The notes under the pieces: generated by a model
Databases searched by the model: none
Told to the model about the DNA's origin: nothing
What the model saw: only the letters and a program-made list of their open reading frames with translations
Shown: one piece after another, positions 1 through 64,000 of the stretch
Position numbering within the stretch: position 1 is the stretch's first letter
Layout of the letters: each line of letters starts with the position of its first letter
Made by a program: the position numbers and the translations under genes
Virus record (IMG/VR): IMGVR_UViG_3300023082_000011
Span: 410-64,409 of that record
Direction: 5' to 3' (one strand)
DNA: 64,000 nt
DNA from: a virus

Positions 1-229
1 TATAAATTTTTTAAAAGTAGGCCTGAAAAGTAAACCACCCATACAAGAGCAAATGTCAAAGAAAAACCTATAAATCCTATAATAATGCTGTCACCCGGAC
101 GCCTTAGATGAACATCTGTATTGAATCCGAACATGCCCATGTAAAATTCACCCAAACCATAACAACCATACAAAGACACACAAAATAACAGCATGGTGCC
201 TAAAACTATCAATAATCTTTTTAACATGA
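1..229 (-). CDS. partial membrane protein (start ATG ~227-229, runs off window start; two predicted TM helices)
   Basis: Manual translation MLKRLLIVLGTMLLFCVSLYGCYGLGEFYMGMFGFNTDVHLRRPGDSIIIGFIGFSLTFALVWVVYFSGLLLKNL with no stop before position 1; not in the ORF track because it is truncated. Confidence 0.3.
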
Positions 230-544
230 TCCTAAAAATTTACTTAATTCACTATACTTCATTTCTAAATGTTCCACAACCAATTCCTTTGCCGCGAATA
301 AAGCCGTTTCCGAATCTACATATTCTCCGTTCAGTGTTACATAGTACTCTTTATCCGACCACTCTATGACATAAGTTCCTATTGGTGTAAGGAGGCTTGT
401 GTGACTATATAGGGAGAAGCCTTTCTTGGGTGGTTTAATTTCTGTCCAATTCATATTATTTTTAAATTTTAGGTGGCTCGGGTAACGGCATCCAATGTGT
501 GACCAAAAAATCATTGTTTGGAGGTATTTCACATATCTCTCCAT
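221..544 (-). CDS. hypothetical protein (107 aa)
   Basis: ORF track; TAA stop; tiles with neighbours on the same strand. Confidence 0.4.
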   Translation of the reverse strand: MERYVKYLQTMIFWSHIGCRYPSHLKFKNNMNWTEIKPPKKGFSLYSHTSLLTPIGTYVIEWSDKEYYVTLNGEYVDSETALFAAKELVVEHLEMKYSELSKFLGSC

Positions 545-669
545 CCTCTATGTGCCAAACACCTCTTGATGAATAGTACCATCCCATATAAATGTAACCT
601 CCTATAAAACTTAATACGGCTACGTCATCTTCAGGTAAAGACTGATTTACACTAATCCAATCCATATCC

Positions 670-966
670 CTAATATTCTAAAAATGTTATATTGCTTGGC
701 AATACTTCTACCACGTTACCGCCAGAAATTTCCACCAAGGCTACCGTGTAATTACCGGTACCACTTTCAAATTCTTCGTAAGCACTTCCCCAACAATGGA
801 ACAAACCTTCATTAGGAAAATTTTTCTCCCAACAGTTTGTATTTTCTACTTGCTTACCTTCCTTTACCTCTTTAGGTATCCATTTATTAAATTTTACTTT
901 TCTCATTCCAATGTTTTTCTTTTGCAAATATATAATCAAATACTCAGATACAATAGACGTTAACAA
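670..966 (-). CDS. hypothetical protein (98 aa)
   Basis: ORF track; TAG stop. Confidence 0.4.
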   Translation of the reverse strand: MLTSIVSEYLIIYLQKKNIGMRKVKFNKWIPKEVKEGKQVENTNCWEKNFPNEGLFHCWGSAYEEFESGTGNYTVALVEISGGNVVEVLPSNITFLEY

Positions 967-969
967 AAT

Positions 970-1812
970 TTAACTAAGTTCGGGTATATGTAATTTCCAT
1001 CCACGATGTTCTATTTGACTACCATTATTTACAGATTTAATTGCGTTATGAGATAATCCATACTCTATGGTGAAATTTTTTAAATTATTTGTAGAGACCG
1101 TCCGTCCTGATGAGTTAACAAAATAAAAAAGTTTTTCTTGGTAGGGCACTCTATTTTCAGGCAGATCTTTTCTCCATCCTTTATGTTGAAATTGTTTTCC
1201 AAAAATTACTGATTTGATGCAACTATGCTTTAATTTATTTTCTAAACAAAAATCTTGAAGATGATTTATAACTACTGGTATACCATTTGGATTTACCAAG
1301 TAGTATTTATTTTTAACGTAGGGACTATTTTCAACAGTTTTAGACCAAATTCTCCAACCTCCGTAGTGTTTTCTTACTCCACATAGAACAAACATCATAT
1401 TACGATAGTTTAAATCGTTTTCGTTACAAAATTTTTGCAAGTCTTCTATCTTATATAATTTCCCTTGTTTATCAACAACTTTGTAACGTTTAGTAGGTTT
1501 ATACCCCACTTTTTCATTTGTTTTTGTTAGTGTACAGTTCAACCCTGTAGGACTTAGTACCTTAAAAAAATCTTGATAAAATCTTTCTCGTATATTTAGT
1601 TTATTTTCACAACATACTTCTATTACTTCAAATGTATGAGAATACACCCCATATTTTAAAAATGATCTATGAAGCCTTGGCTGTTCTTTTGTATGTGATA
1701 AATATTTATAACCTTCCCACCTTCTATCTATATTTTTTGATTGGCCAATATAGATTCTTCCAGTAGGTGAAATGATCTTATATATGCCACAGACAGACTC
1801 CTTATTTTTCAT
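970..1812 (-). CDS. GIY-YIG homing endonuclease
   Basis: N-terminal GIYKIISPTGRIYIGQSKNIDRRWEGYKY matches GIY-(x10)-YIG with the conserved Arg; the C-terminal half has internal repeats (HRGWK/HKGWRK), NUMOD-like. Confidence 0.8.
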   Translation of the reverse strand: MKNKESVCGIYKIISPTGRIYIGQSKNIDRRWEGYKYLSHTKEQPRLHRSFLKYGVYSHTFEVIEVCCENKLNIRERFYQDFFKVLSPTGLNCTLTKTNEKVGYKPTKRYKVVDKQGKLYKIEDLQKFCNENDLNYRNMMFVLCGVRKHYGGWRIWSKTVENSPYVKNKYYLVNPNGIPVVINHLQDFCLENKLKHSCIKSVIFGKQFQHKGWRKDLPENRVPYQEKLFYFVNSSGRTVSTNNLKNFTIEYGLSHNAIKSVNNGSQIEHRGWKLHIPELS

Positions 1813-1821
1813 AAGTTATAA

Positions 1822-1875
1822 ATAAAAAACCCGTAACTTTGGGAAGTTGCAGCTTCTTACTCATCACGGGTGTGT
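1822..1875 (-). terminator. putative rho-independent terminator downstream of the helicase gene
   Basis: Minus-strand hairpin (cccgtga...tacggg with an inner gaag/cttc stem) followed by a TTTTTTATTT run. Confidence 0.3.
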
Positions 1876-1967
1876 AATAAATGTTTTCTTAAATTTTGTA
1901 GCTGCAACTACAGACTACGAATATAAAAAGACATATTCAAACTAAGAAATATATAAGATTTTGACTA

Positions 1968-3428
1968 TTATTGAAATAATTTCAGATATTCCTGTTCACG
2001 GAGTTGTTCCAGAAGGTCTTTCAAATCTCTGTTTCTTTCCACTGTAATATCTAAATCCATTTTATCTAGTAAAAAATCACGGTAGAACTTTTTAAGAAAT
2101 TTAACCTTGAGACCAACAAACTTCCCAAATGGCATTAACAGATCACTTTTCACGAATACTGGCTTTGGCGGATTTTTTAGCCACTCTTTGGTAATAACTT
2201 TATCCAATCTCAAAGGAACACCCGTCAAAAGTCTTTCGCCTGAAAAAAGTCCCCACCCGAATCCCGGAATGTTTTCGTAATTCAGATCTTCCACTTTACC
2301 CCATCTTTCGATATTTCCACAGTAATCGTGTATGGTACAAAAAGGCTTAATTTCGTTTACCCGAACGCCTCTACCGACCACCTGATAAAATAGACGAATC
2401 GTACCGAATGGTCTACCTATCAATATATGTGAAATCAGGGAACAATCAAACCCCGTAGTCAAGGTTGCATAGTTTATGATGACCCCCGCATCGGAGGACA
2501 TGACCTTGTATTCCTCTATGAAATCATTTCTTTCAGAGGACTTGGTACCAGCACTTATAACGGCTGCCTTACACAAACCAAGACCGTTGACCCAATCGCT
2601 CACTATATTTGCCGTTTCCACGCTATCCATGAATACCAGCACCTTTTCGTGTCGTTTTTTGGTCTTTAATATCTCACGTAAATCTTTGCAAAGGCTCCTT
2701 CTGGTTCCCTGCAATTCCAGTTCCTTCCTTACGCTTTCGTCATCAAACTCTGTTCCGGATGAGTTCACCTTTAACCTGGAATCGTCGAAGGGTGTGCTGA
2801 CATATTCAAGTTTACTCCACCTGCCCGCATCAATGACTTCCTGTACCTGCGTAACATGTATTATCTTCTTGAACAGTTTGGGCCTGAGTTTATCCAAAAA
2901 TATGGGGCAGACGAAGCCTTTTGTGGAAGCGGTCTTAAACGGCGTGGCGGTGAGCCCAAGTAGCTTTTTTGGTTTAAGGTCCTTTATGAAGTCGTTAAAC
3001 ATCCCTATCTCGGAATATTTGTAATCGGCCTCGTCAACCACTACATGCTTATTTTTGTTCTCCTTAAATTTCGAGACATCTTTTAATGATCCGACGGTGG
3101 CTATGGTTAAGCCGCTGATAACTTTCTTACCAAAACTGCCCGAATAGACCGATACGATACCGCCTTCGCCCTCAATGGCAGCCTTATTTTGTTTTAGGAG
3201 CTCTATTGAGGGTACGACAAAAAGAATAGGGAAGTCAACTTCCTGGGACATCTTGGCCAACAACAGCGATTTTCCATGGGCGGTCGGGGCTATGCATATA
3301 CCACTGTCATCACCTTTTTCCGTGGAAAGCAAAAAGGACATACAATCATTGTACGCCCTTTCTTGGTATGGAAATAAAGTTTTACCCATTTTTAAGAATA
3401 TCCTCTGTAATTTCAAATAGCCTTTCAA
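1968..3428 (-). CDS. SF2 DEAD/DEAH-box DNA helicase
   Basis: Walker A APTAHGKS, motif II VVVDEADY, helicase C-terminal motifs (QVVGRGVR); 486 aa. Confidence 0.8.
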   Translation of the reverse strand: MKGYLKLQRIFLKMGKTLFPYQERAYNDCMSFLLSTEKGDDSGICIAPTAHGKSLLLAKMSQEVDFPILFVVPSIELLKQNKAAIEGEGGIVSVYSGSFGKKVISGLTIATVGSLKDVSKFKENKNKHVVVDEADYKYSEIGMFNDFIKDLKPKKLLGLTATPFKTASTKGFVCPIFLDKLRPKLFKKIIHVTQVQEVIDAGRWSKLEYVSTPFDDSRLKVNSSGTEFDDESVRKELELQGTRRSLCKDLREILKTKKRHEKVLVFMDSVETANIVSDWVNGLGLCKAAVISAGTKSSERNDFIEEYKVMSSDAGVIINYATLTTGFDCSLISHILIGRPFGTIRLFYQVVGRGVRVNEIKPFCTIHDYCGNIERWGKVEDLNYENIPGFGWGLFSGERLLTGVPLRLDKVITKEWLKNPPKPVFVKSDLLMPFGKFVGLKVKFLKKFYRDFLLDKMDLDITVERNRDLKDLLEQLREQEYLKLFQ

Positions 3429-3882
3429 GGCAGGCCGTTTGTGCCATTAAATAATCATTTCCTGCATAACTTAGAACATAGTATGTTCCATTTTTTAAGT
3501 TCAATATTTGACAATCAAATTCAAAAGCTTCTGTACTGTGTATCCCATCTATGATGTGTAGAAGATTATGAGTATCCCTGAAAAATTTCCAAACTTGATC
3601 CCACGTAGGAGCCGTGCAAAAACCATTGTTTCTGTTACCCATCTTCCTACCCAGTTTCTGGGAGTTTCTGCTTTTATATCGAGGTTCCCAATGGTCGCCC
3701 TGATAAATGGCAAAACACTCTTCATCAAAACCCAATTCCTTAAGTTTATAAGCTAGATGCGGGGGTATAGATAAATTCTTTAAAGCCATTTTGGAGGAGT
3801 CTTTGCGTTTGTTTTTAAAAATGCAGACAAGGCATGGCCCCCATACCAAAGGATTCCAAATACAGGGAATAATGAAGTACAA
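3382..3882 (-). CDS. hypothetical protein, LKELGFDE-motif family (paralog of 30552..30956)
   Basis: Shares YKLKELGFDEECFA with the 30552..30956 protein (WELKELGFDEPCYA); likely true start is the internal Met (MALKNL). Confidence 0.4.
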   Translation of the reverse strand: MYFIIPCIWNPLVWGPCLVCIFKNKRKDSSKMALKNLSIPPHLAYKLKELGFDEECFAIYQGDHWEPRYKSRNSQKLGRKMGNRNNGFCTAPTWDQVWKFFRDTHNLLHIIDGIHSTEAFEFDCQILNLKNGTYYVLSYAGNDYLMAQTACLERLFEITEDILKNG

Positions 3883-4000
3883 AATACCAGAAATACCTCG
3901 TTATAAGTGTAAGAATCAGGAAAACTAGTCCTCCAGTAATATCTACCAAGTAGATAACTCACCATAAAGTGCATTACGTATAGTATAAAAACTAAATATA

Positions 4001-4441
4001 TCATAACCATTCCCCATTCCATTTAACCGGTTCACTCCTATTGATAACCAAAGATTGTTTCGTGTCTTCGTCTACAAAAGTTTCCTTCCAATGGACACGT
4101 CCGACCAGCACTTCTTCTTTTTTCTTACCCCTGCCGTGGGTTTCAATGGACTCAACATATTGGCGTTCCTGATCGGAAAACATCAAGTCTTCCTTACGCA
4201 GTTCCAATATCTCGGCATTTAATTTCTCCACTTGGATTTTCCTATCCTGGATATCCACTTCAATTGATTTTCTTGTTCTCATAATATTTTTGATGTTATC
4301 TTCAACTTTCTTTTTCCAATTGTGTAAATAATTATCCTGCATAACTTTCCGAATTCTTCCATAAGGATTGACGTTATCGTACCAGTCAATGACGTTATCA
4401 TACGGAAAATAGGGTGATTTTTTATTTAACAGAGGTGTCAT
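4001..4441 (-). CDS. hypothetical protein (146 aa)
   Basis: ORF track; operon context. Confidence 0.4.
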   Translation of the reverse strand: MTPLLNKKSPYFPYDNVIDWYDNVNPYGRIRKVMQDNYLHNWKKKVEDNIKNIMRTRKSIEVDIQDRKIQVEKLNAEILELRKEDLMFSDQERQYVESIETHGRGKKKEEVLVGRVHWKETFVDEDTKQSLVINRSEPVKWNGEWL

Positions 4442-4637
4442 TTGTTTTTAACTTTAGATGGTGCTATCAATGTCCACTTATTAAGCATCCTGTTGTGCTG
4501 GATTATGTCGTCTGTAAGGTTGATCGTATAAATATCTTTATCGTCGTCACCCACTGCCCTCCAAGCGACCACATGTGTCCCCGTAGTCAATTCGCAGAGT
4601 ATCGGTGTGTAGAAAGGAGGCTTTTCTTTTTTGAAAT

Positions 4638-5570
4638 TTATGTACTCCATTTTAAATTTTTAAGAATGTGAGAAATTACATCTATCGTCCAACCGTTACC
4701 TATAGCCTTAAGAGCCTGAGTATCTGTGATTATTTTATTAAAGTAATTATCTGGTAATGTTTGAAGCCTGCAACATTCTATTAGTGTGTAATGTCTATAA
4801 TCTTCTTTACGGTCAAAAGCATTTAGATACCTACCCGGTTCCAAAAAAGTTAAGACATTATCTTTCTGGACAGTTGTTAAGCAATTTGATTTATTACTGT
4901 CTTTTACTTCCAAACATTGAACAATAGGAAAACTTTTATCATTGTCTTTTCTTACACCTTTTTCATTAAGCCTACGCCCTGTAATACCTGCTGGTCTTAT
5001 ATTTCTACCTCTAATAGCACCTGGATTCATAAACTTACAATCTTCCAATATATCTACCAATTGTATACCTTTGTCTGAAGGTGTATCAAATTTTATATTT
5101 GTCCAATATAACCTCTTCCTAGTTTGTGCGCTAAAAAATTTACTGTCAATGAGAATAGGTTCTACTCCTAGATATTTTGTTATTACGTCTTGATGTTCTT
5201 TTTTCATAATCACATTTTCAAGTAAAAAAGCAACTTCTGGATTATAGGCCTGCACCTCTTTTAAAATCCTTACAAACTCAAAAAATAATTTACTTCTAGG
5301 ATCTTCAAAATTTAAACCTTTCCCAGAAGAAGAAAAACCCTGACAGGGAGAGCCTCCCAATAGTAAATCTATCTGTATCGGGGCAATTACTTTTGTTACG
5401 TCCCCTAGTTGAATAGTGTTTGGGAAGTTGTGCTGACAAATTTTAATAGTGTGCTTATCTACTTCGCTTGCATAATATTTATTAACGTTTATACCCGCTC
5501 TTTTTAAAGCTAATTGCCCACAACTAATACCATCAAACAAACTTAAAACATTTATCCCTTTTTCCATCAA
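4638..5570 (-). CDS. DNA (cytosine-5)-methyltransferase, intact
   Basis: Motif I LSLFDGISCG, motif IV GGSPCQGFS, motif VI ENV, motif X AIGNGW; 310 aa. Confidence 0.85.
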   Translation of the reverse strand: MMEKGINVLSLFDGISCGQLALKRAGINVNKYYASEVDKHTIKICQHNFPNTIQLGDVTKVIAPIQIDLLLGGSPCQGFSSSGKGLNFEDPRSKLFFEFVRILKEVQAYNPEVAFLLENVIMKKEHQDVITKYLGVEPILIDSKFFSAQTRKRLYWTNIKFDTPSDKGIQLVDILEDCKFMNPGAIRGRNIRPAGITGRRLNEKGVRKDNDKSFPIVQCLEVKDSNKSNCLTTVQKDNVLTFLEPGRYLNAFDRKEDYRHYTLIECCRLQTLPDNYFNKIITDTQALKAIGNGWTIDVISHILKNLKWST

Positions 5571-6058
5571 CTTACGTTATTATAGTTACTTTTTTCCTTA
5601 CTTAAGACCGAAATACTTTGTATCACACTCTGTAGGACATATTGGTATATGTCAACCACGGCCTCGTAACCGGTGAAGATTTCTTTCATCCTGCCCATGG
5701 TAGCTGAATAGTCCTTGTACTCATCATCGTCATAACAAAGTTTGTCCGCCGTGGTAAAAGACATACCCCCGTCAACCAACTTCTTTATTACACGGGCCTT
5801 TAAGACCTTACGTTCCTCTTCCATGAAGGTATGGTTTGATCCCTTGAACCTTTTAATCTTTCCGTAAAGGGTGCTTAAATAGGCCAGGATACCCACTATT
5901 TCACGCTTAATCTCCTCAAGTGTATGTATATTGTCACCAGCCGACATATAGGCATCCTTAAGCTCTCCCAGACGTTTTATCTGTTCAAGCATTTTGTTGT
6001 CCAGATCCTTGGGGTAAGGGATGATGTCGCTTACCTTTATCTTGAATTTTTCTGCCAT
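5567..6058 (-). CDS. hypothetical protein (163 aa)
   Basis: ORF track; ATGA overlap with the upstream gene. Confidence 0.4.
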   Translation of the reverse strand: MAEKFKIKVSDIIPYPKDLDNKMLEQIKRLGELKDAYMSAGDNIHTLEEIKREIVGILAYLSTLYGKIKRFKGSNHTFMEEERKVLKARVIKKLVDGGMSFTTADKLCYDDDEYKDYSATMGRMKEIFTGYEAVVDIYQYVLQSVIQSISVLSKEKSNYNNVS

Positions 6059-6062
6059 AGGT

Positions 6063-6695
6063 TTATTTCTTCTTTTTTAATTTTACGTGGTATTCTTCAC
6101 GCCTTTTGTTAAGTTGCTTAGCTATGGCTGGATACTTTGATTCCATGGTCTTTCTCATTGAGTAAGGAATGGTAGGTGTGTTGGCACGTAGTTTCAGGTT
6201 GATTTCGTCTTGGTCCGCGCCTTCCACCTTGATAAGATCCATCTGGGACTTACCTTTGGCGTAAAGTGTGGTAACCCTGTTCTCGAACTTCTTAAGCTTA
6301 GTGATTTCTGCAAGTTCCGCAGCCTTGCCTTTCTCGCCTTCACCCAATACCTTCTTTTTTACGGCACTTACACCTTCACGGAAAAAGGCTTCGCACTTGA
6401 CCTCAAAAATTTTGAAAAGACTTTTATGCTCTGCCAGCCATTTATAAGCGATTTTTGCATCGTCCTTACGCTTGGTTCTTACTAAGTTATAGAGTTCCGT
6501 GGCGTTCTTTATCATAGTATCCATTATCACAGCTTCCAGCTCGAACATGGATTCCATATCGTCACCCCAGACCCAATCATTTTCTTGGATGAGTTCCCTG
6601 TTGGATTCAAACGTATTCTTGAAACGGTTTATCACTTCCTTGACACCGGCTTCCGATTCTTGTTCGTCTATTTCTTCTTCGTACATTATTTCCAA
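6063..6695 (-). CDS. hypothetical protein (210 aa), charged/coiled-coil
   Basis: ORF track. Confidence 0.4.
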   Translation of the reverse strand: MEIMYEEEIDEQESEAGVKEVINRFKNTFESNRELIQENDWVWGDDMESMFELEAVIMDTMIKNATELYNLVRTKRKDDAKIAYKWLAEHKSLFKIFEVKCEAFFREGVSAVKKKVLGEGEKGKAAELAEITKLKKFENRVTTLYAKGKSQMDLIKVEGADQDEINLKLRANTPTIPYSMRKTMESKYPAIAKQLNKRREEYHVKLKKKK

Positions 6696-6867
6696 GGATT
6701 TTCTTCAGTTATTTCTTCAAAACACTTTTTAAGTAAATTCACTTTTTCAGGGAGCATACTTTTCAATTGGTTTAAATGAAAATCTGGTGGTAATGGTAAT
6801 TCTAGCGCATGTACTAAATTATCGACCGCATCAATCACTAGACCTAGTCTTTCAAATTTATCTTCCA

Positions 6868-7011
6868 TTATTTTAGTTTTCGTTCATTTATAGGTGAAGT
6901 AGTTTCAAGTATATAGTACCTTCCTTCACAAGATTTACACTCTTTTACGCCTTGTGATAGCTTTTTATTTTCCGAAAGTTTTTCCTTACAGTTAGGACAG
7001 TATATTATCAT
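6868..7011 (-). CDS. zinc-ribbon small protein (47 aa), or a C-terminal extension of the primase via TAG readthrough
   Basis: Manual translation MIIYCPNCKEKLSENKKLSQGVKECKSCEGRYYILETTSPINERKLK gives CxxC-x17-CxxC; it lies in frame one codon after the TAG stop of 7015..7986. Confidence 0.3.
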   Translation of the reverse strand: MIIYCPNCKEKLSENKKLSQGVKECKSCEGRYYILETTSPINERKLK

Positions 7012-7014
7012 ACT

Positions 7015-7986
7015 CTATTTCTCATAAATTTCTTTCAGTTTTTCAATTGCCTCGTCTTCCGTCAGGCAGTTAACGGCACAGAACACCTCGAAAGGCGTGT
7101 GTGATTTCTTTTCGTCCGTGAAAACGTTTGATTCCCCGAAGTCGATTATGTTACCCGTATCAATGAATACCTTGGAGGAGTGTGAATTGTTGCTTCCGTC
7201 CCGTTTAAGCAGGACATTGCCTTCCCTGTCATAACCGTTTATGGTGTAGTTGCCCGTACCCACCATCATATCCGCCACCATATCGGAGTTCGTTTCCGAG
7301 TTGTATTTACCTATAAGGGCATAACTCGAAGCCTCACCAACATATTTGGGTCTTGGAACAAAACCACAGTCCAAAGAATACAGTTTTTCTTCTATGGTCC
7401 GCCATTCGTCATAGTTTATGGAGAACAGTTTTATACCGTAGAAGTGTTTGTAATTTGGATGTACTATAACCCCATAACTTCCCTCAAAACGTGTCTCTAT
7501 GACGCATTTGGTAGGTTTGTTGAGGAGCGTGGAATTTAGTTTGGTTTCATCCGTACCTTCCTTTTTTTCCTCGAATTCCTTGAACAGTTCGGGAATGGTT
7601 TTCAGTCTGTGGGTTATTTTCCTTGATCCGTCCAAAAAGCCCTCCGTCCGTAACCAAATGTGCTTCCCCCCGCTTCTCGTCTCGTTCACCCTGAATTTTT
7701 TCCTCAATGGTTCGGGGATGCCCTCACAAAAGGCTTTCCAATAGTCTTGGTGTGGTAATTGTTTGTCAAGGTCAAAGTCTATACAGACCAACTTGGAAAA
7801 TCCTCCGGTTATGGCAGCCAATCCTCCACAGTCCTTACAGTACAAATCAATTTCCCAATCCGTCAAAAACCTCCTTCTCAAATGCTCCCACTTAATCTTG
7901 GATTTCTTCCCCCCATCCGAATCCAATGGTGTGACCGAAATACCCAACCCTATCAAATGTTTAGCTTCCTTTCTGTAATCTGGCAT
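7015..7986 (-). CDS. Prim-Pol (archaeo-eukaryotic primase superfamily) DNA primase/polymerase
   Basis: GISVTPLDSDGGKKSKIKWEHL, CIDFDLD and TRSGGKHIWL match the Prim-Pol N-terminal motifs (DxD, sGG-H); TAG stop followed in frame by a zinc ribbon. Confidence 0.55.
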   Translation of the reverse strand: MPDYRKEAKHLIGLGISVTPLDSDGGKKSKIKWEHLRRRFLTDWEIDLYCKDCGGLAAITGGFSKLVCIDFDLDKQLPHQDYWKAFCEGIPEPLRKKFRVNETRSGGKHIWLRTEGFLDGSRKITHRLKTIPELFKEFEEKKEGTDETKLNSTLLNKPTKCVIETRFEGSYGVIVHPNYKHFYGIKLFSINYDEWRTIEEKLYSLDCGFVPRPKYVGEASSYALIGKYNSETNSDMVADMMVGTGNYTINGYDREGNVLLKRDGSNNSHSSKVFIDTGNIIDFGESNVFTDEKKSHTPFEVFCAVNCLTEDEAIEKLKEIYEK

Positions 7987-8329
7987 TTCTTTTCTCCACT
8001 AATTTTTCAAATTTTATATCTAAAAATTTACCTAGCTCACTTCCTCTTTCCACGACATAAGTTTTGCCCTTAAAAACAATATGCCACCTTACGGTCAGGC
8101 ACTGTATTGATTTGTTGGCAATCCCGCCGCTTATGGCCATATTATCATTTGATATAAAATCAACATAACTGGTACCCAATAGGTATCTTTCGACTTCTGG
8201 GGGAGGAAATCCCGTACCCCTTATCATAAGTTCAAAAAATGCAAGAGGCAATAGAAATAAGAAAAACATTAAAAATAATTCCATCATAAATAAGTTTAAT
8301 AACCCTAATCTGATCCCGTCGTATTTCAA
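7961..8329 (-). CDS. small membrane protein (122 aa)
   Basis: Hydrophobic N-terminus LGLLNLFMMELFLMFFLFLLPLAFF. Confidence 0.35.
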   Translation of the reverse strand: MKYDGIRLGLLNLFMMELFLMFFLFLLPLAFFELMIRGTGFPPPEVERYLLGTSYVDFISNDNMAISGGIANKSIQCLTVRWHIVFKGKTYVVERGSELGKFLDIKFEKLVEKRNARLQKGS

Positions 8330-8624
8330 AACGAAACCTTTTTAAAAATTGTTCTGCAAATGTAAGAATAAAGTTATAAAGTAATTAATAGGGAATCGTT
8401 AAACATTAGTTAAAGGTTTTTCACTATCACCTCAAATTGTTCCCAAAATATAACCTTTCCGCTTTTATCAAGTAATATTCCGTTAAACTCCACCTCTAAC
8501 CAGTCTTTATAATCGGGTGGAAGCAAAGATAACCAGTTTATGGCACCTTTTATGCCTGTGGTGATATTGCTGCCCATCATAAAACACAATATTCCATTGT
8601 GTCTATCTTGTATGACCTGTAACA

Positions 8625-9323
8625 TCATACAATAAATTTAGGTATAAAACCTCCCTGGATACAACCTGGTATTGGAACCATAATATCCGATTCCTGTTGA
8701 TCGTCGTCACATCCGTCCAAACCCTTCAATCCCATATACCAATGCTTGTTATATTGTTTGGGGATGTCTTCCGGTTTAAGGAGGAGATGAAATCCACCCC
8801 TTGTCACCAAAATCTTACGCGGAGTGTCCATACCAATCAAATTATCTATGGCTTCTTTCTTATCCAAATAATCACATTTATCAAAATCAAAATCCACGTA
8901 AACTGTCCTTGACTTGGCCCTGTGAAGTTCGGTCAATCCCAATTGGTTTGGACGAATAAATTTATCGCCCGTGGCAAGCATTCTTACGAGTGTCTGTGCC
9001 ATGTTTGCACAAGCCTTTTTAATACTTCTTGGATTTGGTGCTATGTAGATTGCAAGTCCGTCGTTTGGCATTTCTATTCCGTCCATCAAGTAACGGCCTA
9101 CAGGTATTTCCAACTGCCTTAATTTATAAACCAAATCTTTCTTGGTGCAGGTGTTTCTCCACAACTGGTGTTTATCCTTACCTTTGTTTACGAGCGAAGG
9201 CATGTATTTCTTTCTGGCAAACAGGCAAACGTAGAAAAGTTCATCATCCGTAAGATCGGGAAGGAAGTTATCAATGAAGTCCTGTAAGGCAGCTTCGTCA
9301 TATATTATCTTATAATTTTCCAT
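8625..9323 (-). CDS. hypothetical protein (232 aa)
   Basis: ORF track; TGA stop overlapping the downstream ATG. Confidence 0.4.
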   Translation of the reverse strand: MENYKIIYDEAALQDFIDNFLPDLTDDELFYVCLFARKKYMPSLVNKGKDKHQLWRNTCTKKDLVYKLRQLEIPVGRYLMDGIEMPNDGLAIYIAPNPRSIKKACANMAQTLVRMLATGDKFIRPNQLGLTELHRAKSRTVYVDFDFDKCDYLDKKEAIDNLIGMDTPRKILVTRGGFHLLLKPEDIPKQYNKHWYMGLKGLDGCDDDQQESDIMVPIPGCIQGGFIPKFIV

Positions 9324-9547
9324 TAAGTTCTTTACATTGAGTTTTTAAATTGTCCATTATCGACTTTGAGGGGTATCCTGACCCGTGGTAAAATACTTTG
9401 TACAGTTTCCTTTTGTCAGAATATTTTATGTAATAATATCTTGAACATATTTCAGTACCATATTCGCCATAGTATTTCCAATAGTCACTTGTGTTTGCTA
9501 CGGTTACCCAATCGTCAGTGAAGAAAATGCAAAACCATTTAATGAGA

Positions 9548-9928
9548 CTAGACATTTTGCTCCTCCCTCCACATTTTTTCTAGTTGATACAAAATCAGGA
9601 ACCTGTTGTGTGGTCTATGGATTTGCCCATATTTGATTATGGCTTCCAACCACTCGTCATCAATTTCTGGCAACGGAACATATTTAAAAGGCTGCCTACC
9701 ATCTTCACCTCTACCACCACGTAAAACATATTCCCTGACATCGGCAAAATGTGTTTCACTGTTAAAATATACAGATTTTTCAGTGTAATTGTCACCTACA
9801 CGCCTAAGATATTCGTAACCACCGTCAACCCCGCAAGTATTACAATGACACATCTTAGCATCGTGTACGTTGTAGGATCGAATTTCTTCCTTACAGTGAT
9901 TGCACTGAATTGCGTTCTTTATAATCAT
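9548..9928 (-). CDS. zinc-finger protein (126 aa)
   Basis: CNHC...CHCNTC cysteine/histidine cluster; TAG stop. Confidence 0.35.
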   Translation of the reverse strand: MIIKNAIQCNHCKEEIRSYNVHDAKMCHCNTCGVDGGYEYLRRVGDNYTEKSVYFNSETHFADVREYVLRGGRGEDGRQPFKYVPLPEIDDEWLEAIIKYGQIHRPHNRFLILYQLEKMWREEQNV

Positions 9929-10211
9929 TTTTGTATTTTTGATTGTAAATGTAAAATGAAGTTATTGTGGATGGTAGTGAGCCTATCGATCTCATCGGTT
10001 ATGTTTTTGTTGAAATCCTCCTTGGATATTATTTACATAATCTCCTGTCTGGAATAATCACTGCCTCTAACTATGTCGTAAGCTTCTTCTATGGGGTATA
10101 GTCCCGCAAAGAATATTGACGTGGAGTAACCACAACGATTAGGACCCCAATAACTTCCGTAAGAGCCATTCCGAACTACTGCATACCCATCCGGATTTTC
10201 TTCCACCATTT

Positions 10212-10595
10212 TCAGGGAAGATTCATCGCGTTCCTTTTACCAGAATATTCTTCTACTTCCGCCCCATCAAAATATTTCAAGCCCTTTGAACGAGCTTTAT
10301 TCCTTGTCGAGGCGTACACTATCACTTCATCCCAATGCCAAGGTTCGTCTGATATATCGAAGCACTTTACGTGCCATGCCTTTAAACTTTCCATAATCTA
10401 CATTTCCTCCAGATAACCCAACTCTTCCATCCCGCTCTCAAACTCGTCCAATAACGCCAAGGCATTGCGTAAATCCTCCACGGATTCGGGTTCCAAAAAT
10501 TCTTCCAGCTTAATATAGCCGCCTTTAGTAAGGTCATAATAGAAATCGTCCGCTGATACGGGGTTAGCGTCTGTCTTAAATCTTAGTTTGCTCAT
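10212..10595 (-). CDS. two small acidic ORFs (65 + 60 aa) in the same frame, separated only by TAG plus one codon
   Basis: 10398..10595 ends TAG at 10398-10400, then ATT, then ATG of 10212..10394; could be one 127-aa protein if TAG is suppressed. Confidence 0.3.
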
Positions 10596-10947
10596 AATAT
10601 TCTTTTAATTGTTTTCTCCTTAATTCCAAATGTCCAAGTATCCATTTATAACCGGCATCAACTTTCTTGCCACCATAAACATAATAATGCTCCAAAGGTA
10701 AATCGAAATTTTCATGCTTCCTAATAAAACCCAAATTATTTTTTATTTTACGTCTCCAGCCGCCCATAAAAAGAAAAGTCAGCAAAGCAATTAAGTTAAT
10801 GGTAGGTATCACCACAAAGAAAAATTCAACCCCTAAAGGCTCCTTTCCATATAGGCAACCATCTTTGTGATAATAGGAAAGCCACAGAAGTCTCCATAGT
10901 GTAAGCATAGGTATAAGATAGGCCAAGGTAAATATAAGGTACATCAT
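10576..10947 (-). CDS. membrane protein (123 aa)
   Basis: Two to three hydrophobic helices (LIFTLAYLIPMLTLWRLLWL; VIPTINLIALLTFLFMGGW). Confidence 0.4.
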   Translation of the reverse strand: MMYLIFTLAYLIPMLTLWRLLWLSYYHKDGCLYGKEPLGVEFFFVVIPTINLIALLTFLFMGGWRRKIKNNLGFIRKHENFDLPLEHYYVYGGKKVDAGYKWILGHLELRRKQLKEYYEQTKI

Positions 10948-11468
10948 TTTTTAGGATCCAACATTTTAATCACCCTATCATAATCCGCCTTGATGAAAAG
11001 GTTGAAGCAGGGAATTTCATGCAATTTTGCTACCATCCACGCAGTTCTTGTGCCATGTAGCGGGTTACCATCCTTGTCTATTTTGGCATAACATATAAGA
11101 AACTTGCTAGGCTCTTTTAATGTTGACCCAAGAACTTCAAATACGTTTCTCGCGTGCAATTTCCACCCCGCATCAGTAAGGGCTTTAGGATTGGGGTGTA
11201 TTATGCTTACCAACTCCATGGCATCCTGAACTTTTTCTGGTATCAAATCCTCCAAGGATATGCCATAACCGAAGTTTTTCCAGGGGATGAAAATTTGTTT
11301 GTTTTCAAGCTTATGGACACCTTTCTGATAGGCAAAATCCGATCCCGCAGCTCCTCCGGATCTAAGTATGTAGCCCTGCTTCTCCAATTCGGAAGCTATC
11401 TTCGTCATCAAGTCACAAATTTCCTTGGGTGTTTTCCTTGAACCTACGCCCGTGTAGTATTTACTCAT
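10944..11468 (-). CDS. SLOG/DprA/LOG-like Rossmann-fold protein
   Basis: YTGVGSRKTP ... LRSGGAAGSDFAYQKG resembles the GxGxR / GGAxGxD signature of SLOG-superfamily (DprA, LOG, YpsA) domains. Confidence 0.4.
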   Translation of the reverse strand: MSKYYTGVGSRKTPKEICDLMTKIASELEKQGYILRSGGAAGSDFAYQKGVHKLENKQIFIPWKNFGYGISLEDLIPEKVQDAMELVSIIHPNPKALTDAGWKLHARNVFEVLGSTLKEPSKFLICYAKIDKDGNPLHGTRTAWMVAKLHEIPCFNLFIKADYDRVIKMLDPKK

Positions 11469-11707
11469 AGACTCTCCCTTATTTTTTGAAGTTCCTTTTT
11501 CACATTATCCCAATAAACAAAAGAAGTAATCGAGTTTGTAAGATGGTATAATATCTCTTCAACGAATATCAAAGATACGTCCACGGCGTAATAATCAGAA
11601 ATACCGTAGTCATCCGTTTTGTAACCCTTCTCAAATTCTATTTCCAAATAGTTGGAGGGAATATTTACCTTTTGTATTAAATCCTTAGCTTTTTCTTCTG
11701 CTGTCAT
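11465..11707 (-). CDS. hypothetical protein (80 aa)
   Basis: ORF track; ATGA overlaps on both sides. Confidence 0.35.
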   Translation of the reverse strand: MTAEEKAKDLIQKVNIPSNYLEIEFEKGYKTDDYGISDYYAVDVSLIFVEEILYHLTNSITSFVYWDNVKKELQKIRESL

Positions 11708-11952
11708 AAGTTATGTATCTTGTAAGTAGGAGGAGATAAGTTTTTATATTTTCTAACTGTATCTGTGGCCTTAGCTAAAGATTCTTGTGGGCGCACATTA
11801 TCTATATCTTCATATAACAAATATGATACTTCTCCCCGAACCAAGACTTCAGCTATTGTTTTCCAATCTTCACTGAACAATCTTCCGGTACCCCTTGTTT
11901 GGGGATAAAAACCTTCACCTGTCTCTAAGACTCTATATTCGTTTCTCTTCAT
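11704..11952 (-). CDS. hypothetical protein (82 aa)
   Basis: ORF track; ATGA overlaps. Confidence 0.35.
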   Translation of the reverse strand: MKRNEYRVLETGEGFYPQTRGTGRLFSEDWKTIAEVLVRGEVSYLLYEDIDNVRPQESLAKATDTVRKYKNLSPPTYKIHNL

Positions 11953-12416
11953 AATAATTCACTCAATAATTTAGGTGTATAATCTATTACTTCGCATGAT
12001 ACGTTTATGTATCTTTTGTCTGGCAAACTTTTCTCATGGACGTGCCCGTGGACGTTACCCTTAAAACGTGTAAGTTCACTCTCGTGGATAGGTATGTGAC
12101 TTAACATGTAGCCTTTATACTGTATACAGCCGCACACTTTATTCACATATTTCAACAATTCGGGTACGTGTTGCGGTTGGTCATGATTACCAAGTACCAC
12201 GTTTTTTATGCCGTTCAGTTTTGAAAGCAAGTGGTAAGGCGCAGTCTTTTCCATGGAAATGTCGCCAAGTATCCAAACCGTATCCCTTTTGTTCACCACC
12301 TTGTTCCAACTTTCTATTATACGATTGTCGTGTTCCGTTTCATCCTTGAACCCACGTCTTAAAGCCATGTTTTTGTGGCTTAGGTGAAGATCCGAAATAA
12401 AAAATACCCTGCTCAT
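11949..12416 (-). CDS. calcineurin-like metallophosphoesterase (candidate RNA end-healing phosphoesterase)
   Basis: Motifs DLHLSH (DxH), GDIS (GDxx), GNHD, GHVHE; 155 aa; adjacent to Pnk, Rnl and Thg1-like genes. Confidence 0.7.
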   Translation of the reverse strand: MSRVFFISDLHLSHKNMALRRGFKDETEHDNRIIESWNKVVNKRDTVWILGDISMEKTAPYHLLSKLNGIKNVVLGNHDQPQHVPELLKYVNKVCGCIQYKGYMLSHIPIHESELTRFKGNVHGHVHEKSLPDKRYINVSCEVIDYTPKLLSELL

Positions 12417-12556
12417 AGGGCGACAAGCATTAAAACAGCCCCGGTTACGACCCCTACAAGAAAAGCTCCTATGACTAAGTCATTAATTTTGAATTCAATG
12501 TAATTTTGATGTTCTGATTTTACTGTCAACTTTAAATATTGTTTTAGCTCTTTCAT
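12413..12556 (-). CDS. small C-terminally membrane-anchored protein (47 aa)
   Basis: Manual translation MKELKQYLKLTVKSEHQNYIEFKINDLVIGAFLVGVVTGAVLMLVAL; its TGA stop overlaps the ATG of the phosphoesterase (ATGA). Confidence 0.3.
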   Translation of the reverse strand: MKELKQYLKLTVKSEHQNYIEFKINDLVIGAFLVGVVTGAVLMLVAL

Positions 12557-12585
12557 GTTTTAAATCTTTGATACAAAGGTATAGA

Positions 12586-12620
12586 ATAAAAAACGTGGAC
12601 CATTATTAGCCCACGTTAAA
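12586..12620 (-). terminator. putative rho-independent terminator after the Pnk gene
   Basis: Minus-strand hairpin aacgtgg..ccacgtt followed by a TTTTTT run. Confidence 0.35.
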
Positions 12621-12626
12621 AAAGTC

Positions 12627-13511
12627 TTAAAAATTACCATATTCTACCTGAAATACTTTTAAACCCAATGACCGGGCTCGCCTTACAACTTGACACTGGT
12701 CGTCGTAAAGTGCCTCTATATAGTAGCTTTTAACTATACTTCTCCACATTTCTTCCTTCACCACCCAATCAGGCCTTTGGTCACCGTTTTTCCGCATCAT
12801 CAAGTGGTCATAAGGAATGTCGTGATATTCCAGCCAAGAGTTGGTTCTTTCAAAAGCTTCAAAGTCACGCCCCGTACATATAATTAATGTGTTGTTCGTA
12901 CCTATGGCATTTTTTACGGAAGTGACAATATCGTCTTGGTCAACTTTATCCCAATCGTATGGTCCCCGTTTTCCGGCCATGTCGGCCAAGGTCCCGTCAA
13001 GGTCGTAAATGGTACAAGGCTGTTTGTGGGATTTATTCTCTAGGGTAACCGGTACATAGTTCCCACGCCGTTGTAAATTTTTGTACTTATCATATTGCTT
13101 CCTGATGACTTCCTCGCCTACCTTACGGTTTCTGAGACTGTCACGTAAGAGGGTTTCCTCCAAAGAAATGTCAAAGTAAACGTATTCTATGGGAACGTTC
13201 CAGAATTCAAACCTGTCAAGATATTTGTTTTCTAAATGCGTCGCGTCCACTATTACGTCCTTACCTTCCTGCAAGGCTTCATGTATCAGGGTATCTTCAT
13301 ACTTGGTCACAACCTTTTCCAATTTGGAAAGGTCAGGGCGTTGATAGTACTCCGATATTGATTGTTCCGTGTAACTGAAGAGTGTCTCACATAACTTATC
13401 GCGATTTATCACTACGGTATTCAACGGATTTTTTAACCATTCGTTGTGTGCGAACGTCGATTTGCCAGAATTACTACAGCCGACCGTGACAATTATCTTA
13501 CTATCCTTCAT
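12627..13511 (-). CDS. pnk: polynucleotide 5'-kinase/3'-phosphatase (T4 Pnk-like)
   Basis: N-terminal P-loop VGCSNSGKST (kinase) and C-terminal HAD phosphatase motif IYDLDGTLAD (DxDGT); 294 aa. Confidence 0.8.
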   Translation of the reverse strand: MKDSKIIVTVGCSNSGKSTFAHNEWLKNPLNTVVINRDKLCETLFSYTEQSISEYYQRPDLSKLEKVVTKYEDTLIHEALQEGKDVIVDATHLENKYLDRFEFWNVPIEYVYFDISLEETLLRDSLRNRKVGEEVIRKQYDKYKNLQRRGNYVPVTLENKSHKQPCTIYDLDGTLADMAGKRGPYDWDKVDQDDIVTSVKNAIGTNNTLIICTGRDFEAFERTNSWLEYHDIPYDHLMMRKNGDQRPDWVVKEEMWRSIVKSYYIEALYDDQCQVVRRARSLGLKVFQVEYGNF

Positions 13512-14823
13512 CTTCTATGTTTGAAATTTCTTTTTCTTGTTCATCGGATTCCATCAACAGGAATTTTTTTGACTTTAATTTATAGGCTTCGTATTCATAT
13601 AAAGATTCCTTGCGAATAATTATCCCTTCTTCCGGTACTTTGTTTACGCACATATAACAATCTTTCTCGTTAAACCTTGATTCTAAACACTTAACAAAAT
13701 CTTCGTTAAAATATCTCCCCAATACTTTATCATTCACATCGTGACGAATGTTTTCAAAAAGGTCTATGGCCACCCCATAAAACAATAAAGTGTCCTTGAA
13801 TGGTAGCCCAACTTTTTCATAATACTCGTCTATCTGTTTATCCGATAGATAAATTACTTCACCATCCAAGTTAACCACCGAGATTTTGTATACGTAAAAC
13901 TTATGTTCACCTGGTTTGCAACCATAATCGTATTTTCCTTGAATAGGATTTCCAGAAGGAGTGTAACCTAAAATCTCTCCATATAGGGTCCAGTTTTTGG
14001 GGATAAGCGGCCCAACCTCGGCGGCAACCACACCCCAGATATCCTCTCCATAAAATCCTTCACCTTGTGTGGGGTTAAGGTAGCCGTTTTTAATTACCTT
14101 ACGGCTAGAGTAGATGATATCATATTTTTTCTTGTTTACTTTTACACCAAAAAATTTAGCTAATTTCTCTTTCCAAGTGAGGGGTTCATTCACCAAAACA
14201 TTTCCTATGACCGCACTGGTCCCATGCTTTTTGTAGTGGATACCTATAACATCATTTTCATTTATTTTATGTGCGTTTTTTCTAAAGTTGTCGGTATCCC
14301 CATGTAGGTAGAACTGATTATCCACCAGTCTGTTTATCTTAACTGATTTTTGTACTTTTGAATTTTGCGATTGAGGGATTTTTACTATGTATTTTTCACA
14401 CAAACTATTCCCGTTGATATCAGTAAATTCATCCCCAATTTTCAGGGAATTTATGGAGGTCGGCTCTAGGAAGGGTAAAAGACTTGTGAGGGGCATGAGC
14501 ATACCGTCGGAAATCACCCCACGTAATTTGAGGGCCTTTACTCGTCGCTGGCGGAAAGAGATGAATCCGCGTTTATCCTTGTCATAATTCTCCTCGGCCT
14601 TATCATAGAGATTGTTTTTACTACAATATTCCTCATTAAGTTGTGTACCCGAAACGAAATAAAGCATAGTTTCGCCTTCCTTAACGTCCTTTGATACCAC
14701 AACGTTATTTCCATTAACAACGACCCGTTTGATGTTATCGGCACCTTCTATATCAAATACCTGTCCGATTCGTACTACACTACAAGCATAGTTTTTGCTG
14801 TTTTCTTTTACTTCTAGTTTCAT
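13501..14823 (-). CDS. ATP-dependent RNA ligase (Rnl2/Rnl5-like nucleotidyltransferase with an N-terminal extra domain)
   Basis: Motif I KxHG (IHYKKHGTSAVIG) about 200 aa from the N-terminus, YGEILG (motif IV-like), KFYVYK (motif V-like); immediately upstream of pnk as in T4. Confidence 0.6.
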   Translation of the reverse strand: MKLEVKENSKNYACSVVRIGQVFDIEGADNIKRVVVNGNNVVVSKDVKEGETMLYFVSGTQLNEEYCSKNNLYDKAEENYDKDKRGFISFRQRRVKALKLRGVISDGMLMPLTSLLPFLEPTSINSLKIGDEFTDINGNSLCEKYIVKIPQSQNSKVQKSVKINRLVDNQFYLHGDTDNFRKNAHKINENDVIGIHYKKHGTSAVIGNVLVNEPLTWKEKLAKFFGVKVNKKKYDIIYSSRKVIKNGYLNPTQGEGFYGEDIWGVVAAEVGPLIPKNWTLYGEILGYTPSGNPIQGKYDYGCKPGEHKFYVYKISVVNLDGEVIYLSDKQIDEYYEKVGLPFKDTLLFYGVAIDLFENIRHDVNDKVLGRYFNEDFVKCLESRFNEKDCYMCVNKVPEEGIIIRKESLYEYEAYKLKSKKFLLMESDEQEKEISNIEDEG

Positions 14824-14830
14824 GTTTTTA

Positions 14831-15679
14831 TTAAAATAACTTTAAAATTTGTTCCCTGTCTTTACCGAAAAATGGTGTGTCTTCCACTACTTCCCACTTG
14901 TGTCTTGTCGTGAACTGATTGGCGTTTTCTTCATTGATTTGTGTTTCGCTATCCAATATCCCATTCACATATCTTCTTTTCATTATGAACGATCCACGTT
15001 TCTTTGAAGCATCCAGGTTATTCCAGTTATGTCCTTTCTGGAAACACATTTCCTGCATATCGCTTCCGTTCTTTTTATGTAGTTCCGAGTGTGAATAAAG
15101 GCTTTGCGCCAACATGGCGACCGAATTTTTCTCTGCGTCGCGTTGTCTCCAAAGGAAGTAATTCAGTACTTCGTCTTTTTCGGGTATGGTAAAGGTGCGG
15201 GAATCAAATACGGCTAATTTGAAACCCTCGATCTCATAATCTGTCAAAGCCTTTATGGAGTTTATCTCATGAGGACCTTGTGGTTGTGAAGTTTCGACAA
15301 CGGATGTTTTTCGCAGCATGCGAAGTTGGTTAAACTTTGCCGCCGCCATTGAAGCCGAAATGGAAGTAATCTTCTGGATGTTACCGTCAAACCAAGCACT
15401 TGTCTCCAACTTATCGAAGTCAGTCAATAACAAAGAAATTTCGTCCGACTGTGTGTAACCGAATTTACATCCCTGAATATTTTCACACAGATAAGCCGTA
15501 GTAAGCTGCATGTCCTCAATGAGACCTTCGTCAAAAGGTTTGTCCAATCCTTTAACGTAAGAATGGAATGCTTTTCCATCTAACCTAATAATAGTGTGAG
15601 TCCTACGTGGTAAATAATGTCTTGCACGAAATTCGTAATTTTCTTTAATGCGCTTTCCAAGTCCTGAGTTATCTGACAT
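14831..15679 (-). CDS. Thg1-like protein (tRNA-His guanylyltransferase family, 3'-5' nucleotide polymerase)
   Basis: HTIIRLDGKAFHSY ... DKPFDEGLIEDM ... GYTQSDEISLL matches the Thg1 family signature (vvRiDGrnFhkF / KPnD / YgQSDEiS). Confidence 0.8.
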   Translation of the reverse strand: MSDNSGLGKRIKENYEFRARHYLPRRTHTIIRLDGKAFHSYVKGLDKPFDEGLIEDMQLTTAYLCENIQGCKFGYTQSDEISLLLTDFDKLETSAWFDGNIQKITSISASMAAAKFNQLRMLRKTSVVETSQPQGPHEINSIKALTDYEIEGFKLAVFDSRTFTIPEKDEVLNYFLWRQRDAEKNSVAMLAQSLYSHSELHKKNGSDMQEMCFQKGHNWNNLDASKKRGSFIMKRRYVNGILDSETQINEENANQFTTRHKWEVVEDTPFFGKDREQILKLF

Positions 15680-15853
15680 AATTTTAAATTTTATTGTCCC
15701 GAATATTATCTATGGTAGGTTTTAAATAGAAGTAGTCATCTCCCATAATCATACAGACAAAAGGAATGATGATAGTGCAGGCACCTATGAACCACACTAC
15801 GATTATAAAGAATATCAGTATCTCCAAGAAACTGTTGTATAAAAAGTTGTTTA

Positions 15854-16249
15854 TCATTTCCCTATCTCTAACATTTTACTTGCAAAATCCATAAATTGTG
15901 AGTTGGATCCAAGATGTTTTTCCCCTAGACATGACAATATCGCAGTTTCCAACGTAGCACAAACTTTCGAACTTGGGTACCACTTATCTTCTCCATTCTT
16001 ATAGATGTACCTGAAAGGATATTTACTGTCCCAATCCTTTCCCCTCACCGTATAGATTACGTAGTCCTTCGTGTCGAGTAAAATTTCTTGTAGATTATTT
16101 ATAGAAGCTATGGACTCCACAAACTCCCTGGCCTGTTTTCTTTCCACTTCGTACAAGGCAGCCCTTTCTATGAAGCCTTTATTGGATAACTTTTGCATGG
16201 GCGACAGATTGCTGCCTTCTATGAGTGCTAAAATTTTGTCCGTGTTCAT
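15854..16249 (-). CDS. hypothetical protein (131 aa)
   Basis: ORF track. Confidence 0.4.
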   Translation of the reverse strand: MNTDKILALIEGSNLSPMQKLSNKGFIERAALYEVERKQAREFVESIASINNLQEILLDTKDYVIYTVRGKDWDSKYPFRYIYKNGEDKWYPSSKVCATLETAILSCLGEKHLGSNSQFMDFASKMLEIGK

Positions 16250-16346
16250 TTTTTAATTATTTACGGTACAAAATTAGGTAAAGTAAAAAGCCCTGACAAG
16301 TGCCAAGGCTTTAAAGTTTTGTTAAAAGTATTTATCTATAATTTCT

Positions 16347-17318
16347 TCAAATGAATTTAAAATCCAAAGCGCTCATTTCAGGATTTAATCTTAAAAACTT
16401 TTCTAAAGGCATTATTATAGGATGCTTTCCACGACTAACAGAAGCTAATAACGTTGATTTTACTAATCCTAACTGCCTTGATGCTTCACTTACAGAGGGG
16501 TAGACAATTAGAGTATTTTTATCAATAACTTGTTTTTTCTTGGTTGTGGGGAGAGGAATCTCGATATTGAGAGTATCACCCTCTTTATAATCCTTAAGAT
16601 ACTTAAAGGGACTTCTGTTTACATCTGGATTTGAAAGCCATACGACTATAGTTCTATATTTGTAATCTTTACATGTTTTAGCAGCTAATTTTACTGTCTT
16701 GAAAACTTCTTTTGTTAATATATTTATCACTTCCCACCCCAGTCTTCTATCTTTATGAATATTAACATTTGTAAAAAGTCCTGAAAGATAATCTTCATAA
16801 AATTTTTTATAAATATAGGGAGTATCGTTAGTAACTCTTCCGGCCAACTTAGCTTCAAAAACAGTCCCATACCCTTCATAGCTACGTGCATCAGATATGC
16901 ACCCAAACTCTTTTTTGGTTAATACATTAATTACTGGGACAGCAACGGGGTTCTTGGATCCTTTTTGATTTTCACCATATCTCCTCCTAGCCTCCTGTGA
17001 AAAAGTCCTTCTATTTGCTCCACACTCAACTAAAGCTAAATTTAAGCCCTTTTCTCTATCTAAAACATCATAGAAATCTTGCCAATAACGTTCCCTACAA
17101 TTTAGGTCTGCTTTAACGCATTCTTCTATAATCTCAACTGTATGATTTTCAAAACCATACTTAATTAATGAGTTGTATAATTTAAACTGATACTCACAAT
17201 TTAAATTTTTATACTCTGTGTGCCTTCTGTGGATGTTAGTTGAAGACCCCACATAGATTTTTTCGGCGGGGCTTGTGATTTTGTACACACCTGACACTAC
17301 TTTTATCTTTTTTCTCAT
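16347..17318 (-). CDS. GIY-YIG homing endonuclease
   Basis: GVYKITSPAEKIYVGSSTNIHRRHTEYKN; freestanding, immediately downstream of the DNA polymerase gene. Confidence 0.75.
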   Translation of the reverse strand: MRKKIKVVSGVYKITSPAEKIYVGSSTNIHRRHTEYKNLNCEYQFKLYNSLIKYGFENHTVEIIEECVKADLNCRERYWQDFYDVLDREKGLNLALVECGANRRTFSQEARRRYGENQKGSKNPVAVPVINVLTKKEFGCISDARSYEGYGTVFEAKLAGRVTNDTPYIYKKFYEDYLSGLFTNVNIHKDRRLGWEVINILTKEVFKTVKLAAKTCKDYKYRTIVVWLSNPDVNRSPFKYLKDYKEGDTLNIEIPLPTTKKKQVIDKNTLIVYPSVSEASRQLGLVKSTLLASVSRGKHPIIMPLEKFLRLNPEMSALDFKFI

Positions 17319-17462
17319 AAAATAGAAAATCCCTACAAATACTTCATAACGCCTCTCACCTCGTCATCCATATCTATAGGGAATGTTAATATTTTAATTC
17401 TTTTACTGTGAGAGGAAGAATTAATGCAAATAAAATACTTTTAATTCAGACTAACAAAAATA

Positions 17463-19616
17463 TTATGAAATTCTAATTTTACTTGGTTTGATTTCTTCAG
17501 GAACACCATATTTGTCAGTTAACCATTCCCTTACATATTGTTCATATTGTTTTTCGGTAGGTATTTTATTCACGCAAAATTTAAGATAATTTTCTTCTTC
17601 TTTCTCACGTTTTGTTTTATCCCTTAAATTTTTAGCTTCTTCTAACATACGTTCCTCAGTTCCATCAATCTTATGTATTAACTTATAACATTCATCAACA
17701 TAGTATTCATAATCAATTTGATATTTTTCTATTGGTAATTCAAAATATTTATTGAAAATTGTTACTTTTTTACCAGCTTCATATTCGGTAGATGTAAGTT
17801 TTGGTTCTCCAGTTATTTTATCTGGTTTATAGGTACATTTACGGAACGATTTACCATTGGTTGATACAAAGTATCTATTGTTCTTTTGTTGTTTCGTTAT
17901 ATCGCTTATTTCATCATTATTGTCACAAACAAAAGTTTCGGCCCACCATTCACCAGTAGTATTTCCTGTTTTACAAAATTCATAGATATCGTTACACTCA
18001 GACAAAGTTTTTTCTACGGGGATGTTTTCAAGAAAATACTTATTCACCGCCGTTGAAACTATTCCTTGAGAAAATGCCTTATGCCACTCCCCATCTTTCC
18101 TTAATTCTTCGTTATCCTTAAAAGTTCCTTTGTATTTAGTGGAAACCTTTGGTTTATATATATAGGAATCGTTTTCAAAAAATATTTCATTTGAAGAAAC
18201 GGCAATGTAGTTATTTACGTCACGTATGACCATCTTTGAATACTCAACATACTCAAGCTGCAATTTACTGATTTCTTGCCAATAATTACAGACCTTGAAA
18301 TACATGTCGATATGTTTTCTGTCAAACTTTACGGTAACACCGTCCGTATTTATTTGTAACATCTGCAAACCTGGAATTTTCATGAACATGAGTTCAGAAA
18401 GCATCAATAAGGCAAGTTGCCCCGCCAAAGTTGTTTTGAGGGTGTATAAAGGATCATAAAGAAAGCTGAATTCACTGTTGCTCTTACCGTATACGCTATT
18501 GGCTGAAAGTTTATAACCATCGGCCATGATTTTATCCCTCATCTTTCCGTCCACTTTTTCTTTGGCATATAGACGGGGTTTTACAATACCGTCTTCATAT
18601 ACCTTTGAAAAAACTTCACCCAAATGTGCAGGATAAAGTTTTTCGGCAATGGCCAAACTCGGATAAAGACTTGCCACGTCGGCGTCAATTATTATTTGGT
18701 CTTCCGCAGCATAAACCCCTGCCTTAATACAACCATGTATTCCTCCCGTTCCAATATCAAACTGAAAATCGTTTGAAGTAAAACTGTAGGCAAAAGAATC
18801 TTTCAATTCCTTGACTTCGATACTTTGTATGTAACTAAACATTTCCTTGAAAGGTTCCGTGCGGAATTTAATATATGAGGGAACGCATTCCGCAAATTTA
18901 AAAAGACTTCTGTGGGTCCTTAAACGTTTAACAATTGCCTCGGATAAACCTGTAGCCTCGCAATAAAGTTTTAAAACAAGCTGCTCACCTATCTTTGAAT
19001 CGGGGTAATTGATACATTTCATTCCATATTTCTTCAACAACCCCCTACGAAGTTCCATCTTACCTTCGGTCTTGTAATAGAACTCTTCCGTGGCGTTTAC
19101 GTCGTTGATGTTGTAATCCAGAATTTCCTGTACCTGTTCAACGGTTTTGATTTTGGTTGTATGGTGGTAAGGCATATCCAAAACGTTGGGATAATTCATA
19201 TTTATCTCAAGTCTCTTTAAGCTAGTGATACGTGCCTTGTTGTTAAAGTGCCAAATAGCAAAAAGATCCATTTGTGGAATCATTACTTCCTCTTCCTTTA
19301 CTGTGGAAAATTCGGCCTTGATAACAGACTGTGCTTTCTTATATACGGAAGCTGTTATTTTATCCCCTGTCCAATATTGCATTTCGGGGATACCTTTTAA
19401 CAAATGGTGTATTACCGGATAGTCGAATGCTAAATTATTGTATCCCACCATTCCTTTACATTTACGTAAATGGTCTACGAATGAGGCGTAATCGTTCCTT
19501 TCCTTCCAAATAACAAATTGTACTATTTCTTTTGTATCCCTGTTCTTGGCTGTATATGTAAACAAATTAGCCAATGTTTCAATATCATAAATCCAAATTC
19601 CTTTATCTTCCATCAT
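17463..19616 (-). CDS. family B DNA polymerase
   Basis: Exo I YDIETL; Pol motif A DADVASLYPS; motif B KLSANSVYGK; motif C QINTDGV (YxDTD-like); 717 aa. Confidence 0.8.
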   Translation of the reverse strand: MMEDKGIWIYDIETLANLFTYTAKNRDTKEIVQFVIWKERNDYASFVDHLRKCKGMVGYNNLAFDYPVIHHLLKGIPEMQYWTGDKITASVYKKAQSVIKAEFSTVKEEEVMIPQMDLFAIWHFNNKARITSLKRLEINMNYPNVLDMPYHHTTKIKTVEQVQEILDYNINDVNATEEFYYKTEGKMELRRGLLKKYGMKCINYPDSKIGEQLVLKLYCEATGLSEAIVKRLRTHRSLFKFAECVPSYIKFRTEPFKEMFSYIQSIEVKELKDSFAYSFTSNDFQFDIGTGGIHGCIKAGVYAAEDQIIIDADVASLYPSLAIAEKLYPAHLGEVFSKVYEDGIVKPRLYAKEKVDGKMRDKIMADGYKLSANSVYGKSNSEFSFLYDPLYTLKTTLAGQLALLMLSELMFMKIPGLQMLQINTDGVTVKFDRKHIDMYFKVCNYWQEISKLQLEYVEYSKMVIRDVNNYIAVSSNEIFFENDSYIYKPKVSTKYKGTFKDNEELRKDGEWHKAFSQGIVSTAVNKYFLENIPVEKTLSECNDIYEFCKTGNTTGEWWAETFVCDNNDEISDITKQQKNNRYFVSTNGKSFRKCTYKPDKITGEPKLTSTEYEAGKKVTIFNKYFELPIEKYQIDYEYYVDECYKLIHKIDGTEERMLEEAKNLRDKTKREKEEENYLKFCVNKIPTEKQYEQYVREWLTDKYGVPEEIKPSKIRIS

Positions 19617-19634
19617 CTACCTCCTCAATACTTA

Positions 19635-19940
19635 TCATAAAATCACAAAATTATCTTCACTCAAAATACTTTTCTCATCTACGCAAATATATTCTCCATA
19701 ATTATGTGATATTGCGTCGTTTATGCTGTCTTCGGTGGACATTGTTTTCCATTTGGCGTTAATGGAAGCTTGTTTTAACGTGGCGGTGAAACATTCGGTG
19801 ACATACCTTTTAACGGCCTCATTGTTAAAATCATCAGCGTCTTTCTCAAAATAACAACTTCTACGGAAATCTTCGTATGTATCAAAAGCTAATTCCGAAG
19901 CCATTTCCTCCAATACTTCCCTAAATCTACCCATTGTCAA
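19635..19940 (-). CDS. hypothetical protein (101 aa)
   Basis: ORF track. Confidence 0.35.
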   Translation of the reverse strand: MTMGRFREVLEEMASELAFDTYEDFRRSCYFEKDADDFNNEAVKRYVTECFTATLKQASINAKWKTMSTEDSINDAISHNYGEYICVDEKSILSEDNFVIL

Positions 19941-20408
19941 GCACCTCCATCAAAGCCTCATTTACCGCTTCCCTGTAAACTGTCAATATTTCATTTCTGC
20001 CCCTGCCATCCTATACCAAATGTATGTATTTTGGTGGTTTCCTCAAGAAAGCCGTCTGTTTCACAATCACACACGAATATTTTATTTAATCTATGCATTT
20101 CTCTACCAACTTAAGCAATCTCTTTTTACTTCCCCCACAAATGACTTCAAATCCATTGGAAGTCAATGTAAACAAGTTATCACACTTTCCTTCCATGTAC
20201 CAAACGTTTGGTCTTCTACTTTCCGTACATGGAAAATTATCTGCCCTCAATATGTTCGTATGTGTGGATTTGCTCATTTTTTAAATCTTCTATTATCTGT
20301 TCCAATATCCATTTAGAAGTAGCCTGTACTTCTACCATTGTGGTGTTCTCCGGTTCTTTTCTCATCACTATTTCTAGGTAGTATTGATATTTATTTAGAA
20401 GTGCAGAT

Positions 20409-21206
20409 CTATCCATAAATACTTTCATAAAGTCCTTTTAACTCTTTTGTCTTTAGTTTTGGGTTTTTACGGCGCAGGATACCTATATTGTAATAATATT
20501 CATCATTTTCTATGCCGTAGTACCCTCTTCCTAGTCTGTCACAAACCACACCCGTAGTATTACTTCCCCTACAAGGATCCACCACTATGTCACCCTCTTT
20601 TGTGTAAGTTTTCACTATGTACTCCAATAAGGCTTCGGGCTTCTGTGTTTCGTGTAACGCCAATTTTTGCTTATCCGAAGGAAATTCTATGACACTTCGT
20701 GGGTACCGTTCGGTGCTATCGTAATCTTCCACTTTATCGGCGTACTCCTTGTTGTAAAGGTAACTTTCTTTTTCATTACGTCTTACTATACAAGCTGCCC
20801 TATTCTTGGCACTACTTACTTTCCTTACATGTCCAAATGTTTTTATCGGATAGTAGTCGGGAGTCTTTTTGTAGAATACCATGACGTTTTCATGTGCTTT
20901 CATGGGCATCCTTTTAGAGTTCATTCCTCCCGTGGCCTGTGTTTTTTCCCATATCCATTCATAACGGAGGTCTTTCATGTTTGAATTGCCCAAAGTTATG
21001 TTGAAAGGTATTTGTGCGGTGCATACGACTACCCCGTTAGGTCTTAGTACCCTCCAACACTCTTCCTAAAATATTTTCAGATTAACCAGAGAGTCCCACT
21101 TGCAATTTGTCGTTCCATAAGGCAAATCTGCAAAAACTATGGTTGCGATACCAGTGGGTACATTTTTAAACTGTTCCTCTAATTTTCCTAAAAACTCCTT
21201 GTCCAT
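20409..21206 (-). pseudogene. beta-class N6A/N4C DNA methyltransferase interrupted by an in-frame TAG at ~21066-21068 (pseudogene, or requires amber readthrough)
   Basis: N-fragment from ATG ~21204-21206 reads MDKEFLGKLEEQFKNVPTGIATIVFADLPYGTTNCKWDSLVNLKIF-TAG-EECWRVLRPNGVVVCT (DPPY-like DLPY plus the W-RVL-P-G motif), continuing in the same frame into ORF 20409..20993 with HETQKPEALLEYIV and VVDPCRGSNTTG (motif I); the gene also ends with TAG. Confidence 0.6.
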
Positions 21207-21405
21207 CTTAAAATTTTATTTTCTAACACCCTCCCTAAAAGCTGCCTTTGTCTTGTCTGAAAAGTTTATGGCTTGCTGTAAAGATATGTTATATTTCTTT
21301 AAATACTCCTCAATCACGCCCGTGGACTTATTTTTAAATTTAGTTGCCATATCTGTTACCTCCCGTAATCTAAAAGTTTTCGGATAATTATTTTTAACAT
21401 ATTGC

Positions 21406-21903
21406 TTACCATACCACTTTCTGGAATTTCTTATCGTATTTTATGAATTTGTGTAGGAACCCATAGTCGTGACAGACCAGGTTATTCCCGATCCATCCAA
21501 AGTTATCCTGCTTCACGTCGCTAAAGAATGCGGGTATGGTAGCAGGTCTTTTCTTCTCGGGCTTTTCAAAAGTCCGTTGCATAACTATGATTTTCTTGTT
21601 GGGACTCGTCCACAGTATGGGCGCGAACCATTTCTTTACCCACGCAAGGTTTCCCGTCAATTCCTGGATTTCTTCCCACAAAAGGAACTCCGAAGTATTG
21701 TTTGTGGAGCCTGAGAATTCCACCTTGACCACATATTTTGGATCAAGATTATACTCATAGACGCAGCGGAAGCTGCCATAGCCTATTTCCTTTCCCACTA
21801 TGGAGTGAATGAGGTCCATATTGACTTCCAGCCTGTTGTGTATGTCAAGTAGTTCCTTGTTGTCCTTTAGGGTGTTTTTAAGTTCCAGCATTTTCTGTCT
21901 CAA
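21406..21903 (-). CDS. hypothetical protein with a protein-kinase-like glycine loop
   Basis: IGYGSFRCVYEY..KYVVKVE resembles GxGxFGxV..VAVK; DYGF resembles DFG; 165 aa, too short for a canonical kinase. Confidence 0.3.
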   Translation of the reverse strand: MRQKMLELKNTLKDNKELLDIHNRLEVNMDLIHSIVGKEIGYGSFRCVYEYNLDPKYVVKVEFSGSTNNTSEFLLWEEIQELTGNLAWVKKWFAPILWTSPNKKIIVMQRTFEKPEKKRPATIPAFFSDVKQDNFGWIGNNLVCHDYGFLHKFIKYDKKFQKVVW

Positions 21904-22345
21904 AAGTTCTGCCTATGTTAAACTTTACGTTATCCCCAAAGAAATAACTCACGTCTTCCAGAAGGTTATACATATAAGCCTCTATTACGTCTATGTCATA
22001 ATTTGGTGTGTAATGTACGTTGAAGGTAACGTTCAATCCGTCCCTGTTACCGTACACTTTTACTCCCTCAAACTTACGTTGAATCTCTTTTTCAAAATCT
22101 TCCACATGTTGTCCTATTTTTTTGTTCAGCATGGAGGAAGCTTTGTTTAAAAGCGGCTGTAATTTTTTGACCATATTGGACAAGGTAATTTCTTCCACAT
22201 AGTCTATTGGATCGCTACCTTCACAGAAAAGATATATGTTATCAAGTGATACGGCTGTGATGTAGCCGTTATTTACCAACTCCCAAAACGTCTGTTCCTC
22301 GTTTGCGTTAAATTCACTTACAAATTCTAATGCTTTATCTTCCAT
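21878..22345 (-). CDS. hypothetical protein (155 aa)
   Basis: ORF track. Confidence 0.4.
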   Translation of the reverse strand: MEDKALEFVSEFNANEEQTFWELVNNGYITAVSLDNIYLFCEGSDPIDYVEEITLSNMVKKLQPLLNKASSMLNKKIGQHVEDFEKEIQRKFEGVKVYGNRDGLNVTFNVHYTPNYDIDVIEAYMYNLLEDVSYFFGDNVKFNIGRTFETENAGT

Positions 22346-22346
22346 T

Positions 22347-23351
22347 TTATTGAATATTATTAAATTCTGTTGATAGGGGGCTTAATATTTCCAATATTGC
22401 CTCAATAGTCCACCCGTTTCCGAAGGCTTTGTATATTTGGCTGTTGGAAACTCCCGAATTGATTATGTTGGTAATTTCTTCCTCCGTAAAGGTCTGCAAC
22501 CTTCCACACTCCCTTACGGAGTATCTCCTTGTGGCGAAAGGCGTGTGAATGATGCCCATATCGGAATGATTACCTCCTGAGTGGGACAGTCCCTTCCAAC
22601 GTGTTTCAAAAAAGGTAAGGTAAAGCCGAGTATAGACAAGGCGGGATGCCTTACGGGAGGGGCACACTCAGGAGGTAATCATTCCGAATGGTGAACTCCT
22701 CCCTCCGACACGTACACATTTTGATTTTTCCCTGACCGCAATCCCTATGGGACAATCGGGTAAATCTTCCAGTATGTCTTTTAAAAGAATACCCCTGTCC
22801 TCAGGCATTTGTATATCAGGTATGTTACTCCAGTAATTTCTTTTACGACTTTGGGCTGAAACCGAGTCACTGTTTATCTTAATAGGGCTGACGCCTAATT
22901 CTTTGGAAATGACATCTTCCCATTTTTTATGCATGTGAACATTTTCCAACAAGAAGTATTTTGGCTTGGCTTCCCTTAAAACTCTCACGTACTCCCAGAA
23001 AAGGTAAGATTGACCTTCAAATTCAAATCCTTTCTCTTTTAGGTCCAGATATTGGTCCAACGATAAAACTTCTATGCTATCTTTAGTGGACATTCCATTA
23101 AGTTTACCCGCCATTGAGAACGACTGACAAGGAGATCCTCCCAAAAGTAAATCCGCACCTAATAAATTCTGAAAATTAGTATCCCTTATGTCACCCATAT
23201 AGATAATATTTTCACAATTGGCCTTAGATAATTGCATGGCCGGTTTATCAATCTCAAAAGATACATATTTTTCTATGGGTATACCAAGTCTCCTTAAAGC
23301 CAGATATCCACACGACATACCATCAAAAGCCGAAATTACCTTAATTCCCAT
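22347..23351 (-). CDS. second DNA (cytosine-5)-methyltransferase, split by an in-frame TGA (22668-22670) embedded in a 23-bp perfect inverted repeat
   Basis: N-part 22668..23351 has FDGMSCG, GGSPCQSFS and ENV; C-part 22347..22667 (GTG start) has RRYSVRECGRLQTF and AFGNGW; the two ORFs are in the same frame. Confidence 0.6.
22561..22687. repeat. 23-bp perfect inverted repeat (tcggaatgattacctcctgagtg / cactcaggaggtaatcattccga) with an 81-nt spacer, inside the C5-MTase gene
   Basis: Arms at 22561..22583 and 22665..22687; the mRNA 5' arm contains the in-frame UGA. Confidence 0.8.
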
Positions 23352-23365
23352 AAATGACCAAAAAT

Positions 23366-23668
23366 TTATTTTTGTCTATATTTTCTTCCATCCAGGTTTC
23401 CAACCCTTCCACACCCACAAAATATTTTTTCAAAATATTGTCCGTTGGACATCCTTATTTCCATGTGGGGCTTATGATAAATTATCCCCTCGTCAACATA
23501 GAGACAATCGGGAAGGTAGTCAATGGTACTAAAGTTCCAGAAATAAAATCCTTCCTTTCTCCTAAAGTACCACTTATTTATGGCTGGCTTATATGAGTAC
23601 TGCCTAGCTTTAGCTTTTTTGTAGACTGTCACACTAACAATTTGCTCCCTGTTTATTTGTGTGGACAT
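23366..23668 (-). CDS. hypothetical protein (100 aa)
   Basis: ORF track. Confidence 0.35.
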   Translation of the reverse strand: MSTQINREQIVSVTVYKKAKARQYSYKPAINKWYFRRKEGFYFWNFSTIDYLPDCLYVDEGIIYHKPHMEIRMSNGQYFEKIFCGCGRVGNLDGRKYRQK

Positions 23669-23976
23669 TAATTTGATACCGTTTTTAGTTCTTGGGAATA
23701 TTTGAGATATTTTTCTATCTTTTCTAATTTATTACCAATTTTTATGGGGCACAATATTTGTTCGGGAAGGATACCTTGAAGCTGTAAATAACCCATTGCT
23801 CCCACCAAATCGTTATACTCATCCAACAACCGCTCCAAATTGTTTAATTTAAAGGGATTTTGTGCAGGATCGTCCTGTACCTCATCCAAACCAAACCTGA
23901 GTGCCTTTGAAGCCCTTTGTGATATCTCTTGGCACTCTTCCATCACTAGGAGCAGTAATAATTCCTGTTTCGTCAT
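23668..23976 (-). CDS. hypothetical protein (102 aa)
   Basis: ORF track. Confidence 0.35.
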   Translation of the reverse strand: MTKQELLLLLVMEECQEISQRASKALRFGLDEVQDDPAQNPFKLNNLERLLDEYNDLVGAMGYLQLQGILPEQILCPIKIGNKLEKIEKYLKYSQELKTVSN

Positions 23977-24242
23977 AACTTAAAATCTTTGGTAAATTGT
24001 ATATGGCGTTCCAAGGAAGTCTTGAAACCATAATCGTCTTCTATGTTGACCAAGTCTCTTTTATGGTACTCGTAAAGATCCTTGAACATGGCGAACTTTC
24101 CGTTTCCGTACATCCTGAGAAACTTTGCGTCCTTTTCCTGTCCCCAGTCTTCCCATTGTGTATCATGTTCAAATCCAAGCAATAAAAGTTCTTCCTTCAT
24201 CTCTAGAAGACGGTTTGTGCTACCTACCGATATTGATCCCAT
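23973..24242 (-). CDS. hypothetical protein (89 aa)
   Basis: ORF track; ATGA overlap. Confidence 0.35.
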   Translation of the reverse strand: MGSISVGSTNRLLEMKEELLLLGFEHDTQWEDWGQEKDAKFLRMYGNGKFAMFKDLYEYHKRDLVNIEDDYGFKTSLERHIQFTKDFKL

Positions 24243-24243
24243 C

Positions 24244-24474
24244 TTATGCGTCCTCCCTAGATTTTAAATTTTCTATTTCCTCGCATAGTCCCTCTTTTTC
24301 AAATTCGGATTTTTCAAGTTTAGACTCCAGTTCCTCAATTTCGTAAACCAAGGAATCCATTACGGATTCAAAATCTGACTTTAGTCTGCCTATTTCCCTT
24401 TGTAATCTGTCGTTATTCATTCCTGTTTTATTTTGATGGTACAAAAATAGCGACAATTTTTCAATCCTCGCCAT
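24244..24474 (-). CDS. hypothetical coiled-coil protein (76 aa)
   Basis: ORF track; heptad-like charged sequence. Confidence 0.3.
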   Translation of the reverse strand: MARIEKLSLFLYHQNKTGMNNDRLQREIGRLKSDFESVMDSLVYEIEELESKLEKSEFEKEGLCEEIENLKSREDA

Positions 24475-24494
24475 ATAAATCCGTTAATCTAAAG

Positions 24495-24908
24495 TTAAAA
24501 AGTTGTGACTACTTTAGTCTCCGCTATACTGACTACAATAAAGTCCTTAAACTCCTGTGCCAACTCGTCGCAAACCAAGTCATTTGCCTTACCCGTATTT
24601 TCCGCATTGACATAGTAGAGGTAAGAAATAAATCTTACTTTCTCGCTGTCTGGATCCTGTGTGCGTACCTTGACTTTGTACCATAGGTTTTCTACGTCGG
24701 CAAACTCCTTGAAGAAGCCTGTGATAGGTTCACGTTTTATGGACTGGATCAGGAAGCTTGGGTTAATGAGGTGTTGAAGTTCTTTGTTTACCTTCGTCTC
24801 TATGTCCGTGAAACTTACGCCCGACACTATATAGTCTTCCTTACGTTTAACCGCTTTGTCTTCCACTTCGACGGTGTAGCTTACCGTCACCAAAAATTGT
24901 TCTTTCAT
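24495..24908 (-). CDS. hypothetical protein (137 aa)
   Basis: ORF track. Confidence 0.4.
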   Translation of the reverse strand: MKEQFLVTVSYTVEVEDKAVKRKEDYIVSGVSFTDIETKVNKELQHLINPSFLIQSIKREPITGFFKEFADVENLWYKVKVRTQDPDSEKVRFISYLYYVNAENTGKANDLVCDELAQEFKDFIVVSIAETKVVTTF

Positions 24909-25270
24909 TTTTTAAATATTTGAATTTGTTGTTATGATCCTCAGTGAAATTGCTTCTAAAATCAGTGCGTAATGTCTTTCTAAATCCTCTATGGCGTCAT
25001 AGGTATTCACCACTTCCTTCCCTGAAGTAAGATAGAGCGTCAATTCGAGTATGTCCACCTCTTTCTCGACAAGTTCCACGAAATTTAGGTTTATCAAGGT
25101 CAATTTTGCCATATACTAAGAAATTCGTTTAATCGCGTTCTCCAAATCAATCGGATTGATGTTGTTAATATTGTCAAACAGAAATTCCAAGGCCGCTTGG
25201 GTATTAATGTCTACGTTTGTCAGGGTGATCCTCATGTCACCGTCCGAGCATTTGATTGTCGTTTCTATCA

Positions 25271-25744
25271 TTATACTGTTGTTTTATTTTTCTCTCTACC
25301 TAACCGTGTGATTTCATATATGTTTGACATAAAGTTTTCTGCCAATTCTTCAAACGTATTCCAGATTTCACTTGAATAATCTTTGTTTATAATTGTGTCT
25401 TTCACCTTTTCGTTTATTAAGTCCTTGTTTGATTTTACGGCATCTTCCATCATTACGTAGGCAAGTGAAGGTTTACTTCCATAACTACCATCACGAAAAA
25501 CAGAGTAGCTTTTTATATCTCTAATTATTTTTTCAGTTTTATCCAAAATAACTTGTCTGCTGTTGGGGACCAGTTTATCAATTTCGTTGAAAACTATTTC
25601 GTACGAGAGGTTAGAAAGTAGTCTTTGAGTATTTTCTTCATTCTTGAATAACGAATTTATATTAATCTTAACTTGTTCAATTAAGATTTGTTTTATTTCA
25701 TCTTCCGAAAGGTAGTCCTTAATGTCTATTACTAATTTTTCCAT
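25271..25744 (-). CDS. hypothetical protein (157 aa)
   Basis: ORF track. Confidence 0.4.
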   Translation of the reverse strand: MEKLVIDIKDYLSEDEIKQILIEQVKININSLFKNEENTQRLLSNLSYEIVFNEIDKLVPNSRQVILDKTEKIIRDIKSYSVFRDGSYGSKPSLAYVMMEDAVKSNKDLINEKVKDTIINKDYSSEIWNTFEELAENFMSNIYEITRLGREKNKTTV

Positions 25745-25746
25745 TT

Positions 25747-26136
25747 TTATTTATTATATAATGTCACCACTTCCTCCGCCTCCGTTCTGGCAAGTCCCGT
25801 CAATTTCTCCCACTGCCCCTTGGACATGTTGGTCTTGAACGGCCCCTCATACTTTTCGGTACTCACCAGACTCAATCCTTCCGTGGCAGCCGTGTTCCTC
25901 AATTCCGTTAAGGTCATCAGCCCTGTCTTACCCACCTCATAAAAGGCCTCAAAAGAGAAAATCTGTGGCTTCATGAGTATGGAAAATTTTACCTGGAATT
26001 CCAGTTTCATCCGTGTTTCGCCCTGACTGCTTTCCGATTCCAAGGAAAGTTTGTTGTTGAAGGCAGCATCCTTTTGTGATAAGGCGGTCAGTGTTGTCAT
26101 CACCGCTAAGGCCAATGTTAAAATAATCTGTTTCAT
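25747..26136 (-). CDS. secreted protein with a signal peptide (129 aa)
   Basis: N-terminal MKQIILTLALAVMTTLTALSQ. Confidence 0.45.
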   Translation of the reverse strand: MKQIILTLALAVMTTLTALSQKDAAFNNKLSLESESSQGETRMKLEFQVKFSILMKPQIFSFEAFYEVGKTGLMTLTELRNTAATEGLSLVSTEKYEGPFKTNMSKGQWEKLTGLARTEAEEVVTLYNK

Positions 26137-26213
26137 TTTTATTATGTTTTAATTTCTGTTACAAACTTAAAGATAAAAACCATACAAAATTATTCCTTAA
26201 CATTTTTTAAGGA

Positions 26214-27284
26214 TTAAAAAGGCACCTCTTCTGTTTTGGTGAAATTATCAAACTCTATGACAGGGTTCTCGACCCGATTGAATACCGGGATGCTTATGTC
26301 TGGTGGGCCTGATTTAGCCTCTTGGGGCGGCTTGTAATTTGTATCCCCACTTTCAAAAATTCTTTCAGCAAATACATCCTGTATGTCCTTGATGTCTGCA
26401 TTCCTACGTTTTAAATAGAATGAGTAGGCTACACCAATTGGATCAAAACTGTCCGTATTCGCTCCGTTGTCAATCTTAAATTCATCAAGCCAAGAGTAGC
26501 TATTTTTACCAAACACCATGAATTTATCGGTTATACCTAATCTCCAAGGAAGTACTTTTACATATAGTACATCACAAAGCTTTAACAATTGTCCTGTACC
26601 ATAAATGTCAGACTCTATGGGACGTTGCATCTTTACATTCTCTTTCCTTTGGATATAGTTGTCATTCATTTGATTGAGCACTATAAATCCTATGAAAGGG
26701 TGCATATCCTTCAATATGTTTATTTTGGTCAGAAATGCGTCCTGAGAAGACTTTTGCCCCCCTTTGGTATCCAAGATATTCTCTAAGTTATCCACTGTCA
26801 CCAGAAGCTTCTTATCAGGGTATTTTTCTATCAACGATTTAACGTCATCAAAAAATACGTCAGGAGATACAGGCTCGTTTTGATAGTATATACCTTCTTG
26901 TCTATGTACATCACAAATCTCTCTCATTCGGATAAGCTCTTCTTGGGAGGGACTGTGGAACAAAACTTCATCCATTGATTTACCGGTCCGTTGACAAATA
27001 TCTCTTACCAATATCTTGAAAAAGTTTAACTCGTAGTTACCGTTACAGATTATAATGTCATCGTTGTTCTGTAGGATATGTCTTAGGATTCGTTCAAGAT
27101 CATAGCTTTTACCGTTTTGGCTTCTAGCAACAATCCCTACGATACTTCCTGGGGTCATACCTCCCATCAAGGCTTTGTCTAAGTGGGGTATTCCTGTACT
27201 TATAGGTTTTAGTTCACCACTCTGAAATTTAAGTATTGTCTTAACTGTATTATTGGTAAGTTCTTTAGACTTATGTAGTGCCAT
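26214..27284 (-). CDS. DnaB/gp4-like RecA-fold replicative helicase (P-loop ATPase)
   Basis: GIPHLDKALMGGMTPGSIVGIVARSQNGKSY resembles the DnaB H1 region (LD..xGG..G.L..xAxRPxMGKT); 356 aa. Confidence 0.5.
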   Translation of the reverse strand: MALHKSKELTNNTVKTILKFQSGELKPISTGIPHLDKALMGGMTPGSIVGIVARSQNGKSYDLERILRHILQNNDDIIICNGNYELNFFKILVRDICQRTGKSMDEVLFHSPSQEELIRMREICDVHRQEGIYYQNEPVSPDVFFDDVKSLIEKYPDKKLLVTVDNLENILDTKGGQKSSQDAFLTKINILKDMHPFIGFIVLNQMNDNYIQRKENVKMQRPIESDIYGTGQLLKLCDVLYVKVLPWRLGITDKFMVFGKNSYSWLDEFKIDNGANTDSFDPIGVAYSFYLKRRNADIKDIQDVFAERIFESGDTNYKPPQEAKSGPPDISIPVFNRVENPVIEFDNFTKTEEVPF

Positions 27285-27285
27285 C

Positions 27286-28056
27286 TTATTTATATCTTTT
27301 AACTCTCCAGTTTAATAATCTTTCATATACTTCAGACTTAACTTTATTTTTCCAACGCTCAGCTAATATTTTTGCGTAGTCTTCCTTTTTCTCTTTGTAC
27401 ATTTCAAATGCTTCCTCAGCAGTTTTAAAACTTCCATGGTGATTGGACTTACCATTCATGCCGCCTGAAGATATAAATGAATTACCCTTCATTGACACAC
27501 CAATTGGAAGAATTCTATCTTGATTACCTCTTTTGGAGAAAAAAGAATTTAATTCTACAGGTACAAAACAACAAACATTTGGGCCATATACTTTATTTCC
27601 TTCAACTAAGATATCTTTGTCCAAGTGCCACCCCTCAATATAGTTTTCTTCATAAAATTTGGCGAAATTTTGGAAATTATGCCATTCTTCGCAGACTGTT
27701 ACCCCTACATACGCTGGTTGTTGTTGCTGTATTTTAATACAATAACATCTCATAATCATTTTAAACCACGTAGAATAGGCTTCTGTTTTAGCTCCTTTAG
27801 TATATCTTGACTTATACTTTCCTATACCTAAATATCCAATATTAAATATTGTTCTTTTGTTAGGATTTTGGGTAATGCCCCTTTTAAAGTACTTGTAGTG
27901 TACATTTGATAGAATGGTGTTAAATTCATCCTTGAATTTTATGATGCAATTTGTGCTGTGCTCATACTTAATTAAGGTCATCTCGTAACCTTCTTTTGAG
28001 GTGACGATTTCTCCAACTCTTTTATTAGCGTATTTTTCTATTTGGTTGCATCCCAT
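27286..28056 (-). CDS. HNH homing endonuclease with a C-terminal AP2-like DNA-binding domain
   Basis: EGWHLDKDILVEGNKV..NVCCFVPVELN (HNH-like) and HHGSFKTAEEAFEMYKEK (AP2-like G.F.T.EEA..AY). Confidence 0.5.
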   Translation of the reverse strand: MGCNQIEKYANKRVGEIVTSKEGYEMTLIKYEHSTNCIIKFKDEFNTILSNVHYKYFKRGITQNPNKRTIFNIGYLGIGKYKSRYTKGAKTEAYSTWFKMIMRCYCIKIQQQQPAYVGVTVCEEWHNFQNFAKFYEENYIEGWHLDKDILVEGNKVYGPNVCCFVPVELNSFFSKRGNQDRILPIGVSMKGNSFISSGGMNGKSNHHGSFKTAEEAFEMYKEKKEDYAKILAERWKNKVKSEVYERLLNWRVKRYK

Positions 28057-28058
28057 AC

Positions 28059-28679
28059 TTATCTATTGTATTGTTCTTTTGTCCATTCAGCACTAAAAAA
28101 ATCTTGATGTCGCAAGTAGTAAGCATATAAACGGCTTCCCTCCTTATTGAATTTGGTGCTGTAAACATTGTCTGATTTGTAGAAAATGTTCTGGGCTTTA
28201 TTACTGTATTCCATTTCTTTGCTGTCGCTTAAAAATGTAGCTATGAGGTGTACGAGTTTATTGCGGCTGATATTTGTCTGTAAACGGAAGTCACGTATAT
28301 AATCAAGTGTACGTCCTTTAGCTCCCGCATCCTTCCCACGTTTCTTATAATGCTCCGACACCCACTCCCATATTTGACGATCTTCTTCCCCCACCCTAGC
28401 TTCACCTAAAGCTTCCAATATCTCCTTGCCTTTCTTACCGATCCTGGCCTTGGAAAAGACACTGTCACTTTTCTTGCCTGACTTAATCAGGTCGGCCCAC
28501 CCAAGGTTTATGGCGTCCGTAAGTTTACCGTCGCCCCAATTGCTTAAAAATTCTTCTTCCTTTTGTCGTAGTGCTATGAGGTAAATGACATCTGAATCGG
28601 CTATACCTAATTTTTTTAGTTTGGTAAAGTTAATGTACATTCTCTTACAATTTTTTGATTGCGTCCTCCAACATTTCAC
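28059..28679 (-). CDS. hypothetical protein (206 aa)
   Basis: ORF track. Confidence 0.4.
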   Translation of the reverse strand: MKCWRTQSKNCKRMYINFTKLKKLGIADSDVIYLIALRQKEEEFLSNWGDGKLTDAINLGWADLIKSGKKSDSVFSKARIGKKGKEILEALGEARVGEEDRQIWEWVSEHYKKRGKDAGAKGRTLDYIRDFRLQTNISRNKLVHLIATFLSDSKEMEYSNKAQNIFYKSDNVYSTKFNKEGSRLYAYYLRHQDFFSAEWTKEQYNR

Positions 28680-29903
28680 TCAAACACGTGCCACCGTTAT
28701 AAAACCTTGTCTGAAAAGTATAGGTGCCGTCTTTATTGTCGGCTATATGGAAATCGGTGTCATCGTCGCTTTCCGTGTGGTCAAAGACTTCCCACAATTT
28801 GCCATCCACCATGATGTACTTTTCATAATACTCGTCAAACAAGGTAGAAGGCTCTTCATAGTCATCTGCCGACTGCCCTTCCTTGACCCAAAGACTTTTA
28901 CACAATTCATCCATGGTCTGCCCCTCTTCTTGTGGAACCAACCTTAATTTTCCAAAATGTTGTTCGTAATCGCTCATTTTTCGTTAAGTTTATATATTGC
29001 TATGGTATATTCGGTTATGCTGTCAACAAACTTTTTGTACTCCAAGTCAAAACTTTCTTTTGTATGGAGACCGTCATTCAATATACGCACTTCGTTCTCT
29101 TTCATGTAGAGTTGCACCCTAAGCATCGTGTCTATACGTTTCCTTAATGTTTCTTGTGGTGTTTCCATAACTTTCAATAGTAACCTATTAGTTTCCCTGT
29201 TTTTAAATTTGTGAGTATACCCACGTTAAAATGCTTCATCAAGCCTTCATGTAGCTTTAGGTAAGGTTTCCTGTACATCATGAACTTTTGTAGGTTGTCG
29301 GCAAATTCCTTTATTCCTATACCCTTGAACCGATCCTCACAGTTTTCCAAAAATTCCTTGTAGAAATACTGCATGTCAATCTTTTTGTTGTTCAGGCAGT
29401 TTATTAAGTGTTCCCGTGTCATAGTAATTTCTTTGGTTGTAAGTTTAAGAGGTGTTCCCTAAAATCCTGAACAGTTTTCAGATACGCCTTGGCTGCATTG
29501 ATGTTTGTAAGATTAAAATTTATGCAGGACTGTGTCCTTTTTTCAAAATTCAAAAGGGCTTCTTTCTTTGTGGGATAAGCATAACGTTTCCTTGCCGTTT
29601 TTGATACGACACAAGTTAAAGTTATCTCTGACTTGTACTGATTAAACAATTCCTGTGCTAATGCTTTAGGTGATTTTCTCATGTCAAATTTGTTAATAAT
29701 TCACTGTACTTATCTATAGCTGACCCTGCTTCACTATAACTCCAATACTCTTTATCAGGACCTCTCACCACAAATTCACCTAAACCTGATATACCTATTT
29801 CATAACCTTTTGTTGCAGCATATCTTGAAAAGCTGTGTAACCTAAATTCTATCAGCCACTCTTCAGATATATTATCTAAATGTTCTTGTAAGTATTTTGT
29901 CAT
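28645..29903 (-). CDS. run of five small overlapping genes (110, 67, 82, 87, 74 aa), early-gene-like
   Basis: ORFs 28645..28977, 28974..29177, 29174..29422, 29419..29682 and 29679..29903, all with ATGA stop/start overlaps. Confidence 0.35.
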
Positions 29904-29908
29904 ATTTA

Positions 29909-30397
29909 TTAATCTTCAATTTTTAAATATTCCCTGAAAATTGCCTTCAACTTACCTTCTTCCGTAATTGATTCCCACATTTCCAAAACCCTTTCCTTTA
30001 TGAGAGGCCAAGAGTTGGGAAAATGTTCCTCCACGGAAGCCAAGTCCATTTTATCTAAATAGTTGTCAAGTTTTGTATGATAATTTAATTCAAGTACTAT
30101 GATATTTCTTGGATCGGTTGCCACACTTAAAAACTTACGCTTGGGAAAGATATGGCACATGTTAAAATTGCTGAAACTCACAAGGTTACGACCCGATTCT
30201 TGGCATACTGGATTATGGGTGGCATATATCTCCTTAAAAAAATCTGCCATAACAGCCTTCTTCTCCTTTGTTGATTCATTCGGCCTGCTACTTGGTTTTT
30301 TGTAGGTTTTTGACGCACATTTCTGACATCGCTGTTTTGACCAGATATAACACTCTTTTTGGCATCCAATACAAATCTTCAATTTACGTTTTATCAC
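29909..30397 (-). CDS. zinc-finger protein, possibly NinG/Rap-like
   Basis: N-terminal KICIGCQKECYIWSKQRCQKC; weak resemblance to the lambda NinG N-terminus. Confidence 0.3.
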   Translation of the reverse strand: MIKRKLKICIGCQKECYIWSKQRCQKCASKTYKKPSSRPNESTKEKKAVMADFFKEIYATHNPVCQESGRNLVSFSNFNMCHIFPKRKFLSVATDPRNIIVLELNYHTKLDNYLDKMDLASVEEHFPNSWPLIKERVLEMWESITEEGKLKAIFREYLKIED

Positions 30398-30551
30398 TTT
30401 GCCCCCTTATCCTTACAGGCGTCCTTCCAACCCCTGTTATAACTTCCTTCGTCAATATCGTTCCTTGCTTCGTTAAGCAATATCTGTGGATCACCGCCTT
30501 TTAATATGGAGCCCGTGGCATCATTGTAGCCTCTGGTGTATTCTTTGTTTT

Positions 30552-30956
30552 TCATAAGTGCCCGTTCCGTGAAATTTTTACTTTTTTGATAAATGACTCA
30601 ATCAAGTCTTCTTGGGCGTGGCCGTAAAATACAAATCTTCTTGTTACAAGCCAACCGTCGTGACACCAGTAGGCATCTTTATCTTTGTATACAGTTTCGT
30701 TGTAACCCCAAACATCACTGAACCACTCAAATGCTTGTCTGTATGTAGGTAACTGGACGCCCCTCCCGTTTGAAAGTTCCGTGTTGGAGTTTTTCCAAGG
30801 ATCGTTCTCGGACAGATGGAAATTTTTCCACTTGAACCCGAAAAAACAATGCGTGATTATGCTGGCATAACAGGGCTCGTCAAAACCTAATTCTTTCAGT
30901 TCCCAGGAAAGTTCTTCGTTTAAAAATTCCTCTTCAATTTTATTTATCTTTCTCAT
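30552..30956 (-). CDS. hypothetical protein, LKELGFDE-motif family (paralog of 3382..3882)
   Basis: ELSWELKELGFDEPCYA shared motif. Confidence 0.4.
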   Translation of the reverse strand: MRKINKIEEEFLNEELSWELKELGFDEPCYASIITHCFFGFKWKNFHLSENDPWKNSNTELSNGRGVQLPTYRQAFEWFSDVWGYNETVYKDKDAYWCHDGWLVTRRFVFYGHAQEDLIESFIKKVKISRNGHL

Positions 30957-31214
30957 TCCGTTTTGATGTCTTCAAATCTGTCGCCGTTATTTCTGCTTAG
31001 TAGAAAAAGGTTATGTACGGTAACTATATGTTTAGCTACTGTTTTATCAACATTTGCCACTACCACTAATTCTTCTCCGTCGTCAGTGACAATATATTCG
31101 GGGTATGTTATACTTACTTTCCAAAATCTATCTTCCATAATAATGATTTCCAAAATCTTTCACAAATATAGACATTAGTTCTATCAAATAGTGAGAATTT
31201 AACAAATTTTAACT

Positions 31215-31730
31215 TTAAATCGTTCTGCAAAGGACAGCGTAACGTTTTACTTCTTTTTCGGCGGCTATCCATTGGTTTACTTCTCTTGTAAATGCTCCTT
31301 GCACAACTTGCATACCTTTGGCTAAGATGCGAGGATCTGTTCCCAACTTATTCCTCACTGGTAATCCAAGGCTTTCAACTATGGAGGTGAATGAATCGAC
31401 GGATTTATCATATATAGACGTTCCTGCATAGTCATAATACGCAATCCCATTAAAAGCGTTTTCATTGACTTCTTCACAAACAATCTTAGCTTGTTCCTCC
31501 GTTACTTTGGTGCAGTCTTCCGTGAGTAGTTTCCAATCAAATTCAGGTAGATACATGTGAGGCCTGTCGCCTTTTTTTAAATCATCAACGTTTACCTTAA
31601 AAAGCAATACCGATTTTGTATCAATATAAATCTGTTTACCATAATGATAATTTGACATTTCCAAATCCGTTGCCTCCCTTGGCACTTCCGGGAATGCCAG
31701 TTCGTGTGTCTTTGTTCTGAATGTTTGCAT
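31215..31730 (-). CDS. hypothetical protein (171 aa)
   Basis: ORF track. Confidence 0.4.
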   Translation of the reverse strand: MQTFRTKTHELAFPEVPREATDLEMSNYHYGKQIYIDTKSVLLFKVNVDDLKKGDRPHMYLPEFDWKLLTEDCTKVTEEQAKIVCEEVNENAFNGIAYYDYAGTSIYDKSVDSFTSIVESLGLPVRNKLGTDPRILAKGMQVVQGAFTREVNQWIAAEKEVKRYAVLCRTI

Positions 31731-31734
31731 GGGT

Positions 31735-32064
31735 CTAATCTAATGGTGAGTATTGATAACGCTTATCATTGTCAACGGTCAACATGAATAGCTGGAAATA
31801 TTCAAATGAACTTTCCAATGCGATGAATGTTTTCTTTTCACCATAAAATATTCGGTAAAACCCGTCCCCGAAATTTATCCACACGGTGCGTTTTTCTTTT
31901 AGGTTTGGTTCATAAACGTAACCATCATTTTCTACCCATCCATGCTGCAATAGGTATTCTTTTGAAAGTTTGTTCGTCGAATGGATTATATTGTGAGAAA
32001 TTATTCTCATTGCCAACCCACGGACAAAATCCGATTCAAAAATGTTTGAAATAATTTTCTTCAT
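31735..32064 (-). CDS. hypothetical protein (109 aa)
   Basis: ORF track. Confidence 0.35.
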   Translation of the reverse strand: MKKIISNIFESDFVRGLAMRIISHNIIHSTNKLSKEYLLQHGWVENDGYVYEPNLKEKRTVWINFGDGFYRIFYGEKKTFIALESSFEYFQLFMLTVDNDKRYQYSPLD

Positions 32065-32735
32065 GCTATCTACTTGTTATGTGTTTGTGAAATTTCGATG
32101 TTGACTTTTACGCACTTCCAACCGTACTTTTTTAGTTCAATCCATGTCATGCTACCTCCATCGATAAAGTTATCAATACATGACTTTTTTTGATAACTGA
32201 TTGTATGTAATAAGTAATGCCCTGCTTTATCTACGATGATGTAGCACCCCTTAAATGTTTTTCCCATCTCTTTTATTATCTGTTTATCGGCCCGTGCCGT
32301 GGTTTGTTAAATGTTATGCAACGATTTATACTTATGCCAATATTCAGCTCGCTTTGATTTACCAAACGGTGAACCCGTATCCCAATTGCATACTTTGCAA
32401 TTATCTATTTCTGGCGCATCGCTGTTGCATTCTGGGCAAAATCCCCAAATATTTATCCTTACCCACGCATTAGCGTGAATTATGTATCGTATGATATTTT
32501 TCAGCTTCTTCATCTGTTATTCTTTGTTTGTTCGATATCGCAATATCAATGGATAATACAGCTTTTAATGATACCCATCCGTCACCGTCCCAATAAAAGA
32601 ACCAAGGCTGATCGCCATTCATTTTACACCAATATGGTTTATTATCATTGCCCATGAAAACAAATCCTTTTTCGTCAAGTATATTTCCCATCACTATTTC
32701 AGTTTAAATATTATTTCCCATCTACCGGTACGGGC

Positions 32736-33167
32736 TTAGGCGGCTTGCCATTCTTTCATCATGATGTTGTCCAACACATATCCGTCTTCATCTACGGGTC
32801 TTTCCAACGGATTGACGCTATACACTTCCAGACTATCGGCCAGCGATTGCAGGGAGTCGATGGCGGTTATTAATGAATGTTTTTCCGTAAAATTTAATTG
32901 GTGAATTTTATAGTCTCGGTAATGTCTGCCTATATAAATAGGTTTATTTGTAAATTCCACGATCACTGCCGCCTGTTCCTCGGTCAGCTTGCCCAACGTG
33001 CCCAAGTGCGTGAAGCCAGCTTGTGGTAATGGATAATGAATATGATTATTTTTTACTTTATATGAAATGCATGGCCTTGTGACCATCATTACATTAAAAT
33101 CAGTTGCCTCTTCCGGCACCAATATAAAATACCCTACGGCCTGTTCCGTCTCAAATCTTACTTGCAT
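32736..33167 (-). CDS. hypothetical protein (143 aa)
   Basis: ORF track. Confidence 0.4.
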   Translation of the reverse strand: MQVRFETEQAVGYFILVPEEATDFNVMMVTRPCISYKVKNNHIHYPLPQAGFTHLGTLGKLTEEQAAVIVEFTNKPIYIGRHYRDYKIHQLNFTEKHSLITAIDSLQSLADSLEVYSVNPLERPVDEDGYVLDNIMMKEWQAA

Positions 33168-33373
33168 GGTGTTACCATTTTTTATATTAAATCCAACTTT
33201 TTGTTAGATAATTGTTTAATTGGCGTATCTCGCCACTTTTTGCCTGTAATATTGTGCAAAGAATTTCCCTTTCGCCTCGATTGAATTTTCTGTTTTCATA
33301 TCCTAAATTTTAGATTTGTCGATGAATGAACCTTCCGGGATGCCAATCACGTTTATGTGCCACGAGAGAAAGG

Positions 33374-34162
33374 TTAATTAAACACTTTTTCACTATCTAT
33401 TACCTTTCTAATTGTAGCTAAAGAAACATTATATTCTTTAGCAAGCATTAATCCAGTATACTTACGAGGAACATATTTACTTCTTATATCTAAAATTTGT
33501 TGGTCAGTTAGTCTTTTTATACAACATGGATGTTCTATCGCTTTTGAAATATCCCAACCTAATATGTAAATTCTTTGACTTATTAAACCCCGAGGTAGCC
33601 CATATTGTCGGGCAAATTCAGGTATTGATTTTATATCGCCTTTGTAGGTAAATTTTACACTATTTCTTCTATTATTAGCCTGCTCTGTTGCTGTCGCCCA
33701 TCTACAGTTTGATGGTTCGTAATTCCCATTTACATCGATTCTGTCGATTGAATGACTAGGGGATGGCCTTTTACCCATGTCATTATAAAATGTTTCAAAA
33801 GAATTTACCCACGCTTCGCATATTTTAATATCTCTGCCGCCGTAATCCTTATATTTTGCATCTTTTGGATTTAAAACCCTCGATTTCATAGAATGCCAAG
33901 TAATATATTCTGGACTTTGTAATCCGAACTTACTTTGTCCGTGCTTTGTATTCTTTTTAATCCTTGCCGCTAACGAAACATCCCTTGCATAGCATCCACA
34001 AGATTTTGTTCTCCCGCTTACTATACTGGTATAAAGAACGTTTCTTGATTTCCCGCACTCGCAAATACAAAAATACATTGGCTGCCCATATTTATCGTTT
34101 TCGGCCTTACTTTCAATAAAATATCTACCAAAAGTTTGTCCCGTTATATCAAAGTGTTTCAT
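33374..34162 (-). CDS. HNH homing endonuclease (zinc-ribbon N-terminus, HTH C-terminus)
   Basis: FCICECGKSRNV..SGRTKSCGC and HSIDRIDVNGNYEPSNCRWATATEQANN are the classic phage HNH signatures; 262 aa. Confidence 0.65.
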   Translation of the reverse strand: MKHFDITGQTFGRYFIESKAENDKYGQPMYFCICECGKSRNVLYTSIVSGRTKSCGCYARDVSLAARIKKNTKHGQSKFGLQSPEYITWHSMKSRVLNPKDAKYKDYGGRDIKICEAWVNSFETFYNDMGKRPSPSHSIDRIDVNGNYEPSNCRWATATEQANNRRNSVKFTYKGDIKSIPEFARQYGLPRGLISQRIYILGWDISKAIEHPCCIKRLTDQQILDIRSKYVPRKYTGLMLAKEYNVSLATIRKVIDSEKVFN

Positions 34163-34372
34163 CGGGAGTCGGTATTAAATTCCTTGGAAATCAAATATCT
34201 GATTAGCCCCGTAAAACTCCTCTTCTCTTTTTCCATCAAAAGTTTTGACATTCGTTCCGATTCAGTATCTAATCTTATTGTTTTAATCTTCGACATGTGA
34301 TGTATTTTGTAAAGCAAATGTAATACAAACTAATTACAAAAACAAATTAACTGGTTTAGCTTTATTCCCATC

Positions 34373-34756
34373 CTATATGTTTTTTAGGTCGTTGATGAAT
34401 TTTATCTTCTCTTCTATAATTTCTGGAAGGTAACGATCTGCCCAACTATCAAGTGCTGCATTTTTTAACCTTACCCTTTGTTCTGAAATTTCGGCCTCAT
34501 ACTTTTCAATCAACGCTTCCACGGGATTGACCGGCTTTAGCCAATGGGTGATGCTTTCCGACATAAAATCATTGCAATCATAAAAATCACAAAATTCAGA
34601 GCCATCTATAACGCCTTGGTAACATACGGCCGCATATTGCCTCCCGTCTTTATCTATGACGAATATAGGATCACTTCTTTTTCCGTCCCAATTTCCCGTT
34701 TCCCAACAATTCGGTTTTTCTTCCTCTATCGGGGTTAATCTGTAGTATGTGCTCAT
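34373..34756 (-). CDS. hypothetical protein (127 aa)
   Basis: ORF track. Confidence 0.4.
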   Translation of the reverse strand: MSTYYRLTPIEEEKPNCWETGNWDGKRSDPIFVIDKDGRQYAAVCYQGVIDGSEFCDFYDCNDFMSESITHWLKPVNPVEALIEKYEAEISEQRVRLKNAALDSWADRYLPEIIEEKIKFINDLKNI

Positions 34757-35052
34757 AACTCGGTGCTTTCCTTAATCAGTTCTTTAGCCATTTTTACAGC
34801 CCACAGCTCCCCTAAATTATTTTCCTCAAGTCTTTCGACTAATCTCATGACCGTTCTCAGAAGCTCCGGGGCCTTTGAAATCAACAAGGCGTTTGCCTTG
34901 GCAATATTTTCATCCATTTCGGATACATGCGTATCACGACCATCATAAACCTGTGCAATTATTCCGCCACCCAATTTATCTGAATTGGCATTACAGATGT
35001 CTGTTTCGTTACTGATAAACCAAGGGCCTTTTGTTCCTTTAAATTCATTCAT
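34753..35052 (-). CDS. hypothetical protein (99 aa)
   Basis: ORF track. Confidence 0.35.
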   Translation of the reverse strand: MNEFKGTKGPWFISNETDICNANSDKLGGGIIAQVYDGRDTHVSEMDENIAKANALLISKAPELLRTVMRLVERLEENNLGELWAVKMAKELIKESTEL

Positions 35053-35059
35053 GATATTA

Positions 35060-35824
35060 TTATTTGATTAGTTTAAGTCTTATGTTTTGGATGGCTACGA
35101 TTATAGCGGTCGATTCCGTTCCGCCAAATCTTTCATGGGCTTCTTTCGTGCCCATATCGGCGATGTTTTCATCTATAAGTTTTATTGCGCCTTGCTTTTC
35201 CGACTCAAGTTCGGACACCCTGTTTTTCAACCGTTGGTTTTCGGCTTTCTCTGCTTCGTAGGCTTCACGGTATTGGGCGGCGTAATGCTCTGCAATTTTA
35301 TCAAGATGTTGATAATACTCTTCGTCTTTCATTCCTTCCATTCTGGATGCGCTAAATCCAGAAAAATATTCGTCCTTAATTTCTTCCAATGACTTGAAAA
35401 CGGGAGGTTCAGTATTTTCCGTTTTTTGGGGAAAATCCTTAAAATTTATGTCAGATATTTCACTAAGATATTGCTTGGCTTTATCCAATCTTTCCTTATC
35501 CGCATGTATTGGAAGACCGCCATTTAATATTCTATTTAGAGAACGAATTAGCGAAGATATTATATTTGGACAATCACTCATATTTCGCTCAATTTCTGGC
35601 AATACCTCCGTTTCTTCTTTTGGCGGGGTGGTGGTGAAGTAATCGCTAAATTCTTCTGGTGTATAAATGAAAATTTCTGCGTGAACGGTAACGTAAATTA
35701 CACCTTTGTCAATGAGATGAATTTTGGCTTTTATACCTTTTACTATAAATAAATTATTTGTATAATGCCGGGTTCTCTCAAAATCTCTTTTCGCCCATAT
35801 GGGCATACCTGATTTTAGTTCCAT
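35060..35824 (-). CDS. hypothetical protein with a coiled-coil C-terminus (254 aa)
   Basis: ORF track. Confidence 0.4.
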   Translation of the reverse strand: MELKSGMPIWAKRDFERTRHYTNNLFIVKGIKAKIHLIDKGVIYVTVHAEIFIYTPEEFSDYFTTTPPKEETEVLPEIERNMSDCPNIISSLIRSLNRILNGGLPIHADKERLDKAKQYLSEISDINFKDFPQKTENTEPPVFKSLEEIKDEYFSGFSASRMEGMKDEEYYQHLDKIAEHYAAQYREAYEAEKAENQRLKNRVSELESEKQGAIKLIDENIADMGTKEAHERFGGTESTAIIVAIQNIRLKLIK

Positions 35825-35827
35825 GGT

Positions 35828-36151
35828 TTATTTATTGTTGAATAGTTCGTAAACCTGTTTCTTTTGTTCGTCGGTGAATTCCTGTGAATCAAACCAATTC
35901 ACAATGGCTTGCCTTTGCTTCTCCTTTTCCCACACATGCAATATTTCAGGCGTAGTAATTTCCCAAGAAGAAAATCTATTTCCAACCTCTACAAAATCCT
36001 TACCCGCCTCGTTAACCAATTTTTTACCGTTATCTAATACGGCTTGGGTTTTGGTCAACCTTACTACCGTTGAAAATCGATAATTGAAATTCTTTCCAAA
36101 TCTGGATTTATATTTCTGGCATACTTTGTCGCCTACTTTTAATTTTTCCAT
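35828..36151 (-). CDS. hypothetical protein (107 aa)
   Basis: ORF track. Confidence 0.35.
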   Translation of the reverse strand: MEKLKVGDKVCQKYKSRFGKNFNYRFSTVVRLTKTQAVLDNGKKLVNEAGKDFVEVGNRFSSWEITTPEILHVWEKEKQRQAIVNWFDSQEFTDEQKKQVYELFNNK

Positions 36152-36171
36152 GGGTTATGTGTTTGACGGCT

Positions 36172-36540
36172 TTAATAATTATTTTTGAATATTTCGTAAG
36201 ATTCCATTTCCTTTGGAAAGTCTTTTATGTCTGACATTTTTAGCTTTTTATCGCCTTTTTTGGTTAGTATTATTTCTTGCGTTTTTATATCTCTGACCCT
36301 CATTACAAAGCCCCCAAATGAGTAATTTTCACAACCGGCATAACCACAATCACATCCATAAAGTTGCTTTATGACGTAAACATAGTTTTCCCCCATTTTG
36401 AGCCTTTTTATGACAGGAACCCTACTATTGCTACGTAACTCGTATTTTTGGTTTTCATCAAAAAACGCTTCTTTATTTTCGTTCATTGGGTTTTCATTTA
36501 AGTGATTCAATGATTTCGTCTCACATTCATTCTTTTCCAA
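36172..36540 (-). CDS. hypothetical protein (122 aa)
   Basis: ORF track. Confidence 0.35.
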   Translation of the reverse strand: MEKNECETKSLNHLNENPMNENKEAFFDENQKYELRSNSRVPVIKRLKMGENYVYVIKQLYGCDCGYAGCENYSFGGFVMRVRDIKTQEIILTKKGDKKLKMSDIKDFPKEMESYEIFKNNY

Positions 36541-36587
36541 AGGTATTTACATTAATTCAACTTTCCAAACAGTAATCTATTATTTAA

Positions 36588-36815
36588 CTACTTTTCACAT
36601 TTTACGGTGTCACCTATACTAAACCTATACCAATCAAAGTCGGTAAAATATCGTTTTTCCGTAATTTTACCTTTTTCCCTGAATTTAAGCCATTTATCTG
36701 ATTTTTGTTTTCCTTTGTCCACTATCTGTAAGTCTTGATAATTACATAGGTCTTGGGGGTGATAAGAACAAGAATTTAAGATTATTGCTATAAATAATAC
36801 TATCAGTTTTTTCAT
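36588..36815 (-). CDS. small lipoprotein (spanin-like candidate)
   Basis: MKKLIVLFIAIILNSC signal peptide with a lipobox Cys; directly downstream of the glucosaminidase. Confidence 0.45.
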   Translation of the reverse strand: MKKLIVLFIAIILNSCSYHPQDLCNYQDLQIVDKGKQKSDKWLKFREKGKITEKRYFTDFDWYRFSIGDTVKCEK

Positions 36816-37399
36816 TTTAAGTTATTTTTGTGTACCACATTTTTAAGACGTGATATGTAAACGCTGTCCTCCATACTCGCGTAATGTTTCCCTATGTAGC
36901 TGTAATACAAAGCTTCCGTCTTTATTTTGTGGAGGTAACAGCTTTCATAAATCGCGCGATCAGCTAAAGCCTGTTGCCACGAAATGTATTTTGCATAACT
37001 TCCTTCGTAACTCTGGTCTGCCGTAGTCAGCCTTGATTTTGCCTTACGCATGCCGAACATGTTGTTGTTACGAAGAAAAATTTCACTCTTGAAATCATTG
37101 CTTTCCAATATGGCCTGTGCGTAGACTATGTGTGGATATCTCCAGGAGTAGCCATAAAATTCTTTTTCAAACCCTTCCTTGGAAAATTCTTTGATTTCTT
37201 GTGTAGCTTTTGGGTTTTCAGTGGGTATTGTATTCACAGTCTCTGCTTGGTAATAGTGTATGGTGAATACAACCATAAGCCCATATAGGAAACCTGAATA
37301 TAGACTCCACAAAAGACCGTACCAAGGCTTTTCTCCCCCATCGTTCTTAATGAATGTATAAATTCCTATAAAAGGGATCCAATCTAGTAATTTTTTCAT
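36812..37399 (-). CDS. GH73-family peptidoglycan N-acetylglucosaminidase (FlgJ/Lyz2-like; endolysin candidate) with an N-terminal TM anchor
   Basis: AQAILESNDFKSEIFLRNNNMFGMRKA matches the glucosaminidase AxxESgwG...nNlFGik motif; TM helix near residues 25-48. Confidence 0.55.
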   Translation of the reverse strand: MKKLLDWIPFIGIYTFIKNDGGEKPWYGLLWSLYSGFLYGLMVVFTIHYYQAETVNTIPTENPKATQEIKEFSKEGFEKEFYGYSWRYPHIVYAQAILESNDFKSEIFLRNNNMFGMRKAKSRLTTADQSYEGSYAKYISWQQALADRAIYESCYLHKIKTEALYYSYIGKHYASMEDSVYISRLKNVVHKNNLK

Positions 37400-37913
37400 A
37401 ATCTACAGTGCGCTTAGCCAAATTCTTTGTGAATCTTTTTCCGTTATCTTTCAAGCTGGGTATTGTTCAGTTCAACTGTTTCCGGTTCACCATCCGCATA
37501 CATGTACCACTTGGGCGTAACCGCGTCCGTGTTCACGGAATTGAATTCTTTCTTGAATTGAAGGGCATCTACAGTCGTCAAACAAACCATCCAATCGTCG
37601 ATTTTGCTACCCCAACCGACTTCACTTTCTATTACTGCTATTTTGTATGCTGTTATCTTCTCCATAGTTTGTTAAATAATCGTGATAAATAATCGCCCCT
37701 AAATGACTATTCATAATATTTTCGCCCGTTTCAAAACAAACTGCAAAAGGAGAAAGGTAATTTGAATTCGGTCTTTCACAAAAAACCTTTCTTTTATATG
37801 TTTTGGTTGGACTAAATAGATATGTTTTTTCAAAAGTCACTTCATATAGTAATCCGACTTCTGAATTTGATATGAAACTTAATTCTTTTACTCGCTCCAT
37901 GTTAATTTAAGTG

Positions 37914-38744
37914 TTAGTCCTTATTTTCGTTGATGTAGTCAACCACATCTTTTAACTTCCCCATAGAAACGATGGTTGTCGATATGTTTACTGATTCGAT
38001 GGACACGTCTTCCCTTAATAGTGTGTAAAGCCTTTTTATGTAACTCTTATTCATCTCTGTGCAACCATATTTTATTGACTTACCCAAATCTTTACCTTTT
38101 TTGCCACCTATTTCTGGTAATGTCTTGTTTTGTGCAATTCTTACTTCTTCAGGTGTGGCGAACCGGAGATGTTTTACATTACATGAATCATGTGTGTCCA
38201 AATTTCCGTTTACGTCTAATTTATAACAATCGGTCCAATTAGAACTTTTACCTATTACTTTACCAGTGACTGGATTTACGCCTTCCCATCTTACCCAATC
38301 ACCTTCCTTAAACTCAGATTCATACACGGCTTTCCAATTCTCCACTATTTCCGTGGGTACACCTGAAGTTGTATGGTTTTTCGAATACATGACAAATTTA
38401 TCTTGGCTGTACTCAGAAAATATCTCCCCCGCCTTTATTCTTCCCTTGAACAAATCATGGGGAGCTCTGTATCCCATTACTTTTTTATCTTCTTTTAGTA
38501 CCCATCTCTTGAATTGGTTAAAAGTGATTTCAGTGTAGCCATTCTCTATACTTCTGGACGATGTCCCATGACCTCCCCAATTGGTACTAAAACTTGGGAA
38601 ATGATAATAGTTTTCTTTATTTGTATAAGGAGGCATTACGCCGTTTTTGGTAGCATACTCTAGAACTTGTGTGTGGGTGCCTTTAATGCACCAATTTTCA
38701 GGTAATTTGTCCATTTCTTTTGTTATTAGTTTAAATTCATCCAA
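37914..38744 (-). CDS. hypothetical protein (276 aa)
   Basis: ORF track. Confidence 0.4.
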   Translation of the reverse strand: MDEFKLITKEMDKLPENWCIKGTHTQVLEYATKNGVMPPYTNKENYYHFPSFSTNWGGHGTSSRSIENGYTEITFNQFKRWVLKEDKKVMGYRAPHDLFKGRIKAGEIFSEYSQDKFVMYSKNHTTSGVPTEIVENWKAVYESEFKEGDWVRWEGVNPVTGKVIGKSSNWTDCYKLDVNGNLDTHDSCNVKHLRFATPEEVRIAQNKTLPEIGGKKGKDLGKSIKYGCTEMNKSYIKRLYTLLREDVSIESVNISTTIVSMGKLKDVVDYINENKD

Positions 38745-38783
38745 TGTTATTTCTCTTCTTAAAATAGCCCCTTGATTGTGGTG

Positions 38784-39865
38784 TCAACCCACCGACCCGT
38801 CCTCGAACATGTAAAGTGAATCACATTCTTCGTTACGACTTCTCAAAATATCAGAATTACTGTAGTTGGCTACGTTTTTTCTGTAGTGGTTTAAACGACC
38901 ACGGTTATTGTCTGTAATCCTTATTTTCCAAGTTTCATCCCTCTTAACTTCCTGTCTAAGCATTCCGGAAGGCATATTCCATAAACTTCCCATTAATCTA
39001 CCAATTTATATTTGTTTTCGAATTCTTCCATTAAAGCCAAATCCTTCTGAGGAGCCATTTTCCTGAATCTCTCCGCTGCATAACCCGGTTCACAATTGCC
39101 TTGCAAAACAGGATTCCACATTGAAGGATTTCTGAGCCCTTCCAACAGTACACTCGGTATGCCGTCATACAACCGTGTACCCCTCACTACATAGTCCTTA
39201 TCCTTCTGTATCCAGTAATCAAAGTGTTTGAATACTTCAAGGGGCGGCATGTCGTCGTTGACACACGTAATTTTATCGCCAATTTTAAAACTCATAATTC
39301 TAAATTTTTAATTTTATCCCAATTTTGTACTACAAATGGTCTCACTTTTGGGTGGAGGAATCTCAGATACTTTATATCTGGTGGTACAAATAGTTCTTCC
39401 GTGGTAGGGCTTTTCTCCCATCTTTCAATATCTGCCAAAGAGGCTGGGGTTATGTTTTCCTCAACCATTTTCCTCAACTGCTTATAGCCTGTACTTTGGC
39501 TCTCATAGGGTAGTCTTGGCTCATACATCCTATCCAAAATTTTTTCACAAAAATTGTTAAACGTTTCCTTTTTCATGGTCACTAAAGTGTTTATCTATTT
39601 TTTGTATATTTATCCTCGCCTCCATCTGTCCAAAACCTTCATTGGTATACGGGTAAGCGGCTAAAATACTTTGTTCACTGTCTATGAGTACGTAATCCTC
39701 TATTTCTTCATTTCTGACTATGAAACACATGAACCCTTTTAAAGGCGGAAGATTCTTGGCTTGTTGATTTTTTAGGTAATCGTTGAAGTATTCATCTGCA
39801 TACCATTTATGGGTGCCGCTATTGAAATGTTCCTTGGTTGTTTCAAAATCTATAACTTTTCTCAT
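38784..39865 (-). CDS. run of four small genes (69, 100, 96, 102 aa)
   Basis: ORFs 38784..38993, 38993..39295, 39292..39582 and 39557..39865; overlapping starts and stops. Confidence 0.35.
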
Positions 39866-39995
39866 TATATTTTTATTTCTGCTACAAATCTACGGAAAGT
39901 ATTTTGACCAAGAACTTATCTTAACATTATTTAACATAAAAAAGAAACCCCCGAAGAACTTAATCTTGGGGGGTTCTCTAATTCTTAATAGACCT

Positions 39996-41537
39996 TTATT
40001 TAATAGGGCATACACCACTGGCACATTCGTCCAGACCGGAGATATCATTTTCAGAAATATTAACTGAAGTGATAGGTTTCACGTTTTTAACTAATCCCTC
40101 GTATACTTCCTTGGTGATTGCCTCAAAGGGAGCCTGTATAAATCCGTGCCCAGAGTAAAGCAAGAAGCTTAGGGTCTTGAAGTTTTCGTTGAAGTTGTCC
40201 TCAATATATCTTCTTAATTGTGGTAATTCCTCTTTCTTGTAGTAGGCTGTGACACTTACGGAATTATCCGACCAAGTTTTCTGCATCTGTTTAACTTTGT
40301 CGAGTTGTTCAAACACGGTCAAGTCATCCGCCCCTATGGTGCCGTCAGGGTATTTACAAGGAAATTCTACCACCATGGTAGATCTGTCGGCAGTCCCGTC
40401 AAAGTTAATCTGTGATTCAACCTTGTAGCCGTTTGTCCTACATACTTCAATCAAAGGCGAACCGGCCTGTATCCTTATACGTCTGATAAAGTATTGTCCC
40501 GCAGTGGCCGGATGGACACCAGACGTACAACCCGCCAACAAGGATAAACTACCGCTAGGTTTAATTGTGGTTAATTTGATACTTGGATTAAATCCCATTA
40601 ATTTTGAATACTCTTTATCGTACTCACGTAAGTATTTGTAGCAATCATCCAACCAACTCAGTTGCTCTTCAGTAGCCATCATGACTCCAGTTATGCCTAT
40701 ACCCATACGCATATTCTTGTGGACAATCGACTCTGTTTCCTTGCTGTGGCAAGGTAGGGCCAGTGAATGTTTTACCACTCTATACAACATTATGACTACC
40801 TTATAGAGTTCCTCTTTGGAAACGATGTTTGGCAAGTACGTCTCGGCCAAAGCACAAGTCTCGTGGTTTGCCAAAGATTGTTCAGCACAAGGGTTGTATC
40901 CTTCTATATCTGGGTCGGGGTACTCTGTTTCTCCCGATCTACCTATTTTTTTAGATAGTTGTATGTTCACTAGTCCATAAGGCTCACCTTGTTCGTAAGT
41001 ATCCCAAAATTCCTGTGGCAACAGTTTAGCGTCAGGTACATCCACAGAATTGTTAGACATTGCCCTCCAATTGGGGATAGAGCCTAAATCCCAACGTTTT
41101 GCCTTAAGATATTCCAAATCGTCATAATCCCCTATAGCTATTTGTGCAGACCGTCTAACGTTACCTGCAACCACTATCATCCCTATGATGTTCATGATAT
41201 CAAGACAGTCAATGGGACGAAGTTGTTGCCCTCTTCTGTTATCCAAGACTGCACAGATAAGCTTAATACCTTCCACTAAAATCTCGGGGCCAGAGGCTAC
41301 CCCTCCAAAACCTTTTATGGGTGCACCTTCGCCCCTTATTAGCTGTGTAGAGTAAGTAAAACTTTCTCCTGAGTAGAAGTAGGATTTCAACACCTTTCCT
41401 AAGAGTTTCACCCAACCCTCTCTTGTGTCTGGCACAATAAAGTCTGCCTGTGCATTGTCCACACGTTCAACCTTTATCTTTCTTTTTTGGAGCTTTGGTA
41501 GCTTGTACACATGCTCCTTCTTGATTGAAAAGCCAAC
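39996..41537 (-). CDS. ribonucleotide reductase, exon 2 (catalytic core and C-terminal CxxxxC tail)
   Basis: NPCAEQSL..ETCALAETYL (active-site NPCGE..E.C.L), GFGGVASGP, C-terminal ECASGVCP; frame upstream of the GTG reads ..KVGFSIKKEH, placing the splice acceptor near 41537. Confidence 0.65.
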   Translation of the reverse strand, partial: VGFSIKKEHVYKLPKLQKRKIKVERVDNAQADFIVPDTREGWVKLLGKVLKSYFYSGESFTYSTQLIRGEGAPIKGFGGVASGPEILVEGIKLICAVLDNRRGQQLRPIDCLDIMNIIGMIVVAGNVRRSAQIAIGDYDDLEYLKAKRWDLGSIPNWRAMSNNSVDVPDAKLLPQEFWDTYEQGEPYGLVNIQLSKKIGRSGETEYPDPDIEGYNPCAEQSLANHETCALAETYLPNIVSKEELYKVVIMLYRVVKHSLALPCHSKETESIVHKNMRMGIGITGVMMATEEQLSWLDDCYKYLREYDKEYSKLMGFNPSIKLTTIKPSGSLSLLAGCTSGVHPATAGQYFIRRIRIQAGSPLIEVCRTNGYKVESQINFDGTADRSTMVVEFPCKYPDGTIGADDLTVFEQLDKVKQMQKTWSDNSVSVTAYYKKEELPQLRRYIEDNFNENFKTLSFLLYSGHGFIQAPFEAITKEVYEGLVKNVKPITSVNISENDISGLDECASGVCPIK

Positions 41538-42585
41538 CTTTTCTGTTATCTCATAGGCTCTTTATCCTATGATTCTGCACCTTCATTTGTTATACGTGCA
41601 GTTCAGACTATATCATCAGTATTTCTACTGCTGGACGCTCGTGTCAGCATTACTGTCCCAGTAGGACTCGGCTGTTAGTCGTTGAACCTTCAAAAGTGTT
41701 ACCACTTAAGCTTGGCTGCTGATAGTCCCCTTTAGTAGGATTTTCCAGCAATTCATCCAGTTTTACTCGGGCATTGGACAGAATGTACTTATTTTTAAAT
41801 ATCTTACTTGAATTAATATAATGATAGATGACCGTAGTAGTTTCAAAAATCTTTTTAGCTTGATCCACAGATTCAATTTCTGTGATTTCTTTTGTTTCAA
41901 TGTTAAGACAATACAACGTTTTATAGTTTTTTGGTATAGGAACTTTTCTTTGTTCCCACTTACCAGGGGGTTTAGCCCCTTTGTGTCTTATTTGAAACTG
42001 CCTTAATCTTTTTGAGTTCCTTCTCATACTATTTTGAATGTGCTTATCAGATATACCGATAAATTTAGCACATTCTGTATGACTTGGAAAACTCCTTAAA
42101 AAGTTACCTTCTAAGTCATACACATCTACAGATTTTCTTCCAGATAATAATTTCCCTTCTTCGTGAAGTTTCTTGACGGACTTAGAAATTTTTTCTCTCT
42201 GCTCGTCAGAAAATACCCTTAAAAGGCCCCCGATACCTTTATCGTGGGTGTTTGTCAAATCAAACCCTTTATCAAGATAATCTTTGATTATCTGTTGTTC
42301 TGCTTTATAACTCTCTTCCCAACCTTCTACTTCCGATATCATCTCAATTATAGGTGATAATCCCTTTTTTGCCAAACTTAGTATCCAACAATCCTTATGT
42401 GTTTTAGGATTACTACTTTTAGCTTTGGATTTGTGCCCTGATAATCTTACTTTTAAGGAATTTTTTGTTCTTCCTATATAGCGAATTAGATTTGTGGTTG
42501 GATCAGTGAGACTGTAGATCTTGACTTTCATTATATTGATTTGTCGTAAAGATATAAAATCTTATAATACAAACCAAATTTATTT
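41538..42585 (-). mobile_element. group I intron (~1.05 kb) with an internal GIY-YIG HEG, interrupting the RNR gene after the GSG codons
   Basis: Exon 1 ends ..LMLGSG with a T (U) as its last nucleotide (stop TAA two codons later), and exon 2 starts VGFS.., together rebuilding the conserved GGGVGFS motif; an S-element-like UGAUAUAGUCUG lies ~60 nt before an intronic ..AAAAG 3' end; HEG ORF 41650..42531. Confidence 0.5.
41650..42531 (-). CDS. GIY-YIG homing endonuclease (intron-encoded)
   Basis: KIYSLTDPTTNLIRYIGRTKNSLKVRLSGH; C-terminal DNA-binding-like region; sits between the two RNR exons. Confidence 0.75.
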   Translation of the reverse strand: MKVKIYSLTDPTTNLIRYIGRTKNSLKVRLSGHKSKAKSSNPKTHKDCWILSLAKKGLSPIIEMISEVEGWEESYKAEQQIIKDYLDKGFDLTNTHDKGIGGLLRVFSDEQREKISKSVKKLHEEGKLLSGRKSVDVYDLEGNFLRSFPSHTECAKFIGISDKHIQNSMRRNSKRLRQFQIRHKGAKPPGKWEQRKVPIPKNYKTLYCLNIETKEITEIESVDQAKKIFETTTVIYHYINSSKIFKNKYILSNARVKLDELLENPTKGDYQQPSLSGNTFEGSTTNSRVLLGQ

Positions 42586-42936
42586 ACCCGACCCTAACAT
42601 AAGCATATCCATGGTCCATGTAAAAGGCCTGATCGGCTCATTTACAACTACAAAAGCACAGTTTTGGAGTGATGCCAATCCTAATTTCTCTACCGTATCA
42701 GTGCCTAGTTGCCACATGAAACGCCCCGCTACGGAACCTTTCATGTTATGTCGCATGTCCCGATAAAATTCTTTTTCGTCATCCGTGAGAACAAGTTTAA
42801 GCTGTTTGTCTATACCTCTTAGTTCTCTCTCTACCGTTTCGGAAAATTCTTCCGTATTACCGTCCTTCTTAGTTCGGGCGTAAGTTCTTTTATAGGTTAT
42901 GTAACCCAATTCTCCCCACTTTACATCTCTCTGCAT
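42586..42936 (-). CDS. ribonucleotide reductase, exon 1 (N-terminal ~117 aa)
   Basis: YKRTYAR..EEFSETVERELRGI ... NCAFVVVNEPI ... LMLGSG matches the RNR N-terminal region through to the start of the GGGxG motif; ORF track 42580..42936. Confidence 0.6.
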
Positions 42937-43155
42937 TAAATCATTCCTCCCAATACCTTATCATATCCCACATCCTTGTTACCCTTAGCCACAATTCTGG
43001 CGTACATTTCCAGCCACTCATAAGTTGTCCCTGAAGATATGTGACCTATCTTAGGCAATGTTTTTAATCTTTCGTTCATCAAAATTAAAATTTAAAAAGA
43101 CGACGAAAATAGTACTTTCCGCCGTCTTTTACAAATATCTTATGGGATATCCTAT

Positions 43156-43479
43156 CTAATCAGCCAATAGATTTCCTTCATCTCCTGCCGCAGCGTTAAA
43201 CAGGATGGTATCCACGTCAACTTTCAGTATCTGGAACATATAAAAGAGTTCCTCGGCCTGATAGACCTGACTTCCGAGTATCACGGACATATCCCCAAGC
43301 ATCTTGATGTCCTTTGCCTTCAGCGTCATGGTAGTCTCAGCCTGGACACCTTCTTCCGAAAATTTTTGCATAAAAGAATTTATCTGGTCTTTTCTACTTT
43401 CGTACAGACTGTCCAAGCCCTGTTTCTTCTTTTGGAGGATACCCTGTAGGGCCGCCGCTCTTTCTTCTTTGTTTTTCAT
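43156..43479 (-). CDS. hypothetical protein (107 aa)
   Basis: ORF track. Confidence 0.35.
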   Translation of the reverse strand: MKNKEERAAALQGILQKKKQGLDSLYESRKDQINSFMQKFSEEGVQAETTMTLKAKDIKMLGDMSVILGSQVYQAEELFYMFQILKVDVDTILFNAAAGDEGNLLAD

Positions 43480-43506
43480 TTTTTTTGTTTTAAGTTAGGC
43501 ATTAAC

Positions 43507-44037
43507 TTACCTGTTTGTACCAACGTTTAGTGCTAGTGTAATCGGTAATTTTATACTTGTATGCAAAGGTTCCTTGGATAGGAAATCCACTTCGTATTCT
43601 TTCAATTCTATCTCTTTTGCGAAACTTCCTTTCCTAAGGTACGTTACATTAAAATCTCCGGCAGTTTTGATTTCCATCGTGGCTGATTTTAAAATCATGG
43701 TATACTTCGTTGTTCCGTTCAGGTGCAATGCCATCAACCTGTCAAATGTGGGTTGAAATGAATCCGTCACGGGATATGGCTGTTCACTGTACAAAATCTG
43801 TATGACCCTGTCTTGTTCCAGTGCGGCCGTGAATTTCCTCAAAACCTCGTTGACGTCCCAAATCGTATCCCCTTTCACACATAGCGGCAACAACAACTCA
43901 TTGGGACCTATAGTCATGTGTATCTTTACAAAATAATAGCTGTTGTCCATACCAAGGTTAATTTTAAACCAAGATAGGATTTTCTTCCAGATTTTGATGA
44001 TTTTTTTCATGTGTATTCCGTTTTTCCCGGGCCACAC
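43507..44037 (-). CDS. hypothetical protein (176 aa)
   Basis: ORF track. Confidence 0.4.
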   Translation of the reverse strand: MWPGKNGIHMKKIIKIWKKILSWFKINLGMDNSYYFVKIHMTIGPNELLLPLCVKGDTIWDVNEVLRKFTAALEQDRVIQILYSEQPYPVTDSFQPTFDRLMALHLNGTTKYTMILKSATMEIKTAGDFNVTYLRKGSFAKEIELKEYEVDFLSKEPLHTSIKLPITLALNVGTNR

Positions 44038-44271
44038 GAAAAAGGCTTTTGGTAGCCCGGCTATAATTTTTGATTAATTAAACCGAGCTTTAGGCAGCTA
44101 TGTTACTTCTTCTCTTTTTTAGGCTTCGCCACGGCAGCCAATTTCTTGTCGAAATCCTCCGTTTTTTTATCACCGTACTTCTTGATAAGTTCCTCGTCGG
44201 TGAGTCCTTTTTTCTTTTCTGGCATGAGCTTGTTTTTAGTTATGCAAATTTAGGATTTTCTTTGTTATATT

Positions 44272-44532
44272 TTAGCTAGGTTTCGGATCATAGCCGGGGA
44301 GTATGAATTTTGCTTCAAACTCTTCGTATGAACCATATATCCTGATACTTTTAACTACGTCCTCCACCTTGATTACGTGTGTAATTTCCATTACGTTTTC
44401 TTCCTTGTCGGCAGTAACGTATAAATAATCTTTCTTTTCGTCGGTCTGTTTGCTTAGTTTAAGGCCTGAAATTTCATCCGAGTGTACAAAACCCCGTTGT
44501 TCAAATTCTTCTATAAAAACTGATGTTATCAT
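44272..44532 (-). CDS. hypothetical protein (86 aa)
   Basis: ORF track. Confidence 0.35.
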   Translation of the reverse strand: MITSVFIEEFEQRGFVHSDEISGLKLSKQTDEKKDYLYVTADKEENVMEITHVIKVEDVVKSIRIYGSYEEFEAKFILPGYDPKPS

Positions 44533-44595
44533 TGTTAAGATATTAATTCAGACCTTCTAACGATAGGTGCCCTCCATTGTTACAGTTTACAGAAA

Positions 44596-44841
44596 TTATT
44601 TCACAACTAACAAATCCTCCACCGTGACATCCAAAGCCACGGCTATCCTGTAAAGGTTCTTTATGGTGGGGTTTATGCGTCCCGACTCAAGACGCCTTAT
44701 TGCGGAATCCTCGGTACCCAGCATGCTTGCCAACGTGGCCTGCGTCATTCCCTTTTCCTTTCGTACGGCCTTGATGTTTAGGCCTATGTTTTTTACGTAT
44801 TCGTCCTCGTTCATAGGGATGAATGTATCCCGTGTTCGCAT
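44596..44841 (-). CDS. XRE-family helix-turn-helix transcriptional regulator (Cro/CI-like)
   Basis: GMTQATLASMLGTEDSAIRRLESGRINPTIKNLYRIAVALDVTVEDLL is the canonical HTH_3 signature. Confidence 0.7.
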   Translation of the reverse strand: MRTRDTFIPMNEDEYVKNIGLNIKAVRKEKGMTQATLASMLGTEDSAIRRLESGRINPTIKNLYRIAVALDVTVEDLLVVK

Positions 44842-44907
44842 TTTATATCAGGACGGATGTGTTCTGTTTTGAAATTCTTTCTACATTTGGCTAAATTAAT
44901 TAACGCC

Positions 44908-45327
44908 ATGAAAAAACTCTTTTTCCTTACCGTCTCCATACTTGCCCTAGCATTTTCGGGCTGCGACAAGGAGTCCGTCGAATCGAAATACATCGTCGCC
45001 GTGACGGCGGAAAACTATTCCGACGAACTTATGATAATGTACCAATCCAACCTTACCTACCAAAAATACGATCCCGACAAAAACATGCCGTTCCTTGACC
45101 TGTCGAACGGTGAAGCCGTCATAGAGGCGTACAAAAAGGATGAGGTAAAATTTCATTTCAAGGCTTATCCGACCGCCCCTCCCCAGCAGGTACAGGGCTA
45201 CACCATACACATGGACATTTTCGTGAGAAAATCCAACGGAACCAGGGGCAACAAGGTGGCGGGTTTTGACCTTTCCTGCGGCGTGACGAGTACGGAAGGC
45301 ACCATCGTCGTCAACGTGGAATCTTAA
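44908..45327 (+). CDS. lipoprotein
   Basis: MKKLFFLTVSILALAFSGC signal peptide plus lipobox; plus strand, divergent from the HTH gene. Confidence 0.5.
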   Translation: MKKLFFLTVSILALAFSGCDKESVESKYIVAVTAENYSDELMIMYQSNLTYQKYDPDKNMPFLDLSNGEAVIEAYKKDEVKFHFKAYPTAPPQQVQGYTIHMDIFVRKSNGTRGNKVAGFDLSCGVTSTEGTIVVNVES

Positions 45328-45329
45328 TT

Positions 45330-45878
45330 ATGAAATCATCACTTATCATCATCTTCGTTTTGCTTAGTGGTAGTTTGTATTCGCAAAGTAACTACTACTT
45401 AGGATATGAGGAAGGATACCGCAACGGCTGCTCATGTAACGCATATCCTCCGAATTCAAACCATGTATACAAAAACGGGAGTTATGACCAAGGCTTCCTT
45501 GACGGAAAATTGGAGGGGCGTTTGAGAAAACTTGAAGGTACTTCCCAACCACAGCAAAGACCCGCCCTAACATACCCTAACAATTCATACAGGTCTACAC
45601 AGGCGGATTTACTATATCAATCGTTAGCTTACAAACAACAACTTTATGACAAGCGTGTGGTGAAGTTGCAGGAGCTTGTGGATGATTTTTGGTACGTATA
45701 CGCGCTCAAAACTAAAAAGTATGGCAACAATGTGCCCAAGGAACTATCGGATTACGCAAACGAAGTTATTGACGTATTGGCAAAACAGACAAATGTGGAC
45801 CTATCGAATGAAAGTATATGGTCGGGCATATATAACTACTATCTAAAGCACAGAAACAACGTAGCCGCGTGGCAATAA
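45330..45878 (+). CDS. secreted protein with a signal peptide (182 aa)
   Basis: MKSSLIIIFVLLSGSLYSQ. Confidence 0.45.
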   Translation: MKSSLIIIFVLLSGSLYSQSNYYLGYEEGYRNGCSCNAYPPNSNHVYKNGSYDQGFLDGKLEGRLRKLEGTSQPQQRPALTYPNNSYRSTQADLLYQSLAYKQQLYDKRVVKLQELVDDFWYVYALKTKKYGNNVPKELSDYANEVIDVLAKQTNVDLSNESIWSGIYNYYLKHRNNVAAWQ

Positions 45879-45884
45879 TTTACT

Positions 45885-46271
45885 ATGTTTAACAATCAAA
45901 TGGATGCAATGGAAAGAAGAAATACGGTGTACGGCACAGACATTACAACAATTTATGATTACGATACATTAAATTCCTTAAAAGATAGGCTCAATAAAGA
46001 GTTTTCTGTCCCAAATGCGTTTTTCTGTCTATCCACCGTGAATGAATTGGATTATGATAGAATTTCTGTTGCCGTAACCCAAAACATGATGCCGTCAGGC
46101 ATAGATCAATTAAAGTCTGGGTACATACAACAAAGGATAGTATCTAACTTTAAAACCCAGGAGTTGCAGATAGTTTTTGTTAAATTCACTCAAGAGCCAT
46201 TTGGACTAGAAATTATGAGACTTGTAAGCTTAGTGAATGTTTTACCATATCGGGAGCTCATACCTTCATGA
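45885..46271 (+). CDS. hypothetical protein (128 aa)
   Basis: ORF track; plus-strand operon with the two preceding genes. Confidence 0.4.
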   Translation: MFNNQMDAMERRNTVYGTDITTIYDYDTLNSLKDRLNKEFSVPNAFFCLSTVNELDYDRISVAVTQNMMPSGIDQLKSGYIQQRIVSNFKTQELQIVFVKFTQEPFGLEIMRLVSLVNVLPYRELIPS

Positions 46272-46439
46272 TTTCTGACTAATACAAAGAAAACGACCCG
46301 TCTTCCTTTAGTGATTTTACAATATACAAAATCATATATCGACAAAATCATCAACAAGATGTGAATTAAAATTACTTTACTCTTTTTCATAAACCCTTCA
46401 ACTTTCCCCGGGCAAACGAAAAGAGGACAGTCTGCTTGA

Positions 46440-47520
46440 CAAATGCCCGGAGTAAATTAGTTAGTTAATCCAGACAACTGTCGTCCATTATTTTTGAATC
46501 AAATCTGCATATTTCAAGTTCTCCCTACCCATCCTAAGTAACGTGAGGTTGAACTTCTGTGTAGGTTTTTCTTCGCGTTCGTTATATCGGAATGCCATCT
46601 CGTCGCAATACTTCTGTAAGTGTTTCCTGCTTACCTGATAGTACGTTCCTATGATGCTTCTTTTTAGGTGGCTCCAATGGTTTTCAACTGGATTACTTGT
46701 ATATCCGTCGTCAGTCACGTAATTCTTGGCTCCGTGGTTCACGACTTTTTGGTTGTAGTACCTGTCCAATCCCGCATAACCCGTCCACTCGTCGGTGACT
46801 ATGGTAGACCCCTGCGGTACGAGTTCCCATACCAAAGGCTGTAATGTCATTGATTTGGTGTCGGGAACCACCTTAGTGTACACCTTTCCGTCCTGCATCA
46901 TACCGAATACCGGAGTCTTGTCTTTGTAACTGCGGCCTTGCGATTGCTTTACTTTCTTGTCCGCGTGACGGTTCTTGTTTTTTCCTCCCACAAATGTCTC
47001 GTCCATGGTTATCACCATATCCTGTTGTATGTCGGGAACATCCTGCTTATAGGAATGTCTTATCCGGCTAAGCATGAACCAGGCCGTCTTTTGGGTCAAA
47101 CCCAGATCCTCGGCAAGCTGATAGGAACTTATCCCGCGTTTATGGGACGAAAACAGGTAGACCGCAATGAACCAATGGCGAAGGCCGATGGGCGAGTTCT
47201 CGAATATCGTCCCAACCCGAACCGTGTACCTCTTTCTGCAAGTTCCGCATTTGTAGAGGCCGTTAAACTCTCCCTTTACGTTGAGTTTGTATGCTTTCTG
47301 TCCTTCGCAGTGCGGACATTTGGGTTTGCCTTCCCACAGCACATCTTCCAGGTATTCCCTGCACGATTTCTCGTCGGGCAGCACCCTCAACATTTCCGCA
47401 AACGACTTGAATTCCAATTTACACATAACCAGAACTTTAAAGTGTATAAATTTACTGAATCGGGGTGAAACGGGCAAATATGTTGTTCAAATTCCTATGA
47501 AAATTTTGTTAATTTTAGAA
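46440..47520 (-). mobile_element. IS1595-family insertion sequence (ends approximate)
   Basis: Contains the single transposase gene 46488..47477; terminal inverted repeats not confidently resolved by eye. Confidence 0.4.
46488..47477 (-). CDS. IS1595-family DDE transposase
   Basis: N-terminal zinc ribbon CPHCEG..CGTCRKRY, HTH, MVITMDETFVGG, TIVTDEWTGY, VVNHG, NPVENHWSHLKR and AFRYNER follow the IS1595/ISXO2 transposase motif order. Confidence 0.8.
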   Translation of the reverse strand: MPVSPRFSKFIHFKVLVMCKLEFKSFAEMLRVLPDEKSCREYLEDVLWEGKPKCPHCEGQKAYKLNVKGEFNGLYKCGTCRKRYTVRVGTIFENSPIGLRHWFIAVYLFSSHKRGISSYQLAEDLGLTQKTAWFMLSRIRHSYKQDVPDIQQDMVITMDETFVGGKNKNRHADKKVKQSQGRSYKDKTPVFGMMQDGKVYTKVVPDTKSMTLQPLVWELVPQGSTIVTDEWTGYAGLDRYYNQKVVNHGAKNYVTDDGYTSNPVENHWSHLKRSIIGTYYQVSRKHLQKYCDEMAFRYNEREEKPTQKFNLTLLRMGRENLKYADLIQK

Positions 47521-47521
47521 C

Positions 47522-48067
47522 ATGAAATTTGAACCAAAAAGTATGCTTATTATAAGGATTAGTGAAGATGTATCAGACAGGTACGTAAATACCTTACGGC
47601 TTCTTAATCTGGAGTATAACATAAGCACCGTCCATTTTGAAGCCGATGACGAAGAGGAGATTAAGGCGGCTTTGTGTTCGGGCACTTACGATTATATCTA
47701 TTTTGCGGGGCATGGTGATGAATCGGCATTTTCAAACCGTGAAGGCTTTATGATGACTTGGGAGGATTTGGCCTCAACCTTATGTCTTTCCGATGCACTC
47801 AACGAAAACTCCACTTTGATGATGTATTGTTGCAAAGGCGGTTCAAAGAATGCCGTGCAGACATTGATGGAGGGTTGTAAAAAGATATCCTACGTTTGCG
47901 GTTCTATGGACGACTCTTTCAGCATGGAACTTCTTATGTGTTTTTCGTTGTTTATATACAATGTGGAATACAGAAAGAAAGATCCGCTGACCGCATCCTT
48001 AATGTCTTCAGAGGCTACCGGTGCCAAATTTTATTGTGTACCCCGGGTTGTTATCACCTGTGATTAG
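47522..48067 (+). CDS. small caspase/CHAT-like protein (His-Cys dyad candidate)
   Basis: YIYFAGHGDESAF and LMMYCCKGGS resemble the H-G and C catalytic motifs of the peptidase C14/CHAT fold; 181 aa. Confidence 0.3.
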   Translation: MKFEPKSMLIIRISEDVSDRYVNTLRLLNLEYNISTVHFEADDEEEIKAALCSGTYDYIYFAGHGDESAFSNREGFMMTWEDLASTLCLSDALNENSTLMMYCCKGGSKNAVQTLMEGCKKISYVCGSMDDSFSMELLMCFSLFIYNVEYRKKDPLTASLMSSEATGAKFYCVPRVVITCD

Positions 48068-48380
48068 CAAGTCTATATGTTGGCTGCATATACTTTGTGT
48101 CGAACCTTTGACAAGTATATTTACTCCGCTTCCAACCATTTCGTCAATCAGTAAGTTTGCCTTGCCTACCAATTCTAACAGCTCCCTCTTTTTTTCTTCA
48201 AACCCTTCTTTCATCCGTTATATCTAATTTTTGGTACAACTTAGTAAGTTAATGCCATGCCTTAAGTTATTTTAAGCTACATCAACACCACGGCTACCAG
48301 TCCAAAGAATATCAGCAAGTCTTTCCAACCGTTTCCGTCGTTATATGGATCGGGTTGCCAAAAGGTAGGTTTAAGTAGCA

Positions 48381-49100
48381 TCATTGTTTGAATATTTTTA
48401 GATATGTAGTGTATAAGTCTGAAATCTCTTCCACGGCCTGATTAACTTTTTTAAGTGCAAAATCTACCCGTTCCTTGTTGTAGTCCAGAGGTATGACAAA
48501 TTGTTCTTTTGAAATTTTAAGCGGCGGCCTTACATGGCTTCCTTCGCGACGTATAAAGTAAACGTCTATACCTTCAATGATTTCTCCCAGCAATTCCTCT
48601 GCATAAGCATAAAGAATTAATTGGATATATTCTTTATCAGAGTACTTTGACTCTTTTAATTTTCCACCTGTTTTCTGATCCCGGCACCAGACACCCTTTT
48701 CACCCTTAGTCCAAACGTCAATGAAGCCTATTATGAAGTATTCTTCACATTCTATGACCACCATTTTTTCATATAAGGCCCCTTCTGGCCTCAACACTTT
48801 CAAATTCATGTTTTGCTGCCCTTCGAAGCCGTAAGGATTCTCTTGGGAAAAGAAGCCGTTCTCCAAAGCTTCCCCGCACCAAGTACCAAATTCTCCATAT
48901 ATGCCTTGTGGCAATTCAATTTTGGCGAACTTCTGCTTAATAAAATCGGCCCTGTAGTTAAACCAAGAGTCTATCGAAGAGTACGATATGTAAGGCTGCC
49001 CCAACAAATGTTTCAACCTGTGCTGGTTTTCCGGTCTGTCCTTATAGAACCATGTATCTTTCGTGAGTACGCTTGGTAAGTTTATTTTTCCTTTTCCCAT
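48381..49100 (-). CDS. PD-(D/E)xK nuclease of the Cas4/RecB family
   Basis: IIGFIDVWTKGEKGVWCRDQKTGG matches the hhGxhD...DxKTG signature. Confidence 0.45.
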   Translation of the reverse strand: MGKGKINLPSVLTKDTWFYKDRPENQHRLKHLLGQPYISYSSIDSWFNYRADFIKQKFAKIELPQGIYGEFGTWCGEALENGFFSQENPYGFEGQQNMNLKVLRPEGALYEKMVVIECEEYFIIGFIDVWTKGEKGVWCRDQKTGGKLKESKYSDKEYIQLILYAYAEELLGEIIEGIDVYFIRREGSHVRPPLKISKEQFVIPLDYNKERVDFALKKVNQAVEEISDLYTTYLKIFKQ

Positions 49101-50080
49101 TATTTATTCAACCCTTCAATTACCGCTTTGACATCTTCCTCTTTCTGTTGTATGGTAGCCTTCGTATCCTGATCCTGGTTCTCAAAATCTTCCCTTACCA
49201 AAACTCCACGTAAGATGGTGAACAGATTTTCCTTGTCCTTCTTTGTAAGTTTTTTCTTGGAAGTTAATTTCAAGATTTCGTCCTTGTTCTCTTCGCTGAT
49301 TCCTCGGTCTTCGTAGATTTTTTGTAGGAGTGACTTTTCTGGGTGAACTTGTTCTACTGTACTACTGTCAGTTTTATTAACTATTACTACATCAAAATTC
49401 TCCCAACGCATTTTGTAAAATAGTTGTACTAAAGCAATTATATCCTTTACAACGTACTCATTTATGAGTTTAATTCCGTTAGTCCAATATTCTTCGCTTA
49501 CCTTACTTCCTTCAATTTCACCATCCTTTGGAGATACTACGTTATAAAGGTAGCAAACTTCATCAAAGGACGGGTTATTGTAAAAAGTACCTCGTGTGTG
49601 CTGCATTAAATCAATAACCTTTTTCATGTCCCACTCCTTTTTCCCGGAGGGGTTGAAGTCATCTTTTAATTTGGCGGCTATATCAAAATGTCTCGCTGAA
49701 CAGCTTACTATGGTGGGCAGATCAAAATTGATTCCATTAAAAGTTACAAGGTATTCGAATTGTCTGGATATATCGCAGAACTGTTTGATTATCTCTGCTT
49801 CTTCGCCATAAATGGATTTTACACGTAACTCCCCTTTGACAACATATCCGACACCTATGCATACAATCTTGTTGTAACACATACGTAAGGCAGCCTCTTT
49901 TTGGTAAAGATCTAAGATTTCTGCGTTAGGGGGAAACTCTCCCGTTGTTTTGTTCCTGTTCTTTTTCGCAAACAGTTGAAACTCTTTTGAATCTAAGTCT
50001 AAATCTTTACTTCTTCTAACACACTCTATGTCAACGAACAGACATTCCGTTATCTTTATTGCTTTTAATTTATTGTTCAT
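49100..50080 (-). CDS. DEDD-family 3'-5' exonuclease (RNase H-like fold)
   Basis: Exo I FVDIECV (DxE), Exo II FNGINFDLP, Exo III-like YNNPSFDEVCYLYN. Confidence 0.5.
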   Translation of the reverse strand: MNNKLKAIKITECLFVDIECVRRSKDLDLDSKEFQLFAKKNRNKTTGEFPPNAEILDLYQKEAALRMCYNKIVCIGVGYVVKGELRVKSIYGEEAEIIKQFCDISRQFEYLVTFNGINFDLPTIVSCSARHFDIAAKLKDDFNPSGKKEWDMKKVIDLMQHTRGTFYNNPSFDEVCYLYNVVSPKDGEIEGSKVSEEYWTNGIKLINEYVVKDIIALVQLFYKMRWENFDVVIVNKTDSSTVEQVHPEKSLLQKIYEDRGISEENKDEILKLTSKKKLTKKDKENLFTILRGVLVREDFENQDQDTKATIQQKEEDVKAVIEGLNK

Positions 50081-51014
50081 TATAGTCTTGTTTTATGTAA
50101 TAGTCGTGATAATAACATTCAACAGGATTTATTGTTAAACATTCAGTGTGCCCTTTGAAATGAATTTTAGGTTCATATTTGTAATTACTAAATTCTTTTA
50201 AGAATCTTTGCTCTAACTTATAACATTCCACCATATTGTTAGGTTCACTATATAATAACTCCACGTTGTAGGACTTTTTAAAACTATTTGTTCTGTAATT
50301 TATCCTAGATTTGGAGGTGACCCCTATTTTATAAAATGATTCTGAATTGTTAGACAATCTTAGGATATAGGTATAACCCTCTATCTTACTTAGGTATTCT
50401 TTATGAGTACAGATTGTCTCTTCCGTGTATGTTATTGTACCTGGCATACATTTTGGACACGATTGTTTATTATTAATGTGTCTATCGGGAGATTGTAAGT
50501 AAGTCATGTCGTGAATTTTACATCTAAAAATACTTTTAGTAGTGCTCGTGCTATAAGTAAATTTTGAGTAGTCAATATTGTCCCAATCTTTTCTACAATC
50601 TTTGTTTTTTCTTAGCCAAAAATCAGTTTTGTCTGAGGCTGACCCTATGACAAACTTTTTTAATACTTTTAGTTTGCTAAGTTTCATCCTCATTATCCCA
50701 TGTATAGTATCAAGAAAACATAAACCGTTTTCATACTTTAATACCGAATTTATTTGCTCAGATATCTCAGGATTTCTTTCCGATATTATGTTGTAAATAA
50801 ACATCTTTTCATTTTCTGAGGATCCTACTCTTCTTTTACTAGTAATTAAACTCAAAATATCTTTATAGGTCATTAAGAATTCTCCATACCTATCTTCACA
50901 TAATATAAGTCGATTTATTCTTTTCTTAACTATAAACTTTTCTTGTCTATAATCTTCGCAAACTTCTGACAACTTCTCCCTAAGATTTTCTATTGTATAC
51001 TTAGTATTACCCAT
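50070..51014 (-). CDS. T5orf172 (GIY-YIG-like) domain protein
   Basis: GYTYILRLSNNSESFYKIGVTSKSRINYRTNSF resembles the T5orf172/MUG113 core; CPKC zinc motif upstream. Confidence 0.45.
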   Translation of the reverse strand: MGNTKYTIENLREKLSEVCEDYRQEKFIVKKRINRLILCEDRYGEFLMTYKDILSLITSKRRVGSSENEKMFIYNIISERNPEISEQINSVLKYENGLCFLDTIHGIMRMKLSKLKVLKKFVIGSASDKTDFWLRKNKDCRKDWDNIDYSKFTYSTSTTKSIFRCKIHDMTYLQSPDRHINNKQSCPKCMPGTITYTEETICTHKEYLSKIEGYTYILRLSNNSESFYKIGVTSKSRINYRTNSFKKSYNVELLYSEPNNMVECYKLEQRFLKEFSNYKYEPKIHFKGHTECLTINPVECYYHDYYIKQDYNEQ

Positions 51015-51209
51015 TACTCCTCCGCCTGTTTAATCATCATCCTGACCTGTGCAGATACTGAGAGAGCATTTTTGGCTGCCAGCCTTTTTAGCTTTTCCTG
51101 GAGTTCTTTTTCAATTCTCAACCTTAAAATTTCTTCTTTCATATAGTAATTCTTTTATGAGTACAAAGGAACAACATTGTATCCACAATTACAAAAATAT
51201 TGGAAATTT

Positions 51210-51467
51210 CTAATTAAGGTCGTTCTCAATTGATTTTATTAATTCCCCCGATTCCCTGTCAAAAAAGTCTATACGTTTTAGCCCGACTTTCCCGTCGTCT
51301 ATGAACGTGAAGCCCTTCATTTTTATGTTTTCGTTTCCTACCTTGTCCTTCATTATTCGGAATTCAGCCAAGACATGCAGAAGATTCCTGAACATCATTT
51401 CGCAGTTTTCGGGCGTAAGTGCGTTGACCAATTCGTCAAAGGTTTCCACGTAAATCCCTTCTTCCAT
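51210..51467 (-). CDS. hypothetical protein (85 aa)
   Basis: ORF track. Confidence 0.35.
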   Translation of the reverse strand: MEEGIYVETFDELVNALTPENCEMMFRNLLHVLAEFRIMKDKVGNENIKMKGFTFIDDGKVGLKRIDFFDRESGELIKSIENDLN

Positions 51468-51473
51468 GGTTAT

Positions 51474-52427
51474 TTACTTGACATTTACCAATACCGAACC
51501 TGATCCGTTGCCTACGACCGTGGCAGAATTTACTCCGTCCCACTTCTGTATTTTTAGGTACTCCAAATAGGCAGCCGTTAGTTTCTGTTGTTTGATGTCC
51601 ATGGCCAAAGCTTCTGCATTTGCGTTGATAATCTTTTCGGCGGAATCACCCTGTGCCACGGCAATCTTTCTTTGTGCATTGGCCACCGCAACCGCTTTCT
51701 GGTTTTCTGCTACCTGAACGTCCTGGATAGCCTTGGTCTTGTCGTTGATGGCGGCCACCAATGCGGGAGGCGGTAAAATATTGGTACGTAACTGTGAAAT
51801 GGTGAACCACTTGGAAAGTCTCAAATTACATTCGTTTTTGATGGCGTTCTCAAATCCCGACCGGTTATTGAATACGGAATCTACGGGCCAATGGTTTGCC
51901 ACGTCATTCACGGAACCCACGATGGCAGTTTTCAACCAACCCTGTTCGATTTCTTTTACCGGTAATCTTAAATTCATGAACATGTCACCGACCGCCGTAG
52001 GAACCAAGGAATAGTTGAAAGTTGGTTTAATCGTGCATCCGAAGCCTCCCTTGGTAATGATTGTCTGGTCACCGTATTCGATGTGTTGTTGATAGGTAGG
52101 AAATTCGTAGATACGTTCCGTCCAAGTGTTGTAAACCACCCAACCCGTTTTGTAGGTATACTCCGATAATCCCCTGTCGTTGCCCACCAAATTGACTTTG
52201 ATGCCCGTGAATCCCGCATCAACCTTTTCTACGGAGTAAGGTTGTACCAATCCGCCTACGAAGGTAATCAAAAATACGAGTAAAGGCGTGAACAATACTT
52301 TACCATTGAATTTTTTTGATTGGTAGCCTCCTGAATTAGTGGTGACTGTTGACATTGAGTTACGTTTTAGGAATAGTATTCCCAAAGCTGAGAATAAGCC
52401 TGTTAAAATAATAATTGTACTAATCAT
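51474..52427 (-). CDS. SPFH/band-7 (prohibitin/HflKC/flotillin-like) membrane protein
   Basis: N-terminal TM; the central SPFH region is followed by a QKAVAVANAQRKIAVAQGDSAEKIINANAEALA coiled coil. Confidence 0.65.
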   Translation of the reverse strand: MISTIIILTGLFSALGILFLKRNSMSTVTTNSGGYQSKKFNGKVLFTPLLVFLITFVGGLVQPYSVEKVDAGFTGIKVNLVGNDRGLSEYTYKTGWVVYNTWTERIYEFPTYQQHIEYGDQTIITKGGFGCTIKPTFNYSLVPTAVGDMFMNLRLPVKEIEQGWLKTAIVGSVNDVANHWPVDSVFNNRSGFENAIKNECNLRLSKWFTISQLRTNILPPPALVAAINDKTKAIQDVQVAENQKAVAVANAQRKIAVAQGDSAEKIINANAEALAMDIKQQKLTAAYLEYLKIQKWDGVNSATVVGNGSGSVLVNVK

Positions 52428-52602
52428 CTGTTTTTGTTATTTGTGTTGCTGTTAAAATTGTTAAAAATACGAAATATACCAAAAGGAATGCCCCCGTCAA
52501 AGAAGTCAAGAGTAAAGGAAAAGATCTGCTGACCATGAATTCAAAGAATAACGCCGCCTTTATAAAAAGGAGTATCCACAAAGCTACTAATTTGTATTTC
52601 AT
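52420..52602 (-). CDS. small two-TM membrane protein (NfeD-like N-terminal part?)
   Basis: Two hydrophobic helices; overlaps the SPFH gene start. Confidence 0.3.
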   Translation of the reverse strand: MKYKLVALWILLFIKAALFFEFMVSRSFPLLLTSLTGAFLLVYFVFLTILTATQITKTDD

Positions 52603-52922
52603 TTCGTCAATAATTTTTGTAATTCGTCTATGTACACTATGAAATCAACACCTCCGCTATGGTAGACGGCATACTGCTCCAAAAATACCTTGGACTTGAT
52701 TATCAGCAGACCATCCAAAATGTACCCGTCCTCAGTGACCGTACCCCCTAACTCCCCAATCAAATCTTCGGTAATGGGTATCCTTGAATGTACCAACCTG
52801 AAACTTGAAGGATCATCCCTGAACCAATCCAAGTGGCTTTTACCTACCGTTATCTGTCTGGTGAGGTCGTCTGTTTCGTAGAGCAGCAGGTCACCTAAAC
52901 TTAGGTTTTGTATATCTTTCAT
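52599..52922 (-). CDS. hypothetical protein, possible NfeD-like beta-barrel partner of SPFH
   Basis: Operon position upstream of SPFH. Confidence 0.25.
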   Translation of the reverse strand: MKDIQNLSLGDLLLYETDDLTRQITVGKSHLDWFRDDPSSFRLVHSRIPITEDLIGELGGTVTEDGYILDGLLIIKSKVFLEQYAVYHSGGVDFIVYIDELQKLLTK

Positions 52923-53127
52923 AATCTAAATCATGTCCCCGTCCGCGAGGTCTTCCAAAGACTCTACCGCATCTTCCAATGCACTACCTAAAAGGCTGAT
53001 CGTGTCCGTAGGCTCTTGCCCCGTTATAACGTTAATGGTGTCACTGACTACTGTCAACGGTGTCAAAGCCGTTTTTACTGTAGCACTTACCAATTTTCCA
53101 AAAAATCCCATATCTTACTGTTTTATG

Positions 53128-53472
53128 TTAATTTATTTTCATTTCCAATGCCTGCTCTTTGGTGGGAACCCAATCCCCGCCTAAATAACCCATGACCCAA
53201 TCGTAGAGATTATCGTAGGGTACTTCGGGACCACTGTTGGATCTGAAATTTATGTTATTTCCCATGCCCCTGAAAGATATGCTCCACACGTCCCCAAACC
53301 TTGTATCATAGCAGTTGTCTATATACTTAATCATGAAGCCATATTCTGGCAGGTTCGGGTATTTTTGTTTTGTTTCTTCACTCCTACCGTCAGATGATAT
53401 ATACCCAAATCTGTGATGTTGTTGGATGAAACTTAGCACTTTATTGTATTGGTCTGGTGACATTCCTTTCAT
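53128..53472 (-). CDS. hypothetical protein (114 aa), downstream of the DGR RT
   Basis: ORF track; overlaps the RT 3' end. Confidence 0.35.
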   Translation of the reverse strand: MKGMSPDQYNKVLSFIQQHHRFGYISSDGRSEETKQKYPNLPEYGFMIKYIDNCYDTRFGDVWSISFRGMGNNINFRSNSGPEVPYDNLYDWVMGYLGGDWVPTKEQALEMKIN

Positions 53473-54394
53473 ATTTATTCCTTAAATTTACCGAATTACA
53501 ATGCGCCAACCAAGAATTGTGGTTCATCTTAATTGGGTTCTTTTTGTACTTTTGTTTTATAGACTTCCTTAGTAATACGTGGGTGTGATAATGTCGAAAT
53601 CCTACCCAGTCTATACCCCTACTTTCTACGGGAAATATTTGGTGGTTTGATTTAACCTCCAGTTTTAGGTTGTCCCCCAAATACTTCTTGATTTCTTGAA
53701 ACCGCGTATGAAGTTCTTCCTTACTGTCTGACAAAATTACAAAATCGTCACAATATCTTTGAAAATACTTTATCCGCAAAACTTCCTTAACCCAGTGGTC
53801 GAAATAGGTGAGGTAGAAGTTAGCCAAAAACTGACTTGTGTAAGATCCCAAAGGCAAGCCTTCTTCATAAGAGTCTATTACGTCATCCAATAACCATAAA
53901 ACCCCCCTATCCTTAAACTTTTTTCGGAGCAGCCCTTTTAATATACTCTTGTCTACGGACTGATAGAATTTTCTTATGTCCAACTTAAGGCAGTATTTCG
54001 TACCTTCTGCGTCTTTCAGGTAATTCCTCAGCTTATAAGATGCTGCATGCACACCCCTTCCTTTTATGCAACTAAAGGTATCCGCCGTGAAAGTCTTTAT
54101 AAACAAAGGCTCCAAAACATTTAGAACTACATGATGTACTATACCATCAGGGTAAAATGGGAGTGAGGATATTGTTCTTTCCTTACCCTCAAAAATGGTG
54201 AAGGTGTGGTAAGGAGAAGTAGTGAATGATCTATACTCCAACATCGCCTTTATTTTCCACAGATTTTCTTCCCTATTTTCCAGATGTCTTTTTACTCCCC
54301 TTTGTTTGGCTTTACCTCTTTTGGCCTTAATCTCCGCTTTTCTTATGTTATCTATGTCAACTATCTTTTCAAAAAGGTTGCCTATACGTTTCAT
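53441..54394 (-). CDS. diversity-generating retroelement (DGR) reverse transcriptase
   Basis: RT motifs: LKLDIRKFYQSVD (motif A), LPLGSYTSQFLANFYL (DGR-specific [IL]GxxxSQ in place of QGxxxSP), RYCDDFVIL (YxDD); 317 aa; adjacent TR/VR pair. Confidence 0.85.
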   Translation of the reverse strand: MKRIGNLFEKIVDIDNIRKAEIKAKRGKAKQRGVKRHLENREENLWKIKAMLEYRSFTTSPYHTFTIFEGKERTISSLPFYPDGIVHHVVLNVLEPLFIKTFTADTFSCIKGRGVHAASYKLRNYLKDAEGTKYCLKLDIRKFYQSVDKSILKGLLRKKFKDRGVLWLLDDVIDSYEEGLPLGSYTSQFLANFYLTYFDHWVKEVLRIKYFQRYCDDFVILSDSKEELHTRFQEIKKYLGDNLKLEVKSNHQIFPVESRGIDWVGFRHYHTHVLLRKSIKQKYKKNPIKMNHNSWLAHCNSVNLRNKYERNVTRPIQ

Positions 54395-54525
54395 ATTTTT
54401 TCAAAGCCTCTGTATTTTGACACATTTTCGGAACTATACTCCTACCAATGTGTCTTTAAGTGCTTTATTTGTTATTTTCTACCGTTTTAAGGTAAAGTTT
54501 TCCTCCTGTAAATGGTGCATCACCG

Positions 54526-54584
54526 CAGATGTGCGTCGAATAGTTACAATTCGAGTTGTAGTCATTGAAGTTGTTGACAACGGG
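54526..54584 (-). repeat. DGR template repeat (TR)
   Basis: 59-bp copy between the target gene stop and the RT; the coding strand carries adenines at all 10 positions where the VR differs; TR translates PVVNNFNDYNSNCNYSTHICGD, rich in AAC codons. Confidence 0.75.
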
Positions 54585-54602
54585 GGAGGGGGACTTGCTT
54601 AT

Positions 54603-55064
54603 TTAGTATGGTATGTATTCTTCAAATTGGTTAAAGGCAATCTTTGTAAGGTGCCTCTGTAATGGTTCACTCTTAGTACAGAGGCGCGCCGAAAAGTCAC
54701 AATCCGAGTAGTAGCCACCGAAGTAGTTGACAACGGGTTTACCTGATCTTAAATCCCAGTATGTAAACCATTTTCTTTCGCTCGAATTGGTAAAGTCTGG
54801 TTCCCAACCTTCATTCAAAGCTTTACATTGTACAACAATTTCTTGTTCTGCTACAATCTTACGGGATAATCCTTGTACACTATACAAAAGACGTAACTGT
54901 TTAACGGCTTCGTCATTCTCTCCCAATTCAAGTATCGCATCCTGCAATCCTCTTATACGGGAAAAGATGTCTTTTTTACTTTCTTTGAATACTATATTCT
55001 CAAATGTTGACTTTTCTTTGTCAATTTCGTAACCGTTGGGAATTTCAATTTTTAGATTTTTCAT
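54603..55064 (-). CDS. DGR target protein (153 aa) with the variable repeat near its C-terminus
   Basis: VR encodes ..KPVVNYFGGYYSDCDFSARLC..; C-type-lectin-like Gly/Tyr/Asp/Cys-rich C-terminal region. Confidence 0.7.
   Translation of the reverse strand: MKNLKIEIPNGYEIDKEKSTFENIVFKESKKDIFSRIRGLQDAILELGENDEAVKQLRLLYSVQGLSRKIVAEQEIVVQCKALNEGWEPDFTNSSERKWFTYWDLRSGKPVVNYFGGYYSDCDFSARLCTKSEPLQRHLTKIAFNQFEEYIPY
54679..54737 (-). repeat. DGR variable repeat (VR)
   Basis: Matches the TR except at 10 of 18 TR adenine positions (coding strand): classic A-specific mutagenesis pattern. Confidence 0.75.
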
Positions 55065-55090
55065 TTTTTACTGTTTAAGTGTTTTTTGTT

Positions 55091-55128
55091 TTGCTCCCGT
55101 CAACCAAACCAATGACTGACGGGAAATG
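55091..55128. repeat. conserved hairpin motif CCCGYCAACCAAWCCAATGAYTKACGGG, copy 1
   Basis: Near-identical copy at 62631..62658; both lie in long noncoding stretches. Confidence 0.45.
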
Positions 55129-55719
55129 TAGGTAATCTATAAGCTGTCTTACATTAGACGATGGTATTTCTACCAAGATAGTTTAGCTACCTATTTACTT
55201 ATAAATCTTCCGCCTCAAAGGGAACCTACAAATTTGATAGAATTATTAACTCAGATAATCACCCGCCTCAGTATTACTACCGTTTATCACCATTACATGT
55301 TATCTTAACGTCAGATTATCCTTACTGGGTCGATTTTGTTAACCCTATCAAATAATAAATGAAACCAACCCTCACTTTTCCAAGGTGATGAAGTAAATAT
55401 GACCACCCATCGGCTTTAGTACCTAATGTCGCTTTAAACCTAAACGGTCAATTAGCTTTAAACCCACTAAAATGGGTGCCTGTTATGTTACTTACTATTC
55501 ACTTCACCCAATCAACAGAAACGACTTGGAATGTCTAAAACCTTGCTGTTTTTGGTGAGTGCCATCTCCAAAGGTTTCTTCCATCAATTGGCGGGTTGGT
55601 TTCAAATGTTATTTATATGGAACCTCTTCCCATGATATTGATACTTTAACTTTCCATTTGTGTTCCTGCCTTCCCTTCTTATATCCATCATTACTTTCTT
55701 TAAGATTTATTTTACTTCC

Positions 55720-55802
55720 AGACGAATATGGGATTCGAACCCATGACCCTTTCGGATATAAGGATGTGTACTTACGCAATAATCCACCTCTGCCAATTCG
55801 CC
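55720..55802 (-). tRNA. class-II-like tRNA or tRNA-like gene (83 nt, no encoded CCA) with an apparent 8-nt anticodon loop UACACAUC
   Basis: Manual fold: acceptor GGCGAAT/ATTCGTC (7 bp, one G-U), U8, D-stem GCAG/TTGC with GG in the loop, anticodon stem GUAAG/CUUAU, 13-nt variable arm, T-arm ATGGG-TTCGAAT-CCCAT. Confidence 0.45.
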
Positions 55803-56215
55803 CCACGGCATCCATGTATAATGAGTATTGACAGGTTTTGGTATCGATGACATTCGGCCAATTTTTATGCAGTGTCTGCTGCTCCTATCAATATTTTAAT
55901 GCGTCCCTTGTATCTGTGCACAGATTGTTGAACCAAGGGTAATTTTAATCAACTTTTTTAGTTTTCAATGTTATTCCAAGAAGTGAAACGGTTCATCCTA
56001 ATCACGTCTGATACACTTTTTAACTCTCACATTGGTTACATGGGTTAGCCCATTCTTACGTTTCTGCCAGTTTGCACCCGTACAGACCGCCTTTGCTACC
56101 ATTTATTATGTGGATATAAGCTCCACTCCAAGGAATAACATTGTTTAATGTGTCGGGAGGGAAACTATGCCCATCATTTCAAGTATTGAATACACGCTTT
56201 TGCCGGCCATTTGCA

Positions 56216-56479
56216 TCACTTACTTCCTCCCAATATTTTAATGTTCATCCCAACTATTGTCTCCAGGACTTTTAGGTCGGCTTCGTTTTTGAGGGAGAAC
56301 GATACATCGCCTATCGTTACATAGTTGGCAGAAAATACGTGCCAGTAACTCCTGTAAATCCTCATGGCAACCTGTTCCTCAAAACTGTAGTTTATTCCCC
56401 TTCTTTTTAGTTCCTCGTATTCCGACTGCAATAATATTTCCGTTCCGTCTATCAGATATCTCCGAATGTTTTTGTTCAT
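56216..56479 (-). CDS. hypothetical protein (87 aa)
   Basis: ORF track. Confidence 0.35.
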   Translation of the reverse strand: MNKNIRRYLIDGTEILLQSEYEELKRRGINYSFEEQVAMRIYRSYWHVFSANYVTIGDVSFSLKNEADLKVLETIVGMNIKILGGSK

Positions 56480-56575
56480 GCCAAAGAAATTTTTCGTCTC
56501 TTTCTTTATTGCTCCACAAAGATAAACATGTTTTATTTACTTGCAACAGGCATCTGTGTTAAAATTATGTTAGGG

Positions 56576-57180
56576 TTACTTTTTAAAAGTGTCCCTTATG
56601 ATGTCGGTGGAGTCTAATACGCCTTCCAGACTTTTACGTTGGACGGCTATTTCGTTTACGTAGTCCTCTTTTCTTGGGATGTCAAGGTAATCCGCATTGA
56701 CCGTCCTCACGCCCATAGGTTTTGAAGCGTCGGCTAACATGGGGATATTGTGGAAACCCGTCAAATAATCCATTACTTTTTTCATGATTTCTCTTTTAAG
56801 TTTAAGTCGAACCTCTCAACCCCATTTTCTACTACGGTCACACAACTTATCTGTCCGCAAAGCTGAGCTATCGCCCTCTCTATGGGTAATTCTTGTGTCC
56901 TTATGAAGGTTTGTGAAAAAGATGCCCCGAATATCTCGATTATGTCATAGTTCGGCGTCCCCTTCCAATCCCGTATCTTCATGTAGATGTTGAACAGTTT
57001 CTGGAAAAGACAGTAAAGATAGTCATTATAAAACTCATCCGCATCCCATCCATAGATTTTTTTGAACAGGGGCTTGAAAGATTCCGTCCATTCACTCCTT
57101 GAAGGATATTCGTCCCGCAGGTGTCCCTTACAGTAAAGGATTATGGTTTTTTCCACTTCGCTTAGTTCTATCATTTTCAT
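56576..57180 (-). CDS. two small genes (69 and 132 aa)
   Basis: ORFs 56576..56785 and 56782..57180 (ATGA overlap). Confidence 0.35.
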
Positions 57181-57282
57181 AACGTTAAATATTTATCGTT
57201 TACTTCAATCTCTAACCCGTTTACATGGCTTACGTCCTGTAGGTGGCAAAGGTAGTTACCCAATTGTAGGCGGTAGGTCGAT

Positions 57283-58066
57283 TTATAGATTTCCGTCACC
57301 GTTCCCTCTGTTCCGTTGTACAGTTTTACGTCGTCCCCTATTTTCAGTTTTATTGTCATTTCTTTTAAGGTTAAATGTTTCGCCCATATATTTTTTCAGT
57401 TCCTTCAAGGCTTCGTCCACCAATCGTGGGTTGTCATACACTCCAAAGAAATTGTCCTTTGCGTATTCTATCGTGCTTATGTGGTAGCTGTTGCAGAACC
57501 ATCCGTCCTTAAAGAACCTGCTTTCACTTTTAATGAGGCAATTGCACCCCTCCTTTGAGGTGAGCGGTATGGTTATCACTTTGTCATCTTTTATCCTTAC
57601 GACTACCCCAGACCTTAAACGTAGCCATAAGGTAACTTAGGGAACATAAGGTCTCCATATCACCATCCGCCCATTGTTCCAGGGTGTAGCCCTTATAATC
57701 CGTTATCCCATCTTTACAGTGAATCCACATCTCCTTCAGGTTTTTGGAGACGTGCAGGGGATTTTCTTCGTCCCTGTGGTATAGCCTGATTGAAATAGTT
57801 GCCATATTTGTATGCGATTAAGCAATCCGTTTTATCTGTCCCTTACTTTCTTCGTTATCCCTATTAAAACCCATTGAAAGGGTCTCCCCAACGCGGAGGT
57901 CCAGAATAGCGTCCATGTTCTCGGATATGGCATTGTGATACTCGTACGGGTCTTTTCCGCTTATCGAGTCAAGAATATCAAGTAAATGCTCTGTGCTGGT
58001 GAAAGGGTCGATGCCCTCGATAAATTGGATGACATACTTACGTTTTGTGGGGAATCCGTTTACCAT
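57283..58066 (-). CDS. three small genes (98, 73, 82 aa)
   Basis: ORFs 57283..57579, 57584..57805 and 57818..58066. Confidence 0.3.
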
Positions 58067-58579
58067 GATAATTTGATTTAAAGTTAAAATTGTTGGGGTT
58101 TTTGGTTTATACCCGTCTGTTTTGTGGGGGGTAGATGTTAAAAAGTTGTCTTATTGGACTACTTAGGGCTTTGTGTTGGGGCTTTACTTCCCTTTCTATC
58201 AATAAGTTACGAATTTTAGATAAACTTTTACTTTAACCTCATTCAAAAAGTAAACTATACAGTTTGAGACTGTCTTTCCCGCTAGTTTACACAAGTTAAT
58301 AAACCTTTTCAGTATCAATATGTTATATTTTTAAACTATTTTCTCGGCACATATAAAAATAATCAAACCCCCTCCTAATTAAAACGCTTATTTACAACTA
58401 TTTAGATTTTAAGTATCGACGAGAAGGGAACGCCCTGAAAATATAGTCCGCATATCTTACCGTCCCTCCCTCCAAATCTTCCCCAATCAAATATAACCAA
58501 TGTGATTGGGAGTGTGTTTTGGTTTCGTACCCCAAGTGTAGGGAATACCTTTTGTTTGCATTTACTGTCAGTGATAGTA

Positions 58580-58900
58580 TCATTCGCTTAGGTCTTTTAT
58601 GGCGGATTCCAAAAATTCAATTCTTTCATCGTGTGTTAGGCACAAAGTGTTTACCTTTTTCATGTACACACCAAATTCGGGAAACATGATTTTTGAGTGC
58701 CTGATATATTCTACGTCACTAAATTTCAAAACATCTCTTATATTTCCTATTTGATGTTCCACTCCGTAGAATAAGTCAACCAATAATAAGCAAAGGCCGT
58801 GTGTTCGGTTTGTCTGGATATATTCCAGGGCTTCCCCGTAAACTTTTAACCTTTGCTTTTTTGTTAGGGGTTTGTCGTATCTGAATCTTAGGTTTTTCAT
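58580..58900 (-). CDS. hypothetical protein, member of a duplicated small-protein family (GLC...MFPE motif)
   Basis: Shares K..RL.VY...GLC..L....MFPE...RI.FL with 59211..59618. Confidence 0.4.
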   Translation of the reverse strand: MKNLRFRYDKPLTKKQRLKVYGEALEYIQTNRTHGLCLLLVDLFYGVEHQIGNIRDVLKFSDVEYIRHSKIMFPEFGVYMKKVNTLCLTHDERIEFLESAIKDLSE

Positions 58901-59214
58901 AATCCGTATTTTTGTGCCTCTTCGGCGTTTAGGTGGATGTATTGGTCGGCTTGTGCCATTCTATACAATGTTTCCCAGTCTAACCCGGTAAGGGCTTTAA
59001 TTTGGGGTATAGTCAGTTTGTCGGCCAGGTCGGTTACCCTATAAGGTGGGTTTGTTTCAAGGTCGTTTATGGTCGTGTGCAGGGTTTCGTCTTCCCATTC
59101 AGTTTGGTGTAATTCCAGTTCCTTGTGCTGGAGGGCGTCCGTAAGTTTAAGTAGGGCGTTTCTTATCTCTTCCCTTGTTCCGGAACCTTTTATGTTTATT
59201 TCGTAAGTTTTCAT
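58897..59214 (-). CDS. hypothetical protein (105 aa)
   Basis: ORF track. Confidence 0.35.
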   Translation of the reverse strand: MKTYEINIKGSGTREEIRNALLKLTDALQHKELELHQTEWEDETLHTTINDLETNPPYRVTDLADKLTIPQIKALTGLDWETLYRMAQADQYIHLNAEEAQKYGL

Positions 59215-59618
59215 AAGGTAGCCTTGTTGTTATTTTGTGCTTTTGGTTTTGTTGCGGCGGGTTTTTCCATTTGTTTAATGGTTTCACGAAGGAATTTTAT
59301 TCTCTGTTTTTGGGTAACTTCGTCAGGCCAGGTTATTGGGTCAACTTGTCTAAGGAATTTTTTTAGTTCGGGGAACATTTCGGAAGTACGCTTATAGGAC
59401 ATACCCCTCAAACTACAGTCGTCCTCAGACAACCCCCACAAAACCTTTGGTAGTTCCATACACAGGCCGTTGTCCCACCCCTTGCCTTTAAGTAAAAGTG
59501 CCAAGGTATCTTTGTAGACGGAGAGCCTCAACTTTTTGGGTACAAGTTTTCCTATCCCTATATGTAAGTTTTTCATATTTGTGAAGTTGTTTACTACCTC
59601 TTTGAATATTACATCCAT
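59211..59618 (-). CDS. hypothetical protein, paralog of 58580..58900
   Basis: Shared GLC / MFPE / RIKFL motifs. Confidence 0.4.
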   Translation of the reverse strand: MDVIFKEVVNNFTNMKNLHIGIGKLVPKKLRLSVYKDTLALLLKGKGWDNGLCMELPKVLWGLSEDDCSLRGMSYKRTSEMFPELKKFLRQVDPITWPDEVTQKQRIKFLRETIKQMEKPAATKPKAQNNNKATL

Positions 59619-59914
59619 CAGCTTAATTTTTTAATGAGTTTATCCAAAAGTTCAAGGCGGTTTTTGTAACCTTGTTCGTTGAGTGGGTAAAAATAAGGGG
59701 CATTATCTTTTTTACGGGGCTTCAGGGTGTGTACCAACTTATCTGCCCTTATTTCCTCTACACAGTCAAATATTTTGACGTCACACCGCATCCGTGCCGT
59801 GAAAAAACACAGGCTTTCATATTCTGAATCACTTATGCCATGGTAGCACCACTTGCCCCCGTATTCCTTAAACGTATCCCTCAAAAGGGTTATTAGTTCT
59901 TTGTCCGTTCTCAT
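59618..59914 (-). CDS. hypothetical protein (98 aa)
   Basis: ORF track. Confidence 0.35.
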   Translation of the reverse strand: MRTDKELITLLRDTFKEYGGKWCYHGISDSEYESLCFFTARMRCDVKIFDCVEEIRADKLVHTLKPRKKDNAPYFYPLNEQGYKNRLELLDKLIKKLS

Positions 59915-59940
59915 TTCTATATTTTTTAAGATTGTATTTG

Positions 59941-60315
59941 TTAGGGGTTAAACGTGTCCGTCTCACCCTTTATAAATTCTATCAACTTTTTGCGTTTGCT
60001 GCCCTTGGTCATTATGTATATTTCCAAAGCGGTGTAGTAGTTTCCTTTTTCTACCTTCAAATCCTTGAAATTATCATAAGGTATTGATTCAGATGGTCCA
60101 ATGTTTATACTCTCCCAAGTATCTAAAATTTTGGGTGCCAATTCTATTGCCCTCTCGCTGGAGCAATTACCGGTCAATTGCCCATATATACAAGAACTTA
60201 TGTTTGAAGGCCGGAGACATGCAAATGATAGTCTTTCTTTTTCTGTTTTGGTGGCATATTCCCTGAGATGGGTTGCCTCCACTTTTACGGCCTGTAAAAA
60301 TTCTGATTTTTTCAT
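59941..60315 (-). CDS. hypothetical protein (124 aa)
   Basis: ORF track. Confidence 0.35.
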   Translation of the reverse strand: MKKSEFLQAVKVEATHLREYATKTEKERLSFACLRPSNISSCIYGQLTGNCSSERAIELAPKILDTWESINIGPSESIPYDNFKDLKVEKGNYYTALEIYIMTKGSKRKKLIEFIKGETDTFNP

Positions 60316-60578
60316 AAGTTGTCTTTTAGTATGGCTTCCTCAAGTGAGGGGTAATTTTCGTCAAATTGTCCTGACCAAATTAGTCTATCCCTTTGATTGT
60401 ACATCTTTATGTAACCTTTTGACATATCGATGTAATAGTCAGGTTTCGGGGTAGCTTTTGTTTCTTTGGCGGCGGTTAGATTATGGTGTAACAGGGCACC
60501 GGATGCACCACTCAAAAACATGATTGCAAGTAGTACGATAAATTCTTTCATGATTTGTCTGTATTTGTGTTGTACCAT
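60312..60578 (-). CDS. small secreted protein (signal peptide)
   Basis: MKEFIVLLAIMFLSGASGALL. Confidence 0.35.
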   Translation of the reverse strand: MVQHKYRQIMKEFIVLLAIMFLSGASGALLHHNLTAAKETKATPKPDYYIDMSKGYIKMYNQRDRLIWSGQFDENYPSLEEAILKDNL

Positions 60579-60916
60579 TTGATAAATTCAACTACTGATT
60601 TATAAACGGCCGATAGTTTTGTAAAATCGCCGCCTCCGTTATCTGCGATTGATAAATCATTTCTTTTACTGATTAGACAATAGGTCTCTATTATTTCAAC
60701 AGCATAGCCTAGACCTTCAATCTCCTCAACCACGGGCATGAGCCAATCGTATGAAACATCATATTCCAATTGCTCCGGGGTATGGTCGTCATTCCAATAG
60801 ATTGCGGATACGTCCATTTCCCTACGTTCCTTGCCTTCTATGGAATAAGTACCGTTTTTAAGTTTACCTCCCATAAACTCGGCTATCAAAATATTATTTT
60901 CTACTATGCTTTTCAT
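60548..60916 (-). CDS. hypothetical protein (122 aa)
   Basis: ORF track. Confidence 0.35.
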   Translation of the reverse strand: MKSIVENNILIAEFMGGKLKNGTYSIEGKERREMDVSAIYWNDDHTPEQLEYDVSYDWLMPVVEEIEGLGYAVEIIETYCLISKRNDLSIADNGGGDFTKLSAVYKSVVEFIKWYNTNTDKS

Positions 60917-60999
60917 AAACTATCAGTATTTAATTGTTTTTACTCCGTCGATGTACAATTTTAACCAAAGCTACTATTAACGGCACGTCCAAAAATAAA

Positions 61000-62558
61000 C
61001 TATATTACGGCTTCATCGGTTTTATACACGGGAATTTCCAGCATATAAACCTTGTCAACCAAAAATTGGGCTATTTCCTGCCCGTTTTTGCCCTCGGCTT
61101 CCAAAAGATTCATTAAGGTGGCTCCACGCTCCGAAGTTTTCCGTAGCGAGGTATCGGTAATCTTTTGTGTTTTTGCGTCCGTCTGTACGCTTATATAGTA
61201 GCCTAATGGTTTTTCAGTTATCTCCACGCTATCCATAAAGGCGCGAAATTCAAAACTTAGTTCTTTGTTCATGGGTTCAATATCTTATTTAATGCGTTCC
61301 TTACCCTGTTCTCCCCGTCTTTAAGGCCTTCCCGATAGGCGTATTCCATTATGATGTCGGTCACTAGATACTGTACGTCAGTCAGTAGTATGCTTTGTTT
61401 GAGTCCCAAAAAATTGATAGTGTTTTTTCTGACTTGAAAGTACCCGCCCAGCACTTCAACCTCAAACCCGGCGGATTTTAGTAACTCAATGCCCTGTTGT
61501 TCGATTTCAATCATAGCAAGCGTAATTTTGTGTTTAACTCTATGACTTCCAACACGGCGGCGTTATCGGCTTCAACGATGTTCACGGCTTCCTGCTCACT
61601 TTTGGCATATACGGTGGCGTAGTCTGGATCGGTGCAGGTACTTAACAGTACATGTAGCATGTATTTTTTCATAGTCCTATGATTTATTTTGTTTAGCCCA
61701 CACAAGGGTATTATACATTGCATTAAGTTTGTTGTAGAACTCGTTTGCCTTTACGCATGGTATCGTATCCGATTCATTGAACGCCCCACTATGCCCACCG
61801 TTTTCAACCCTGACCGTTATAAGGCGATAACCCCCGTAGTAACGTTGATACTCAATATCTAAGTAATGGCTTCTACCCTCGTCTATCGCCTGTTGTTTTG
61901 AAATGGGTAACCCCGCCTCACTGGCTAACATTTTAAATACGCTTTGTATCTGGTTATTTGTCGTCCTCATTTGTTAGATGTTTTTAAGTTCAGATTTTTT
62001 ACAGTTTGTCTGTTTTGAGTGCCTGTATATGACGTTGTTATCCTTACACCATTTCCATAGCAAAGTAATATGGTTACCCTCATCAAAGTAAGGTAAGATA
62101 AGTTGTTCCTGAAGTTCCGCAAGTGTTTCCTGCTCATATTGGTTGCCATATCCATATTGGAAGGGGAGTTTAATCTGTTTTTCGCCGGGCATTCCAAAAT
62201 TCAAGGTTACCAAGGCCGCGAAGTAGCTGTTACCATTTACCTTGTCAAACCATTCCTTTGCCTGTATGTCGATAGTTTTTATGTCCTGTTGTTTCATAAC
62301 TTAGAATTATTTATACCTTCCATTATTACTATCAACCATTTGCATGGCTTCTTGTTCTGTTTGTATCCTGTCCTTACCCCAACGGGTAGAACTCATGGAA
62401 TCTTCACTATTATTTCCATAAGAAAATACGATATTTCTGAACTCTCCCACGCCTATGGATACATACCCATGCCTAAATGATTTTCTGTAGCATTTATAAC
62501 CTAATGACTTATTACCGTCCCAATCTATTAAAGTCCAATCTTTATATTTTGTTTTCAT
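61000..62558 (-). CDS. run of six small genes (90, 81, 70, 97, 107, 83 aa)
   Basis: ORFs 61000..61272, 61269..61514, 61511..61723, 61677..61970, 61974..62297 and 62307..62558; ATGA overlaps. Confidence 0.3.
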
Positions 62559-62630
62559 AAATTTATGTTTTAGAATGTTTTACAAAAAGAAAAGGGGACG
62601 TTACAATTTTGTGGTTGTATCCGTCCCCCT

Positions 62631-62658
62631 GGGCTGGCTGTGAAAGATGTTTTTAGCC
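62631..62658. repeat. conserved hairpin motif, copy 2 (cccccgcaaccaatccaatgatttacggg)
   Basis: Matches 55091..55128; located in a ~700-bp noncoding region upstream of the last minus-strand gene block. Confidence 0.45.
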
Positions 62659-63760
62659 CCCGCAACCAATCCAATGATTTACGGGGTTATGTTTGCAATG
62701 TCGCGCCTCTTAAGGCCACAATGCATTCCTATTAGTTACGTGATAAATTTGTGAATAGGGTAAATTTAAATTTACCAAAAATCTCTATATTATCCGTTCT
62801 GAATATACCCGCCCCGGAATGTAGGCGGCATATAAACCCTAGAACACTGACAAGTTGTAATTTTCCTGTAATTACCTATGTCACTAGGTCTGTACCCCAA
62901 ACTAAGGTACGCATTCCCCCGAACTTAAACGAAACTTTTACATTTCATCCAGCCGTCGATGGCTTGTTTAGCGTTTGCAAATATGTCAACGAACTATCAT
63001 TTTTGCCCGGCAATGTCGCGACGTAACGCAATTTTAAGGAATTGCTTAGACCGTGAGTGCCTCCGTTTGGGCTGACGCTATGTTTTGGCTTCGTACATTT
63101 TACCACTCTGCCGGCGTCTATTCAAAGGTACAAACATTATCGGACTTTACAACTTTTTGGATGTTAACTTGTGTTAAAACATCCCCGCCCCGTTTGTACC
63201 ATAATCCAAAGAACTTATAAGGAAAGGTACTTATTCGCAGCCCCTTAAGGCTTCCCTTTCACCTATACAAATATAGGGCTTATTCCGTTACCGCCAAACT
63301 TTAAAACGTTAATTAAAGTTAACGTATCTAGTAGCTTATGATGCCTATACCTATCTCTCAAAGAACTATGGTAAAGATACGGCAACACACGGTAGCCACC
63401 AAATAATATATAGTTAACGAACGTTAAAAGAAATGCTTCACCAAACGCCCGCAATTGATTACCTATACATACCAATCTGATAAGATACAGCCAAACGAAG
63501 TACACATGAACATATGGATAAGATAAAGGGGAAGATGGGTAAGTGGCTTAGGCATGGGGAGGGAGACTGTCCAAATAAATCCCAAAAAAGTGTAGGGGGT
63601 GGGTATCGTTTTTGGTTTCGGTTTTCCGTTTGTTTGTCGGTTTGGCGGGGGTATGCGGAAAAGTCGGCGAGGCCCGGGGGGTTTTGAGGGTAAGTATTCC
63701 CCCTCCCAAGATATTTAAACGGTATGGGCGTAGTGTTGTCTCCCTCCCCCGACAAGGCAT

Positions 63761-63804
63761 AAAAAATCCCCACGAAAACTGATCCGTGGGGTGAACTTTT
63801 TATT
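63761..63804. terminator. bidirectional rho-independent terminator
   Basis: ccccacg-aaaactgat-cgtgggg hairpin flanked by AAAAAA on one side and TTTTTAT on the other. Confidence 0.4.
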
Positions 63805-64000
63805 ACCTGATGAAATTTACGCTGTCTTTCTCATAGTCCCTGCACTATTTTTATCAGATCAGAGATTTCCTTTTCCGCACTTCTCATGTTTGTACATTCC
63901 ATGTGGTAGTATTTTACTTTTTCTTCCCTCTTCTTGGTTTCGGTGGCGGATGTGGGGAGGAAGCTTACCCACAAATGTAATTCCTGTGACACCCTTTGGA

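Follow-up and report, generated by a model that had tools for sequence, protein, structure and literature searches.

The window, by which we mean the whole 64,000-nucleotide stretch of viral DNA analysed here, holds the genes with which a large phage (139-kb contig) replicates and conducts its nucleotide metabolism, and nearly all of these lie on the minus strand. One of these genes encodes a C5-cytosine DNA methyltransferase that is interrupted by an in-frame TGA (Table 1). In the N-terminal ORF (23351..22668), the match to the methyltransferase family begins at profile position 1 (positions 1-87 and beyond), and the translated product, which ends in GGRSSPFGMITS at the stop codon, is identical to the called protein P0001. 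From the C-terminal half, an ATG-initiated tail of 70 residues is called as P0121 in a JGI assembly. The catalytic motifs I, IV (PCQ), VI (ENV), VIII, IX, and X are all found in the interrupted gene; a continuous ORF with an intact target-recognition domain (TRD) is absent from it (22347-23351). A preliminary description of this DNA, made from the sequence by itself, had placed motifs I, IV, and VI in the N-terminal half and motifs IX and X in the C-terminal half, with which the PF00145 matches agree. It had also stated that the halves are separated only by the TGA. This is right as far as the common frame and the lone stop are concerned, but the 34 codons past the TGA are unrelated to the homologs.

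The window carries two other methyltransferase genes, an intact C5 methyltransferase and an N6/N4 methyltransferase, which makes the loss of the broken one plausible. We considered the intact C5 methyltransferase as a possible donor or duplicate of the interrupted gene and rejected it, given their low identity and unrelated TRDs. As a separate observation, the phage carried at least three modification specificities.

The other genes of the window encode a DNA polymerase, helicases, a primase, an RNR, an exonuclease, an RNA ligase, a PNKP, and a Thg1-like enzyme, and also GIY-YIG homing endonucleases, an IS1595-type transposase, and a reverse transcriptase. The reverse transcriptase ORF (53441-54394; phrog_1423, E value 5e-108) belongs to a probable diversity-generating retroelement (DGR) on the minus strand (53441-55064). 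It is adjoined by the template-like copy of a 59-nt repeat (54526-54584), whose variable-like copy (54679-54737) lies within the 3' end of a 153-aa ORF (54603-55064). All of the mismatches between the two copies (11/11) fall on a T of the first copy on the plus strand, which is an A on the coding strand, the signature of an adenine-specific DGR. The IS1595-family DDE transposase ORF (46488-47426, minus strand; PF12762 with an E value of 6e-42, plus a PF12760 zinc ribbon) is located in the replication module of what is apparently a lytic phage. Three GIY-YIG/NUMOD homing endonuclease ORFs and one ORF with a T5orf172 domain (970-1812, 16347-17318, 41650-42531, and 50070-51014, minus strand) are found among the replication genes, one of the four directly downstream of the DNA polymerase gene (17463-19616). 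A contiguous RNA-repair-like set on the minus strand (12627-15679) is composed of the PNKP, with its kinase and HAD phosphatase (12627-13511), and the RNA ligase (13501-14823), and is completed by the Thg1-like tRNA-His guanylyltransferase homolog (14831-15679), an unusual companion for a PNKP and an RNA ligase.

Table 1. Positions in the window of the interrupted methyltransferase gene, its parts, and the two other methyltransferase genes.
Feature	Position	Strand	Remarks
C5-cytosine DNA methyltransferase gene (PF00145)	23351..22347	minus	1,005 nt, interrupted
N-terminal part, 227 aa	22668..23351	minus	PF00145, E 3e-24; motifs I, IV PCQ, VI ENV, VIII QxRxR, start of TRD
C-terminal part, 106 codons	22667..22347	minus	PF00145 positions 269-319
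Open, homolog-like C-terminal stretch (DMGIIHTPFATRRYSVRECGRLQT...; motifs IX, X GNGW)	22347..22560	minus	
In-frame TGA stop	22668..22670	minus	Inside the derived arm; sole stop between the halves, both in one frame
Derived arm (5' in mRNA), TCGGA-ATGATTACCTCCT-GAGTG	22665..22687	minus	Reverse-complement copy of the other arm
81-nt spacer, TRD coding sequence inverted	22584..22664	minus	Plus strand encodes (E)WDSPFQRVSKK and GKVKPSIDKAGCLTGGA, as in homologs
Homopolymer run AAAAAAGG in the inverted segment	22608..22615		One base short for joining ...QRVSKK to GKVKP...
Original arm (3' in mRNA), CACTC-AGGAGGTAATCAT-TCCGA	22561..22583	minus	Encodes H S G G N H S D; was copied to give the derived arm
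Flank CCAT(A)	22556..22560		Complementary to ATGG at 22688-22691, one bulged A; stem extends with the bulge
Intact C5 methyltransferase, 309 aa	4638-5567	minus	39% identical to the broken one, different TRD
N6/N4 methyltransferase, 189 aa	20409-20978	minus	

The TGA lies within the 5' arm of a perfect 23-bp inverted repeat with an 81-nt spacer, a statement of the preliminary description that holds literally. When the arms are extended (22561-22593 / 22655-22687), they comprise 33 nt at 88%. The 23-mer is found at just these two sites in the window, even at three mismatches (0 expected, 100 shuffles), and the 23-nt arm gives zero exact matches in the viral, metagenome, and genome collections; a 32-nt piece of the spacer likewise gives zero exact matches in viral contigs. 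Folding the RNA of the coding strand (22710..22540) yields -65.2 kcal/mol, versus -47.7 +/- 4.4 kcal/mol for shuffled sequences (z = -3.96), with the long stem as predicted, in agreement with the earlier proposal of a long mRNA stem-loop that carries the stop codon in its stem. The UCC codons that had been pointed out at a take-off position and within the 3' arm are also both present, one directly before the UGA and the other at 22565. In four intact homolog genes, exact inverted repeats reach at most 9-10 bp, and none of them is at this site. An Rfam scan of 22000-23600 at a permissive E value resulted in chance-level matches alone, with no intron or riboswitch family.

The 3' arm reads CAC TCA GGA GGT AAT CAT TCC GA, and the encoded HSGGNHSD is invariant or nearly so in 16 aligned homologs. 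The 5' arm reads TC GGA ATG ATT ACC TCC TGA GTG, which is the exact reverse complement of the 3' arm. At the position of the 5' arm, the homologs have GGA AGC AAA CAA GAG TGG (G S K Q E W). The ends of the derived arm, TCGGA and GAGTG, coincide with the ancestral codons F-G and E-W, and between them a foreign middle part of 13 nt stands in place of about 9 nt, corresponding to the S-K-Q codons of the homologs. The TGA itself corresponds, as reverse complement, to the TCA that encodes Ser in HSGGNHSD. It came within CCTCCTGA, the reverse complement of TCAGGAGG, which codes for the conserved SGG, and is thus, as had been supposed, not a random nonsense mutation.

In the homology search, intact methyltransferases made of a single chain of about 300-330 aa were found by the thousands, and 16 of them were taken into the alignment; the best homolog is 57% identical, leaving aside the window's own 227-aa product. 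Compared with the 16 aligned homologs, the gene shows no insertion at the site and just one additional codon. The suggestion that the roughly 35 codons between the arms are an insertion is therefore not supported by the comparison with homologs, the interior being the gene's own TRD in inverted orientation. Where the homologs have a highly conserved stretch (consensus SKQEWDSPFQRISKKGKVKPGIDKAACLTGGAH), the gene has 34 unrelated residues between SPFG and SGGNHSD (MITS, the stop, and VCPSRKASRLVYTRLYLTFFETRWKGLSH), and in the alignment the limits of the unrelated stretch are the repeat arms. When the spacer alone is reverse-complemented, frame 0 reads KKGKVKPSIDKAGCLTGGAHSGGNHSDM and frame +1 reads EWDSPFQRVSKK. 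The in silico flip of the spacer brings back EWDSPFQRVSKK and GKVKPSIDKAGCLTGGAHSGGNHSD, and the two frames together make up the homolog sequence.

Searched with a profile of the 16 homologs, the gene scores 401.9 bits as it stands, 437.8 bits with the spacer flipped, and 469.4 bits with the spacer flipped and both frame lesions repaired. The DNA identity between the flipped blocks and the codons of four homologs is 59-72%, versus 20-38%, the chance level, for the sequence as it stands. Since the flip restores the homolog protein, the profile score, and the codon identity, the inter-arm segment is the gene's own TRD sequence, inverted in place. Both the inverted orientation of the spacer and the copying relationship of the arms are shown directly. 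An inversion in place was absent from the options listed in the preliminary description, yet it is what the data show. The TGA is present in both orientations of the spacer because it sits in the arm.

It is very probable that the gene is a recently inactivated C5-methyltransferase pseudogene whose main lesion is a single replication template switch of the quasi-palindrome type (Ripley / four-point model). A fresh pseudogene had been one of the options named beforehand, and this option is upheld. The putative ancestor would have read CCA TTC GGA, followed by 9 nt for S-K-Q, then GAG TGG GAC, a further 82 nt, and finally GCA CAC TCA GGA GGT AAT CAT TCC GAT ATG. Two short complementarities, TCGGA/TCCGA and GAGTG/CACTC, would have been naturally present in it. 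A nascent strand with TCGGA at its end would have quit its template and re-annealed at the TCCGA of the opposite strand, from where 104 nt would have been copied as the reverse complement, comprising the HSGGNHS codons and then the whole TRD segment as far as GAGTG. The CACTC microhomology would then have allowed the return to the original template. Such an event would turn the 5-bp repeats into a perfect 23-bp repeat (arm homogenisation), invert the 81-nt spacer, add a net 4 nt, and introduce an in-frame TGA. The complementarity between CCAT and ATGG lies outside the perfect repeat and hence predates the event, so a weak quasi-palindrome, CCAT-TCGGA ... TCCGA-T-ATGG, was already there.

For the reconstruction, the ancestor was modelled as A-TCGGA-(9 nt)-GAGTG-S-CACTC-AGGAGGTAATCAT-TCCGA-B, to which one switch-and-return was applied. 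The resulting sequence, ancestor[..1] + revcomp(ancestor[3..2]) + ancestor[4..] with the point order 1<3<4<2, is exactly the observed 1,005-nt gene, so that a single event reproduces it letter by letter. In this reconstruction, 104 nt are copied in place of 100, a net gain of 4; it does not account for the -1 in the homopolymer run. Microhomologies of 5 nt are found at both junctions, in codons conserved among the homologs (PFG, EW, HS, and SD). The scar thus has the testable features of a mutation by template switch, namely, an origin as reverse complement, a single event, and pre-existing microhomology. The ancestral DNA used here, in particular the replaced 9 nt, is a putative one that is derived from homologs at most 57% identical, and a megablast search of 21800-24000 against 50,697 phage records gave no match that could serve as a relative at the DNA level. 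The switch would have occurred in vivo, during phage replication.

At the homopolymer run, the homologs read TCT AAA AAA GGT AAG or AGT AAA AAA GGA AAG. The frame break between ...TCA AAA AA and GGT AAG... cannot stem from the switch points and requires a separate loss of one base. Judging from the codons of the homologs, the A/G run at 22608-22615 has thus suffered a lesion of its own, a 1-nt loss (-1) that is independent of the first lesion. The common frame of the two halves is a coincidence, as the +4 and -1 changes add to +3. The gene bears at least two lesions, in an order that we infer. In the flipped orientation (22604-22615, plus strand), the loss of one base from TCA AAA AAA GGT leaves A_AAA_AAG, a dnaX-type -1 slippery heptamer in the right register, which most likely arose automatically through the deletion in the Lys-Lys run and is no signal. 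A double programmed frameshift on the flipped sequence, with +1 near UCC-UGA and then -1 at A_AAA_AAG, would formally restore the protein. We rejected this possibility as contrived: the orientation it needs is not the one present, and the heptamer follows automatically from the loss of one A.

A perfect inverted repeat inside a gene that flanks a segment in noncoding orientation could also indicate a site-specific invertase, which would flip the 81-nt segment between the 23-bp repeats and thereby turn the methyltransferase on and off or alter its specificity, the assembly having caught the OFF state. Phase variation of methyltransferases is well known. Chanin et al. (10.1101/2023.03.11.532203) have documented invertons within genes by which proteins are recoded or premature stops added, and the gene resembles them in having a repeat-flanked segment wholly within the coding sequence, with a premature stop in one orientation. 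Unlike in those cases, the TGA and the +4 frame change are found here in the invariant arm, where inversion leaves them untouched, so that neither orientation gives an intact, functional gene, and an additional -1 lesion lies within the segment. Of the 30 largest ORFs of the window, none was found to encode an invertase (serine or tyrosine recombinase), and the repeat is not conserved at this site in the homologs. The contig, moreover, assembles through the site in two assemblies. A search with the 106-aa C-terminal fragment as the query brought up no variant in the opposite orientation, although this was a weak test: it retrieved just the ATG-initiated tail of 70 aa, whose start is downstream of the inversion, so that it does not inform on the orientation. 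Taken together, we consider an inverton unlikely. There is also a slim chance that the perfect 23-bp repeat made by the template switch now operates as a live switch, or that the 227-aa SAM-binding fragment or the mRNA hairpin has been put to a new use; if true, the gene would be a snapshot of how a replication error gives rise to an intragenic inverton or a regulatory hairpin. That the structure was made in the library or by the assembler, with the real phage gene being intact, is very unlikely in our judgment. A template switch of a polymerase in vitro (e.g., an MDA chimera) or a mis-assembly at the repeat would be needed for this. In vitro, strand-displacing polymerases do yield inverted chimeras by the same chemistry, and all assemblies appear to come from one sample. 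Against this, the Logan assembly of run SRR7963841, which was built independently, shows no difference over 6,684 nt, repeat included, so that two independent assemblies agree over 6.7 kb. The presence of the same structure in the Logan contig argues for the repeat as a real feature, a point on which the preliminary description had made its own reading depend. The k-mers used in assembly are usually longer than a 23-bp arm, and the 127-nt structure fits into one short read, so the reads should fix the orientation. Any single chimera is rare and should not prevail in the consensus sequence of a 139-kb contig, and an artefact leaves the extra -1 lesion inside the segment unexplained.

Two other options of the preliminary description, a recoding element and a small insertion, are not supported by the data. 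Programmed recoding would mean read-through or reassignment of the UGA, or a bypass like that of T4 gene 60, from the UCC before the UGA to a later UCC. The stop codon does lie in a strong stem directly after a UCC, a potential take-off codon, as in T4 gene 60, and matching UCC codons follow the UCC-UGA at gaps of 15, 27, 87, 108, and 153 nt, one of them in the 3' arm. The gap of T4 gene 60 is 50 nt, whereas the relevant gaps here are 87 and 108 nt, and a 23-bp perfect duplex takes the place of the compact hairpin. TGA is an ordinary stop codon in this phage, which terminates 31 of the 100 tiled ORFs, many of them as ATGA overlaps, and gene packing is normal under table 11. The read-through product would contain 34 residues that bear no relation to a segment which the homologs conserve strongly. 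Scores of 350-396 bits are obtained for the five UCC-to-UCC bypass products, versus 402 bits for read-through and 469 bits for the repaired gene, and in every one of them the conserved TRD core is removed or scrambled; the supposed gap is damaged, inverted coding DNA and not a coding gap. We thus regard recoding as highly improbable. A mobile element bounded by terminal inverted repeats (MITE) is harder still to reconcile with the gene and has next to no probability, although 23-bp terminal inverted repeats about 127 nt apart and a locally higher GC content would suit one. The gene equals its homologs plus one codon, the interior is its own TRD inverted, and one arm is made up of its own conserved HSGGNHSD codons. 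Neither the window nor the viral, metagenome, and genome collections contain another copy of the repeat, and a target-site duplication is absent. A further known arrangement is that of the M.AquI-type split C5-methyltransferases, in which the alpha and beta subunits are divided in the variable region. Here, too, the break is located between motifs VIII and IX, in the TRD, and both halves are open frames; unlike in M.AquI, however, about 33 conserved TRD residues are scrambled and not partitioned, and the homologs are single-chain proteins. In terms of class, the structure is not an inverton, a bypass element, a MITE, or a stop reassignment, each of which failed at a defining feature that was tested.

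Quasi-palindrome mutations were reportedly described in phage T4 by Ripley in 1982. The mechanism of such template switches was first proposed by Ripley, for bacteriophages (PMC8604942), and was cast as a four-point model by Loytynoja and Goldman in 2017 (PMC5453318). In the latter source, a switch between strands is described to turn a near-perfect inverted repeat into a perfect one, and possibly to invert the spacer. Abraham and Hazkani-Covo (2021) reported arm homogenisation and spacer inversion in coding genes of yeast, for example, in REG2, where 5-bp arms became 16-bp arms (PMC8604942). The phage gene shares several properties with these mutations. Its derived stretch exactly matches nearby sequence in reverse complement, a short imperfect repeat has become a long perfect one, and a cluster of changes is accounted for by one event. 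Its spacer is inverted, which needs an inter-strand switch, microhomology is present at both switch points, and a hairpin has been made de novo in RNA and DNA (compare PMC8794818). It differs from most described template switches in its much larger size, with 104 nt copied and a spacer of 81 nt, compared with spacers of 2-5 nt in the yeast genes (PMC8604942). In addition, it is destructive and not tolerated, it is accompanied by the extra -1 lesion, and its ancestor is deduced from distant homologs and not from a sister lineage.

With neither recoding, bypass, nor a new mobile element at this gene, a false lead has been removed. What the gene offers instead is a natural template switch in a phage that is unusual for its large size and clean form, a new instance of a known mutational process, in which a perfect 23-bp hairpin, the inversion of 81 nt, and a stop codon all came from one event. 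The example also serves as a warning that a stop codon inside a perfect intragenic hairpin can be the scar of a template switch, for which a comparison of the reverse complement of the spacer with homologs provides a quick diagnostic. For the phage, the loss of one of at least three methyltransferases may reflect relaxed selection for that anti-restriction specificity.

Follow-up and report, generated by a model that had tools for sequence, protein, structure and literature searches.

The open reading frames carried by the group I introns of phage T4 are looped out of P6 in td and nrdB and out of P9 in sunY. Among the genes for ribonucleotide reductases, group IA introns have been described in T4 nrdB (with I-TevIII) and nrdD/sunY (with I-TevII), in bnrdE and bnrdF of the Bacillus prophage SPbeta, and in nrdE and nrdF of the B. 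cereus group, where the endonuclease I-BthII is of the GIY-YIG type (PMC3653736; PMC2248736). Phage reductase genes that are split with no intron are also documented, namely nrdA-a/nrdA-b, separated by mobE in Aeromonas phage Aeh1, and nrdJ-a/nrdJ-b of Thermus phage phiYS40 (PMC3653736). Another related intron lies in the dUTPase gene of crAssphage (Carjivirus communis) and crAss-like phages (BK010471 KP06_gp34/gp35; cr50_1; cr1_1), and is annotated with an 'intron-encoded HNH endonuclease'.

The locus described here (Table 1) was found in a 64-kb window, the whole stretch of viral DNA that was analysed, and is very probably a reductase gene split by a mobile, IA-like group I intron whose P1 loop holds a GIY-YIG/NUMOD1 endonuclease gene. 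The phage is uncultured and a distant relative of Maribacter phage Panino, a kinship that probably places its host in the Bacteroidota; it is an environmental and probably marine phage.

Table 1. Positions of the reductase exons, the intron and its parts in the window
Feature	Position	Strand	Details
Exon 1	42586..42936	(-)	aa 1-117, ends ...MDMLMLGSG; Pfam RNR_Alpha
Exon 2	39996..41537	(-)	aa 118-630 + stop codon; begins VGFSIKK
RNR-II insertion domain coding region	41247..41453	(-)	aa 146-214; PF21995 41.6 bits, cut-off 27; aligns to 1L1L
Group I intron	41538..42585	(-)	1,048 nt; basis: Rfam RF00028 and gap vs Panino
Intron leader	42532..42585	(-)	54 nt, 5' splice site to endonuclease ATG
Homing endonuclease gene	41650..42531	(-)	293 aa; GIY-YIG domain + NUMOD1 motif; stop UAA 41652-41650
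Internal guide sequence CCAAU-GCCCGA	41767..41777	(-)	adjoins P3 on 5' side
P1 5' strand	42586..42591	(-)	exon bases UCGGGU, pairing with GCCCGA
P1 3' strand	41772-41767	(-)	GCCCGA
Ribozyme core	41552..41760	(-)	Rfam alignment, MFE fold, covariation
P3	41760-54/41637-31	(-)	
P4	41750-45/41722-17	(-)	
P5	41740-37/41729-26	(-)	
P6	41716-14/41688-86	(-)	plus P6b
P7	41680-76 plus 41682, with 41610-05	(-)	
P7.1	41674-71/41648-45	(-)	
P7.2	41667-64/41658-55	(-)	
P8	41630-26/41621-17	(-)	GAAA loop
P9	41601-596/41580-75	(-)	
P9.1	41571-66/41557-52	(-)	
J8/7 + P7 3' strand	41604..41617	(-)	GAUGAUAUAGUCUG; 66 nt before 3' end

The interrupted reductase gene and its splice junction

A preliminary description had proposed that a group I intron of about 1 kb with a GIY-YIG gene splits the reductase, and had named a covariance-model search as a check. 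Both the Pfam match to GIY-YIG and the Rfam search bear the proposal out: the match to RF00028 (41827..41587 (-), 63.8 bits, E 7e-14, model positions 1-253) exceeds the gathering score of 50 and is the sole gathering-level Rfam match within the window. The insert between GGT (42588-42586) and GTT (41537-41535) measures 1,048 nt, exactly the gap that appears when the DNA is compared with that of Panino. The intron begins with AAAUAAAUUUGG and ends with ...ACAGAAAAG, with G41538 as the omega-G, while the final base of exon 1, which had been said to end in T, is T42586, the 5' splice-site U. In the frame of exon 1 the leader stops after two codons (AAA UAA), and the predicted ligated-exon junction is ...GGGUCGGGU|GUUGGCUUU....

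The open reading frame at 42580..42936 (-) had been taken for the reductase N-terminus, and it does end in ...LMLGSGK followed by a stop codon; the one at 39996..41510 (-), taken for the catalytic core, contains NPCAEQSL, ETCAL, GFGGVASGP and a C-terminal CASGVC. The in-frame upstream extension of the latter, as was foreseen, reads ..EKVGFSIKK, so that the joined exons give GSG|VGFS within an in-frame product of 630 aa (...MLMLGSG|VGFS...). Maribacter phage Panino has an uninterrupted reductase of 633 aa that is 74% identical and aligns gap-free across GSG|VGF, and on the profile of PHROG 367 (ribonucleotide reductase) exon 1 occupies positions 25-139 and exon 2 positions 140-697, contiguously. 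The two frames are exons rather than separate subunits, the protein being single and continuous in 42 of 46 IMG/VR homologues and likewise in the GenBank phage homologues. The junction falls inside an invariant G(S/C/G)GVG(F/Y) motif and corresponds to G162|V163 of the L. leichmannii RTPR.

The structure of the latter enzyme, PDB 1L1L, gives a full-length match (E 2.7e-84) in three stretches that together take in aa 6-630, with the aligned residue pairs C93/C119, N332/N406, C334/C408, E336/E410, C345/C419, C622/C731 and C627/C736. Exon 2 carries the catalytic N332, C334, E336 and C345 as well as the C-terminal C622/C627. The RTPR model TIGR02505 scores 339.1 bits, 0.95 bits under its curated cut-off of 340.05, and the next best model, the dimeric NrdJ_Z, reaches only 61 bits; PF17975 also matches. 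Alignment of the spliced product, another of the checks proposed at the outset, was gap-free at the junction and gave the class: judged by its homology, the enzyme is a monomeric class II reductase of the RTPR type and probably adenosylcobalamin-dependent, and once restored it is complete and apparently functional. The insertion of about 55 aa after GFS in the preliminary description is indeed present; its supposed oddity among class II enzymes did not stand, as it is the PF21995 domain, which is known in monomeric class II and defines these enzymes.

Ribozyme core, guide sequence and endonuclease gene

The intron is of an IA-like subgroup, with P7.1/P7.2 present and P2 absent. P3-P6, P7.1, P7.2, P8, P9 and P9.1 were all recovered in the MFE fold, which missed the P7 pseudoknot alone and was modestly better than those of shuffles (z -1.78). 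Covariation was assessed in a 29-sequence alignment of related introns, with P3/P7 written as a pseudoknot. The cells were paired in 93.8% of cases as against 28-42% in slid controls, double changes (on both sides) occurred in 34 of the 56 pairs, and none of 500 shuffles matched the observed values. Across these 29 sequences double changes affect four of the seven pairs of P3; in P7 the five core pairs are invariant and the sixth, an extension pair, is GC in 15 sequences and AU in 14. P7.1 and P7.2 are 100% and 97% paired, with three of four pairs covarying in each, and covariation was also seen in P5, P6b, P9 and P9.1. Since MAFFT mis-aligns its variable hairpin, P8 rests mainly on the complementarity within each sequence. 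The intron of the window has every core helix intact and no non-standard pair among the 56 modelled, and the S-element-like UGAUAUAGUCUG that had been noticed about 60 nt from the 3' end occupies 41617-41604, at a distance of 66 nt, and proved to be J8/7 with the 3' strand of P7.

About 815 nt separate the guide sequence from the 5' splice site upstream. P1 pairs UCGGGU with GCCCGA (six pairs, with a U.G wobble at the splice site) and P10 pairs exon-2 GUUGG (41537-41533) with guide CCAAU (41777-41773), the latter five pairs being directly 5' of the P1 guide; both are canonical and, together with the gap-free Panino alignment, agree with the splice sites originally proposed. L103, L104 and L106, orthologues at the same site, have an identical guide sequence, and in them the omega-G and the P10 pairing also hold. 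In dUTPase introns the guide tracks the exon (GACUGU x GCAGUC, GACUCU x GGAGUC, GACUAU x GUAGUC), an equivalent P1 pairing, CAGGAU x GUCCUG, is found in the intron of a uracil-DNA glycosylase gene, and this covariation of P1 guide and exon extends over dUTPase, uracil-DNA glycosylase and other exon contexts, with P1 pairings in related introns that span 39-956 nt.

As the guide sequence directly precedes P3, the endonuclease frame fills the P1 loop. It had been recognised as a GIY-YIG gene from the start, and it matches Pfam GIY-YIG (PF01541) with 28.9 bits (cut-off 22.6), NUMOD1 with 31.1 bits (cut-off 22.8) and PHROG 314 'homing endonuclease'. The TIGR01453 model 'group I intron endonuclease' gave 38.4 bits over residues 114-172 only, below its cut-off of 56.05, and the protein is therefore filed as a GIY-YIG/NUMOD1 endonuclease and not as a member of TIGR01453; among PDB sequences it had no match at E <= 1. 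Its motifs are intact: an alignment of 14 sequences shows no variation at Y6, Y18, G20, R29, H33, E78 and N94 (97 homologues were found in all), and the Tyr, Tyr, Arg, His, Glu and Asn are presumably the counterparts of the catalytic residues of I-TevI. We infer the activity and specificity of the enzyme.

The last ~125 nt of the endonuclease frame double as the guide sequence and P3 to P7.2, so that ribozyme sequence fixes the last ~40 residues of the protein; the peptide NAR(V/L/I)K(L/Q)(D/G/E)EL, encoded by this guide sequence, is present in 22 of the 97 homologues. The core had been expected only in the flanks of the frame (41538..41650 and 42532..42585), which turned out to be wrong, for it lies largely inside the frame: the guide, P3, P4, P5, P6, the 5' strand of P7 and most of P7.1/P7.2 (41777..41650) are within its 3' end. 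With the frame in the P1 loop and overlapping the core, a refutation test restricted to the flanks was mis-specified.

Proposed splicing and homing, and other explanations

Once transcribed, the intron would fold and the guide CCAAU-GCCCGA would pair with the last six bases of exon 1 (P1) and later with the first five bases of exon 2 (P10). Exogenous guanosine in P7 would attack after U42586, and the freed 3'-OH of exon 1 would attack after omega-G41538, joining ...GGU|GUU... and restoring GSG|VGFS; the intron probably does self-splice. By analogy with I-TevI, I-BthII and their relatives, the endonuclease would cleave alleles that lack the intron, close to where it inserts, and repair of the double-strand break would then copy the intron in (homing). 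A ribosome completing the endonuclease frame would have to unfold the ribozyme core, and because the 3' end of the frame is the guide plus P3-P7.2, translation and splicing are probably mutually exclusive on one transcript.

Three separate frames are called here and in the orthologous contigs, and the second reductase frame has an in-frame GTG start at 41510, which would also suit a reductase truly made as two polypeptides, split by a free-standing endonuclease gene with no splicing and with the fragments assembling after translation, as the documented intron-free split phage genes allow (PMC3653736). We regard this as highly improbable, since a start at GTG 41510 loses VGFSIKKEH, which is conserved in homologues, the break lies within the invariant G(S/C/G)GVG(F/Y), the guide pairs with the end of either exon precisely where the two parts of the protein meet, and a complete group I core with covariation scores above the Rfam gathering level. 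A split of the Aeh1 nrdA/mobE type, with no ribozyme between the fragments, was rejected on the complete core and the presence of both splice-site pairings.

The intact core helices, with no non-standard pair in 56, and the presence of the U.G, the omega-G, P10 and the invariant P7 and J8/7 bases likewise make it very unlikely that the intron is a decayed relic, with splicing lost or poor, the reductase reduced to a pseudogene and the endonuclease without activity. Both exons are open and keep all catalytic residues, and the endonuclease is full length with its catalytic residues invariant, even though homing endonuclease genes often degenerate once fixed, relatives with shortened or missing frames do exist (L012, L013, L049; 223-aa forms P0019, P0022-24) and the fold z-score is modest. 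Reductase genes are known intein hot spots, and one homologous reductase (L097) has an in-frame intein at QN|C; nevertheless, that the present insert is an intein or another in-frame protein-level element is next to inconceivable, as it has a UAA two codons in, in the exon-1 frame, its own ATG, only GIY-YIG and NUMOD1 and no Hint domain by Pfam in its frame, and an RNA ribozyme core. Stop codons in the exon frame within the insert refute the intein reading by sequence.

Related introns and comparison with known systems

At least four further metagenomic contigs (L103, L104/L105, L106 and L107) have the mobile group I intron and its endonuclease at this very site of the reductase gene, and same-site orthologous introns score 71 and 66 bits with RF00028. 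The window reductase is nearer to intron-less alleles (67-70% nucleotide identity) than to intron-bearing ones (56-63%), so the distribution of the intron is patchy; a co-conversion signature was sought in the flanking exons and none was found. The ribozyme scaffold is shared with introns of other genes in crAss-like and further phages, where the cargo is an HNH or LAGLIDADG enzyme.

A broader joint reading, which we put forward only tentatively and consider somewhat doubtful, would have one ribozyme chassis widespread in Bacteroidota phages, among them the crAss-like phages, and retargeted by alteration of its 11-nt guide sequence to dUTPase, uracil-DNA glycosylase, RTPR-type reductase and other exon contexts. 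Its cargo would be exchanged among the unrelated superfamilies GIY-YIG, HNH and LAGLIDADG, would always be in the P1 loop and always fused in the same frame to the ribozyme-encoded C-terminal tail (G/D)ELLExP..NQQPSL..EGSxTNSRV..DSNADTSALP..DDIV, and the obligatory overlap of frame and ribozyme would be a built-in switch, with translation and splicing mutually exclusive per transcript.

The element is of a known, selfish kind at a new site, is essentially ordinary and leaves the current understanding of group I introns unchanged. Gene callers give two 'genes' and a hypothetical protein, in the window as in four or more further metagenomic contigs; recognition of the intron restores a complete and apparently functional, presumably B12-dependent reductase, which is relevant to surveys in which viral ribonucleotide reductases serve as ecological markers. 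The reductase sites of mobile introns now include a monomeric class II (RTPR-type) gene and the GSG|VGF motif, and an environmental Bacteroidota-phage intron is now linked with the dUTPase introns of crAss-like phages. With one scaffold, three endonuclease superfamilies, several targets and an overlap of frame and core, the family lends itself, as a natural series, to studies of how endonuclease genes enter introns and swap between them and how translation is reconciled with splicing.

As in the reductase introns of T4, SPbeta and the B. cereus group, the ribozyme is of group IA type with P7.1/P7.2, is inserted in a highly conserved motif of the catalytic region, encodes an endonuclease and is patchy among close relatives (PMC3653736; PMC2248736). 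Unlike those introns, it interrupts a monomeric class II gene of the RTPR type and not one of class Ia, Ib or III, its site is GSG|VGF and P2 is absent; unlike in the T4 introns, its frame occupies the P1 loop and runs into the guide and P3-P7.2. The host enzyme shares with the L. leichmannii RTPR (1L1L) full-length homology, the catalytic Cys/Asn/Glu, the C-terminal Cys pair and the insertion domain, but is about 110 residues shorter (630 vs 739 aa), phage-encoded and intron-interrupted. I-TevI and the TIGR01453 family consist of a GIY-YIG catalytic domain, a linker and DNA-binding modules. The endonuclease resembles them in its N-terminal GIY-YIG domain, its NUMOD1-type DNA-binding region and its location within an intron of a phage gene for nucleotide metabolism, and it departs from them in the partial, sub-cut-off TIGR01453 match and the ~40 C-terminal residues dictated by the ribozyme. 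The crAss-like dUTPase intron differs in its host gene, its guide sequence and its HNH_3 in place of GIY-YIG/NUMOD1, yet it is built on the same scaffold, 74-80% identical in nucleotides from P3 almost to the 3' end, and shares the layout with the guide just before P3, a frame in the P1 loop that enters the core in the same frame, and the tail (G/D)ELLExP..QQPS..EGSxTNSRV.

One reductase gene in two exons

The ORFs on either side of the endonuclease ORF had been read in the preliminary description as the N-terminus and core of a single ribonucleotide reductase, and comparison with homologues bears this out. Extending ORF 3 upstream in frame gives ...EKVGFSIKKEH, regaining the VGFS motif as proposed, and the exons join into an in-frame 630-aa protein by removal of a segment with 34% G+C (38% for the window). 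Exon 1 ends in U, as had also been stated. Shifting the junction by one base leaves the protein unchanged, but the canonical junction was retained because the alternative leaves a terminal G on the exon and a terminal A on the intron; the ligated exons would read GGGUCGGGU joined to GUUGGCUUU. The reductase of Maribacter phage Panino (PP540027.1; annotated 'ribonucleotide reductase', 633 aa, uninterrupted) matches both flanks in two pieces by blastn, and its protein is 74% identical to the spliced product and aligns gaplessly across the junction (MDMLMLGSG followed by VGFSIKKEHVYKLPK, against MDMLMLGSGVGYSIKREHVYKLPK), the DNA alignment being concordant. On the PHROG 367 profile, exon 1 covers positions 25-139 and exon 2 positions 140-697. 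Homologues could have revealed two separate subunits, but the reductase is continuous in 42 of 46 from IMG/VR, a single place spans at least 80% of the query in 1,073 of 1,075 matching GenBank phage records, and all 40 GenBank phage reductase matches listed are single-piece. ORF 1 and ORF 3 are two exons of a single gene.

In Pfam, this protein matches Ribonuc_red_lgC, RNR_Alpha and PF21995 ('B12-dependent ribonucleotide reductase, insertion domain', aa 146-214). Among NCBIfam models TIGR02505 (RTPR, adenosylcobalamin-dependent) scores highest, its 339.1 bits falling just short of the 340.05 cut-off, compared with only 61 bits for the dimeric NrdJ model, and the sole PDB relative is the RTPR of L. 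leichmannii (1L1L, E 2.7e-84). In the 1L1L alignment, the equivalent residues (window/RTPR) are C93/C119, N332/N406, C334/C408, E336/E410, C345/C419, C622/C731 and C627/C736, and the intron lies between G117 and V118 (G162 and V163 of RTPR), within the conserved G-G/S-G-V-G-F motif. The class, for which alignment to the NrdJ/NrdA families had been suggested as a check, is monomeric class II by comparison with 1L1L. The insertion of about 55 aa after GFS, previously taken as a departure from class II enzymes, is present; given the Pfam and 1L1L results, it is the insertion domain typical of monomeric class II reductases, and is not odd.

A strong terminator-like hairpin lies directly upstream of a small ORF located ahead of the reductase start, and the reductase transcription unit may start after it. 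A sigma-70/terminator scan of 39800-43300 gave nothing interpretable near the intron.

Coordinates of features in the window and in related loci (window positions unless a locus is named)
Feature	Position	Strand	Details
ORF 1	42936..42580	-	118 aa, ends LMLGSGK before the stop
ORF 2 (endonuclease)	42531..41650	-	293 aa
ORF 3	41510..39996	-	504 aa
Exon 1	42936..42586	-	last base U42586
Intron	42585..41538	-	1,048 nt, last base G41538
Exon 2	41537..39996	-
Rfam match	41827..41587	-	RF00028 Intron_gpI, 63.8 bits (gathering score 50), E 7e-14
Guide CCAAU-GCCCGA	41777-41767		then GUAAAA, then P3
Endonuclease stop UAA	41652-41650		P7.1/P7.2 region
P2-like hairpins (rejected)	41827-41790
Promoter candidate (rejected)	42582-42575		TAAATTTG
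Terminator-like hairpin	43095-43130	-	15 pairs, then T-rich run
Small ORF	43082..42936
IS1595-family transposase ORF	46488-47477		DDE_Tnp_IS1595 E 7e-42, zinc ribbon
PolB-exonuclease-like ORF	49100..50080
T5orf172 ORF	50070-51014
Reverse-transcriptase ORF	53441..54394	-	Pfam RVT_1 E 3e-16
59-nt repeat, two copies	54526-54584; 54679-54737		81% identical
ORF with second repeat copy at its 3' end	54603..55064
tRNA-like gene	55719-55803	-	anticodon caca
Same-site intron, L103			110-kb Logan contig
Same-site intron, L104/L105			JGI and Logan contigs
Same-site intron, L106			NCBI metagenome assembly
Same-site intron, L107			JGI
Second intron, L104	668-1790 (approx.)		LAGLIDADG_2 ORF 725-1687
Core-like segment, L005	2004-2103		Staphylococcus phage 6ec
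Intron, L093	4322-5240		RF00028, 91 bits
Insert, L096	4002-4225		not detected by RF00028
Insert, L099	3972-4270		RF00028, 32 bits, below gathering score
Intein, L097	3280-4190 (approx.)		in frame

The ribozyme core and the endonuclease

The only gathering-level Rfam match in the whole window is to the group I intron model, the check that had been recommended. Comparison with relatives, together with the coordinates, places the guide immediately before P3: exon-1 UCGGGU pairs with GCCCGA as P1, with a U.G pair at the splice site, and exon-2 GUUGG pairs with CCAAU as P10. P1 encloses a loop of about 815 nt, which accommodates the endonuclease ORF behind a 54-nt leader, P2 is absent, and the remaining helices are P3, P4, P5, P6/P6b, P7, P7.1, P7.2, P8 (GAAA loop), P9 and P9.1. 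Of these helices only the P7 pseudoknot is missing from an unconstrained minimum free energy fold of 41779..41538, whose z-score is a modest -1.78.

The last ~125 nt of the endonuclease ORF form the guide sequence through P7.2. The preliminary description had looked for the core outside the ORF, a mis-set test that, since the two overlap, would have wrongly rejected a true intron. Two other layouts were weighed. The P2-like hairpins of the Rfam alignment have low posterior probability and fall within the endonuclease ORF, and the structure without P2 is preferred because only six bases separate the guide from P3. A local P1 formed by GGUUUG close to the 5' splice site would consist of wobble pairs throughout, and was rejected because it is the P3-adjacent guide that covaries with the exon in relatives. 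A putative Bacteroidota-type endonuclease promoter fits TAnnTTTG, a motif that is not enriched (52 matches on the coding strand against 56 on the other), and was also set aside. With these corrections the interpretation is supported and the original observation confirmed; we infer both splicing and homing of this intron.

The endonuclease carries GIY-YIG and NUMOD1 domains (Pfam) and matches PHROG 314, annotated 'homing endonuclease', as had been recognised from its GIY-YIG character; the match to TIGR01453 is partial and under the cut-off, and a PDB sequence search gave no match at E <= 1. Database homologues number 97, including an identical one on a 139,261-bp contig. Residues Y6, Y18, G20, R29, H33, E78 and N94 are invariant in a 14-sequence alignment and presumably correspond to the catalytic set of I-TevI. 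No paralogues were found in the window by tblastn. The ORF adjoining the PolB-exonuclease-like ORF has a T5orf172 domain (related to GIY-YIG/Bro-N) and may be a free-standing endonuclease-like gene.

Across the family (window 41650-41780; related loci L002-L056; endonuclease homologues P0001-P0097) the P1-loop ORF enters the ribozyme in the same frame, whether its product is of the HNH_3, LAGLIDADG_2 or GIY-YIG type, yielding a recurrent tail encoded by the ribozyme, (G/D)ELLExP..NQQPSL..EGSxTNSRV..DSNADTSALP..DDIV, with QQPS near the C-terminus in 63 of the 97 GIY-YIG homologues. The other two frames meet stops within 4-8 codons, and ORF-less relatives (L012, L013, L049) have P1 loops of ~40 nt. 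Since the tails vary in length among homologues and stop at differing points of the core, the tail looks like a by-product of the overlap, not a conserved domain.

Relatives, recurrence and mobility

From P3 to near its 3' end, the core is 74-80% identical to dUTPase introns of crAssphage and crAss-like phages, which carry an annotated 'intron-encoded HNH endonuclease'. A conserved 17-mer recovered 51 IMG/VR loci, which were aligned by an HMM of the core. In these, the P3-adjacent guide is complementary to the end of an exon lying 39-956 nt upstream and changes along with it, as in dUTPase (GACUGU/GCAGUC, GACUCU/GGAGUC, GACUAU/GUAGUC), uracil-DNA glycosylase (CAGGAU/GUCCUG) and further exon contexts (ACGCGU/GCGCGU, GGGGAU/GUCCCC and others). 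Covariation was assessed by projecting the window structure on a 29-sequence alignment; nested brackets for P3/P7 give meaningless pairings, so P7 was treated as a pseudoknot. Paired cells amounted to 93.8%, compared with 28-42% with slid partners, both sides changed in 34 of 56 pairs, and none of 500 shuffles matched any observed measure; P8 scored poorly only because MAFFT mis-aligns its variable hairpin.

In L103, L104/L105, L106 and L107, the genes for the nearest endonuclease homologues (53-60% identity) lie between a fragment of RNR_Alpha and a C-terminal fragment of the reductase. In all same-site loci exon 1 ends at residue 117 and the junctions are identical (UCGGGU before AAAUA, and a final G before GUUGG). 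The window's guide CCAAUGCCCGA recurs in L103, L104 and L106 in the core alignment, and the peptide it encodes, NAR(V/L/I)K(L/Q)(D/G/E)EL, occurs in 22 of 97 endonuclease homologues. At this site the 46 IMG/VR reductase homologues all lack an intron, and a scan for the site-specific guide plus P3, which undercounts as it requires exact matches, found none in IMG/VR and one in JGI metagenomes. The window reductase shares 67-70% nucleotide identity with intron-less alleles versus 56-63% with other intron-bearing ones. Such patchiness fits horizontal spread or, alternatively, repeated loss. Close to the junction, the exons of intron-bearing alleles resemble one another no more than they resemble those of intron-less alleles; no co-conversion tract is visible, so nothing speaks for recent homing. 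GenBank phages gave no match to window 30000-50000 by megablast.

The contig L104 also holds a second intron of the same family, which splits a uracil-DNA glycosylase gene between GQD and PYH (P1 CAGGAU x GUCCUG) and has its ORF in the P1 loop. Staphylococcus phage 6ec and ~27 related records, from Staphylococcus epidermidis phages, have a segment 77% identical to P3-P6 of the core, flanked by two fragments of amidase/endolysin genes; this suggests that their lysin gene holds a related intron that is unannotated.

Other insertions occur in IMG/VR homologues: a group I intron between TTV and KPSG, with a 3'-located GIY-YIG ORF (L093), ORF-less inserts of ~220-300 nt between NP and CAEQ, containing a UAUAGUCC / UACAGUCC motif (L096, L099), and an intein between QN and C, the catalytic cysteine (L097). 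With at least four sites occupied, the RTPR-type reductase family is a hot spot for insertions.

Elsewhere in the window, the reverse-transcriptase ORF adjoins an imperfect repeat whose differences fall almost all at minus-strand A positions of the copy nearer to it, the second copy lying at the 3' end of another ORF; from its sequence, 53441-55064 looks like a diversity-generating retroelement with template and variable repeat. The transposase ORF lies within a region that in other respects resembles a phage replication module, and ARAGORN reports an odd tRNA-like gene with a four-base anticodon and no assigned amino acid.

Comparison with known systems

Group I introns and inteins reportedly interrupt ribonucleotide reductase more often than any other phage gene, two split nrdJ cases being among them (PMC3653736). 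A GIY-YIG endonuclease from a group IA intron of nrdF, I-BthII, has been characterised (PMC2248736), and crAss-like phages are known for many group I introns (PMC7886860). Compared with known reductase introns, the window intron has a new host-gene class and site, while its mechanism is known. A literature search of limited reach returned no account of one scaffold with three endonuclease types in the P1 loop. It is at the family level that the system is less ordinary, with a single scaffold carrying HNH, LAGLIDADG or GIY-YIG genes at the same P1-loop position and in the same frame into the core.

Follow-up and report, generated by a model that had tools for sequence, protein, structure and literature searches.

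Diversity-generating retroelements (DGRs) are reported to carry their VRs systematically on C-type-lectin folds, and the targets in phages are mostly tail proteins (Roux et al. 2021, PMC8144416). The known targets span 44 to 2697 amino acids (aa). The gene avd, which encodes the accessory variability determinant (Avd), a four-helix bundle, is present in 74% of the curated DGRs, 29% are devoid of an accessory gene (Architecture A, TR-RT), and one reverse transcriptase (RT) lineage lacks avd entirely (Wu et al. 2018, PMC5758913). In the Bordetella phage DGR, the reverse transcriptase bRT is inactive without Avd (bioRxiv 10.1101/2023.10.23.563531). RTs of DGRs are recognized by the signature [I/V/L]GxxxSQ, which replaces QGxxxSP, and in bRT both the signature residue and R74 promote adenine mutagenesis (PMC7826257).

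The locus described here comes from a large uncultivated phage and is part of a virus record (IMG/VR IMGVR_UViG_3300023082_000011, positions 410 to 64,409), of which the whole stretch of 64,000 nucleotides was analysed and is referred to as the window. The window represents the early/replication part of a phage contig of about 139 kb and encodes a DNA polymerase, an intron-containing RNR, helicases, an RNA ligase and homing endonucleases; an identical target protein is encoded on a 139,261-bp metagenomic phage contig. With a probability of roughly 0.85, the best overall explanation of the locus is a complete DGR of an Avd-less lineage that is common in Bacteroidota phages and prophages and randomises a small protein other than a tail fibre. 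All parts are encoded on the minus strand, where target ORF, VR, TR, spacer and RT follow one another in a cassette of 1.6 kb:

54603..55064 (-): target (variable-protein) gene, an ORF of 153 aa
54679..54737 (-): VR, encoding the target residues 110-129 (PVVNYFGGYYSDCDFSARLC)
54679..54692 (-): GC-rich VR 3' terminus resembling an IMH, TCGGCGCGCCTCTG, encoding S-A-R-L; the TR counterpart (IMH*) is TCGACGCACATCTG
54653..54685 (-): inverted repeat GCCTCTGTA/TACAGAGGC with perfect pairing over 9 bp and a loop of 15 nt, reaching into the VR 3' end
54526..54584 (-): TR, non-coding, with 18 adenines and six AAY codons in the VR frame
54395..54525 (-): TR-RT spacer of 131 nt, presumed cis-acting part of the DGR RNA
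54480..54494 (-): spacer helix 1, UACC/GGUA, with compensatory changes across loci
54419..54454 (-): spacer helix 2, GACACAUU/AAUGUGUC, subject of an anchored covariation test
53441..54394 (-): DGR RT of 317 aa with LGSYTSQ, YCDD and an Arg aligned with R74 of bRT
53128..53472 (-): ORF of 114 aa, overlapping the 3' end of the RT by 32 nt, candidate cassette member

The original prediction of a complete and compact DGR was borne out: the RT belongs to the DGR clade, the TR/VR pair is adenine-specific, the VR occupies the 3' part of an ORF, the TR is non-coding and lies beside the RT, and the 3' end is conserved and of the IMH type. The coordinates given there for the RT, the target ORF and both repeats proved correct, as did the placement of the VR in the C-terminal part of a small ORF (residues 110-129 of 153). 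Other details had to be revised. The TR does lie just downstream of the target stop codon (54605..54603), inside the 208-nt gap that separates this stop from the RT start; the distance, estimated at about 20 nt, is exactly 18 nt. Ten TR/VR differences had been counted where there are 11, and the region described as cargo DNA is the early/replication part of the phage contig.

The 59-nt pair is the top-ranking repeat of the region. On the coding strand, all 11 differences between TR and VR are located at TR adenines, as the original prediction had stated for each difference it saw (hypergeometric P=1.1e-7, based on 18 A in the 59-nt TR). Seven of the TR-to-VR changes are A>G, three A>T and one A>C. 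Each of them affects codon position 1 or 2, and none of the 18 TR adenines occupies a third codon position (P=1.8e-4). An A-to-N change in the TR can reach no stop codon. The richness in AAC codons noted before is reflected in 6 AAY codons among the 19 codons of the TR. The coding capacity of the TR amounts to 4.7e10 protein variants, or 7.3e8 without the IMH-like codons. The freely variable core corresponds to the target residues 113-124, and the patch rewritten by the DGR would comprise 12-16 residues, possibly extending to codon 128. When every adenine of the TR was replaced by N, the resulting pattern matched only the TR and the VR in 64 kb (0.00 matches expected from shuffles), so the window contains no second VR. 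Likewise, no target paralogue was found in the 64-kb window, and an Rfam scan of the ORF-poor upstream region yielded sub-threshold matches only.

The RT has matches in PF00078 (E=3e-16) and, among the phage RT families, in phrog_1423 (E=5e-108). Its best PDB match is the 328-aa chain 8ub7_A, which aligned over the full length (E=2.9e-42); judging from the chain length and the YMDD/D215-D216 context and not from a stated name, we infer that this entry is the bRT of the Bordetella phage. Group II intron RTs (1.9e-14) and retron-type RTs (3e-14) followed at a distance. The motif LGSYTSQ conforms to the DGR-specific LGxxxSQ of the original prediction, and in a hand alignment an Arg occupies the position of R74. 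By sequence, the protein affiliates with the DGR clade of RTs.

The order target-TR-RT without Avd is shared by more than 20 metagenomic phages and a prophage of Elizabethkingia. With A-specific VRs it was found at the loci L003, L015, L017, L019-L021, L024-L028, L035-L041, L088 and L102, and the VR/TR differences coincide with adenines in every such relative. The closer target homologues are encoded directly upstream of a TR and a related RT, on contigs of 57-132 kb, in the Elizabethkingia prophage and on IMG/VR contigs. The RTs of these relatives match the window RT with phmmer E-values from 1e-137 to 1e-87, and those from IMG/VR share 47-58% identity with it. The relatives mostly carry two, sometimes three, paralogous small targets, whereas the window has only one; the second target precedes the first, lies between it and the TR, or follows the RT. 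In the Elizabethkingia locus (L028), an ORF of 123 aa between target and TR was considered as Avd and rejected, since a VR of its own identifies it as a second target. No mention of a DGR in Elizabethkingia was found in the literature.

Across the RT clade, the VR ends in ...TCGGCTCYCGCCTYTGY, and three fixed positions of this end are A in the TR (...TCAGCTCYCACCTATRY). The window follows this pattern, and the same differences occur in most of 22 related VR/TR pairs, in systems with small and large targets alike. Since the last 3 of the 11 differences recur clade-wide, they are IMH/IMH*-type fixed differences and not free variation; they encode S-x-R-L. The VR has a putative IMH at its 3' end, and the TR a mismatched IMH*. 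The perfect 9-bp hairpin at the 3' end of the VR, for which our own estimate of the chance expectation is about 0.01, is missing from the TR copy. It may be a target-recognition element, a role that is uncertain as the hairpin is present in the window only and absent in the relatives.

The spacer architecture is conserved across 33 loci and consists of a short hairpin, an A-rich tract and a second helix flanking a core, UUGGUA...GAA, of which GUA...GA is invariant in the relatives aligned. The helix tests took in 27-33 related loci. In helix 1, four of four pairs show compensatory changes (33 loci). For helix 2, a first test by the longest contiguous helix gave no excess over shuffles. With the arms positioned by motif anchors that are independent of pairing, 75.5% of the cells were paired versus 53% in shuffles, and the covariation score was 0.60 versus 0.24; none of 500 shuffles scored as high, and slid controls ranged between 0.08 and 0.24. 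The spacer of the window folds with z=-2.05. A structured, presumably cis-acting RNA is located downstream of the TR, and by analogy with the BPP-1 spacer it should position the RT for priming.

If the element operates like the Bordetella phage DGR, the TR would be transcribed together with the structured spacer, the RT would copy the TR into cDNA with misincorporation opposite adenines, and the cDNA would then take the place of the VR in the neighbouring gene, with the GC-rich IMH at the 3' end of the VR as guide. The codons randomised in this way would number up to 12 (113-124, perhaps continuing to 128), belong to a predicted beta-hairpin and loop, and give about 7e8 to 5e10 protein variants and no stops.

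The target has no match in Pfam or NCBIfam, and its only family is phrog_11581 (E=4e-13), which is of unknown function. One search retrieved 271 homologues; at the level of 50%-identity cluster representatives, 8,564 were obtained at E<=1e-3 and 3,539 at E<=1e-10. The family is thus a very large, unannotated group of phage proteins of about 150 aa. Its N-terminus of 28 residues is nearly invariant (MKxLKIEIPxGYEIDKEKSTFENIVFKE), and the motif KALNEGWxPDW is also present. All genome matches of the family were to Bacteroidota. The other family members examined have no DGR nearby and a shorter loop at the VR site. In the contexts examined, the neighbouring genes code for methyltransferase, helicase, RecT, SbcC, HNH, primase and DnaD, and none for tail proteins.

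A confident AlphaFold2 model of the target (pLDDT 90.4, pTM 0.79) opens with a beta pair, followed by four helices, a beta-hairpin, the VR loop and, at the C-terminus, two helices; the VR forms the second strand of the hairpin and the loop after it. Foldseek against PDB gave a best E of 0.48, and no structure of the C-type-lectin or Ig type, the folds named in the original prediction, was matched by the model. Matches in BFVD were confined to uncharacterised gut-phage proteins, and a profile of the target family retrieved nothing from PDB sequences and PADLOC. The size of the target, previously called unusually small, falls within the range of known DGR targets. In view of the predominance of lectin folds and tail proteins in the survey of Roux et al. 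(2021), a small, apparently non-lectin target family of the early region is the noteworthy part; judged from the model, the unusual part of the element is the target family together with its predicted fold, which the original prediction had missed.

From its family affiliation, the target appears not to be a tail fibre but a small phage protein of the early/replication module. As the family is encoded in such modules, the most likely role of the variable patch is to bind a host ligand that itself varies. Judged from the gene neighbourhood alone, this ligand is probably intracellular, either a defence or a host-takeover target. Alternatively, the target could be part of the virion, namely a receptor-binding protein or adhesin, a small tail-tip or a decoration protein, and the DGR would serve host-range switching as in BPP-1. 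Most phage DGRs provide the precedent (Roux et al. 2021), and the nearly invariant N-terminus could be a docking module. In addition, sister RTs serve targets of 440-680 aa without Pfam match, whose VRs end in ...GSRLCFIP and which resemble tail-type C-type-lectin targets. However, the gene is surrounded by early, replication and recombination genes and not by structural genes in every context examined, the model does not resemble known receptor-binding or C-type-lectin domains in fold, and non-structural targets of phage DGRs have a precedent as well (Benler et al. 2021, PMC8008677). We consider a virion protein possible, though doubtful.

In an hhalign comparison, the domains of the large targets showed no homology to the small family except for 13 columns at the IMH-encoded SxRLC, which suggests capture of the VR/IMH module by a different scaffold. 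Tentatively, the DGR lineage may have moved this module from lectin-type tail proteins to a small, early, intracellular non-lectin scaffold and may there diversify a counter-defence or host-takeover binder without Avd.

Neither PF05635 nor TIGR02436 matched the ORFs next to the cassette, and no Avd-family Pfam match was obtained among the 119 window ORFs of 75-190 aa on both strands or among the genes of an overlapping 20-kb stretch of the source contig (locus L001). The original observation of no recognisable Avd therefore applies to the neighbouring ORFs and extends to the 64-kb window. Avd-less DGRs and small targets are already documented (Wu et al. 2018), and neither point is new.

Our reading of the element as independent of Avd has an alternative in a hidden accessory factor, which would be encoded elsewhere in the genome of about 139 kb, by the host, or by the adjacent 114-aa ORF. 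Retrohoming independent of Avd is not known from experiments, and bRT requires Avd. As the scan spanned 64 kb of the contig of about 139 kb, a factor could be encoded in trans. Most relatives have a small conserved ORF directly 3' of the RT (phrog_19665 in 13 loci, phrog_11557 in about 60); the corresponding slot, which in relatives is taken by a second target or a conserved ORF of about 100 aa, is filled in the window by the 114-aa ORF that overlaps the RT end. Yet no Avd-family match was obtained in the window, and Wu et al. (2018, PMC5758913) detected no avd at remote sites of genomes with avd-less DGRs. The 114-aa ORF has no family match, is an ORFan with three homologues only and shows no relationship to either the second targets or the ORFs after the RT in the relatives; it was rejected both as second target and as Avd. 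A hidden factor thus seems rather unlikely, and the Avd-less DGR is the preferred reading.

The cassette could also be a fossil that once diversified its target and is now inactive, the 11 differences being frozen history. The element was found on only one other carrier, a 13.6-kb contig from another dataset. An identical VR in two datasets fits a fossil; this contig is 100% identical to the window element, VR included, and hence gives no information on VR variability. Damaged relatives also exist whose VRs are still unlike the TR, with an RT truncated to 216 aa in L027 and split in L017, and the conserved downstream ORF of the relatives (phrog_19665) is missing from the window. On the other hand, no damage is seen in the RT, the target ORF, the IMH, the TR adenines or the two spacer helices, and the TR has kept its third codon positions free of adenines. 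The sister loci L024 and L026 share an identical TR and differ by 34 substitutions in 2.2 kb, of which 23 fall inside the two VRs of about 60 nt. This concentration is direct evidence that the lineage was recently active. A fossil is quite improbable in our judgement, and the window copy is likely to be an active DGR.

A chance or duplicative repeat beside an RT of another kind (group II intron, retron or defence RT) is effectively refuted: group II RT, Drt3a and retron RT were the top NCBIfam models and no DGR-RT family matched, but all scores lie far below the cut-offs (TIGR04416, group II intron RT, 111.8 bits versus 300), the match to bRT is 28 orders of magnitude better than that to any group II RT, Rfam scans detected neither group II intron RNA nor retron RNA, and the TR/VR differences are adenine-specific (P=1e-7). 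PADLOC returned generic RT matches only.

If confirmed, a non-lectin scaffold would add to the structural solutions known for massive sequence variation. An intracellular role of the target, if it has one, would extend programmed hypermutation to phage-host conflict beyond adsorption. Since phage early regions contain thousands of members of the scaffold family, a function established for this target would be of wide relevance. With its 59-nt TR, its defined and covariation-supported spacer RNA and no recognisable Avd, the 1.6-kb cassette is moreover an attractive minimal chassis for engineered targeted mutagenesis.

Among the known systems, the DGR of BPP-1 (mtd-avd-TR-brt) shares with the window element an RT of the same clade that aligns over the full length and carries the [I/V/L]GxxxSQ motif. 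In both, the TR-to-VR differences are adenine-specific, the VR with its terminal GC-rich IMH is placed in the 3' part of the target, and a structured non-coding spacer separates TR and RT. In contrast to BPP-1, which has Avd, none was found here; the target is smaller (153 versus 381 aa) and apparently not a tail-fibre gene, and the VR is shorter (59 versus 134 nt). The predicted fold is not a C-type lectin and has about 25 residues of helix after the VR. Avd presence and the C-type-lectin fold are the only typical DGR features from which the window element departs.

The avd-less DGRs of Architecture A1 (Lineage 3 of Wu et al. 2018, including 3A from Bacteroides and relatives) resemble the window element in two points, the target-TR-RT order without avd and the inferred host phylum Bacteroidota; sister RTs with the same layout are present in IMG/VR at 47-58% identity. 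The targets described for Lineage 3 are large and of the C-type-lectin type, in contrast to the small unannotated scaffold here. Similar to the second target of the Quimbyviridae DGR (Benler et al. 2021, PMC8008677), for which a role in intracellular phage-host conflict was proposed, the target is encoded away from structural genes. The Quimbyviridae protein, however, has a C-type-lectin domain, is remote from the RT, accompanies a structural target and is located in a defence/counter-defence island, whereas the target in the window is the sole one, adjacent to the RT, small and, according to the model, not lectin-like. A further close system is formed by the sister DGRs with small targets (Elizabethkingia prophage L028; metagenomic L024/L026, L035-L041 and L102). 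They usually have two to three paralogous targets, and 13 of them carry the conserved phrog_19665 ORF of about 100 aa after the RT, while in the window a single target is present and this place is taken by an unrelated ORFan; the target family, the IMH, the spacer RNA and the RT clade are common to all.

Most relatives of the DGR carry a conserved small ORF directly behind the RT, which belongs to one of two families. In the small-target DGRs, whose targets fall in the ~150-aa family of the window, this ORF affiliates to phrog_19665 (~100 aa), and in the large-target DGRs, i.e. the sister RTs with targets of 440-680 aa, to phrog_11557 (~125 aa).

phrog_19665 ORF: Elizabethkingia prophage L028, 10024-10320; related loci L035, 3950-4246; L020, 7850-8155; L102, 3971-4288; and 9 further loci
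phrog_11557 ORF: related locus L046, 3986-4375; and about 60 further loci
Window 53128..53472, minus strand: 114-aa ORF sharing 32 nt with the RT end and covering the RT stop

Neither family showed likeness to Avd by Pfam, and both are candidate accessory factors of the 'Avd-less' clade. The window contains neither of them. Its 114-aa ORF matched no family, and a collection of 5.8 billion proteins yielded no more than 3 homologues; in relatives, the same position is taken by a second target or by a phrog_19665 ORF.

Residues 1-28 of the target (window 54981..55064) are near-invariant in the family alignment, even among members with only ~26% overall identity. An unrelated helix replaces these 28 residues in the Elizabethkingia targets, and the 123-aa second targets are devoid of them. 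The N-terminal residues look like a separable module with a conserved partner of its own.

Two related loci encode altered RTs. At L017 (5472-7255) the RT is split into two ORFs and flanked by two separate TR/VR pairs. At L027 (6582-7559) the RT ORF is truncated to 216 aa; despite this truncation, the locus has two VRs, and adenines are the only TR positions at which they deviate. Frameshifting, recoding or decay may account for both RTs.

Two further elements lie around the target gene, at the VR and in the stretch immediately upstream.

Window 54653..54685, minus strand: perfect 9-bp inverted repeat, GCCTCTGTA / TACAGAGGC, with a 15-nt loop, overlapping the VR 3' end
Window 55065..56215: ORF-poor stretch of 1.15 kb, immediately upstream of the target
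Window 55719..55803, minus strand: degenerate tRNA-like element within the ORF-poor stretch

The inverted repeat is absent from the TR copy and is not conserved in relatives. The tRNA-like element scored below threshold (20.3 bits, Rfam tRNA threshold 29), and its anticodon loop was odd according to ARAGORN.

Other features of the phage genome are located farther from the DGR.

Window 41587..41827, minus strand: group I intron, scoring 63.8 bits with Rfam RF00028
Window 46488..47477, minus strand: IS1595-type transposase (Pfam Zn_ribbon_IS1595 and DDE_Tnp_IS1595)

The intron is flanked by ORFs at 39996..41510 and 41650..42531, with a ribonucleotide-reductase ORF (phrog_367) on one side and a homing-endonuclease-like ORF (phrog_314) on the other; the reductase gene appears to be split by an intron with a homing endonuclease gene inside. 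The transposase, whose domains were assigned from precomputed Pfam matches on the overlapping source-contig stretch L001 (17639-18577), adjoins a short plus-strand gene block.

Among 50,697 GenBank phage records, no close relative of this phage was found, and its DNA polymerase (window 17463..19616) reached at most 35% identity to any of them. In the same records the target family had a single match, which falls in a part of the Bacteroides phage BT-TP2 sequence that carries no annotation.
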